Source: an uncultured Mycoplasmatota bacterium (GTDB taxonomy: Bacteria > Bacillota_I > Bacilli_A > RF39 > UBA660). From it: a stretch of DNA of 20,440 nucleotides. The notes under the pieces are model-generated. The model searched no databases, was not told where the DNA came from, and worked only from the letters and a program-made list of their open reading frames with translations. Positions 1 to 20,440 of this stretch are shown here, one piece after another; the first letter of the stretch is position 1; each line of letters begins with the position of its first letter. The DNA is taken from positions 1-20,440 of the forward strand of contig CANAXT010000025.1 in NCBI GenBank assembly GCA_947365915.1, in the 5' to 3' direction. Position numbers and translations under genes: made by a program.

Positions 1-4
1 AATC

Positions 5-691
5 ATGTCAGAGATGGGGAACAAAATCCTTAAGACAAATTTAGCAATGGTGGAAAGCATTTCTCGTTTTGAGATGTATCAGGAAAAGAATGCTCATGCC
101 ATGTGCATTCTGGAAGGAATGGCAGCAGACGGGAAGGGGGATGAGTTTGTCCGGGAGAATAACAGGGAAAAGCAGGTGGAGATTTTTCTGGACGGGGGAG
201 AGGCAGGGGAGAAAAAAACCTTACTTTTTGTTGGTATTCTTGGGGAACTATCAGTTTTTCAGGATGGGAGCAGCCATCCGTTTAAGATGGTGCTGTATTC
301 TGCCACGAAATGGATGGATTTGGAGAAAAAGAGCCGTTCTTTCCAGAATATTCACATGACTTATGAAAGTCTTGTGAAACAGATCGTATCGGAATATGAC
401 GGCGGGGATTTGATTGACCGGCTGTCTTTTGGAAAGGAAACAGGGGAGCTGATTGTACAGTACGAGGAAACGGACTGGGAATTTATTAAAAGAATGGCAT
501 CCCATTTTAACGGAAGTATCCTGGCAGCCAGTGGATTTGGTTCCCCCAAGATTTTTTTTGGTGTCGAAAAGGAAATAGATGCGGGAAAATTGGAGCAGTT
601 CTCTTATTGGATTGAAAAGCGGTTTGACCAATACCGGGAGTGGTCTGCCGGAGGCTACCAGGATTATGGCGAGGTGGAATTACCCGTATGA
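5..691 (+). CDS. Contractile-tail baseplate hub / VgrG-gpD (phage late control D)-like protein, apparently 3'-truncated
   Basis: The 228-aa ORF contains the motif IVQYEETDWEFIKRMASHF, which resembles the Q-x-x-E-S-D-x-x-F-L-x-R-L signature of gpD/VgrG hub proteins. Its codon usage is G/C-ending (GGG, CGG, CTG, GAG), unlike the rest of the window. The ORF is shorter than typical family members (350 aa or more). The reading frame is open to the left edge, so the 5' end is not certain. Confidence 0.5.
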   Translation: MSEMGNKILKTNLAMVESISRFEMYQEKNAHAMCILEGMAADGKGDEFVRENNREKQVEIFLDGGEAGEKKTLLFVGILGELSVFQDGSSHPFKMVLYSATKWMDLEKKSRSFQNIHMTYESLVKQIVSEYDGGDLIDRLSFGKETGELIVQYEETDWEFIKRMASHFNGSILAASGFGSPKIFFGVEKEIDAGKLEQFSYWIEKRFDQYREWSAGGYQDYGEVELPV

Positions 692-1437
692 TGGCTTTAT
701 TTAAAGATCAAACAACAGAACGAATTGGATCAGTCAGAAGCTCTAGACATTACTTCTTAGACTATGTCTTAGAAAATGATGCCATCTATGTTCACTTTGG
801 ATGGAGCCCTCAAGCCCAATCCGACATTCCAGCACTAGGAATCAATAACATCAATGGAATTTATGATGGAGCAGGCTTTTGGAGAGATAGAACCCTAGGA
901 GTAGCTTATGAACATACAGCATATACAAACATAGAGAAAGTAGCTGCAATCGCAAAGTCAAGAGGCTATACAAGAGATACCAACAAAGAGTTACTACTCA
1001 ATTATAGTATAAAAGAAATTGGATTAGAAAAAATAGAAGGAGCCATAATCGCCAATTCAGTAACCATTCCATATTCACAAACACATACAACTAGTTATCA
1101 ATATAACCCAGAAACCAAAATGTATTTAAGAGCCATGAATGGATATGCCCATTTAGATGGAGTAACCAAACAACAATACACTACTAAAAATATCATCATT
1201 CAAAAAGTTAGAAACTATTCAATAGATTCCTATGGCAGACAAACCTTAAACAATATCGGAAATGGAACAGGATATTATATTACTAATGGATATGCCATTC
1301 CTATTACATGGTCAAAAGCAAGTAGAAGCGCTCAAACAAAATATCAATATCAAGATGGAACAGAAATCACAGTCAATGATGGGAACACATTTATTCAAAT
1401 AGAACCAATCAATATGACACCAACCTTTTTAGAATAG
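688..1437 (+). CDS. DUF3048 (YerB-like) domain protein, N-terminally truncated fragment
   Basis: GGITRMMALF...GSVRSSRHYFLDYVLENDAIYVHFGWSPQA matches the conserved DUF3048 core (GGITRF-A-F, VRSAR-YF, YVH-G). No signal peptide or lipobox and no N-terminal half are present. The first ATG is at 688, but the family motif GGITR is encoded upstream of it at 673-687, inside the overlap with the preceding ORF. Confidence 0.6.
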   Translation: MMALFKDQTTERIGSVRSSRHYFLDYVLENDAIYVHFGWSPQAQSDIPALGINNINGIYDGAGFWRDRTLGVAYEHTAYTNIEKVAAIAKSRGYTRDTNKELLLNYSIKEIGLEKIEGAIIANSVTIPYSQTHTTSYQYNPETKMYLRAMNGYAHLDGVTKQQYTTKNIIIQKVRNYSIDSYGRQTLNNIGNGTGYYITNGYAIPITWSKASRSAQTKYQYQDGTEITVNDGNTFIQIEPINMTPTFLE

Positions 1438-1550
1438 CGATCAATCGCTTTTTCTTTACACCTTTTTTTGAATATTTTGTGAAAATGTGCATTCATAATA
1501 TACGAAAACTAAAAAAATGTGATATACTATAATAGTCTGAGGTGAATAAC

Positions 1551-2051
1551 ATGAATACAATACTTGATACTGAATATAGTGGAATTGTATATCATATTTT
1601 GATAAATGAAGAATTTAATAAAATTAAACAAATAGAACATCATGGAGTAACAAGATTTGATCATTCTTTAAAAGTATCTTATTACTCTTATAAAATCGCG
1701 AAAATATTACACTTAAACTATCAAGAAGTAGCACGTGGTGGATTACTACATGACTTCTTTTTAAGCGACGAAAATAGAGATACAAAAGAACGCTTTTTAT
1801 CTACTTTTGTTCATCCAAAAAAAGCCGTAGAAAAAGCAGCAGAAAACTTTGACTTAACAGAAAAAGAAATTGATATGATTAGAACCCATATGTTTCCTAT
1901 CAATTTAGCGCTACCAAAATACGCAGAAAGTTGGCTTGTGAGTTTTGTAGACAAAGCTGTAGCGAGTACAGAATTTTGTCAAAAATTCAAAGTAAAATTC
2001 GCTTACATCATGAATATATACTTTCTATTGTTTTTAAACTACATAAAATAA
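1551..2051 (+). CDS. Small HD-domain metal-dependent phosphohydrolase
   Basis: H-x-x-R-F-D-H-S-L-K-V followed by GGLLHDFF gives the H...HD pattern of the HD superfamily. ATG 1551 is preceded by GAGGTG at 1539-1544. The GTG at 1542 in the ORF track sits inside that SD and is less likely to be the start. Confidence 0.75.
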   Translation: MNTILDTEYSGIVYHILINEEFNKIKQIEHHGVTRFDHSLKVSYYSYKIAKILHLNYQEVARGGLLHDFFLSDENRDTKERFLSTFVHPKKAVEKAAENFDLTEKEIDMIRTHMFPINLALPKYAESWLVSFVDKAVASTEFCQKFKVKFAYIMNIYFLLFLNYIK

Positions 2052-2093
2052 AATACTATCTATTTTCTTTTTTTTGTAGTATAATTTAGTTGT

Positions 2094-2170
2094 GTCTCCG
2101 TAGCTCAGTAGGATAGAGCGATTGCCTCCTAAGCAATAGGTCGTTGGTTCGATTCCAATCGGGGACGCCA
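2094..2170 (+). tRNA. tRNA-Arg (anticodon CCT), CCA encoded
   Basis: The cloverleaf was folded by hand. Acceptor GTCTCCG/CGGGGAC (one G-T pair), D stem GCTC/GAGC, anticodon stem ATTGC/GCAAT with loop CTCCTAA (anticodon CCT), T stem GTTGG/CCAAT with loop TTCGATT, discriminator G plus CCA. Total length is 77 nt. Confidence 0.9.
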
Positions 2171-2182
2171 TAAATTAGAAGT

Positions 2183-2206
2183 AAGAGACTAAAAAAGTCT
2201 TTTTTT
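2183..2206 (+). terminator. Putative rho-independent terminator after the tRNA
   Basis: Stem AAGAGACT / AGTCTTTT (8 bp including one G-T), a 5-nt A loop, and a T run continuing to 2206. Confidence 0.45.
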
Positions 2207-2231
2207 CATTGAAAAAGAAAGCAGGGAGATC

Positions 2232-2579
2232 ATGAAAAATATTATAGCAATTAGAAACATCATCGTATCTTTTCTAGCCCTCATAACACTAATTTGGGCT
2301 TTCTTTCAGAACGAACTTTGGGAGAAAATATTTATCATTCCTTTTATAATAGGAACATTTGCTATACTAAACGAAAACCTATTTTTACTATTGAACAAAC
2401 CAAAAATATCAAACCTTTTTCAATATATATTTCGAATCAATCTATTTATTTACTTCTTTGGCTTTTTAGGATACATGACTTATTATGCCATATCAAATCA
2501 AAGTTACTCACTCTTAATCCCTGTAGCAATTTTCTTACTATTCACAATTCATTTTTTTAAAAAAGTATTTTTTTCGTAA
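2232..2579 (+). CDS. Small integral membrane protein (hypothetical)
   Basis: The 115-aa ORF has 3-4 hydrophobic segments and a GGGAG SD 4 nt upstream of the ATG. I recognised no family. Confidence 0.6.
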   Translation: MKNIIAIRNIIVSFLALITLIWAFFQNELWEKIFIIPFIIGTFAILNENLFLLLNKPKISNLFQYIFRINLFIYFFGFLGYMTYYAISNQSYSLLIPVAIFLLFTIHFFKKVFFS

Positions 2580-2603
2580 ATAACAACTTAGGAGAGTGAT
2601 CAT

Positions 2604-3380
2604 ATGTATTACCCAAAACAAATACCATATTTACTAGACAAAGAATTTAAAAAAAATATAGAATACATAGAATACAAAATCAAAGAAATTGAGAACAATT
2701 GCTTATGCATTTGGACAATGCAATCAAAGAAAACCCTAGCAAAACCAATTTCAAACAACATTTTACCAGATGCCTGTATTGACATTATAATAGACTTCAC
2801 AAATAAAACAATCTGTTTTGCAGGATTCAGCAAAAAAACCAAAAACTTTCAATTAGATAAACAAATAGACTATATGGGAGCTAGATTGAAACCAAGCATA
2901 TTTTACTCGATTTTCCATATAAAAGCAGATGACATAATGGATCATCAAATACAATTTAAAATGATAGAAAAAGAAATTTGTATCGATAAAATATTGGAAT
3001 TAGAAAATCAAAATGAAAGAATACAATATTTAAAAAAATATTTATTACAAAAACAAACAAACAAAGAACAATTATTTATAAAAATTGTAGAAGAACTATA
3101 CCTAGAACCAAAAGAACAAAGAGTAACAGAAATAGCCAAAAAACTGGGATATCATGAAAGACAGTTAAATAGAGTATTTAAAACCAATTATGGAGTAACA
3201 CCAAAAGTACTACTGAATATACTAAGATTACACCTATGTTTAACACTAATACTAGAAAAGAATATGAATTTAATAGATATCGCTAATTTATGTGGCTTTT
3301 ATGATCAATCACACTTCATAAAAGAAATAAAAAAATATACAGGAATCTCACCAATGAAAATAATAGAAGAGTATAAATAG
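2604..3380 (+). CDS. AraC/XylS-family transcriptional regulator
   Basis: The C-terminal 100 aa carry the double helix-turn-helix pattern of AraC regulators (VTEIAKKLGYHERQLNRVFK ... IDIANLCGFYDQSHFIKEIKKYTGISP). A GGAGAG SD lies upstream. Confidence 0.85.
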   Translation: MYYPKQIPYLLDKEFKKNIEYIEYKIKEIENNCLCIWTMQSKKTLAKPISNNILPDACIDIIIDFTNKTICFAGFSKKTKNFQLDKQIDYMGARLKPSIFYSIFHIKADDIMDHQIQFKMIEKEICIDKILELENQNERIQYLKKYLLQKQTNKEQLFIKIVEELYLEPKEQRVTEIAKKLGYHERQLNRVFKTNYGVTPKVLLNILRLHLCLTLILEKNMNLIDIANLCGFYDQSHFIKEIKKYTGISPMKIIEEYK

Positions 3381-3443
3381 ATGTCCGTTTTTTACAATAC
3401 AATTTTTATTTTTTTTCCTATAATTATATTGGAGGTAGAAAAT

Positions 3444-3830
3444 ATGTATGAAACAATAACCGTTAATATGATGGTAAAGAACGTAAAAGAAACAATAATA
3501 TTTTATGAGGAAAAATTAGAATTTCAAAAAATATTAACAGTTCCAGAGGAAGGAGAAAATTTGAATTTTGCAATTTTAAATAAAGACAAGATTACCATAA
3601 TGATACAAGAACAAAAAAATCTACTTAGTGAATATCCAACACTAAAAAAAGATGAAATTATACCAACATTTACATTATTTATAACAGTAGATGATATCAT
3701 AACGATATATGAAAAATTAAAAGATAAAGTAGAAATTGCAAAAGAACTTCATAAAACATTTTATGGAAAAAATGAATTTGCGATTTTTGATAATAACAGA
3801 AATATATTAACGATATCAAGTGAAAATTAG
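3444..3830 (+). CDS. VOC (glyoxalase/bleomycin-resistance fold) family protein
   Basis: The 128-aa product reads MYETITVNMMVKNVKETIIFYEEKLEF... and ends ...FYGKNEFAIFDNNRNIL, typical of the beta-alpha-beta-beta-beta VOC module. ATG 3444 is preceded by GGAGGT at 3431-3436. The longer ORF from 3381 has no SD and would start right at the araC stop. Confidence 0.7.
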   Translation: MYETITVNMMVKNVKETIIFYEEKLEFQKILTVPEEGENLNFAILNKDKITIMIQEQKNLLSEYPTLKKDEIIPTFTLFITVDDIITIYEKLKDKVEIAKELHKTFYGKNEFAIFDNNRNILTISSEN

Positions 3831-3936
3831 TAACTGACAGCAGATTATATTGAATTACTTTTTATGCTTATTAAGTGAAAAAAAGTTGAAATTTTTGTGA
3901 AATGATGTTAATATATTGTTGTTAGGAGGTATAAAA

Positions 3937-4326
3937 ATGAAGAAAGGAAAATGGATTTTAGCATCGCTACTTGTTTTATTTACATTGACAGGTTGTGGTC
4001 AAAAGGAATTGACTTGTACAACAGAGGAAAGTACAATGGGCGTAGAAATGAAAAATACAATAACAGCGAAATTTAAAGGTGATAAACTAAATCACATGAA
4101 AGTAAGTGTTGATGTTACATTACCAGACAGTTTAAAAGAACAAAAGAAAAAAATGATGGAATCATTTAAAAATGATAGCTCAGTAAAAGAGGCAAAAATC
4201 AAAGAAACAAAAAATGGTTTCAAAGTAGAAGGTAGTGCCAACGCAAAAGATTTAGGAACTGATGAGAAAGCCAAATACGACGATGTAAAAAAAGCACTAG
4301 AAAAAAGTGGTTATAAATGTAAATAA
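3937..4326 (+). CDS. Lipoprotein (hypothetical, Lys/Glu-rich)
   Basis: MKKGKWILASLLVLFTLTGCGQ is a signal peptide with lipobox L-T-G-C. A strong SD, AGGAGGT, lies at 3924-3930. Confidence 0.8.
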   Translation: MKKGKWILASLLVLFTLTGCGQKELTCTTEESTMGVEMKNTITAKFKGDKLNHMKVSVDVTLPDSLKEQKKKMMESFKNDSSVKEAKIKETKNGFKVEGSANAKDLGTDEKAKYDDVKKALEKSGYKCK

Positions 4327-4347
4327 AAAGAGTAGCACTCTTTTTTT
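4325..4347 (+). terminator. Rho-independent terminator
   Basis: AAAAAGAGT-agc-ACTCTTTTT is a perfect 9-bp stem with a 3-nt loop. It runs into a T tract directly after the lipoprotein stop codon. Confidence 0.6.
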
Positions 4348-4449
4348 CTATAGAAAACGAAGAAAAAGTATTAGAAATAAGACTGCTTTTCAAAAAAATA
4401 CCTTGCACAATCAATACAAATATAATATAATAAATCACTAGGTGAGATT

Positions 4450-6357
4450 ATGCAGAAGTACACATTTGAAAACTTAAACCCATATAAAAATACAATTTAT
4501 CAAGAATTTTATCAAAAACTATTTCAAGAACTAGGAATTGGAGGTGATTTGTTAGGATTTCCAGCAAATTGTAAAACTGTATATAGAAAAGCGATTTACA
4601 TGCCACAAAGATTTATGAATGTTCTTACAACACGTTCTATGAAATCATCTAGCAAAAAAATCCAAACAGCGCATTCTTATAAAACCAGTGAAAGAATGAT
4701 TGATACAAGATATGAACATATGTGTTTTGCTTATATGTTAGGTGTAGATTTTTTATTAATATTAGAAAAAAACGGATATCAAATAGACGCTAAAACCCAA
4801 ATTGCCTTTCTATTAAAACTATTGTTACACGATAATGGACATGGCCCATTTTCTCATCCATTTGAACAAATGGTAGATGGTTATAAAGGAATGCATGAAG
4901 ACATCGGAAACCGAAACATCTTAGAAGATCCTGAACTATATCAACATTTAGAAAACATTTATCCTGGTTTAGCACACAATATCGTTCACTTTGAAGAAAT
5001 GGACAAGTATGGGTTACAAGAATTAGTAGAAGGAGTCTTTGATTTAGATAGAGCCTCATTTTTAATCATAGATACTTGGTTATCTAATTCAAAATTATAT
5101 CCAGAAAATACAGAAGAACAATTAGAAAAACTGATTGATTCCATCTATCACATTTTTGAGCACATCATTCTAAGAAATGGAAAAGTATACTATCATCCAG
5201 CATGTTTCTATGATGTTGAATTCTTTTTAAAAAAGCGTGCTTATAATTATATACATATTTATAATGGATTAGAGCGATTGCTAGATGATATGTTATTACA
5301 TCAATATGGGGTATATTTATTACAAAAGCAAAATACTAAGGCCTTTTTAAGACCATTATTAGAGCCAGTCGGAGAGTTTCAAAGTTTTTTAAAAGAGATT
5401 AAAGAAAAGCAAGCAATGATCGATTTAGAACAATACTTTCATTATAGTGATGATGATATGCACCGCATTGTCATGCTTTCTCAATTAATAGAAAATGAAA
5501 ACCTCGAAAAATATGCAAGATTATTTTTGTCTTCTGAATATAGAATGAAAATTCCATTTGATATAGAACAAGTAGATCAAAAAACATGGGAAAAAGAAAC
5601 AAAAGAAAATCCAAATCTAATGTCTGCCAAAACCAAAATCAATATTTATAAAAGTACCGAAAAAGAACACATCATATTTATGGATCCAAAAACAGGAGAA
5701 ACAACAGACTTTAAAGATATGAAAGAGCGAACCCTAAATATTGATCCAATACAAGCTTATTATTTATACCATGAAAGAAAACCCAAACAAATGTTAAAGC
5801 ATGATCAAAGATTAAGACACATATTGGAAGATTATTTTTATAAAAATGCCATACCAATTCTTCGAATCTGTTTAACATGGCAATACGAAAATGAAGAAAA
5901 TTCCATTTTAAATCATTTAATTCCGTTATTAATACATATTGCCAAAAATAAACCATTAGAAGAATATGCAATGACAAAACAAATCACAATGAAACAAGTA
6001 TATACATTATTATCCTTTTATAGTGGAGATGAAAAGTGGGAAAATTATGCAAACTTTTTAAGACTTTCTCCTGAAGATTTAAGCATTTGCTTTATGGAAA
6101 TCAAAGTAGATCATCAAACTTTTATATCAGAATTAGAATGTATTTTAAAAGATAATATACCACTCACAGAAGAAACCCATCCAATAGAAAATTTGATTCA
6201 AATGCTGTGTATTTTCGGGCATGATGAAACAATATTCATAGATCAAGCCATATTAGAATCCAATTACTTTTCAGAAGAAACTAGAAAACAGATAAAAGGC
6301 CAAATTAGGAAATATAAAATAGGAAACAGTGGATATCAAAAAAAATATAAAATCTAA
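4450..6357 (+). CDS. SAMHD1/dGTPase-like HD-domain protein (putative dNTP triphosphohydrolase) with a long uncharacterised C-terminal region
   Basis: Ordered motifs are R-Y-E-H-M (RxxH), LLLHDNGHGPFSHPFE (HD at 4828-4833 plus the GHGPFSH signature), MHEDIG, and FDLDRASFLIID (DxD-R-x-x-[FY]). This order is typical of the dGTPase/SAMHD1 clade. An SD-like GGTGAG lies upstream. Confidence 0.8.
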   Translation: MQKYTFENLNPYKNTIYQEFYQKLFQELGIGGDLLGFPANCKTVYRKAIYMPQRFMNVLTTRSMKSSSKKIQTAHSYKTSERMIDTRYEHMCFAYMLGVDFLLILEKNGYQIDAKTQIAFLLKLLLHDNGHGPFSHPFEQMVDGYKGMHEDIGNRNILEDPELYQHLENIYPGLAHNIVHFEEMDKYGLQELVEGVFDLDRASFLIIDTWLSNSKLYPENTEEQLEKLIDSIYHIFEHIILRNGKVYYHPACFYDVEFFLKKRAYNYIHIYNGLERLLDDMLLHQYGVYLLQKQNTKAFLRPLLEPVGEFQSFLKEIKEKQAMIDLEQYFHYSDDDMHRIVMLSQLIENENLEKYARLFLSSEYRMKIPFDIEQVDQKTWEKETKENPNLMSAKTKINIYKSTEKEHIIFMDPKTGETTDFKDMKERTLNIDPIQAYYLYHERKPKQMLKHDQRLRHILEDYFYKNAIPILRICLTWQYENEENSILNHLIPLLIHIAKNKPLEEYAMTKQITMKQVYTLLSFYSGDEKWENYANFLRLSPEDLSICFMEIKVDHQTFISELECILKDNIPLTEETHPIENLIQMLCIFGHDETIFIDQAILESNYFSEETRKQIKGQIRKYKIGNSGYQKKYKI

Positions 6358-6416
6358 ACTTTTCATGATTCTACAATATACTAAAGGAAAGTAAAACCAA
6401 TGAAAACAAATATGCT

Positions 6417-6444
6417 TTGAAATATGCAAATATTATGATATAAT
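6417..6444 (+). promoter_or_regulatory. Putative sigma-A promoter of the avd-TR-RT unit (TTGAAA-N13-TGaTATAAT)
   Basis: The -35 TTGAAA is at 6417-6422 and the extended -10 TGATATAAT at 6436-6444, giving a 16-nt spacer. Confidence 0.5.
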
Positions 6445-6461
6445 AGCCCCAATTCAAATGA

Positions 6462-7073
6462 ATGAAAGGGAAAGTGATAATAGTGCTCCAAGTAAGTAGA
6501 AATAATAACTTAAAAATACCAAAAAAAATAGAGATTGATCAAGAAAAGATCAATAGCACTAATGACAGACTATTTGTAAAACAAGCGATCAAGACTGCTA
6601 ATGATCAAAAATTTGATATATCAAAAGAAAAAGAGAATATTGAGTTTGACAAAGAATTAAAAAGAGTTGAAAAAATTCCAATGAACTCTAGTGAATTAAT
6701 GGTAATCACCATAGTAAAAAAACTCGGGGCTTATATTATTGCAATCACAGAAAAATCACCAGCAAAATTTCGGGGAGTTTTTGTAAATAGGATGCAAAAT
6801 CTAACATTAGAGGTATTAGAACTATTATTACAAGCCAATTTTGTAAGAATCGATAGTATAGAACGAAAAAAAGAAAGAGAAGAATTTCAAAAAAATGCGA
6901 TTATAAAATTAAAAATGTTAGGATATATCTCCATGGTAGCAGAAAATTCTGGCTGCATATTATCACGACAATTCAAACAAATATCAATTCAAATTGGAGA
7001 AGCAATTAATCTAATCGCTGCTTGGAAAAAAAGTGATGATAATAGATGGAAAAATAGAACAAAATTAGAATAA
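6462..7073 (+). CDS. avd: Avd-like accessory variability determinant (four-helix-bundle protein, 23S rRNA-intervening-sequence protein family) with an N-terminal extension
   Basis: The C-terminal ~130 aa (from M74 at 6681) read SPAKFRGVFVNRMQNLTLEVLELLLQANF...R...AIIKLKMLGYISMVAE...LSRQFKQISIQIGEAINLIAAWKKS. This fits the helical pattern of DGR Avd proteins, and the gene sits directly 5' of the TR and RT. The start is uncertain (ATG 6462, GTG 6474 or ATG 6681). Confidence 0.75.
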   Translation: MKGKVIIVLQVSRNNNLKIPKKIEIDQEKINSTNDRLFVKQAIKTANDQKFDISKEKENIEFDKELKRVEKIPMNSSELMVITIVKKLGAYIIAITEKSPAKFRGVFVNRMQNLTLEVLELLLQANFVRIDSIERKKEREEFQKNAIIKLKMLGYISMVAENSGCILSRQFKQISIQIGEAINLIAAWKKSDDNRWKNRTKLE

Positions 7074-7437
7074 TGGATTTTAAGTCGAAAGGCTTTTAAT
7101 TAAGTAGAACGTTTATAATGTTCCAATCTGCTTGGTGTGTTGGGCCCTCGTGTCCGCGCCGTCTAATGGAATGGAAATAAGAACAACAAATATAGATACG
7201 AACGCAATGGTGTTATTCGCCCAGATTTGCTTTTGAAGAGATTTATAAAATCTAGAAAACAGGTCAGAGAAATATATTTTAAGTAAAATATATCAGAACT
7301 TTAAAGCAAAGGAACGTTCTACTTTTCTAACCGCTATAATAGCGCGGTGGATAAAATAAGAGTGTTCACACCAACAACAATAGGGATTTCTATTTTTGAA
7401 GGTTATATGGGACACTTTTTTAATTTTAGGTGATAGA
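7074..7437 (+). ncRNA. DGR non-coding region (template repeat plus structured flanks/spacer)
   Basis: This is a 364-nt ORF-free gap between avd and the RT. It contains the TR-like segment, a 38-nt adenine-free GC-rich block (7127-7164), several perfect local hairpins and long-range complementary segments (see findings). Confidence 0.6.
7161..7230 (+). repeat. Candidate DGR template repeat (TR) core
   Basis: 27 of the 70 nt are A. Read in the frame of the matching gene segment it has five AAY codons. It aligns without gaps at 54/70 to 8782-8851 and to the three identical paralogous segments. Confidence 0.6.
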
Positions 7438-8457
7438 ATGAATTTAGAAGAAATATTTAGTTTTGAAAATTTATATGTAGCGCATCAAAAATGTAGAAAA
7501 TCAAAGCAACACAAACGAGAAGTAATTAGTTTTGAAACAAATATATCAGAAAATATTTATAAGTTACAAAAAAGTTTAGTATCAAGAAAATATACAGTAG
7601 GAAAATATAAAGAATTTACCATATACGAGCCGAAAGAAAGGCTTATACAAGCTCTTCCATATAAAGATAGAGTAATATTGAGATGCTTTTGTGATATAGT
7701 TTTGATTCCCAAAATAGAAAGTAAATTGATCAATGATAATGTAGCTTGTAGAAAAACAAAAGGAACAGATTACGGAATGAATCGTCTAGCCTTTTTTCTA
7801 AGAAAAGAATACATGAAAAAGAATGACAATAAAATTTATTATTTAAAATGTGATATAAAGAAGTATTTTCCTAGTATAGATCATGAGATACTATTAAAAT
7901 TATTAGAAAAAATCAATTTTTCGAATGATGAAAGATGGTTTATAGAGAAAATAATTAGAGAACAACCAGATAAGGCCAAAAAGGGATTGGCGTTAGGGAA
8001 TCAATCCAGTCAATGGTTCGCTTTATATTATTTAAATAGAATAGATCGATTCATTAAAGAAGAACTAAGAGTAAAATGGTATGTAAGATATATGGATGAT
8101 TTTATACTAATACATAGAGATAAAAAATTTTTACAATATTGTTTGTTAAGAATTGATGAAGTTTGCAAGCAAGAATTGAATATAGAATTAAATAAAAAAA
8201 CACAAATTGGACGAGTGTGTAATGGAATTGATTTTTTAGGATTTAGACATATACTTACAAGTAATGGAAAAATCATAAAAAGGCTTCGTCGCTCTTCGAA
8301 GAAAAGAATGATAAAACATATGAAAACAATATGTAAATTAAAGGAAAAAAGTATAATTGATGAAGAGTATATGAAAATGAGAATAAATGCTTATAAGGCG
8401 CATATTAAATATTCAAATGAGAAAAGATTAAAAGCTGAATTAAAAGAGTGGGAGTAA
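7438..8457 (+). CDS. DGR-class reverse transcriptase
   Basis: - **N-terminus:** ENLYVAHQKCRKSKQHKREV.
- **Early motifs:** YEPKERLIQALPYKDRV and ACRKTKGT.
- **DGR-diagnostic motif:** LALGNQSSQWFALYYLN ([ILV]GxxxSQ) at 7993-8013.
- **Catalytic motif:** YVRYMDDFILI, with YMDD at 8089-8100.
- **Late motif:** GIDFLGFR.
- **Start:** ATG 7438 is preceded by AGGTGA at 7428-7433, so the TTG at 7396 is unlikely to be the start. Confidence 0.9.
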   Translation: MNLEEIFSFENLYVAHQKCRKSKQHKREVISFETNISENIYKLQKSLVSRKYTVGKYKEFTIYEPKERLIQALPYKDRVILRCFCDIVLIPKIESKLINDNVACRKTKGTDYGMNRLAFFLRKEYMKKNDNKIYYLKCDIKKYFPSIDHEILLKLLEKINFSNDERWFIEKIIREQPDKAKKGLALGNQSSQWFALYYLNRIDRFIKEELRVKWYVRYMDDFILIHRDKKFLQYCLLRIDEVCKQELNIELNKKTQIGRVCNGIDFLGFRHILTSNGKIIKRLRRSSKKRMIKHMKTICKLKEKSIIDEEYMKMRINAYKAHIKYSNEKRLKAELKEWE

Positions 8458-8512
8458 ATATATTCAAATTAGAACTAATTCGTCTTAAATAAAATACATT
8501 TATACTATTTTA

Positions 8513-8521
8513 TGATATAAT
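8513..8521 (+). promoter_or_regulatory. Possible extended -10 element (TGaTATAAT) upstream of ATPase copy 1
   Basis: TGATATAAT lies 21 nt upstream of the start codon. The -35 is poor (AATACA). The same -10 region is retained in diverged form upstream of copies 2-4. Confidence 0.4.
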
Positions 8522-8541
8522 ATAAAGCGGTGGTGAGAGTT

Positions 8542-10425
8542 ATGTTTGAACAACAATTAACATTAATGTCTGAAGGACAAATATGGGGAAATGATCAAGA
8601 AGCCCAGTTAGAAGTGATAAAAAAGTATGGATCAAAAGCGGCCATAACAGATCTAGCAATATTAACAGGTGCTTATGTGTGTGAAGATACTACCCGAAAT
8701 ATCAAAGAGGATAATAGTTTATCTGGAAGAGTTGGTTGGCAATGGACTCGATCAGATGATAGATATGGAGATGTCCTCGATGTCTCATGTACTGGAGATA
8801 AGAACATCAAATTTATCTGCTATCGCGCTGGTGTTATTCGTCCAGTTTTACAATCTTCTAACATTTTTTCATTAATTGTACCAAACAGAGTGAGAGGATA
8901 TAACGAGACAGAAGAAGTAGAATATGGAGAATATCCTCAGAATGCAGTAGAAAAAAATATGCAACAGCAATTAGGATCGGAATATATATCTGGAAATCTT
9001 TGCAAAACAGGAAGAAATTATACATTTGATTCTAGAAAGTATGATGATTATAGTAATGGTTTTTTAGGAATTACCTATGATGAATATGAATATGCAGGAA
9101 AAAAGTATATTCGAGTTCAAGCCAATTCTTGCTATGGTGGAAATGAATTTCAATTATCCAATGAAGAAAAATATAAAAATGGAGATTATGTTTGGATTGA
9201 AGTCCAACCAGTTAAATGGTTAATTGATGATAGAACAGGATTACTAATTTCTAAAAAAGGACTGCTATCAGGAATTCGATTTCTTGAGCGGGAGTCTAAA
9301 TATAACGGAGATTTTGATACAACTGAAATGAAAATGTATCTCGATGAACATATGTCAAAAGATTTATTTCAAACAGCATCTTTGAATTTGTCACAAAAAC
9401 CAAAACCTCAAAAAATAAAAAATCCTTATGGATTTGATTTTGGACAAGTGAGTGAAGAAGAAATTATTAAAGGTGCAATAGAAAGTAATGTACCAGTATT
9501 CTTACACGGACCCTCATCAGAGGGAAAAAGTGCTAGAGTCAAGCAAATTGATCCAACATGTGAGATTGTGTATTTGAGAAATGCGACACCAGAAAGTTTA
9601 AATGGAAAAAGTGTCTATAACGCAGAAACAGGAGAAATGATTGACATAGAACCAACATGGTTAAAAAAACTAAGAACCAAATGCGAAACAGAGCCAGATC
9701 GCTTACATATCTTATTTTTTGATGAGATCACAAATGCTTTACCAAGCATTCAAGGAAGTGCTTTTAATATCGTACTAGATAAAGAAGTAAATGGGACTTG
9801 GAAATTACCAGAAAACGCAAGAATTGTAGCTGCAGGAAATGAAATGAAGGATTCTCTAGCAGCGAACAAGTTAGCAGAACCACTATTTAATAGGTTCGCC
9901 CATGTTTATATTAAAACAACAACCGAATCATGGTTAAAATGGGCAAGTGAAAATAACATTCACCCAGCAATATACTGCTATATCGCCTATAAAAACGGAA
10001 CTACATTAAGAAGCAAATATGATGGAGAAAAGCCAAATGCGGATCCAAGAAAATGGGAAATGGCATCAAAAATGTTATATGCTACAAAAAATCCAGAGAT
10101 GTTACGAGCATTAGTCGGAGAAGAAATCACAAAAGAATTTGTAGCATTTTGTAAACAACAAGTAATTACATTAGAAGATGTAATTAATAGAAATTATACA
10201 AAAGAAAGTTTAGAACAATTAAATGTAGCTGAAAAAAGTGCAACCATTATAGGATTATCAGCTGTAGGAATAGAACACCTAGAAGAAGTAAGAGACTTTG
10301 CTTACTTCTTAGGAAAAGAATTTGGAGCCACATTTGATACCTTATGGGCTCATGGAGAAGAAGAAAGATTAGAAATGATTGCTGAACTGAAATTGCAAAA
10401 TAAACAAGGAGGTGTCAAAAAATAA
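8542..10425 (+). CDS. N-terminal putative ligand-binding domain fused to a MoxR/AAA_5-type ATPase (copy 1, putative DGR target)
   Basis: - **Size:** 627 aa.
- **ATPase half:** Walker A GPSSEGKS (9508-9531), Walker B ILFFDE (DE at 9721-9726), sensor-1-like IVAAGNE and EPLFNRF.
- **N-terminal ~290 aa:** GWQWTRSDD...GVIRPVL and WIEVQPVKWLIDD...LLISKK motifs, reminiscent of W-x-L-R-S / G-V-R-P-A-L domains of Firmicutes.
- **Start:** ATG 8542 (MFEQQ) is shared by all four copies and preceded by GGTGGTGAG. Confidence 0.9.
   Translation: MFEQQLTLMSEGQIWGNDQEAQLEVIKKYGSKAAITDLAILTGAYVCEDTTRNIKEDNSLSGRVGWQWTRSDDRYGDVLDVSCTGDKNIKFICYRAGVIRPVLQSSNIFSLIVPNRVRGYNETEEVEYGEYPQNAVEKNMQQQLGSEYISGNLCKTGRNYTFDSRKYDDYSNGFLGITYDEYEYAGKKYIRVQANSCYGGNEFQLSNEEKYKNGDYVWIEVQPVKWLIDDRTGLLISKKGLLSGIRFLERESKYNGDFDTTEMKMYLDEHMSKDLFQTASLNLSQKPKPQKIKNPYGFDFGQVSEEEIIKGAIESNVPVFLHGPSSEGKSARVKQIDPTCEIVYLRNATPESLNGKSVYNAETGEMIDIEPTWLKKLRTKCETEPDRLHILFFDEITNALPSIQGSAFNIVLDKEVNGTWKLPENARIVAAGNEMKDSLAANKLAEPLFNRFAHVYIKTTTESWLKWASENNIHPAIYCYIAYKNGTTLRSKYDGEKPNADPRKWEMASKMLYATKNPEMLRALVGEEITKEFVAFCKQQVITLEDVINRNYTKESLEQLNVAEKSATIIGLSAVGIEHLEEVRDFAYFLGKEFGATFDTLWAHGEEERLEMIAELKLQNKQGGVKK
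8782..8851 (+). repeat. Candidate variable repeat (VR) 1, codons 81-103 of ATPase copy 1
   Basis: It aligns without gaps to TR 7161-7230 at 54/70 identity. 11 of the 16 mismatches lie at TR adenines. Confidence 0.55.
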
Positions 10426-10796
10426 TGAAAGAAAAAAAAGAAGTATTATTATCTTATATGCAAGCCAATGTTGCTCCAATATTGGTAGACTTTATGACAG
10501 GAGAAGAAATTGGAGCTTCAATAATACTAGATGCCAAAATAGAAAAAACAGAATTAAACGGCCATTATGAAGGATTAGAATATTGTCCACCAAACTGGTT
10601 TACCAAGAATCCAAATCTATTAGTGATAGATAAAATAGACAAAATCGATAAAGAGGAACAACTAAAATTTTATGAATTATTAAAATATAGAAAAATATCA
10701 ACATTTGAATTATCGCCCAACTGTATTATCATTGTAACTGCCAAAGAAACAAAAAAGATCCATAAAGAATTGTATTCTTTAATGGCACAAATATAA
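10425..10796 (+). CDS. Small AAA+-like fragment protein lacking a Walker A motif
   Basis: The 123-aa product contains LLVIDKIDKIDKEEQLKFYELLKYRKI...NCIIIVTAKE, which looks like a Walker-B / sensor-1 segment of an AAA+ core (DKID instead of DEID) with no P-loop. Its ATG overlaps the upstream stop (TAATG), and AGGAGGTG at 10407-10414 serves as the SD. Confidence 0.7.
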   Translation: MKEKKEVLLSYMQANVAPILVDFMTGEEIGASIILDAKIEKTELNGHYEGLEYCPPNWFTKNPNLLVIDKIDKIDKEEQLKFYELLKYRKISTFELSPNCIIIVTAKETKKIHKELYSLMAQI

Positions 10797-10805
10797 AGGT
10801 GACTT

Positions 10806-12125
10806 ATGAAATATGATATTGAAGCAGTCAAACGAAAAATGTTGATTAAATATCCTTTTTTTGGTAGTGTCACTGCCAATGTAGACTATAAAGAAACAGT
10901 AGAAATAGATACTATGGCAACGGATGGAGAGACAATATATTATAATCGAAAATATGTAGAAACACTAGATCAATCAGAACAGATTTTTGTATTTGCGCAT
11001 GAAGTATGTCATATCGCTTTTAATCATATCATGAAAAGTGATGGAAAAGTTCCAAAAATATGGAATATGGCAACAGATGCAGTAATCAATCAATGGTTAA
11101 AAAAAGACAAATTAACAATGCCTCAGTCTGGAGTAAACATTGAAGATGCAATAAATTATGATGCCGAAGAATTATATGAAAAATTACTAGAAGAACAAGC
11201 AAAGAATCAACAAACGAAAAAGAATACAGAAGATCACCAATCTCAAGAACAACAAACCGAGGAAAAAGAAGAACAAGATGTTGGTCATGATACACATCGT
11301 ATGTGGCCAGAAGCAGTAAAAAAAAGAAAGCAGGAAGAAAAAACAGAAAATTCAGGAGAACAAAAACAAAATGATGAAGAAGAAAATGTAGTACGACAAA
11401 AACAAAAAGAATTAGAAAAATTGGGAGAAAGTGAATCTTTTTCAAAAAATCGTGAACTTAAAAAAAGAAATTTAGAAGAATTAAAGCGAGAAATTATAGA
11501 AAGTTCTCTACAAGCTGGAACAAAAACGAATGGAGAAACAAGAAGCTTAGAAAACATAGGAGCATCAAAACCACTAATTGATTGGAGATACATATTAAGA
11601 GAAACAATAAATTATGAAGTGGATTGGTCGTATAAAAATGCAACAATAGAAGATGGAGTTGTTACTCCATATTTAGAAGAACAACAAGTTCCAAAAACAG
11701 AGATTTTACTAGATACTAGTGAATCAGTCTCAACAGCATTGTTAAAAAACTTTGTAAGAGAATGTAAAAACATAGTGCAATATTCTAAAGTAGAAGTTGG
11801 TTGTTTTGATACAAGATTTTATGGATTTCATGAAATTAGAACAGAAGAAGACATAGAAAAAATGGACTATCAAGGTAGAGGAGGAACAGACTTTAATGTA
11901 GCAGTAGAAGCTTTTTCAAGAAGGGTAGAAAATAAAATTATTTTTACAGATGGACAAGCCCCTATGCCAGAAATGACAATCGATGCAATTTGGATTGTGT
12001 ATGGTGGTAAAAAGATAAAACCACGTGGTGGAAGAGTAATTCATATTACAGATGAACAACTGAAAAAATTACAATTTGGCGAGAAATCAAATGAATTAAA
12101 TGAAAACAAAAATAAACTGAAGTAA
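10806..12125 (+). CDS. DUF2201-type putative zinc metallopeptidase (HExxH) with a C-terminal VWA-like domain
   Basis: - **N-terminal part:** YPFFGSV...MATDGETIYYN...FVFAHEVCHIAFNH (HEVCH at 10998-11012)...WNMATDAVINQWL. This resembles the family I recall as Pfam DUF2201_N.
- **Linker:** E/K/Q-rich low-complexity region.
- **C-terminal part:** LLDTSESVS...GGTDF...IIFTDGQ, a VWA-like, MIDAS-like D-x-S-x-S pattern.
- **Context:** This is a typical partner of MoxR AAA+ ATPases. Confidence 0.85.
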   Translation: MKYDIEAVKRKMLIKYPFFGSVTANVDYKETVEIDTMATDGETIYYNRKYVETLDQSEQIFVFAHEVCHIAFNHIMKSDGKVPKIWNMATDAVINQWLKKDKLTMPQSGVNIEDAINYDAEELYEKLLEEQAKNQQTKKNTEDHQSQEQQTEEKEEQDVGHDTHRMWPEAVKKRKQEEKTENSGEQKQNDEEENVVRQKQKELEKLGESESFSKNRELKKRNLEELKREIIESSLQAGTKTNGETRSLENIGASKPLIDWRYILRETINYEVDWSYKNATIEDGVVTPYLEEQQVPKTEILLDTSESVSTALLKNFVRECKNIVQYSKVEVGCFDTRFYGFHEIRTEEDIEKMDYQGRGGTDFNVAVEAFSRRVENKIIFTDGQAPMPEMTIDAIWIVYGGKKIKPRGGRVIHITDEQLKKLQFGEKSNELNENKNKLK

Positions 12126-12131
12126 AATAAA

Positions 12132-12159
12132 TTGACTTTTAAGCAATTTATGATATAGT
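12132..12159 (+). promoter_or_regulatory. Putative sigma-A promoter of ATPase copy 2 (TTGACT-N13-TGaTATAGT)
   Basis: The -35 TTGACT is at 12132-12137 and the extended -10 TGATATAGT at 12151-12159. It lies 7 nt after the stop of the VWA gene. Confidence 0.6.
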
Positions 12160-12177
12160 AATAAGCCGGTGATGATA

Positions 12178-14061
12178 ATGTTTGAACAACAATTAACATT
12201 AATGTCTGAAGGACAAATATGGGGAAATGATCAAGAAGCCCAGTTAGAAGTGATAAAAAAGTATGGATCAAAAGCGGCCATAACAGATCTAGCAATATTA
12301 ACAGGTGCTTATGTGTGTGAAGATACTACCCGAAATATCAAAGAGGATAATAGTTTATCTGGAAGAGTTGGTTGGCAATGGACTCGATCAGATGATAGAT
12401 ATGGAGATGTCCTCGATGTCTCATGTACTGGAGATAAGAACATCAAATTTATCTGCTATCGCGCTGGTGTTATTCGTCCAGTTTTACAATCTTCTAACAT
12501 TTTTTCATTAATTGTACCAAACAGAGTGAGAGGATATAACGAGACAGAAGAAGTAGAATATGGAGAATATCCTCAGAATGCAGTAGAAAAAAATATGCAA
12601 CAGCAATTAGGATCGGAATATATATCTGGAAATCTTTGCAAAACAGGAAGAAATTATACATTTGATTCTAGAAAGTATGATGATTATAGTAATGGTTTTT
12701 TAGGAATTACCTATGATGAATATGAATATGCAGGAAAAAAGTATATTCGAGTTCAAGCCAATTCTTGCTATGGTGGAAATGAATTTCAATTATCCAATGA
12801 AGAAAAATATAAAAATGGAGATTATGTTTGGATTGAAGTCCAACCAGTTAAATGGTTAATTGATGATAGAACAGGATTACTAATTTCTAAAAAAGGACTG
12901 CTATCAGGAATTCGATTTCTTGAGCGGGAGTCTAAATATAACGGAGATTTTGATACAACTGAAATGAAAATGTATCTCGATGAACATATGTCAAAAGATT
13001 TATTTCAAACAGCATCTTTGAATTTGTCACAAAAACCAAAACCTCAAAAAATAAAAAATCCTTATGGATTTGATTTTGGACAAGTGAGTGAAGAAGAAAT
13101 TATTAAAGGTGCAATAGAAAGTAATGTACCAGTATTCTTACACGGACCCTCATCAGAGGGAAAAAGTGCTAGAGTCAAGCAAATTGATCCAACATGTGAG
13201 ATTGTGTATTTGAGAAATGCGACACCAGAAAGTTTAAATGGAAAAAGTGTCTATAACGCAGAAACAGGAGAAATGATTGACATAGAACCAACATGGTTAA
13301 AAAAACTAAGAACCAAATGCGAAACAGAGCCAGATCGCTTACATATCTTATTTTTTGATGAGATCACAAATGCTTTACCAAGCATTCAAGGAAGTGCTTT
13401 TAATATCGTACTAGATAAAGAAGTAAATGGGACTTGGAAATTACCAGAAAACGCAAGAATTGTAGCTGCAGGAAATGAAATGAAGGATTCTCTAGCAGCG
13501 AACAAGTTAGCAGAACCACTATTTAATAGGTTCGCCCATGTTTATATTAAAACAACAACCGAATCATGGTTAAAATGGGCAAGTGAAAATAACATTCACC
13601 CAGCAATATACTGCTATATCGCCTATAAAAACGGAACTACATTAAGAAGCAAATATGATGGAGAAAAGCCAAATGCGGATCCAAGAAAATGGGAAATGGC
13701 ATCAAAAATGTTATATGCTACAAAAAATCCAGAGATGTTACGAGCATTAGTCGGAGAAGAAATCACAAAAGAATTTGTAGCATTTTGTAAACAACAAGTA
13801 ATTACATTAGAAGATGTAATTAATAGAAATTATACAAAAGAAAGTTTAGAACAATTAAATGTAGCTGAAAAAAGTGCAACCATTATAGGATTATCAGCTG
13901 TAGGAATAGAACACCTAGAAGAAGTAAGAGACTTCGCTTACTTCTTAGGAAAAGAATTTGGGGCTACATTTGATACATTATGGACTCACAGAGAAGAAGA
14001 ACGATTAGAAATAATTGCAGAACTGAAAGCAAAACAAAAAGAATATAGAATTGCTATATAA
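12178..14061 (+). CDS. Ligand-binding domain / MoxR-type AAA+ ATPase fusion (copy 2)
   Basis: The product is identical to copy 1 at the protein level through residue ~590. It then has a diverged C-terminal tail (TLWTHREEERLEIIAELKAKQKEYRIAI). ATG 12178 is preceded by GGTGA. Confidence 0.9.
   Translation: MFEQQLTLMSEGQIWGNDQEAQLEVIKKYGSKAAITDLAILTGAYVCEDTTRNIKEDNSLSGRVGWQWTRSDDRYGDVLDVSCTGDKNIKFICYRAGVIRPVLQSSNIFSLIVPNRVRGYNETEEVEYGEYPQNAVEKNMQQQLGSEYISGNLCKTGRNYTFDSRKYDDYSNGFLGITYDEYEYAGKKYIRVQANSCYGGNEFQLSNEEKYKNGDYVWIEVQPVKWLIDDRTGLLISKKGLLSGIRFLERESKYNGDFDTTEMKMYLDEHMSKDLFQTASLNLSQKPKPQKIKNPYGFDFGQVSEEEIIKGAIESNVPVFLHGPSSEGKSARVKQIDPTCEIVYLRNATPESLNGKSVYNAETGEMIDIEPTWLKKLRTKCETEPDRLHILFFDEITNALPSIQGSAFNIVLDKEVNGTWKLPENARIVAAGNEMKDSLAANKLAEPLFNRFAHVYIKTTTESWLKWASENNIHPAIYCYIAYKNGTTLRSKYDGEKPNADPRKWEMASKMLYATKNPEMLRALVGEEITKEFVAFCKQQVITLEDVINRNYTKESLEQLNVAEKSATIIGLSAVGIEHLEEVRDFAYFLGKEFGATFDTLWTHREEERLEIIAELKAKQKEYRIAI
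12418..12487 (+). repeat. Candidate VR 2
   Basis: By visual comparison it has the same 70-nt sequence as 8782-8851. Confidence 0.5.
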
Positions 14062-14099
14062 AAAGTATAGTGATTTTTTTAAAAACCTAGTAAAATGAA

Positions 14100-14127
14100 T
14101 TGACTTTTAAACAATTTATGATATAGT
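14100..14127 (+). promoter_or_regulatory. Putative sigma-A promoter of ATPase copy 3
   Basis: TTGACT-N13-TGATATAGT. This is a duplicate of the copy 2 promoter with one base substitution in the spacer. Confidence 0.6.
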
Positions 14128-14144
14128 AATAGCCGGTGATGATA

Positions 14145-16028
14145 ATGTTTGAACAACAATTAACATTAATGTCTGAAGGACAAATATGGGGAAATGATCA
14201 AGAAGCCCAGTTAGAAGTGATAAAAAAGTATGGATCAAAAGCGGCCATAACAGATCTAGCAATATTAACAGGTGCTTATGTGTGTGAAGATACTACCCGA
14301 AATATCAAAGAGGATAATAGTTTATCTGGAAGAGTTGGTTGGCAATGGACTCGATCAGATGATAGATATGGAGATGTCCTCGATGTCTCATGTACTGGAG
14401 ATAAGAACATCAAATTTATCTGCTATCGCGCTGGTGTTATTCGTCCAGTTTTACAATCTTCTAACATTTTTTCATTAATTGTACCAAACAGAGTGAGAGG
14501 ATATAACGAGACAGAAGAAGTAGAATATGGAGAATATCCTCAGAATGCAGTAGAAAAAAATATGCAACAGCAATTAGGATCGGAATATATATCTGGAAAT
14601 CTTTGCAAAACAGGAAGAAATTATACATTTGATTCTAGAAAGTATGATGATTATAGTAATGGTTTTTTAGGAATTACCTATGATGAATATGAATATGCAG
14701 GAAAAAAGTATATTCGAGTTCAAGCCAATTCTTGCTATGGTGGAAATGAATTTCAATTATCCAATGAAGAAAAATATAAAAATGGAGATTATGTTTGGAT
14801 TGAAGTCCAACCAGTTAAATGGTTAATTGATGATAGAACAGGATTACTAATTTCTAAAAAAGGACTGCTATCAGGAATTCGATTTCTTGAGCGGGAGTCT
14901 AAATATAACGGAGATTTTGATACAACTGAAATGAAAATGTATCTCGATGAACATATGTCAAAAGATTTATTTCAAACAGCATCTTTGAATTTGTCACAAA
15001 AACCAAAACCTCAAAAAATAAAAAATCCTTATGGATTTGATTTTGGACAAGTGAGTGAAGAAGAAATTATTAAAGGTGCAATAGAAAGTAATGTACCAGT
15101 ATTCTTACACGGACCCTCATCAGAGGGAAAAAGTGCTAGAGTCAAGCAAATTGATCCAACATGTGAGATTGTGTATTTGAGAAATGCGACACCAGAAAGT
15201 TTAAATGGAAAAAGTGTCTATAACGCAGAAACAGGAGAAATGATTGACATAGAACCAACATGGTTAAAAAAACTAAGAACCAAATGCGAAACAGAGCCAG
15301 ATCGCTTACATATCTTATTTTTTGATGAGATCACAAATGCTTTACCAAGCATTCAAGGAAGTGCTTTTAATATCGTACTAGATAAAGAAGTAAATGGGAC
15401 TTGGAAATTACCAGAAAACGCAAGAATTGTAGCTGCAGGAAATGAAATGAAGGATTCTCTAGCAGCGAACAAGTTAGCAGAACCACTATTTAATAGGTTC
15501 GCCCATGTTTATATTAAAACAACAACCGAATCATGGTTAAAATGGGCAAGTGAAAATAACATTCACCCAGCAATATACTGCTATATCGCCTATAAAAACG
15601 GAACTACATTAAGAAGCAAATATGATGGAGAAAAGCCAAATGCGGATCCAAGAAAATGGGAAATGGCATCAAAAATGTTATATGCTACAAAAAATCCAGA
15701 GATGTTACGAGCATTAGTCGGAGAAGAAATCACAAAAGAATTTGTAGCATTTTGTAAACAACAAGTAATTACATTAGAAGATGTAATTAATAGAAATTAT
15801 ACAAAAGAAAGTTTAGAACAATTAAATGTAGCTGAAAAAAGTGCAACCATTATAGGATTATCAGCTGTAGGAATAGAACACCTAGAAGAAGTAAGAGACT
15901 TCGCTTACTTCTTAGGAAAAGAATTTGGGGCTACATTTGATACATTATGGACTCACAGAGAAGAAGAACGATTAGAAATAATTGCAGAACTGAAAGCAAA
16001 ACAAAAAGAATATAGAATTGCTATATAA
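14145..16028 (+). CDS. Ligand-binding domain / MoxR-type AAA+ ATPase fusion (copy 3)
   Basis: The protein is identical to copy 2 over all 627 aa. The flanking intergenic sequence is also identical. Confidence 0.9.
   Translation: MFEQQLTLMSEGQIWGNDQEAQLEVIKKYGSKAAITDLAILTGAYVCEDTTRNIKEDNSLSGRVGWQWTRSDDRYGDVLDVSCTGDKNIKFICYRAGVIRPVLQSSNIFSLIVPNRVRGYNETEEVEYGEYPQNAVEKNMQQQLGSEYISGNLCKTGRNYTFDSRKYDDYSNGFLGITYDEYEYAGKKYIRVQANSCYGGNEFQLSNEEKYKNGDYVWIEVQPVKWLIDDRTGLLISKKGLLSGIRFLERESKYNGDFDTTEMKMYLDEHMSKDLFQTASLNLSQKPKPQKIKNPYGFDFGQVSEEEIIKGAIESNVPVFLHGPSSEGKSARVKQIDPTCEIVYLRNATPESLNGKSVYNAETGEMIDIEPTWLKKLRTKCETEPDRLHILFFDEITNALPSIQGSAFNIVLDKEVNGTWKLPENARIVAAGNEMKDSLAANKLAEPLFNRFAHVYIKTTTESWLKWASENNIHPAIYCYIAYKNGTTLRSKYDGEKPNADPRKWEMASKMLYATKNPEMLRALVGEEITKEFVAFCKQQVITLEDVINRNYTKESLEQLNVAEKSATIIGLSAVGIEHLEEVRDFAYFLGKEFGATFDTLWTHREEERLEIIAELKAKQKEYRIAI
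14385..14454 (+). repeat. Candidate VR 3
   Basis: Same 70-nt sequence as 8782-8851. Confidence 0.5.
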
Positions 16029-16066
16029 AAAGTATAGTGATTTTTTTAAAAACCTAGTAAAATGAA

Positions 16067-16094
16067 TTGACTTTTAAACAATTTATGATATAGT
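16067..16094 (+). promoter_or_regulatory. Putative sigma-A promoter of ATPase copy 4
   Basis: TTGACT-N13-TGATATAGT, identical to the copy 3 promoter. Confidence 0.6.
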
Positions 16095-16111
16095 AATAGC
16101 CGGTGATGATA

Positions 16112-17992
16112 ATGTTTGAACAACAATTAACATTAATGTCTGAAGGACAAATATGGGGAAATGATCAAGAAGCCCAGTTAGAAGTGATAAAAAAGTATGG
16201 ATCAAAAGCGGCCATAACAGATCTAGCAATATTAACAGGTGCTTATGTGTGTGAAGATACTACCCGAAATATCAAAGAGGATAATAGTTTATCTGGAAGA
16301 GTTGGTTGGCAATGGACTCGATCAGATGATAGATATGGAGATGTCCTCGATGTCTCATGTACTGGAGATAAGAACATCAAATTTATCTGCTATCGCGCTG
16401 GTGTTATTCGTCCAGTTTTACAATCTTCTAACATTTTTTCATTAATTGTACCAAACAGAGTGAGAGGATATAACGAGACAGAAGAAGTAGAATATGGAGA
16501 ATATCCTCAGAATGCAGTAGAAAAAAATATGCAACAGCAATTAGGATCGGAATATATATCTGGAAATCTTTGCAAAACAGGAAGAAATTATACATTTGAT
16601 TCTAGAAAGTATGATGATTATAGTAATGGTTTTTTAGGAATTACCTATGATGAATATGAATATGCAGGAAAAAAGTATATTCGAGTTCAAGCCAATTCTT
16701 GCTATGGTGGAAATGAATTTCAATTATCCAATGAAGAAAAATATAAAAATGGAGATTATGTTTGGATTGAAGTCCAACCAGTTAAATGGTTAATTGATGA
16801 TAGAACAGGATTACTAATTTCTAAAAAAGGACTGCTATCAGGAATTCGATTTCTTGAGCGGGAGTCTAAATATAACGGAGATTTTGATACAACTGAAATG
16901 AAAATGTATCTCGATGAACATATGTCAAAAGATTTATTTCAAACAGCATCTTTGAATTTGTCACAAAAACCAAAACCTCAAAAAATAAAAAATCCTTATG
17001 GATTTGATTTTGGACAAGTGAGTGAAGAAGAAATTATTAAAGGTGCAATAGAAAGTAATGTACCAGTATTCTTACACGGACCCTCATCAGAGGGAAAAAG
17101 TGCTAGAGTCAAGCAAATTGATCCAACATGTGAGATTGTGTATTTGAGAAATGCGACACCAGAAAGTTTAAATGGAAAAAGTGTCTATAACGCAGAAACA
17201 GGAGAAATGATTGACATAGAACCAACATGGTTAAAAAAACTAAGAACCAAATGCGAAACAGAGCCAGATCGCTTACATATCTTATTTTTTGATGAGATCA
17301 CAAATGCTTTACCAAGCATTCAAGGAAGTGCTTTTAATATCGTACTAGATAAAGAAGTAAATGGGACTTGGAAATTACCAGAAAACGCAAGAATTGTAGC
17401 TGCAGGAAATGAAATGAAGGATTCTCTAGCAGCGAACAAGTTAGCAGAACCACTATTTAATAGGTTCGCCCATGTTTATATTAAAACAACAACCGAATCA
17501 TGGTTAAAATGGGCAAGTGAAAATAACATTCACCCAGCAATATACTGCTATATCGCCTATAAAAACGGAACTACATTAAGAAGCAAATATGATGGAGAAA
17601 AGCCAAATGCGGATCCAAGAAAATGGGAAATGGCATCAAAAATGTTATATGCTACAAAAAATCCAGAGATGTTACGAGCATTAGTCGGAGAAGAAATCAC
17701 AAAAGAATTTGTAGCATTTTGTAAACAACAAGTAATTACATTAGAAGATGTAATTAATAGAAATTATACAAAAGAAAGTTTAGAACAATTAAATGTAGCT
17801 GAAAAAAGTGCAACCATTATAGGATTATCAGCTGTAGGAATAGAACACCTAGAAGAAGTAAGAGACTTTGCTTACTTCTTAGGAAAAGAATTTGGAGCCA
17901 CATTTGATACATTATGGACTCACGGAGAAGAAGAACGATTAGAAATAATTGCAGAATTGAAGGCAAAACAAAAAGTGAAAATAAAAAATTAG
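16112..17992 (+). CDS. Ligand-binding domain / MoxR-type AAA+ ATPase fusion (copy 4)
   Basis: The 626-aa product is identical to the other copies except for the last ~30 residues (TLWTHGEEERLEIIAELKAKQKVKIKN). Confidence 0.9.
   Translation: MFEQQLTLMSEGQIWGNDQEAQLEVIKKYGSKAAITDLAILTGAYVCEDTTRNIKEDNSLSGRVGWQWTRSDDRYGDVLDVSCTGDKNIKFICYRAGVIRPVLQSSNIFSLIVPNRVRGYNETEEVEYGEYPQNAVEKNMQQQLGSEYISGNLCKTGRNYTFDSRKYDDYSNGFLGITYDEYEYAGKKYIRVQANSCYGGNEFQLSNEEKYKNGDYVWIEVQPVKWLIDDRTGLLISKKGLLSGIRFLERESKYNGDFDTTEMKMYLDEHMSKDLFQTASLNLSQKPKPQKIKNPYGFDFGQVSEEEIIKGAIESNVPVFLHGPSSEGKSARVKQIDPTCEIVYLRNATPESLNGKSVYNAETGEMIDIEPTWLKKLRTKCETEPDRLHILFFDEITNALPSIQGSAFNIVLDKEVNGTWKLPENARIVAAGNEMKDSLAANKLAEPLFNRFAHVYIKTTTESWLKWASENNIHPAIYCYIAYKNGTTLRSKYDGEKPNADPRKWEMASKMLYATKNPEMLRALVGEEITKEFVAFCKQQVITLEDVINRNYTKESLEQLNVAEKSATIIGLSAVGIEHLEEVRDFAYFLGKEFGATFDTLWTHGEEERLEIIAELKAKQKVKIKN
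16352..16421 (+). repeat. Candidate VR 4
   Basis: Same 70-nt sequence as 8782-8851. Confidence 0.5.
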
Positions 17993-17996
17993 AACT

Positions 17997-18022
17997 AAAA
18001 CATACTGTTTTGGTCTTTTTTT
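17997..18022 (+). terminator. Weak candidate terminator after the array
   Basis: AAAACA-tac-TGTTTT is a 6-bp A/U-rich stem, followed by GGTC and a run of 7 T. It is weak energetically. Confidence 0.3.
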
Positions 18023-18044
18023 GACATAAAATACACGATTTTTC

Positions 18045-18072
18045 TTGCAAAAATCAAAAAATCTGCTATACT
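18045..18072 (+). promoter_or_regulatory. Putative sigma-A promoter of the sigma-factor pair (TTGCAA-N13-TGcTATACT)
   Basis: The -35 TTGCAA is at 18045-18050 and the extended -10 TGCTATACT at 18064-18072. Confidence 0.55.
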
Positions 18073-18124
18073 ATTGTAACCAACAAAATTTATATTTTCA
18101 TAAAAGAAAAAGCGGGGAAATACT

Positions 18125-19066
18125 ATGGAAAAAAATGAAATGGATAGTTTATCTATTTACTTAAGAGATATAAAGGCATGCGGACCACTATTAACCAAAG
18201 GGCAAGAACAAGAACTTACAATAAAAGCAAGTCTTGGTGATGCAAATGCCAAACAAATTTTATTAGAACATAATTTACCACTCGTTGTTAGTAGAGCAAA
18301 AAGATATGCTGTTCATGGGATACCAATAGAAGATCTCATTCAAGAGGGGAATATAGGATTATTAAAAGCAATAGAAAGCTTTAACCCAGAAGTAGGAACA
18401 AGGCTTTCAACTTATGCAGTACCCAAAATAGATCGGCAAATACAAATGGCGTATGAAACATCTTCTAGAATTATCAAAGTTTCTGCTGAAACATATAAAA
18501 TGATTCAAAAACTAAAAACAATGGAAACCATGTTATCAGGAAGATTATATCGAAATCCTAACTTACAAGAACTAGCATATTCATTAAAAATAACAGAAGA
18601 AGAATGTGACTTCTTGATGCAAATAAAACAAGACGCTATGAGCTTACATGCACCAAAATCACAAAACGAAAAAGAAGAAGAATACCTAATTGAACCAAGT
18701 ACTGGATATTTAGAAGAAGGCCTACTAGAGCAATTCATGAAAGATGAAATAATAAACTTACTTTCAATATTAAAAGAAAGAGAACAAGAAATCGCAGTTA
18801 TGCTGTTTGGGCTAGGAGAAACTAGACCAAGAGACGGCGCTGAAATTGGAAGACAATACAATATAACAAGAAGAAGAGTGCATCAAATAAAAGCAACAAT
18901 TATCAAAAAATTGAGACAAGCACCAGGAATAGACGCAATGAGTGTATACATGGATAATCCAGAAGAAGCAATGAAAAATCTAGAATACTATAGAGAATAC
19001 TATAGAACTTCAACGAAAAGATATACAATACCAATGGAACGACCAAAAGAATATATCAAAAAATAA
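18125..19066 (+). CDS. Sigma-70 family RNA polymerase sigma factor (group 3-like) with a C-terminal extension
   Basis: Region 1.2/2 reads YLRDIKACGPLLTKGQEQEL...LPLVVSRAKRY...IEDLIQEGNIGLLKAIESFNPEVGTRLSTYAVPKI. Region 4 reads REQEIAVMLFGL...GAEIGRQYNITRRRVHQIKATIIKKLR. About 45 further residues follow region 4. Confidence 0.85.
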   Translation: MEKNEMDSLSIYLRDIKACGPLLTKGQEQELTIKASLGDANAKQILLEHNLPLVVSRAKRYAVHGIPIEDLIQEGNIGLLKAIESFNPEVGTRLSTYAVPKIDRQIQMAYETSSRIIKVSAETYKMIQKLKTMETMLSGRLYRNPNLQELAYSLKITEEECDFLMQIKQDAMSLHAPKSQNEKEEEYLIEPSTGYLEEGLLEQFMKDEIINLLSILKEREQEIAVMLFGLGETRPRDGAEIGRQYNITRRRVHQIKATIIKKLRQAPGIDAMSVYMDNPEEAMKNLEYYREYYRTSTKRYTIPMERPKEYIKK

Positions 19067-19081
19067 AAAGGGGAAGAACTT

Positions 19082-20440
19082 ATGAATGAAAAACAGGATA
19101 CTATATTTGATCAATTATACGAACAACATTTTTTCTTAACTTCTTCTAAAGAAGTCTTTTTTGAAACTTTAGAACAAGAAATTAAAACAAACATTCGTAT
19201 ATATCAAGGAAGCAATGGACAATATAAAAAGCGATTAGATAGATCTATTCCTAGAATATATCAAAAACAAAGAAAACAGCAAGAAAGAACCATTGAAGCA
19301 ATGAAAATATGTGTAGAAAACTTTGACACATTTGAAGAATTTATTCAATTTTATAATCAAGGAAAATATCCAGTGAATGTGACAATTTGTGCTGAAATAA
19401 TAGAATCTAGTGAATGGCTACGAACAACATTAGAAACTATTATAGATCAAAACCAAGAAAAAATAGAATGTGGTGACTTTGAAGCAATTAGCTATTCAGA
19501 AGTATACATTACATTTCTAATTGCTTACTGTGAACTATATGAAATTGAATATACAAGTCCAAAAGAAGAAAAAAACAGGACAAGCTTAGAAGCATATTTA
19601 TCTGATATGGATCACTTAAGCTTAACGGAAGAAGATGATGAATTACTTTTAAAAAAAGCCCAAAACGGAAACCAAAAAGCAAAAAATGAATTTCTAGAAA
19701 AACACTTGAAACTTCCACTTTTTCTAGCCAGAGAATATCAATATGGAATTACTCCCTTAGAAGACCGAATTCAAGAAGCAAACATAGGACTAATAAATGC
19801 AAGCGAATATTATGACCCAAAAAAAGAAACAACCTTTTCCTATTATGCATCATTCTGCATCAAAAGAAGTATAAAAAGATATCTAAGAAAAAATGAATAC
19901 TTGGGACAACTCTCAGAAACACAATATTTAATGTATTTAAAATATAGGAGATTAAAAGAAAAATGGGAAGACAGAGAACCTGTATCATTAGAAGTGATTG
20001 CCAAAGAACTGAATTTATCATTAGACGAAATAAAACTCTTTCAATATTTTGAACAAAATTCAGTCTATTTAGAAGAAACCGACGTAGATGATACACAAAT
20101 AGATAACTGTATCAAACAAATGGACTTTGAAAGCAACTTATACCCATTATTTGAACGAGCTCATTTATCACAAATACAGATTCAAACATTAGAACAATAC
20201 TTTGGATTGAAAAATGGACAACCAATCCCTTCACAATCAAAAATAGCAAGAATATGGGGAGTAAAACCACAAGCAATTCAAGAAAGACTGGAAAGATCAA
20301 TGTCACTTCTTAGAAACACAAGACACATAAAAGATTGGGCTGATTATATGGAAGATCCAAAAGAAGCCTTACATAATCTAGAAAAATTCCAAAAAAAATA
20401 TGTAAAAAAAATAGATAGGGGGGAATCAATATGGAAGTAA
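19082..20440 (+). CDS. Sigma-70 family sigma factor paralog with a ~190-aa N-terminal extension and the same C-terminal tail
   Basis: Region 2 reads LKLPLFLAREYQYGITPLEDRIQEANIGLINASEYYDPKKETTFSYYASFCIKRSI. Region 4 reads LSQIQIQTLEQYFGL...QSKIARIWGVKPQAIQERLERSMSLLR. The stop codon TAA occupies the last three bases of the window. Confidence 0.8.
   Translation: MNEKQDTIFDQLYEQHFFLTSSKEVFFETLEQEIKTNIRIYQGSNGQYKKRLDRSIPRIYQKQRKQQERTIEAMKICVENFDTFEEFIQFYNQGKYPVNVTICAEIIESSEWLRTTLETIIDQNQEKIECGDFEAISYSEVYITFLIAYCELYEIEYTSPKEEKNRTSLEAYLSDMDHLSLTEEDDELLLKKAQNGNQKAKNEFLEKHLKLPLFLAREYQYGITPLEDRIQEANIGLINASEYYDPKKETTFSYYASFCIKRSIKRYLRKNEYLGQLSETQYLMYLKYRRLKEKWEDREPVSLEVIAKELNLSLDEIKLFQYFEQNSVYLEETDVDDTQIDNCIKQMDFESNLYPLFERAHLSQIQIQTLEQYFGLKNGQPIPSQSKIARIWGVKPQAIQERLERSMSLLRNTRHIKDWADYMEDPKEALHNLEKFQKKYVKKIDRGESIWK

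Follow-up and report, generated by a model that had tools for sequence, protein, structure and literature searches.

A DGR with intact machinery, probably quiescent toward its four local MoxR-like ATPase targets, in a low-GC gut bacterium

The 20,440-nt stretch of DNA analyzed here (the window) carries a DGR of the canonical, textbook kind in a low-GC gut bacterium, and we put at roughly 80% the probability that this region is a bona fide DGR whose intact machinery is now quiescent toward its local targets. A first-pass annotation, made from the sequence alone, had described an avd gene, a non-coding gap and a reverse transcriptase (RT) gene as contiguous and co-oriented, and these parts were found in their places with the corrections given below. 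The same annotation had called this a complete DGR cassette; the parts named are present, but the system is complete only with the variable repeats (VRs) and target genes downstream, at 8530-17992, which had been missed. Its DGR interpretation is supported, since a template repeat (TR) with matching VRs, a covarying RNA scaffold around the TR and about 25 related loci were also found. Neither of the two outcomes it had named as contrary, an RT grouping with retron or UG/Abi RTs and an upstream ORF with no Avd or four-helix-bundle match, was observed.

The targets are four tandem paralogues of about 630 aa, each with its VR near the N-terminus, and like all features described here they lie on the forward strand. 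Target copy 1 (8530..10425; about 627-631 aa, probable start at ATG 8542) contains VR1 at 8772-8849 (aa 82-107). It is followed by a small ORF of 123 aa (10425..10796), to which profile searches including Pfam assigned no family, and by a gene whose product joins a zincin-like metallopeptidase, with HEVCH at aa 65, to a VWA-like domain (10806..12125; DUF2201_N at 2e-32, DUF2201 VWA-like at 1.7e-13); both genes are syntenic in relatives. Target copies 2 (12169..14061; VR2 12408-12485), 3 (14136..16028; VR3 14375-14452) and 4 (16103..17992; VR4 16342-16419) then follow, with promoter-like sites at 12132-12159, 14100-14127 and 16067-16094, respectively, that of copy 2 being its own. The target architecture consists of an N-terminal variable module of about 290 aa joined to a MoxR-like AAA+ ATPase with Walker A (GPSSEGKS, aa 327) and Walker B (ILFFDE, aa 394) motifs. 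The ATPase part matches the phrog_1297 ATPase at 2.8e-45, with matches to Pfam AAA_5 and Sigma54_activat below cut-off. As it contains no hydrophobic segment, the target protein is presumably cytosolic. The interior corresponding to nt 8542-10298 is 100% identical across all four copies, while the ends of the copies differ by about 10% and their 3' ends are mosaic.

The TR is a 78-nt repeat at 7151..7228, defined by its match to the VRs and by homologous TRs in relatives. Its translation in the frame of the targets is VRAV*WNGNKNNKYRYERNGVIRPDL; the stop is a TAA at 7164-7166, where the closest relatives show AAT. The repeat is recognized because it matches the downstream genes and not by its adenine content. 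The adenine-rich segment pointed out previously does exist in that 7170-7210 is 54% A (92nd percentile), but A makes up 34% of the gap overall and 42% of the plus strand, and on a 42%-A strand adenine richness is not distinctive enough to serve as template evidence. TR and VR are identical at 60 of 78 positions, compared with 42.5 ± 0.85 in shuffles. Of the 18 mismatches, 11 (61%) fall at template adenines and 7 do not, so that 11/27 adenines are mismatched versus 7/51 other bases (Fisher p = 0.009); an eighth non-adenine mismatch lies at 7229, one base beyond the repeat end. The enrichment of differences at adenines is thus real but not exclusive, and the restriction to adenines by which DGRs are recognized is not seen in the window. 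Stringent DGR finders would probably reject a TR/VR pair with 61% adenine mismatches. An adenine-tolerant scan of both strands of the window matched the TR at the four known VR sites only, and all four VRs are identical to each other.

Retrohoming into these targets has most likely been absent for a long time, leaving the element quiescent, because non-adenine TR/VR differences have accumulated and the four VRs are identical. With so imperfect a TR/VR pair in the window, we make no claim of current activity. The related loci come from metagenomes, mostly of the human gut, and place the RT beside a target gene, in the order RT and then target, with longer contigs showing the full layout. In relatives with an intact RT there are 0-1 non-adenine TR/VR differences per repeat, as read from alignments, a level seen in L001, L002, L003, L026, L027, L028, L032, L036 and L062; in relatives with a broken RT there are 2-6 such mismatches. 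Each target copy has its own VR variant in the two-copy relatives L028 and L033, and among target homologues at 70% identity hypervariability is confined to aa 86-100. Identical VRs such as those of the window could stem from very recent gene conversion and not from dormancy.

An active element would have to explain the same differences in another way. A fully active DGR, in which the identical VRs and the non-adenine mismatches result from a recent gene-conversion or amplification sweep or from long-read consensus polishing, seems to us unlikely, even though the RT, the Avd and all helices of the RNA have stayed intact and the target copies, 100% identical in their interiors, about 10% different at their ends and mosaic at their 3' ends, bear the signature of concerted evolution. 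TR and VRs also share derived states (GTT ATT; TAA/TCA) that are not found in the closest relatives, which implies at least one homing event after the divergence of the window's template. However, homing resets every non-adenine position, and mismatches to the template cannot arise through gene conversion or polishing. With the templates of relatives as outgroup, at least four changes are placed on the VR side (R83L, A84D, R96I and CGC>CGT) and one on the TR side (AAA>GAA), pointing to several ordinary substitutions since the last homing; the intact-RT relatives, with 0-1 non-adenine mismatches, also speak against this explanation.

It is less probable still that the template now serves a perfect VR at some other place in the genome, with the local VRs as four obsolete former targets. 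Remote targets do exist among relatives: in L012-L014 the target operon is flanked by pheST and rimM/trmD and has no DGR within 10 kb of it, and the VRs of that clade are hypervariable. Moreover, the window, nearly all of a 20,458-nt contig, is the part of the genome that was covered. Against such a target, neither strand of the window holds a further match to the template, and the in-frame TAA would be harmful to any target that received it. A search of a metagenome collection with the template adenines wild-carded was likewise empty, but it did not return the template itself, indicating that the organism is absent from that collection. Dormancy with respect to the four adjacent genes is the reading that we retain.

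A GC-rich IMH and hairpin were not found 3' of the VR, where there are only AT-rich inverted repeats of 6-8 nt and the DNA fold z-score is +1.14. The relatives L027 and L028 likewise have no GC-rich IMH or hairpin at the VR. Bordetella is the system in which the requirement for an IMH was established, and other DGRs may not share it.

The machinery that would act on these genes begins with a structured RNA. The gap at 7074-7437 spans 364 nt and, in agreement with the first-pass description of it as ORF-free, contains no ORF of ≥50 aa except a TTG extension of the RT frame. Its RNA scaffold comprises six helices with 48 pairs, which are 95.4% paired across 18 related loci, compared with about 50% in slid controls. 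Compensatory changes occur in 32 pairs versus 13.8 in shuffles, and 0/500 shuffles reach the observed value. An Rfam search of the window returned no family for the gap RNA, its sole match being a tRNA.

By comparison, the elements of this RNA appear to match the published Bordetella DGR architecture. A 5' hairpin (AGUC-GAAA-GGCU, 7083..7094) has 4 pairs with compensatory changes in all 4. A long-range helix of 13 bp then encloses the TR, its 5' arm at 7102..7114 pairing with a covarying 3' arm at 7312..7324; 7/13 pairs are changed on both sides, and the helix may correspond to the avd:Sp 'cPRT Stop' duplex. Within it, the TR 3' end UUUGCUUU (7226..7233) pairs with the spacer strand AAAGCAAA (7303..7310) of a template:primer duplex, which is supported by covariation in that its 8 pairs are 100% paired and 4 are compensatory. 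The priming site would be A7310 and then G7311, by analogy with Sp A56/G57 of Bordetella. Located 3' of the TR, a 9-bp stem with an AAGU tetraloop (7272..7293; 8/9 pairs compensatory) is a plausible counterpart of the Avd-binding stem-loop; in the published Bordetella-type model, Avd-binding stems are usually of 9 bp with tetraloops. Straight after the long-range helix come a stem-loop (7326..7351; 7 pairs, 3 compensatory) and an A-rich run, which together could be likened to the cPRT Stop stem-loop plus adenosines. A distal stem (7361..7416; 7361-7367 with 7410-7416) with 6/7 pairs compensatory lies 5' of the RT start.

If the element works as in Bordetella, the promoter-like site at 6417 would probably drive transcription of avd, the template RNA and the RT, and the RNA would fold so that the 78-nt template is bracketed by two long-range helices. 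An Avd-RT complex may then begin cDNA synthesis with the spacer adenosine beside the TR 3' end as primer, and the TR would be copied back toward 7115 with misincorporation opposite adenines. The resulting cDNA would replace the homologous 78-nt VR (codons 82-107) in the downstream target genes. That RT, Avd and RNA are all intact argues for continued selection on function, which is awkward to square with long dormancy.

The promoter proposed earlier corresponds to a sigma-70-type promoter-like site 5' of avd (TTGAAA-16-TG-TATAAT, that is, a 16-nt spacing with a TG upstream of TATAAT; 6417..6444), which agrees with the consensus at 11/12 positions, an agreement that suggests promoter function. 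It ranks best in a consensus scan of 6300-8600; the scan returned 18 sites versus 14 expected, and the region is AT-rich. An upstream 635-aa ORF was ruled out as a component of the system, as it is missing from all related loci, and phage records searched with 6400-12200 gave no meaningful match.

The avd accessory gene (6462..7073) encodes 203 aa, with an N-terminal extension of about 75 aa, after which aa 76-202 (about nt 6687-7067) make up a C-terminal four-helix bundle. The existence of an Avd-like four-helix-bundle gene is borne out both by Avd profiles and by the bundle in an AF2 model, but the start previously placed at 6681 is moved, very probably to 6462. Relatives conserve the extension, the position of 6681 is not a Met in L002, and an identical 203-aa product of the ORF is on record in a protein collection. 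The protein matches the PHROG family 'Avd protein of DGR' at 3.3e-13, and it spans the whole of the NCBIfam DivGenRetAVD (1.8e-4) and Pfam bAvd (3.3e-4) profiles, below the curated cut-off in both cases. Helices in the AF2 model extend over 76-98, 101-126, 133-162 and 168-202, and in Foldseek (probability 1.0) the model superposes at TM 0.79-0.85 on 2gsc, 2rld and the Bordetella Avd 4dwl. Sequence searches of the PDB with the single Avd sequence or a 14-sequence profile did not find bAvd, which was found by fold comparison alone. A MazF-like match in the N-terminal extension (E 0.06) is weak and was taken as chance.

The RT (7438..8457; 339 aa), identified by motifs, profiles and PDB comparison, contains the DGR-diagnostic LGNQSSQ (aa 186-192, nt 7993-8013) and an intact YMDD (aa 218-221, nt 8089-8100), both as annotated. 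Its nearest solved structure is PDB 8ub7 at 8e-40, with the best other RT at 1e-10; we take 8ub7 to be the Bordetella phage DGR RT (bRT). It matches phrog_1423 at 3.6e-103, and an identical 339-aa product is present in the protein collection. At residues near-invariant in 19 relatives it departs once, by the conservative V80I. The [ILV]GxxxSQ and YxDD motifs and the proximity to bRT assign the RT, at the level of sequence, to the DGR clade. In the profile comparison that the first-pass annotation had proposed, NCBIfam models of the retron, group II and Abi/UG classes score far below their cut-offs (bits versus cut-off: group II 82/300, Drt3a 56/200, retron St85 47/235, Drt5 25/550), and the best PADLOC UG model, at about 1e-24, is poorer than the generic RT model at 8e-33. 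An origin of the RT in a retron, a group II intron or an Abi/UG/DRT defence class, with the upstream ORF and repeat coincidental, is effectively refuted: profiles of those classes do match (group II 4e-23, Drt3a 5e-15, retron St85 2.5e-12, UG4/UG17 about 1e-23), but every NCBIfam match is far under its curated cut-off, PDB 8ub7 leads any other solved RT by 30 orders of magnitude, and the locus also has an Avd, a TR/VR pair, a covarying RNA of the DGR type and a gene order shared with adenine-only relatives.

The prototype for comparison is the DGR of Bordetella phage BPP-1 (mtd-avd-TR-brt), in which the order of avd, TR and RT is the same as here. If PDB 8ub7 is bRT, this system also provides the closest solved relative of the RT, and the four-helix bundles of the two Avd proteins are alike. 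The Avd of the window differs in its N-terminal extension of about 75 aa, and the 5' arm of the long-range duplex, located inside avd in BPP-1, lies here 29 nt past the avd stop. In BPP-1 a single target, a tail-fibre C-type lectin with a C-terminal VR, is placed upstream of the RT, whereas here four tandem copies lie downstream and carry the VR close to the N-terminus of an ATPase that lacks any hydrophobic segment. In comparison with BPP-1, a GC-rich IMH or hairpin was not detected at this locus, and its template contains an in-frame stop codon. As a compact, low-GC gut example in which every known RNA element can be recognized by covariation, the cassette is a clean one. About 15% of DGRs have multiple targets, and in Stenotrophomonas as many as eight lie in tandem (PMC5758913). 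In multi-target DGRs, as here, one template serves several tandem paralogous targets, although in the window all four VRs are identical.

The cassette itself is of a known kind, and the interesting part is the class of ATPase target, which stands out by its lack of a hydrophobic segment, its AAA+ fusion, its VWA-metallopeptidase partner and its widespread N-terminal module. DGR-linked MoxR-vWA 'VMAP ternary' systems occur in cyanobacteria and purple sulfur bacteria and have been read by their authors as intracellular sensor/effector conflict systems (PMC7159879; PMC10907252). The window shares with them a vWA-domain partner encoded alongside. In those systems, however, the variable module resides on the vWA protein, whereas here it is fused to the ATPase N-terminus and the vWA-like domain has a zincin-type metallopeptidase (DUF2201_N) as its fusion partner. 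Their hosts are multicellular cyanobacteria and Chromatiales, as opposed to the low-GC gut Bacilli-like bacteria considered here. Scans of the window ORFs with Pfam, NCBIfam and PADLOC revealed no VMAP, trypsin, caspase, EAD, TIR or adaptor domains, and in the literature searched there was no paper naming DGR and DUF2201 together.

Tentatively, the locus may represent a widespread human-gut low-GC family, not described in the literature searched, in which an intracellular MoxR-like ATPase has its N-terminal, ligand-binding module rewritten by a DGR. In this speculative scheme, which we regard as possible but doubtful, the ATPase and VWA-metallopeptidase would form a programmable immune or conflict sensor, the tandem copies would provide a multi-specificity repertoire and the template stop would switch copies ON or OFF. 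Should the module act as a sensor, the concept of intracellular antigen sensors diversified by DGRs, put forward for multicellular cyanobacteria and purple sulfur bacteria, would reach ordinary gut bacteria. The locus, with intact machinery, drifted targets and a template stop, also forms with the relatives that have a broken RT and an intact operon a natural series for the switch-off and loss of DGRs.

The N-terminal module has 1,620 representative relatives, either stand-alone or fused. As to the C-type-lectin-fold or Ig-like ligand-binding domains in which VRs of DGRs lie, Pfam gave no match for the variable module of the window, and an AF2 model of the N-terminal 297 aa of the target (pLDDT 71, pTM 0.76) had no Foldseek match in PDB or BFVD. 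Weak signals link its family to DUF6273: the sister protein P0088 reaches 0.018 in native form and 9e-4 as an artificially permuted construct, the related P0371 reaches 26.3 bits summed, and hhalign gives an E of 0.0026 with a probability of 11%. A circularly permuted DUF6273, suspected because the P0371 match spans the junction of two tandem modules, is not supported, since permuted constructs brought no gain in the N-terminal half of the profile. Among DUF6273-type DGR targets of phages of gut Firmicutes (tentaclins and Faecalibacterium prophages; PMC10743442, PMC11792537) and in the Kurthia populi prophage locus L003, the RT is related (42% identical in L003), although the window protein has no match that reaches the DUF6273 threshold. 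The VR motif W[LT]RS...RP[AV]L is held in common, with the VR at the C-terminal end of the DUF6273 profile. In the DUF6273-type systems the partners are Ig-like or tail-fibre domains within a phage tail module, whereas here the partner is an AAA+ ATPase within a chromosomal operon. The variable domain of tentaclins is N-terminal, as is that of the window's targets.

The core of the locus is a canonical diversity-generating retroelement (DGR). As the first-pass annotation proposed, a promoter, an Avd gene, an ORF-free gap and a reverse transcriptase (RT) stand in one row on the + strand of the window, whose G+C content is 31%: a promoter-like TTGAAA-16-TG-TATAAT site (6417-6444, the best scoring within 6300-8600), an avd ORF of 203 aa identified by ORF scan (6462-7073), a gap with no ORF of at least 50 aa (7074-7437), and a 339-aa RT gene running from the ATG at 7438 to 8457. 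A public protein collection contains the exact 203-aa and 339-aa products, so the start codons at 6462 and 7438 both fit. The adenine-rich segment originally taken as a mark of the gap is unremarkable, the + strand being 42% A overall.

The RT contains the motifs LGNQSSQ (nt 7993-8013) and YMDD (nt 8089-8100), as first described. RVT_1 is the sole Pfam family matched, matches to the NCBIfam group II, Drt3a, retron St85 and Drt5 models fall far under their cut-offs, which upholds the DGR-type assignment, and a generic RT model ranks first in PADLOC; phrog_1423 matches at 3.6e-103. Among solved structures the top match is a 328-aa reverse transcriptase (8ub7 and eight more entries; 8e-40, residues 16-314), which we take to be the Bordetella phage DGR enzyme bRT, and the second-ranking RT reaches 1e-10. 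Alignment with 19 relatives revealed a single departure from near-invariant residues, V80I. Given these structure and profile matches and this lone departure, the RT is, judged by its sequence, of the DGR type and without sign of decay.

The assignment of the upstream ORF as Avd also held: the PHROG “Avd protein of DGR” matches at 3.3e-13, and the NCBIfam and Pfam Avd profiles are covered end to end with scores below cut-off. Sequence searches of the PDB with this protein did not recover bAvd. An AlphaFold model (23 homologues) has four long helices across residues 76-202 and superposes on 2gsc, 2rld and 4dwl (TM 0.79-0.85, probability 1.0), the deposited title of 4dwl being “Avd molecule from Bordetella bacteriophage DGR”; the NCBI title of one homologue is “four helix bundle protein [Bacilli bacterium]”. 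Because the ~75-aa N-terminal extension is conserved in relatives (55-78% identity) and the Avd of the related locus L002 has no Met at the position matching 6681, avd probably starts at 6462 rather than at 6681, the start first assigned. The extension (residues 1-73, window 6462-6680) contains conserved motifs (NLKIPKKIE..., KIPxNS...); its structure is predicted with low confidence, and it is missing from the Kurthia phage Avd (L003).

A repeat search matched 7151-7228, the template repeat (TR), at 77% identity to four + strand sites, the variable repeats (VRs) VR1 (8772-8849), VR2 (12408-12485), VR3 (14375-14452) and VR4 (16342-16419), which form codons 82-107 of four tandem + strand ORFs (8530-10425, 12169-14061, 14136-16028 and 16103-17992). 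TR/VR identity is 60/78, against 42.5 +/- 0.85 for shuffled gaps, and an adenine-tolerant scan of both strands of the window found no further VR beyond these four. Translated in the target frame (VRAV*WNGNKNNKYRYERNGVIRPDL), the TR is rich in AAY codons, as is typical of DGR templates. The 18 TR/VR differences comprise 11 at template adenines (11/27) and 7 at other bases (7/51; Fisher p = 0.009), with an eighth non-adenine difference at 7229; the adenine bias of the pair is real, yet the pair is far from clean. The TR carries an in-frame TAA at 7164-7166, which is AAT in the closest relatives. The L002 TR also has an in-frame TAA, and two stop codons in the L002 VR split its target ORF (L002 9700-9760 and 11341-11454 for these features together).

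Scanning with the RT as query uncovered related loci in genomes (11), in viruses (8) and in metagenomes (47, most of them from human gut); the nearest RT relative, at locus L023, is 75% identical. Mapping by tblastn placed the RT and then the target gene in ~25 loci, and the longer contigs carry the complete series avd, TR, RT, target, small ORF, DUF2201. Non-adenine TR/VR differences per repeat, read by eye from alignments, number 0-1 at related loci with an intact RT (L001, L002, L003, L026, L027, L028, L032, L036, L062), 2-6 where the RT is truncated, split or frameshifted (L033, L056/L061, L059/L060), and 7-8 in the window, where the RT is intact. With relatives’ templates as outgroup, CGC>CTC, GCC>GAT, AGA>ATC and CGC>CGT polarise as VR-side changes at non-adenine sites and AAA>GAA as a TR-side change. 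The TR and VR also share derived states (GTT ATT; TAA/TCA), and therefore this TR once wrote this VR. Homing resets every non-adenine position, so several ordinary substitutions have accumulated since the last homing event. Together with the identity of all four VRs, these substitutions point to a long pause in homing as the state suggested by the sequences. With RT, Avd and RNA scaffold all intact, there is still room for the alternative of continuing activity in a target array homogenised very recently. DGR decay is common in the clade (L055, L056, L059-L062, L033) while the ATPase operon stays intact, the decayed RTs missing their first ~105 aa, frameshifted or stop-split. The L023 VR (9338-9408) and its template seemingly differ by a 1-nt indel.

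To analyze the RNA around the template, the stretches between avd and RT from 18 related loci were aligned, helices were predicted with RNAalifold and pairs were then counted. Six helices were predicted; paired cells reach 95.4%, versus 85.4% in shuffles and ~50% with partners slid, and compensatory changes occur in 32/48 pairs versus 13.8 in shuffles, with 0/500 shuffles reaching the observed value. On the + strand these are a small hairpin (7083-7094), a 13-bp long-range helix by which the template is closed into a loop (7102-7114 with 7312-7324), an 8-bp helix between the TR 3' end and the spacer (7226-7233 with 7303-7310), a 9-bp stem with tetraloop (7272-7293), a stem-loop followed by an A-rich run (7326-7351), and a distal stem (7361-7367 with 7410-7416). 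In the cryo-EM structure of the Bordetella DGR RNP, the duplex of template and primer (TR:Sp) ends in Sp A56, the adenosine that primes, with G57 coming next; an upstream:Sp “cPRT Stop” duplex adjoins it (mean 13 bp across 207 DGRs), the RNA has a stem-loop plus adenosines, and the Avd-binding stem is usually 9 bp with a tetraloop (bioRxiv 10.1101/2023.10.23.563531). The window helices make up a matching set of elements. Whereas the covariation is a result, we infer the mapping onto Bordetella by analogy; A7310/G7311 would then be the priming site, corresponding to Sp A56/G57, and templating would begin at A7225.

All four target copies share a 1,757-nt interior at 100% identity (nt 8542-10298 in copy 1). 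The 5' leaders and the final ~120 nt diverge by ~10% with mosaic sharing, copies 1 and 4 matching each other at 10299, 10326 and 10329; this is the signature expected of gene conversion or unequal crossing-over. Copies 2-4 each have a promoter-like TTGACT-16-TG-TATAGT site. Among the loci seen, three extra copies after DUF2201 occur in this window only; at the two-target loci L028 and L033, each copy has a differing VR variant. The C-terminal half of the target is an AAA+ ATPase (phrog_1297 2.8e-45; weak AAA_5 matches) with Walker A GPSSEGKS and Walker B ILFFDE, and no hydrophobic segment was found in the protein. After copy 1 come a 123-aa ORF and the gene for a DUF2201_N/DUF2201 protein, in which a zincin-like peptidase (HEVCH) is fused to a VWA-like domain.

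For target residues 1-297, which make up one unit, there are 1,620 representative relatives (E <= 1e-3), found stand-alone (~300 aa), ATPase-fused or tandem-duplicated. Because its partners differ in this way, the ~290-aa variable module behaves, on sequence comparison, as a mobile module. In the relatives P0366, P0371, P0385 and P0496 it is alone, duplicated, or has DUF4116 or ankyrin repeats as fusion partner in place of the ATPase. The window module has no Pfam match; the module's only resemblances are weak ones to DUF6273, in the C-terminal part where the repeat lies. Its AlphaFold model (pLDDT 71, pTM 0.76) gave no Foldseek match in PDB or BFVD. Phage DGR VRs have been located at the C-terminus of DUF6273, a domain found to be lectin-like (PMC10743442, PMC11792537). 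Target homologues with 70% identity to the window protein vary only within residues 86-100; compared by eye, these residues correspond to the L023-type template codons that have adenines at positions 1-2. At L012-L014 (P0088 loci), a 70%-identical operon of ATPase, small ORF and DUF2201 has pheST/pfkB/smr on one side and spoU/rimM/trmD on the other, and neither an RT nor a DGR within 10 kb; the variable segment of that clade is hypervariable between genomes, which implies a remote or lost DGR.

N-terminal VRs are rare but known (3/372 DGRs; PMC5758913), tentaclins also having theirs at the N-terminus (PMC10743442, PMC11792537), and multi-target arrays are likewise on record (PMC5758913). Cyanobacteria and Chromatiales are reported to have sensors that DGRs diversify and that are linked to MoxR-vWA systems (PMC7159879; PMC10907252). 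In the literature searched, we found no match for a variable module-ATPase fusion that is partnered by a DUF2201 VWA-metallopeptidase in low-GC bacteria of the gut. The interest of the locus lies in its target class and apparent dormancy.

Upstream of the cassette, a 635-aa ORF (4450-6357, +) contains an HD-type motif, LLHDNGHGPFSHPFE, presumably resembling that of dNTP triphosphohydrolases; it has no significant match in Pfam, NCBIfam, PADLOC or PHROGs and is absent at all related DGR loci. A weak VgrG/baseplate-hub-like fragment (5-691, +; TIGR01646 4.6e-9, far below cut-off) may, from its sequence, be what is left of a gene for contractile injection or a phage tail, and the overlapping 265-aa ORF (640-1437, +) has no family match. 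A tRNA-Arg (CCT) gene occupies 2094-2170 (+). Directly downstream of the target array are two adjacent sigma-70-family genes (18125-19066 and 19082-20440, +), which have DNA segments in common that are ~71-77% identical (repeat families D12 and D17).

Follow-up and report, generated by a model that had tools for sequence, protein, structure and literature searches.

A chromosomal diversity-generating retroelement beside four MoxR-like ATPase targets with identical, probably frozen variable regions in an uncultured Mycoplasmatota bacterium

Introduction

An I/LGxxxSQ sequence in motif 4 is a hallmark of the reverse transcriptases (RTs) of diversity-generating retroelements (DGRs) (Doulatov 2004; Wu 2018). 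Surveys place the variable region (VR) of DGR targets almost universally at the C-terminus, with a handful of N-terminal cases (Wu 2018, PMC5758913; Roux 2021, PMC8144416), and CLec-AAA ATPase targets are known in CPR bacteria (cited in PMC10907252). In phage BPP-1, pairing between the template repeat (TR) and the spacer (Sp) of the DGR RNA is required for priming (PMC6182149), and it is in BPP-1 only that a requirement for the hairpin after the VR has been established (PMC3240598).

Here, we analyze a 20,440-nt stretch of DNA (the window) from an uncultured Mycoplasmatota bacterium (contig CANAXT010000025.1, assembly GCA_947365915.1), in which an Avd-like gene, a TR, a structured spacer RNA, a DGR-type RT and a target ATPase gene follow one another in that order. 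An initial annotation had proposed a DGR TR with its cognate VR near the N-terminus of the ATPase. This proposal, and with it the reading of the region as a chromosomal DGR composed of the Avd-like gene, TR, structured spacer RNA and RT, is supported by the cassette layout, by the cassettes and clean TR/VR pairs of relatives, by hypervariability confined to a single segment, and by derived bases shared between TR and VR.

Results

We saw no lesion in the Avd-like gene, TR, spacer RNA or RT (Table 1). The RT matches RVT_1 (Pfam, E 9e-15), contains LGNQSSQ and YMDD, and is collinear end to end with the RTs of DGR-bearing relatives, at 57-75% identity and with zero frameshifts. It appears to be of the DGR type, a call made from the I/LGxxxSQ and YxDD motifs. 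The Avd-like gene scores weakly and below threshold against bAvd (Pfam, E 0.0017; 19.2 bits, cut-off 40) and DivGenRetAVD (NCBIfam, E 1.8e-4; 21.7 bits, cut-off 80), and in 11/11 DGR-bearing relatives a homologue with 52-76% identity is found at the corresponding place ahead of the TR. PADLOC has no model for any component except the RT.

Table 1. Coordinates of the retroelement, its targets and the partner genes in the window
Feature	Coordinates	Strand	Details
Avd-like accessory gene	6462..7073	+	203 aa; N-terminal extension of about 80 aa
TR	7151..7230	+	27 adenines; five AAY codons in the target's frame; in-frame TAA 7164-7166
TR-spacer helix	7226..7310	+	TR 3' end TTTGCTTT (7226-7233) paired to AAAGCAAA (7303-7310)
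Structured spacer (Sp) of DGR RNA	7231..7437	+	hairpins 7272-7280/7285-7293, 7326-7334/7344-7351, 7361-7367/7410-7416
DGR-type reverse transcriptase	7438..8457	+	339 aa, full length
Target gene g1	8542..10425	+	627 aa; N-terminal DUF6273-like variable module of about 280 aa, then MoxR/AAA_5-like ATPase
VR copy 1	8772..8851	+	in g1; codons 78-104 from ATG at 8542
Hairpin remnant	8878..8898	+	GTACC-N11-GAGGA, 1/5 pairs; also follows each other VR copy
Small partner gene	10425..10796	+	123 aa
Zincin-VWA partner	10806..12125	+	DUF2201_N + DUF2201; HEVCH motif (HExxH)
VR copy 2	12408..12487	+	in g2 (12169-14061); identical to copy 1
VR copy 3	14375..14454	+	in g3 (14136-16028); identical to copy 1
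VR copy 4	16342..16421	+	in g4 (16103-17992); identical to copy 1

The TR shares its strand with the RT, whose start is 208 nt downstream. By hand count, it differs from the TR of the relatives L013 and L024 at 9/80 bases, and its 3' end, CCAGATTTGCTTTTGAAGAG, is conserved across all TRs. In an RNAalifold consensus of 12 loci, the helix joining the TR to the spacer shows compensatory changes at two pairs (UA->CG in 4 sequences, GC->AU in 3), and it is analogous to the TR-Sp pairing of BPP-1. Over the same 12 loci, the spacer has a mean column identity of 64% and compensatory changes at 19/46 predicted pairs, with every helix intact in the window. The spacer RNA matched no Rfam family.

To find segments resembling the TR, we compared the intergenic region 7074-7440 with the window by ungapped BLASTN. 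TR positions 7151-7228 match 8772-8849, 12408-12485, 14375-14452 and 16342-16419, each with 60/78 identical bases (E = 2e-14), and no other hit in the window was better than E = 0.006. The shorter alignment described initially, 7161-7230 against 8782-8851, was reproduced exactly (54/70 matches), as was the composition of its 16 mismatches: 11 on TR adenines, which make up 27 of the 70 positions, and the rest three G>T, one C>T and one G>A. The repeat was also said to start at 7127; we find that 7127-7150 has no homology to the gene and that homology begins at 7151, an extension in the 5' direction that brings three extra non-adenine mismatches (7156, 7159 and 7160).

Over the 78-nt pair, there are 18 mismatches, 11 at TR adenines (61%) and 7 elsewhere. 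Mismatched positions thus comprise 11/27 adenines and 7/51 non-adenines, with 0/19 at thymines. The bias that had been suspected is significant in a permutation test (0.0087, 200,000-fold), by the hypergeometric distribution (P = 0.006 for the 70-nt span, 0.009 for the 78-nt span), and in a binomial test of 11/27 with the non-adenine rate of 7/51 as background (P = 0.0005). Significant as it is (P = 0.009), the bias is not exclusive, and with 7/18 mismatches outside adenines the pair does not show the "classic DGR signature" originally ascribed to it. Five of these seven arose on the VR side, all GC-to-AT, in a genome of 31% GC. The translations (TR, VRAV*WNGNKNNKYRYERNGVIRPDL; gene, VLDVSCTGDKNIKFICYRAGVIRPVL) bear out the claim that four of the five AAY codons are changed between TR and gene.

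Both the TR and the VR of the window carry T..A / TG., GGA, AAG and ATT, where the family TR has AAT AAG, GGT, AGG and GTT; these common lineage-specific derived bases indicate that the two are each other's cognates. At the 3' anchor, the window VR reads CGTCCAG against CGCCCAG in the TR, whereas the anchor is perfect in relatives. The suggestion that mismatches at the 3' end reflect a difference of the IMH/IMH* type holds for two of the three (A at 7225 and G>A at 7229), which match TR/VR boundary differences in working-looking relatives, but not for the C>T at 7220, which occurs in no such relative.

The family to which the target belongs comprises 183 species-level matches in gut Bacilli, of which we examined 77 loci. 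The same cassette precedes the same gene in 11/77 of these related species-level loci, and in every related DGR-bearing locus the cognate VR lies in the gene immediately downstream of the RT. Six relatives have TR/VR pairs whose mismatches all fall on TR adenines (L007, 12/12; L013, 10/10; L015, 12/12; L016, 10/10; L024, 14/14; L073, 14/14), and pairs from five others have 1-7 mismatches outside TR adenines. In L037 and L054, 11/12 mismatches are at TR adenines; L020 (2/11) and L043 (2/9) have non-adenine mismatches and look active. In a protein alignment of about 119 homologues, the VR is the sole hypervariable segment. Site entropy is 1.42 bits at positions corresponding to TR adenines vs 0.48 elsewhere (P = 4e-10). 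Some strain pairs of relatives differ at 0/617 residues outside the VR and at 8-11 inside it. The elements of these relatives are, in short, working-looking. One relative, L001, has a truncated RT and a TR/VR pair with 12 adenine and 7 non-adenine mismatches, and its target protein, VR included, is unchanged in 142 index blocks of the collection.

No such variation is seen among the copies in the window. The four ATPase genes are 100% identical across 1757 nt (8542 to 10298 in g1), and 4/4 VRs are the same, as the initial annotation had stated. We found no other assemblies of the window's lineage.

Relatives carry a hairpin downstream of the VR, TCCCC-N11-GGGGA, with 4-5/5 pairs formed in 17/17 loci that have a cassette or an RT remnant. 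It has a 5-bp stem and an 11-nt loop, lies about 28 nt from the VR end within conserved coding sequence, and shows the compensatory variants TCCCT/AGGGA and TCCTC/GAGGA. Its retention is associated with the cassette or RT remnant when compared with DGR-less loci (Fisher P = 0.0017). In geometry it differs from the BPP-1 hairpin; by analogy, and with support from the compensatory changes, it may play a similar role here. In the window, the target-site cis elements are degraded: the GC-rich 3' anchor (IMH) is mismatched and the downstream hairpin or cruciform retains 1/5 pairs. L001 keeps the hairpin despite its truncated RT, indicating that hairpin state and activity are not tightly coupled.

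The g1 protein has a Walker A motif (GPSSEGKS, residue 323) and a Walker B motif (ILFFDE, residue 390), and its ATPase portion gives only weak matches to AAA_5 and Sigma54_activat (Pfam, E 0.006-0.008). It has no transmembrane segment and no signal peptide. It is predicted to be a cytoplasmic AAA+ protein. An AF2 model of residues 1-297 (pLDDT 95.3) has strands at 78-81 and 87-90 and a loop at 91-101 in the VR region, a beta-hairpin and loop near the ATPase N-terminus; the model of the module has no significant PDB or BFVD neighbor. The VR domain appears to be a distant DUF6273-like module. The window protein itself does not match Pfam DUF6273 (PF19789; gathering threshold 23.5 bits) at E <= 0.01, a module homologue (P0127) reaches 26.3 bits, above the threshold, and 6/79 members of a separate set (A3) give sub-threshold matches. 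The 280-aa module is widespread on its own and in other fusions (1614 representative clusters).

Two genes follow the ATPase. The 123-aa partner, which comes next to the ATPase on its downstream side in most related loci but not in the most distant ones, has no family match and no recognizable VMAP or other domain. The second encodes zincin metallopeptidase and VWA-like domains (Pfam, E 2e-32 and 1.7e-13) and is found in nearly all related loci whose contig reaches far enough.

Discussion

Collectively, our data suggest that the window holds an intact-looking DGR whose four adjacent targets have probably stopped being rewritten. In the wider family, reverse transcription of TR RNA would misincorporate bases at random opposite adenines, with the resulting cDNA replacing the VR. 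This would alter some 12 codons in what is predicted to be a cytoplasmic binding module joined to a MoxR-like ATPase, which would work together with the small protein and the zincin-VWA protein; we infer that the target acts as a sensor. In the window's lineage, the TR would have written the VR sometime in the past, and rewriting of the four adjacent, tandemly amplified targets would later have ceased. The VR side has gained ordinary GC-to-AT substitutions, both homology anchors included, and has lost the downstream hairpin kept by every relative with a cassette or RT remnant, which would leave the VR as a frozen relic beside machinery still intact in appearance.

The four identical VRs and the lost hairpin argue that these targets are no longer diversified, and, by analogy with BPP-1, the hairpin loss and anchor mismatches would prevent homing. 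L001 is a natural parallel for such frozen targets. Against this reading, the lesion-free Avd-like gene, TR, spacer RNA and RT are unexpected for an element useless long enough to gather seven substitutions, and gene conversion in the very recent past, not long inactivity, could explain why the four copies are identical.

The same intact and conserved Avd-like gene, TR, spacer RNA and RT suggest continuing selection, as would be expected if the DGR acted on a live target elsewhere in the genome, outside the 20-kb contig, such as another ATPase copy or a stand-alone 280-aa module, with the four adjacent genes being escaped former targets. The wide occurrence of the module outside the ATPase fits this idea, and DGRs with remote targets have been described (Kaur 2020, PMC7159879). 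We nevertheless think it unlikely: the cognate VR of relatives is always in the gene directly after the RT, the window holds no second TR-like match, and the in-frame TAA of the TR would frequently introduce stops into any target still being rewritten.

It is still less probable that the DGR continues to diversify the four VRs, with non-adenine mismatches being tolerated or representing RT errors at other bases and with the copies homogenized very recently. The intact machinery, the significant adenine bias and the non-adenine mismatches of the active-looking L020 and L043 are compatible with ongoing activity, and the very recent gene conversion implied by perfect identity over 1757 nt could have erased differences. 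Every homing event, however, would reset non-adenine positions to the TR sequence, and 7/51 of these are mismatched here vs zero in six relatives; both homology anchors are mismatched and the hairpin is lost; and the VR-side changes track the GC-to-AT mutation bias of the genome, not an RT signature. Finally, chance similarity or ordinary paralogy with no relation to a retroelement, which an identity of just 77% over 78 nt and a modest adenine bias (P ~0.009) might by themselves allow, is scarcely credible and effectively refuted by the comparative data, given the match at E 2e-14 within the window, the location of the segment just where 11 homologous cassettes, with clean TR/VR pairs, have their TR, the TR 3' end and spacer RNA that it has in common with them, and the fact that nothing else in the family's genes is as hypervariable as the segment it matches.

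With the four targets read as frozen, the window is mainly useful as a decayed member of a natural series of DGR loss, which starts with active elements and ends with no DGR, by way of an intact element whose targets are frozen (the window) and then a truncated RT. If the family picture holds, it adds a large, previously uncharacterized class of cellular DGR targets, with a hypervariable domain that opens an AAA+ ATPase predicted to be cytoplasmic and with DGR cis elements (3' anchor and hairpin) inside constrained coding sequence, maintained by compensatory codon changes. This would break the rule of C-terminal VRs that allow intergenic cis elements (Roux 2021, PMC8144416) and would extend DGR-diversified MoxR/vWA sensors beyond multicellular bacteria. 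More tentatively, and with some doubt, the operon of ATPase, small protein and zincin-VWA protein might be an intracellular antigen-sensing system (anti-phage or anti-MGE) of gut Bacilli with small genomes, its N-terminal DUF6273-like module a DGR-programmable receptor directly joined to a MoxR-like motor and its diversifier repeatedly gained, used and lost, with the window at the stage of loss. If so, unicellular commensals would possess an "anticipatory" immune receptor.

Canonical DGRs (Bordetella phage BPP-1 Mtd, Treponema TvpA, Legionella LdtA) share with this family the Avd-like gene, a TR upstream of the RT, the I/LGxxxSQ RT, an AAY-rich TR, the adenine-specific mismatch pattern (clean in the window's relatives), pairing of the TR 3' end with the spacer RNA, a GC-rich 3' anchor and a hairpin after the VR. 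Unlike theirs, the window's own TR/VR pair is degraded, and the VR lies at codons 78-104 of 627 aa and not C-terminally, which means that conserved coding sequence (RPAL..ISPNRVRG) has to accommodate the 3' anchor and hairpin. An N-terminal VR on an ATPase is indeed off the canonical position, as first remarked, but published precedents for N-terminal VRs and for AAA-ATPase-linked targets make it less unusual than thought.

Tentaclins and other DUF6273 DGR targets of gut phages (PMC10743442, PMC11792537) have a VR beta-hairpin flanked by loops, as the AF2 model shows here, and relatives of the module give weak DUF6273 matches, a further likeness. Tentaclins carry Ig-like domains and serve phages as tail or receptor-binding proteins, whereas the module here is part of a predicted cytoplasmic AAA+ ATPase encoded by a bacterial chromosome. 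DGR-diversified MoxR/vWA ternary conflict systems and STAND NTPase sensors (Kaur 2020, PMC7159879; Dore 2024, PMC10907252) show what looks like the same coupling of a hypervariable binding domain, a MoxR-like AAA+ ATPase and a vWA protein with a peptidase, in predicted cytoplasmic proteins with duplicated target genes. Unlike in VMAP-type ternary systems, the partner in the window is a zincin-VWA protein (DUF2201), with no VMAP protein identified. In the MoxR/vWA and STAND systems, the variable CLec domain is C-terminal, usually on the vWA or STAND protein, and a gene of its own encodes the MoxR ATPase, whereas here the variable domain is N-terminal and on the ATPase itself; and while those systems belong to multicellular cyanobacteria or proteobacteria, the hosts here are small-genome unicellular gut Bacilli.

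A template repeat matched in four near-identical target genes

Sensitive ungapped BLASTN of the intergenic stretch 7074-7440 against the whole window aligned positions 7151-7228 of the template repeat (TR) with a segment in each of the four AAA+ ATPase target genes, g1-g4 (each 60/78 identical, E = 2e-14), and returned nothing else better than E = 0.006. For the 70-nt span aligned in the initial annotation, every count was reproduced: 54/70 positions match and 16 do not, 11 of these falling on TR adenines (27 of the 70 positions) and the other five being three G>T, one C>T and one G>A. The adenine bias claimed there proved significant (hypergeometric P 0.006-0.009; permutation 0.0087), and a binomial test that took non-A mismatches as its background rate gave P = 0.0005. 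The proposed TR start at 7127 had to be moved, as 7127-7150 has no homology to the gene and homology begins at 7151; extending to this 5' end adds three non-adenine mismatches, for a tally of 11 A and 7 non-A.

The target genes share a 1757-nt stretch at 100% identity and differ only at the extreme 5' end (~12 nt) and in the last ~130 nt (C-terminal ~40 aa), a pattern that points to gene conversion of the core or to an assembly effect. Relatives, too, have tandemly amplified copies of the ATPase gene (loci L025/L029, L033, L038 and L066).

Features of the window and of its DGR (diversity-generating retroelement) cassette
Feature	Position	Strand	Remarks
Phage_GPD-like ORF, short	5-691		left flank; overlaps the next gene
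DUF3048 protein	640-1437		left flank
635-aa protein	4450-6357	+	HD-phosphohydrolase signature HDNGHGPFSHPFE, dGTPase/SAMHD1-like
Avd-like gene	6462-7073	+	bAvd E 0.0017, NCBIfam DivGenRetAVD E 1.8e-4; both weak, below threshold
Avd N-terminal extension	6462-6700	+	~80 aa
TR	7151-7230	+	
TR-RT spacer	7231-7437	+	207 nt
Reverse transcriptase (RT), full length	7438-8457	+	RVT_1 E 9e-15; LGNQSSQ and YMDD motifs
Target gene g1	8542-10425	+	Walker A GPSSEGKS and Walker B ILFFDE clear; AAA_5 and Sigma54_activat matches weak
Identical stretch, g1	8542-10298	+	
TR match, g1	8772-8849		in variable region (VR) copy 1
Small protein	10425-10796	+	123 aa
DUF2201 protein	10806-12125	+	DUF2201_N and DUF2201 (zincin and VWA-like domains); HEVCH motif
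Identical stretch, g2	12178-13934	+	
TR match, g2	12408-12485		
Identical stretch, g3	14145-15901	+	
TR match, g3	14375-14452		
Identical stretch, g4	16112-17868	+	
TR match, g4	16342-16419		
Right flank	18125-20440		two adjacent sigma-70 family genes at the right end

Cassette and gene context

The cassette reads, all on the + strand, Avd-like gene, TR, spacer, RT, g1, the 123-aa gene, the gene for the DUF2201 partner protein and three further target copies. The RT carries two motifs typical of DGR RTs, and no specific DGR RT model of NCBIfam matched. The Avd-like protein (203 aa) bears its extension ahead of the four-helix Avd region, and relatives keep it (193-195 aa aligned, 52-76% identity). 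By hydropathy, no cassette or operon protein has a transmembrane segment or signal peptide. PADLOC gave generic RT models only, and none for the ATPase, the small protein, the DUF2201 protein, Avd or the HD protein.

The 635-aa protein lies directly upstream of the Avd-like gene; at E <= 0.01, none of the models in Pfam, NCBIfam or PADLOC matched it. As a candidate for the true target it was rejected, having no TR match, no ATPase similarity and no counterpart in any related locus. The last point also makes it unlikely to belong to the DGR. The flanks also hold HD-domain, AraC-type and glyoxalase genes. Since no phage structural module is evident in the tabulated flanks, the DGR looks chromosomal.

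Hypervariability and DGR cassettes in related loci

A protein search found more than 119 homologues of the ATPase, each 640-650 aa long and ~70% identical. When these are aligned, columns have an entropy close to zero except at residues 84-100, exactly the proposed VR. Pairs of homologous proteins make the same point: P0035 and P0072, like P0012 and P0035, are identical at 617/617 residues outside the VR and differ at 8-11 of 24 residues within it. In a set of 37 distinct VRs, TR-adenine positions have a site entropy of 1.42 bits and all other positions one of 0.48 (P = 4e-10).

A scan of a single genome per species yielded 183 relatives, of which 77 loci were fetched. Nearly all of the relatives come from MAGs of uncultured gut Bacilli, whose labels vary between Tenericutes, Clostridium sp. 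CAG:417 and Coprobacillus sp. CAG:605. In nearly all fetched loci the ATPase is followed by the small protein and then by the DUF2201 protein. In 11 species-level loci, Avd, TR and RT lie directly upstream of the ATPase in the layout of the window, and RT fragments occur in five more (L008, L014, L023, L040 and L052). TR/VR mismatches fall only on TR adenines in L007 (12/12), L013 (10/10), L015 (12/12), L016 (10/10), L024 (14/14) and L073 (14/14), and 11/12 do so in L037 and L054; these pairs follow the standard DGR pattern. At the last TR adenine, 7225 (codon GAT; VR position 8846), every related VR has GCT and the window GTT, never GAT or GGT. The change may be a fixed mark of the 3' boundary, of the IMH/IMH* type; alternatively, the RPAL motif may be under strong selection to have Ala or Val here.

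The TR-RT spacer is conserved and structured, with compensatory changes at 19 of 46 predicted pairs. It forms four helices, with equivalents in L007, L013, L015, L020, L024, L037, L043, L054, L067, L073 and L001. In one of them the TR 3' end (7226-7233) pairs with 7303-7310, an analogue of the TR-Sp pairing by which the Bordetella phage BPP-1 DGR positions its priming adenosine (PMC6182149). An Rfam scan of 6300-8700 returned no family, and the spacer RNA could seed a DGR-RNA covariance model for this clade.

Together, the VR-confined hypervariability, the related cassettes, the TR/VR pairs and the structured spacer RNA argue that the ATPases are a genuine, currently active DGR target family of which the window element is a member. 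The DGR interpretation of the initial annotation is thereby supported by the cassette, the related loci and the confinement of family hypervariability to the proposed VR.

A cognate but degraded TR/VR pair

We compared the window pair with the closest family TR, that of L013/L024, from which the window TR differs at 9/80 positions (hand count). Family TR, window TR and window VR read, in this order, AAT AAG, TAA TGG and TCA TGT; GGT, GGA and GGA; AGG, AAG and AAG; and GTT, ATT and ATT. Lineage-specific derived bases are thus common to window TR and VR, and therefore TR information reached the VR after the lineage split from its relatives. The two are cognate on these comparisons.

Non-adenine positions are mismatched at 7/51 in the window vs zero in six relatives. 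Polarised with the family TR as an outgroup, five of these seven mismatches are VR-side changes (7156 G>T, 7159 C>A, 7169 G>T, 7195 G>T and 7220 C>T). Each of the five replaces a G or C with an A or T in this 31% GC genome, the outcome expected of ordinary mutation pressure on a segment no longer overwritten. Mismatch 7200 is best explained as an A-to-G change in the TR after homing; for the remaining one the side of change is ambiguous. Three VR-side changes lie in the 5' homology anchor and turn the near-invariant DVRAV into DVLDV; another affects the GC-rich 3' anchor, where every full-cassette relative shows a perfect match. The window TR also contains an in-frame TAA.

About 28 nt downstream of the VR, within the codons for ISPNRVRG, relatives carry an inverted repeat, TCCCC-N11-GGGGA. 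It is present in 11/11 DGR-bearing loci and in 6/6 loci with RT remnants, with 4-5/5 Watson-Crick pairs, including compensatory variants (TCCCT/AGGGA in L043; TCCTC/GAGGA in L054 and L067) and an 8-bp version in L073. Loci without a nearby DGR have stems of 0 to 5 pairs, with <=3 pairs in 18/48 (Fisher P = 0.0017 for retention in DGR or remnant loci vs these, a statistic that ignores phylogeny). The window site, GTACC-N11-GAGGA, forms 1/5 pairs in all four copies. Efficient retrohoming in BPP-1 depends on a hairpin/cruciform shortly after the VR, and it is the stem structure that matters, not the sequence (PMC3240598). Because of this analogy, we infer that the window targets have lost a recognition element.

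A natural parallel to the degraded pair is found in L001-L004 (the P0026 lineage), a lineage common in the human gut. Where the TR of active relatives reads AAT AAG, that of this lineage reads TCT TAA; the RT is truncated (~226 aa), and TR/VR mismatches number 12 A and 7 non-A. The target protein with VR NKHGDRDDLFRYLRYG recurs without change across 142 index blocks of the collection, making the lineage a clear case in nature of a dead DGR and a frozen VR.

We favor a reading in which the DGR of the window looks intact and the four identical target VRs next to it are probably no longer rewritten. All spacer RNA helices are intact in the window, and the DGR may instead serve an unseen target elsewhere, which we consider unlikely. 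The protein cluster of the window holds only its own four genes, the exact protein is absent from the contig index, and neither the VR flank nor the TR had an exact-word match in JGI metagenomes, so that no further assembly of the lineage was found in these three sources. That the DGR is still active on the window's own targets, with their seven non-adenine mismatches and 1/5 hairpin pairs, is more doubtful still.

The variable module

Residues 1-297 of the ATPase (window 8542-9432) correspond to a unit found in 1614 representative clusters, where it stands alone, is repeated in tandem or is joined to AAA+, ankyrin, DUF4116 or LRR domains. This 280-aa module is a large uncharacterised binding-domain family. 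AF2 with 79 diverse homologues modelled it as a single domain with very high confidence (pLDDT 95.3, pTM 0.91); the full-length protein, run on a shallow 22-sequence alignment, reached pLDDT 44. In the module model, the VR is predicted to form a beta-hairpin (strands 78-81 and 87-90) and the subsequent loop, 91-101.

Foldseek of the model against PDB and BFVD found no neighbour at E <= 0.001, and no C-type-lectin fold was recognised. Profiles built for the module, for the full protein and for the DUF2201 protein met nothing meaningful among PDB sequences. The best Foldseek clue was a phage 'DUF6273 domain-containing protein' (E 0.04). Pfam DUF6273 matches are weak in a few module homologues, one being above threshold. 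Because one tandem-module protein matched DUF6273 across the module junction, we considered a circular permutation of DUF6273; this was unsupported, as 10 permuted sequences gave one weak match, in the VR-bearing half only.

Comparison with known systems

In DGR surveys VRs are almost always C-terminal, supposedly letting cis elements be intergenic (PMC8144416), and Wu 2018 lists only three N-terminal cases (PMC5758913). Earlier work describes sensors that are diversified by DGRs and linked to MoxR ATPases and vWA proteins (PMC7159879, PMC10907252), as well as, in work cited in PMC10907252, CLec-AAA ATPase fusions in CPR bacteria. In a literature search that did not extend to Paul 2017 on CPR DGRs or to the supplementary tables of Wu 2018, we met no publication describing the ATPase target family of the window. 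The described sensors carry a C-terminal variable domain, in most cases as part of the vWA or STAND protein, whereas here the variable module is N-terminal, on the MoxR-like ATPase itself, and the partner is a zincin-VWA protein. This arrangement is new, as are the small-genome gut Bacilli as hosts and the maintenance of DGR cis elements within coding sequence.

Follow-up and report, generated by a model that had tools for sequence, protein, structure and literature searches.

The window (the whole stretch of 20,440 nucleotides that was analysed, from an uncultured Mycoplasmatota bacterium) carries an operon of three genes, which encode an AAA+ ATPase, a 123-aa AAA-like protein and a zincin metallopeptidase joined to a VWA domain. 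The avd gene, the template repeat (TR) and the reverse transcriptase (RT) gene of a DGR lie directly upstream of the ATPase gene, which contains the variable repeat (VR), and three further copies of the ATPase gene are found downstream (Table 1). The TAA stop codon of the ATPase and the ATG of the 123-aa ORF have one base in common (TAATG, 10423-10427), AAGGAGG is located 13 nt upstream of this ATG, and a 9-nt spacer (10797-10805, AGGTGACTT) separates the small ORF from the zincin-VWA gene. The ATPase gene, the coupled start of the small ORF and the 9-nt gap had been described in an earlier note on this DNA, and all were found in the sequence. Inspection of the three translations by eye revealed neither a signal peptide nor a transmembrane segment. 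Positions 8542-12125 make up the core of a three-gene system that is conserved in gut Bacilli and in some Clostridia and is putatively cytoplasmic.

Table 1. Features of the operon, the DGR and the additional ATPase copies (window coordinates)
Feature	Position	Strand	Remarks
Promoter-like site upstream of avd	6417..6444	+	TTGAAA, 16 nt, TG-TATAAT; consensus match only, the region's best (11/12)
avd, DGR accessory protein, 203 aa	6462..7073	+	phrog_3206 "Avd protein of DGR", E 3.3e-13
Template repeat (TR)	7151..7228	+	60/78 identity to VR
DGR reverse transcriptase, 340 aa	7435..8457	+	ATG start; listed ORF opens at TTG 7396
ATPase copy 1	8542..10425	+	627 aa; ATG at 8542; N-terminal VR-bearing domain, beta-rich middle domain, AAA+ module
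Variable repeat (VR) of copy 1	8772..8849	+	encodes ATPase aa 78-103
123-aa degenerate AAA-core paralogue, no Walker A	10425..10796	+	overlaps ATPase stop (TAATG)
Zincin metallopeptidase + VWA protein	10806..12125	+	439 aa; ATG at 10806; DUF2201_N + DUF2201
Promoter-like site of ATPase copy 2	12132..12159	+	TTGACT, 16 nt, TG-TATAGT; recurs at 14100-14127 and 16067-16094
ATPase copy 2	12178..14061	+	VR 12408-12485
ATPase copy 3	14145..16028	+	VR 14375-14452
ATPase copy 4	16112..17992	+	VR 16342-16419; 3' end of its own

The ATPase contains a Walker A motif (GPSSEGKS, aa 323-330, at 9508-9531 in copy 1), a Walker B motif (FFDE, aa 392-395, at 9709-9726) and the sensor-1 asparagine N433, each at least 95% conserved among 78 sequences, and among homologues no part of the protein is better conserved than the AAA module. 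Residues 307-558 matched phrog_1297 "ATPase" (E 2.8e-45). Both Pfam matches were sub-threshold (AAA_5 with 16.6 bits, cut-off 22; Sigma54_activat with 16.7 bits, cut-off 20.2), and in a profile comparison with PDB sequences McrB came out best (E 0.003), with a weak match restricted to the part from Walker B to sensor 1. The earlier note had spoken of a MoxR-type ATPase. The protein does belong to this large group of AAA+ proteins, but with AAA_5 below its cut-off the narrower MoxR label is tentative, and the sequence is best described as a MoxR/McrB/AAA_5-like AAA+ ATPase with an N-terminal extension of ~280 residues.

Using hhalign, residues 6-122 of the 123-aa protein aligned with residues 307-454 of the ATPase (probability 90.5%, E 1.4e-6), the P-loop segment being deleted. 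Sub-threshold Pfam matches to AAA or AAA_5 were obtained for seven of ten homologues and covered only the part from Walker B to sensor 1. What had been taken for a P-loop-less AAA-like fragment is P-loop-less and AAA-like, but it is a conserved gene (~60 loci) rather than a broken one. Its product is a paralogue of the AAA core of the ATPase next to it and is predicted to have no catalytic activity.

The 439-aa protein matched Pfam DUF2201_N (E 2e-32, 113.3 bits, cut-off 23.2), the VWA-like DUF2201 (E 1.7e-13, 51.2 bits, cut-off 26.4) and phrog_1314 (E 4e-63). It comprises an HExxHxxxxH motif (HEVCHIAFNH, aa 65-74, at 10998-11027, with H65, E66, H69 and H74 conserved) and a MIDAS (D303xS305xS307, T361 and D382; DxSxS at 11712-11726), and the residues of both are at least 95% conserved among 62 homologues. 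Its previous description as a DUF2201-type HExxH/VWA protein therefore holds, with both Pfam domains above threshold. In phrog_1314 and several phage records the zincin-VWA protein is named "HNH endonuclease", which looks wrong.

The structure model of ATPase residues 1-280 was confident (pLDDT 91.3), as was a second model (pLDDT 83.5). The only Pfam family matched by ATPase N-termini was DUF6273 (5 of 35 and 6 of 47 homologues), a C-type-lectin-like domain diversified by phage DGRs. The best of these matches (E 2e-6, 28.1 bits, cut-off 23.5) aligned aa 3-98 of a homologue with positions 83-168 of the 172-position profile. The N-domain of the window itself gave no match to Pfam DUF6273 at E<=1, hhalign against the DGR target of phage nd12 returned nothing, with no direct sequence or profile similarity detectable, and Foldseek searches with the N-domain models yielded neither a C-type-lectin match nor any other significant one, and no PDB match with E <0.1. 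The best matches in the Foldseek viral library were an unnamed protein of 97 aa (probability 0.99, TM-score 0.57 for the target) and, weakly, a DUF6273 protein. The first ~105 residues of the ATPase may be regarded as a small domain distantly related to DUF6273, whose last strands and loops (aa 78-103) are encoded by the VR.

We compared the operon with ATPase loci from 76 other species; neighbourhood counts covered ~78 loci. Recurrent were the ATPase itself (79 loci), the zincin-VWA protein (72), the small AAA-like ORF (61), RT (14) and Avd (12), and no other family occurred near the operon in more than seven of the ~78 loci surveyed, barring one cluster, present at 20 loci, of ORFs that lie in an alternative frame of the zincin-VWA gene. 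Since only these neighbours recur, the peptidase would be the sole candidate for an output enzyme. An intact RT was detected at 12 of 78 loci, window included, and RT remnants at seven more, while 37 of the 56 loci with at least 3 kb of upstream sequence lacked an RT. The DGR is an optional, often decaying add-on to the operon, and since most loci do without it, hypermutation is not essential to the system. The earlier note would have dropped its hypothesis if operons of this kind were never associated with DGRs or defence islands and the N-terminal domain did not vary; these counts show the association with DGRs, and the VR stretch turned out to be the most variable part of the ATPase among homologues. 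The most variable 15-residue segment was aa 82-96 in RT-positive and RT-negative loci alike, and the entropy peak was located there. Two sequences (P0013 and P0027) from one related species were 100% identical outside the VR and differed at ~8 VR residues, and arrays of ATPase paralogues, such as the five copies at locus L025, vary in the VR stretch. At eight loci with intact RT, all TR/VR mismatches fell on adenines (12/12, 10/10, 12/12, 10/10, 14/14, 8/8, 10/10 and 14/14; 90/90).

In the window, the RT matched Pfam RVT_1 (E 1e-14) and phrog_1423 (E 3.6e-103), and its translation, read directly, contains LGNQSSQ and YMDD, which we take to be marks of DGR-type RTs. Matches of avd to Pfam bAvd and NCBIfam DivGenRetAVD were below the cut-offs. 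The identity between TR and VR (60/78) clearly exceeded that of 200 shuffles (mean 39.7, maximum 44). Among the 18 mismatches, 11 fell on TR adenines (Fisher P=0.009) and seven elsewhere, versus none of the 90 at the clean DGR loci. Where relatives hold CGC GCG in both TR and VR, the window VR reads CTC GAT, a difference that suggests ordinary drift after the VR was last rewritten by homing. Furthermore, all four ATPase copies were nucleotide-identical over 1757 nt, VR included, yet their final ~130 nt diverged by 15-20%; copies 1 and 2 showed zero differences over 8542-10298 (copy 1 numbering), and copies 2 and 3 were identical across the 1,900 nt compared in register. The DGR genes of the window are intact, but TR and VR have drifted, and the four target copies do not differ from one another. 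This DGR very probably has not homed since the four copies were homogenised; it looks dormant, with no sign of recent activity.

These observations are what one would expect if the DGR of the window were a dormant or decaying relic with a frozen VR, so that the operon is no longer programmable, and the four copies had arisen by recent tandem amplification, gene conversion or homogenisation during assembly or polishing. We consider this probable. It concerns active programmability only, not the anatomy of the system. Decay is also frequent in the family: besides the RT remnants, a lineage with truncated RT has one VR in common among ~50 of 57 sequences. However, avd and RT are uninterrupted open reading frames in a genome of 30% GC, where stops arise easily, the mismatches are still enriched at adenines, and a single consensus assembly cannot show VR variants of low frequency.

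The best explanation for the system as a whole, to which we assign a probability of about one half, is a sensor whose variable N-domain is renewed by the DGR and which acts through an AAA+ ring and a zincin-VWA peptidase, the element in the window being dormant. In this model the ATPase would form a ring, with the dead AAA subunit as its structural or regulatory partner. VWA partners pair with MoxR ATPases, and the VWA domain would dock on the ring via its MIDAS, as in other such pairs, and thereby bring the metallopeptidase alongside; ring formation, docking and peptidase activity are all inferred. The hypervariable N-domain might bind an intracellular protein ligand, most plausibly of a phage or other invader, and binding would either deliver the ligand for ATP-driven remodelling and cleavage or switch the peptidase on. 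Specificity would be renewed by mutagenic homing where the DGR is intact; elsewhere, ATPase paralogues arranged in tandem, whose VRs differ, would preserve it. A putative invader sensor coupled to an ATP-driven protease is also what the earlier note had suggested from the letters.

The genomic context bears on the question whether the ligand is foreign. On long contigs of relatives, the operon is flanked by housekeeping genes (pheST, rimM/trmD, rpsP) and not by defence islands, and PADLOC gave no match for any of the three operon proteins. Together with the absence of a DGR from most loci, this could indicate that the operon is not a conflict system but a chaperone or maturation system of MoxR-VWA type, or a dedicated protease, with an endogenous substrate, and that the N-domain merely tunes the choice of substrate or partner. 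Classical MoxR-VWA pairs are indeed established maturation chaperones (reviewed in PMC7159879). We regard such a role as unlikely, since hypermutation and paralogue arrays that converge on one surface patch are unexpected for a fixed endogenous client. No conserved client gene was found near the operon among the ~78 loci, and the genomic position of the operon is not conserved from species to species.

Relatives in phages raise another alternative. The AAA module has relatives in 720 phage records and the zincin-VWA protein in 340 (phrog_1297 and phrog_1314), and a pair of MoxR AAA+ ATPase and metallopeptidase-vWA protein has been described in jumbo phages of group 2.2 and N4-like phages (PMC7824862). 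The closest phage RT, with 39% identity, is that of phage nd12, whose target gene directly follows the RT and bears an N-terminal DUF6273 VR (PMC10743442). In addition, a Phage_GPD fragment was found at the start of the window. The operon could accordingly be a phage-derived module that serves a mobile element, either as a chaperone that assembles virions or tails, cleaves peptides in the process and bears a tentaclin-like receptor-binding domain, or as a superinfection-exclusion device of a prophage. But the phage relatives are only 25-31% identical and lack the N-domain, and a tblastn search of 50,697 phage records with the N-domain gave zero matches. Phage structural genes, integrases and lysis genes do not recur beside the operon in the ~78 loci, the long contigs have bacterial housekeeping flanks, and the three translations, read by eye, give no hint of association with virions or export. 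We therefore consider a phage origin of this kind very improbable.

If the function proposed for the sensor is true, intracellular sensors diversified by DGRs would occur not only in multicellular cyanobacteria and Gammaproteobacteria but also in gut Bacilli that are abundant, uncultured and reduced in genome size. Their design would be different, with the variable receptor on the motor protein and a metallopeptidase as the only enzyme output. More speculatively, the operon might represent an undescribed immune-like class, in which an antibody-like receptor domain on an AAA+ motor and a zincin-VWA protease provide rewritable protein destruction, widespread in small-genome gut Bacilli. Equally tentative is the idea that receptor diversity in such a class arises through somatic DGR hypermutation or through germline-like tandem arrays of receptor-ATPases. 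Loci with intact, decaying or no DGR, together with the paralogue arrays, form a comparison series that might reveal how hypermutation and gene amplification replace each other. A three-gene module with its specificity set by ~26 residues would also be an attractive engineerable targeting device.

In McrBC-type systems, an AAA+ motor has a target-recognition domain at its N-terminus and acts together with a partner effector. The operon resembles them in its variable N-terminal domain on a putative AAA+ ring protein and in its separately encoded effector, but it has a VWA-zincin protein as partner and no McrC-type nuclease. With the phage MoxR and metallopeptidase-vWA pairs it shares a homologous AAA module, homologous DUF2201_N and DUF2201 domains and the arrangement as a gene pair, whereas the phage ATPases have no N-terminal variable domain or DGR, and a role in virion assembly has been proposed for them. 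Tentaclins and other DUF6273-type DGR targets of gut Firmicutes phages (nd4/nd12, PMC10743442; Faecalibacterium prophages, PMC11792537) have the same order of TR, RT and a target with the VR near its 5' end, and the VR likewise lies in the C-terminal part of a DUF6273-like domain (here, a putative one). In tentaclins, which are receptor-binding proteins of virions, Ig-like domains follow, whereas here the variable domain continues into a beta-rich domain and an AAA+ ATPase module, and the gene belongs to an operon on the chromosome.

The closest parallel in logic are the VMAP ternary systems, which combine a MoxR ATPase, a vWA protein and a VMAP and are known from cyanobacteria and Gammaproteobacteria (Kaur et al. 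2020, PMC7159879; Dore et al. 2024, PMC10907252). For these, the link between DGRs and MoxR-vWA modules has already been published, and the diversified lectin-like domains were proposed as sensors of MoxR-vWA conflict systems. The earlier note was aware of no DGR described for the N-terminal domain of a MoxR-VWA-metallopeptidase module, and this applies to the architecture only: a three-gene operon whose AAA+ ATPase is diversified by a DGR in its N-terminal domain appears undescribed, while the concept itself is known. In both cases a DGR diversifies a lectin-like (here, predicted) ligand-binding domain of an AAA+/vWA module that is of MoxR type, here in the broad sense. Both targets are predicted to reside in the cytoplasm, the predicted output is a peptidase and the variable domain is a proposed sensor. 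Membership in the VMAP ternary systems was nevertheless rejected, since the third gene encodes a putative dead AAA-core paralogue and it is the ATPase that carries the VR. The FGE/C-lectin domain that varies in VMAP systems lies C-terminally in the vWA protein or in a target distinct from it, and an invariant MoxR ATPase is encoded by a gene of its own; here the variable domain is putatively DUF6273-like, not of FGE type. The operon is without VMAP component, trypsin, caspase or TIR effector, and its peptidase is a zincin fused to VWA. VMAP systems belong to multicellular bacteria, whereas the hosts here are small-genome gut Bacilli, whose operon adds the predicted dead AAA-core subunit as its only recurrent third gene.

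The three genes of the operon follow directly on the DGR, which consists of avd, a template repeat (TR) and RT. The earlier note had described a variable repeat (VR)-bearing AAA+ ATPase, a TAATG junction, a 123-aa ORF, a nine-nucleotide gap and a DUF2201-type HExxH/VWA protein, and all of these were found at the positions listed in the table. When the translations of the three operon proteins were read by eye, neither a signal peptide nor a transmembrane segment was seen.

Coordinates of the DGR, the operon and the additional ATPase copies (window positions)
Feature	Position	Strand	Remark
avd	6462-7073	+	in the group directly upstream of the ATPase
TR	7151-7228	+	60/78 positions identical to VR
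RT	7435-8457	+	in the group directly upstream of the ATPase
ATPase copy 1	8542-10425	+	ATG at 8542, stop ends at 10425
VR, copy 1	8772-8849	+	encodes ATPase residues 78-103
TAATG	10423-10427	+	ATPase stop and small-ORF start share one base
Small ORF, 123 aa	10425-10796	+	start overlaps ATPase stop
Zincin-VWA, 439 aa	10806-12125	+	opens nine nt past the small ORF
ATPase copy 2	12178-14061	+	own promoter-like site
ATPase copy 3	14145-16028	+	own promoter-like site
ATPase copy 4	16112-17992	+	own promoter-like site

Searches for the family returned 2,638 proteins matching with E<=1e-5, the full-length architecture being common, and 571 clusters at 50% identity that matched with E<=1e-30. A scan of species-representative genomes yielded 76 loci, hosted mostly by uncultured gut 'Bacilli' / 'Tenericutes' MAGs (CAG:417, CAG:605, Faecisoma); some host genomes were Clostridia (Zhenpiania, Lentihominibacter). 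When all loci were re-searched with five window proteins, the ATPase and its metallopeptidase/VWA partner (zincin-VWA) were nearly always present, and the small ORF was found in the Bacilli group and was absent from the Clostridia group. Clustering of all flanking ORFs revealed no other gene family in more than 7 loci, with the one exception of a 20-locus cluster of alternative-frame ORFs within the zincin-VWA gene. Thus, the core comprises three genes (ATPase, small ORF and zincin-VWA), with an optional DGR and with the zincin as sole candidate output enzyme. The flanks were housekeeping genes that differed from species to species. Given such flanks and no recurring phage gene, a prophage context for the family was rejected; the neighbourhoods are not defence islands either. 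RT was intact in 12 loci, window included, and 7 loci had RT remnants immediately preceding the ATPase. Of the 56 loci with 3 kb or more of sequence upstream, 37 lacked RT. The truncated remnants (L001, L008, L011, L014, L023, L027 and L037), in which 98-288 of 340 residues were covered, are snapshots of DGR decay.

For the ATPase family the DGR is real. In eight loci with intact RT, all TR/VR mismatches fell on TR adenines (90/90). Two homologues from a related species, P0013 and P0027, were 100% identical outside the VR and differed at about eight VR residues. As the sensor reading in the earlier note presupposed, the N-terminal domain (N-domain) varies: the most variable 15-residue window of the ATPase was aa 82-96, in RT-positive and RT-negative loci alike, and the AAA module was the most conserved part. 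Known VRs are rarely N-terminal (PMC5758913, PMC10743442). The 3' ends of TR and VR were compared in L007, L013, L015, L016, L020, L024, L034, L040, L064 and the window (7225 / 8846). At the last variable adenine, TR GAT was paired with VR GCT (Ala) in 9 of the 10 intact-RT loci whose alignment reaches this codon, and the window VR has GTT (Val); the alignment of L050 ends before it. TR/VR homology stops only about 5 nt beyond the last variable adenine. This implies that the codon is under strong selection and that the 3' homology is unusually short for an internal VR.

Tandem ATPase paralogues were present in ten RT-less loci, and comparable copies mostly differed in the VR stretch. One locus without RT (L025, 889-14627) carries the array ATPase-ATPase-small ORF-VWA-ATPase-ATPase-small ORF-VWA-ATPase-ATPase, and the VR-equivalent peptide was different in each of the five ATPase copies compared. 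In the L001 lineage, where RT is truncated, one VR was common to about 50 of 57 sequences, and the L001 TR/VR pair contained 3 non-adenine mismatches; the VR is frozen in this lineage.

In the window itself, the 60/78 identity of TR and VR compares with a shuffle maximum of 44. TR adenines account for 11 of the 18 mismatches (Fisher p 0.009), and the other 7 lie at G or C. The four ATPase copies are nucleotide-identical over 1757 nt from the ATG, VR included, with differences confined to the last ~130 nt, where the 3' ends diverge by 15-20%. Copies 2 and 3 show no difference over the 1,900 nt compared in register, and the promoter regions preceding them are unlike at 2 of 43 nt. Identity breaks off sharply near 10299, which points to gene conversion or to homogenisation in the course of assembly or polishing. 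Homing replaces non-adenine VR positions with TR sequence, and the 7 non-adenine mismatches together with the four identical VRs thus argue for a long period without homing by the window DGR, despite intact avd and RT.

The Walker A, Walker B and sensor-1 residues of the ATPase are conserved, and residues 307-558 matched phrog_1297 (E 2.8e-45). A single-sequence search of the AAA module against solved structures gave nothing useful, and the best solved relative of its profile was McrB (E 0.003). In phages, relatives at 25-31% identity were found for the ATPase in 720 records, several of them annotated 'MoxR-like ATPase', and for its partner in 340. A pair of this ATPase/zincin-VWA type from jumbo phages has been described as a chaperone and a co-chaperone with peptidase (PMC7824862). 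The label 'MoxR-type', previously given to the window ATPase, draws its plausibility chiefly from the VWA partner, which was confirmed; the ATPase matched Pfam AAA_5 and Sigma54_activat below thresholds only, and membership of the class is not established.

The small ORF had been taken for a P-loop-less AAA-like fragment. The likeness held: its residues 6-122 aligned with ATPase residues 307-454 (hhalign, probability 90.5%, E 1.4e-6), with the P-loop segment deleted and 'IDK' in place of the Walker B 'FDE' of the ATPase. Weak Pfam AAA or AAA_5 matches, limited to the part from Walker B to sensor-1, were obtained for 7 of 10 homologues. These alignments mark the small ORF as a catalytically dead paralogue of the core of the ATPase itself. 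A broken pseudogene piece was rejected, since about 60 loci have kept both the length and the sequence of the ORF; it is a conserved gene and not debris.

In the zincin-VWA, Pfam detected DUF2201_N (E 2e-32) and DUF2201 (E 1.7e-13), and phrog_1314 matched along the full length (E 4e-63); a single-sequence search against solved structures gave nothing useful. Both the HExxHxxxxH motif (aa 65-74) and the full MIDAS set (D303xS305xS307, T361, D382) were at least 95% conserved among 62 homologues. DUF2201-type zincin-VWA proteins are named 'HNH endonuclease' or 'homing endonuclease' in PHROGs (phrog_1314) and in several phage records, including NC_019516.2, NC_028799.1 and MK797984.1, which looks like a propagated misannotation.

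AlphaFold models of the N-domain were confident (pLDDT 91.3 for residues 1-300 and 83.5 for residues 1-110). Foldseek gave no significant match for either model in PDB and BFVD, so that no C-type lectin fold is claimed here; the N-domain profile had no match among solved structures. The sole Pfam family reached by the N-termini was DUF6273, in 6/47 and 5/35 homologues; the highest score was 28.1 bits (cut-off 23.5), and aa 3-98 aligned to the C-terminal half of the profile. Among phages of gut Firmicutes, DUF6273 is the C-type-lectin-like domain targeted by DGRs, and the VR lies at its C-terminal end (PMC10743442, PMC11792537). The phage RT closest to that of the window (39% identity) belongs to the phage nd12, whose target follows directly after RT and has an N-terminal DUF6273 VR. 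The window ATPase's own N-domain does not reach the DUF6273 profile, and BLASTP and hhalign detected no similarity between the N-domain and the N-terminus of the nd12 target, tentaclin. On this evidence we call the N-domain distantly DUF6273-like, its lectin fold being unproven. None of 50,697 phage records was matched in a tblastn search with the N-domain. Locus L081 encodes two tandem stand-alone N-domain proteins of 361-363 aa (8001-9092 and 9991-11076) amid housekeeping genes, with no ATPase, VWA or DGR. Thus, the N-domain is an independent module.

Directly upstream of the DGR, a 635-aa protein (4450-6357, +) carries the motif HDNGHGPFSH. It had no Pfam match; phmmer matched it to the HD-domain phosphohydrolase 2q14 (E 2.8e-7) and to 'HD domain protein' 2o6i/3irh/4lrl (E 1.3e-5), which we take to be the dNTP triphosphohydrolase EF1143 of Enterococcus. 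The 635-aa protein is perhaps a SAMHD1-like dNTPase extended at length on its C-terminal side; it is not conserved beside the operon in other loci. The GC content is 0.43 at window positions 1-700 versus about 0.29 elsewhere; ORF 5-691 is a Phage_GPD baseplate-hub fragment, overlapped by a DUF3048 ORF (640-1437). Recombination may have created a junction at this end of the contig, or the assembly may be chimeric there. Two tandem sigma-70 family genes (18125-19066 and 19082-20440) come shortly after the ATPase array; in region 2 they are 71% identical at the nucleotide level, and the second one has a ~200-aa N-terminal extension.

As for function, the ATPase and the dead small subunit might form a ring on which the VWA domain would dock via its MIDAS site. 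The hypervariable N-domain would bind an intracellular ligand, probably foreign, which would be remodelled and cleaved, or would trigger the peptidase. None of the three operon proteins had a match in PADLOC or NCBIfam. In the literature accessible to us, with most subscription journals outside it, we found no paper on a DGR combined with DUF2201, PF13203, PF09967, AAA_5 or a metallopeptidase that describes the present architecture. The zincin-VWA as sole partner enzyme, the dead AAA subunit, the DUF6273-like ancestry of the variable domain, the gut Bacilli hosts and the alternation of the DGR with paralogue arrays appear undescribed in the searchable literature. The value of the window copy is tempered by its dormant-looking DGR; the family is of moderate to high interest. 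That a DGR may diversify the sensor in a conflict module of the MoxR-vWA kind is, as a general idea, already published, and the sensor logic proposed here parallels that of the DGR-linked VMAP ternary systems (PMC7159879, PMC10907252). In its layout, the putative ATPase system resembles McrBC.
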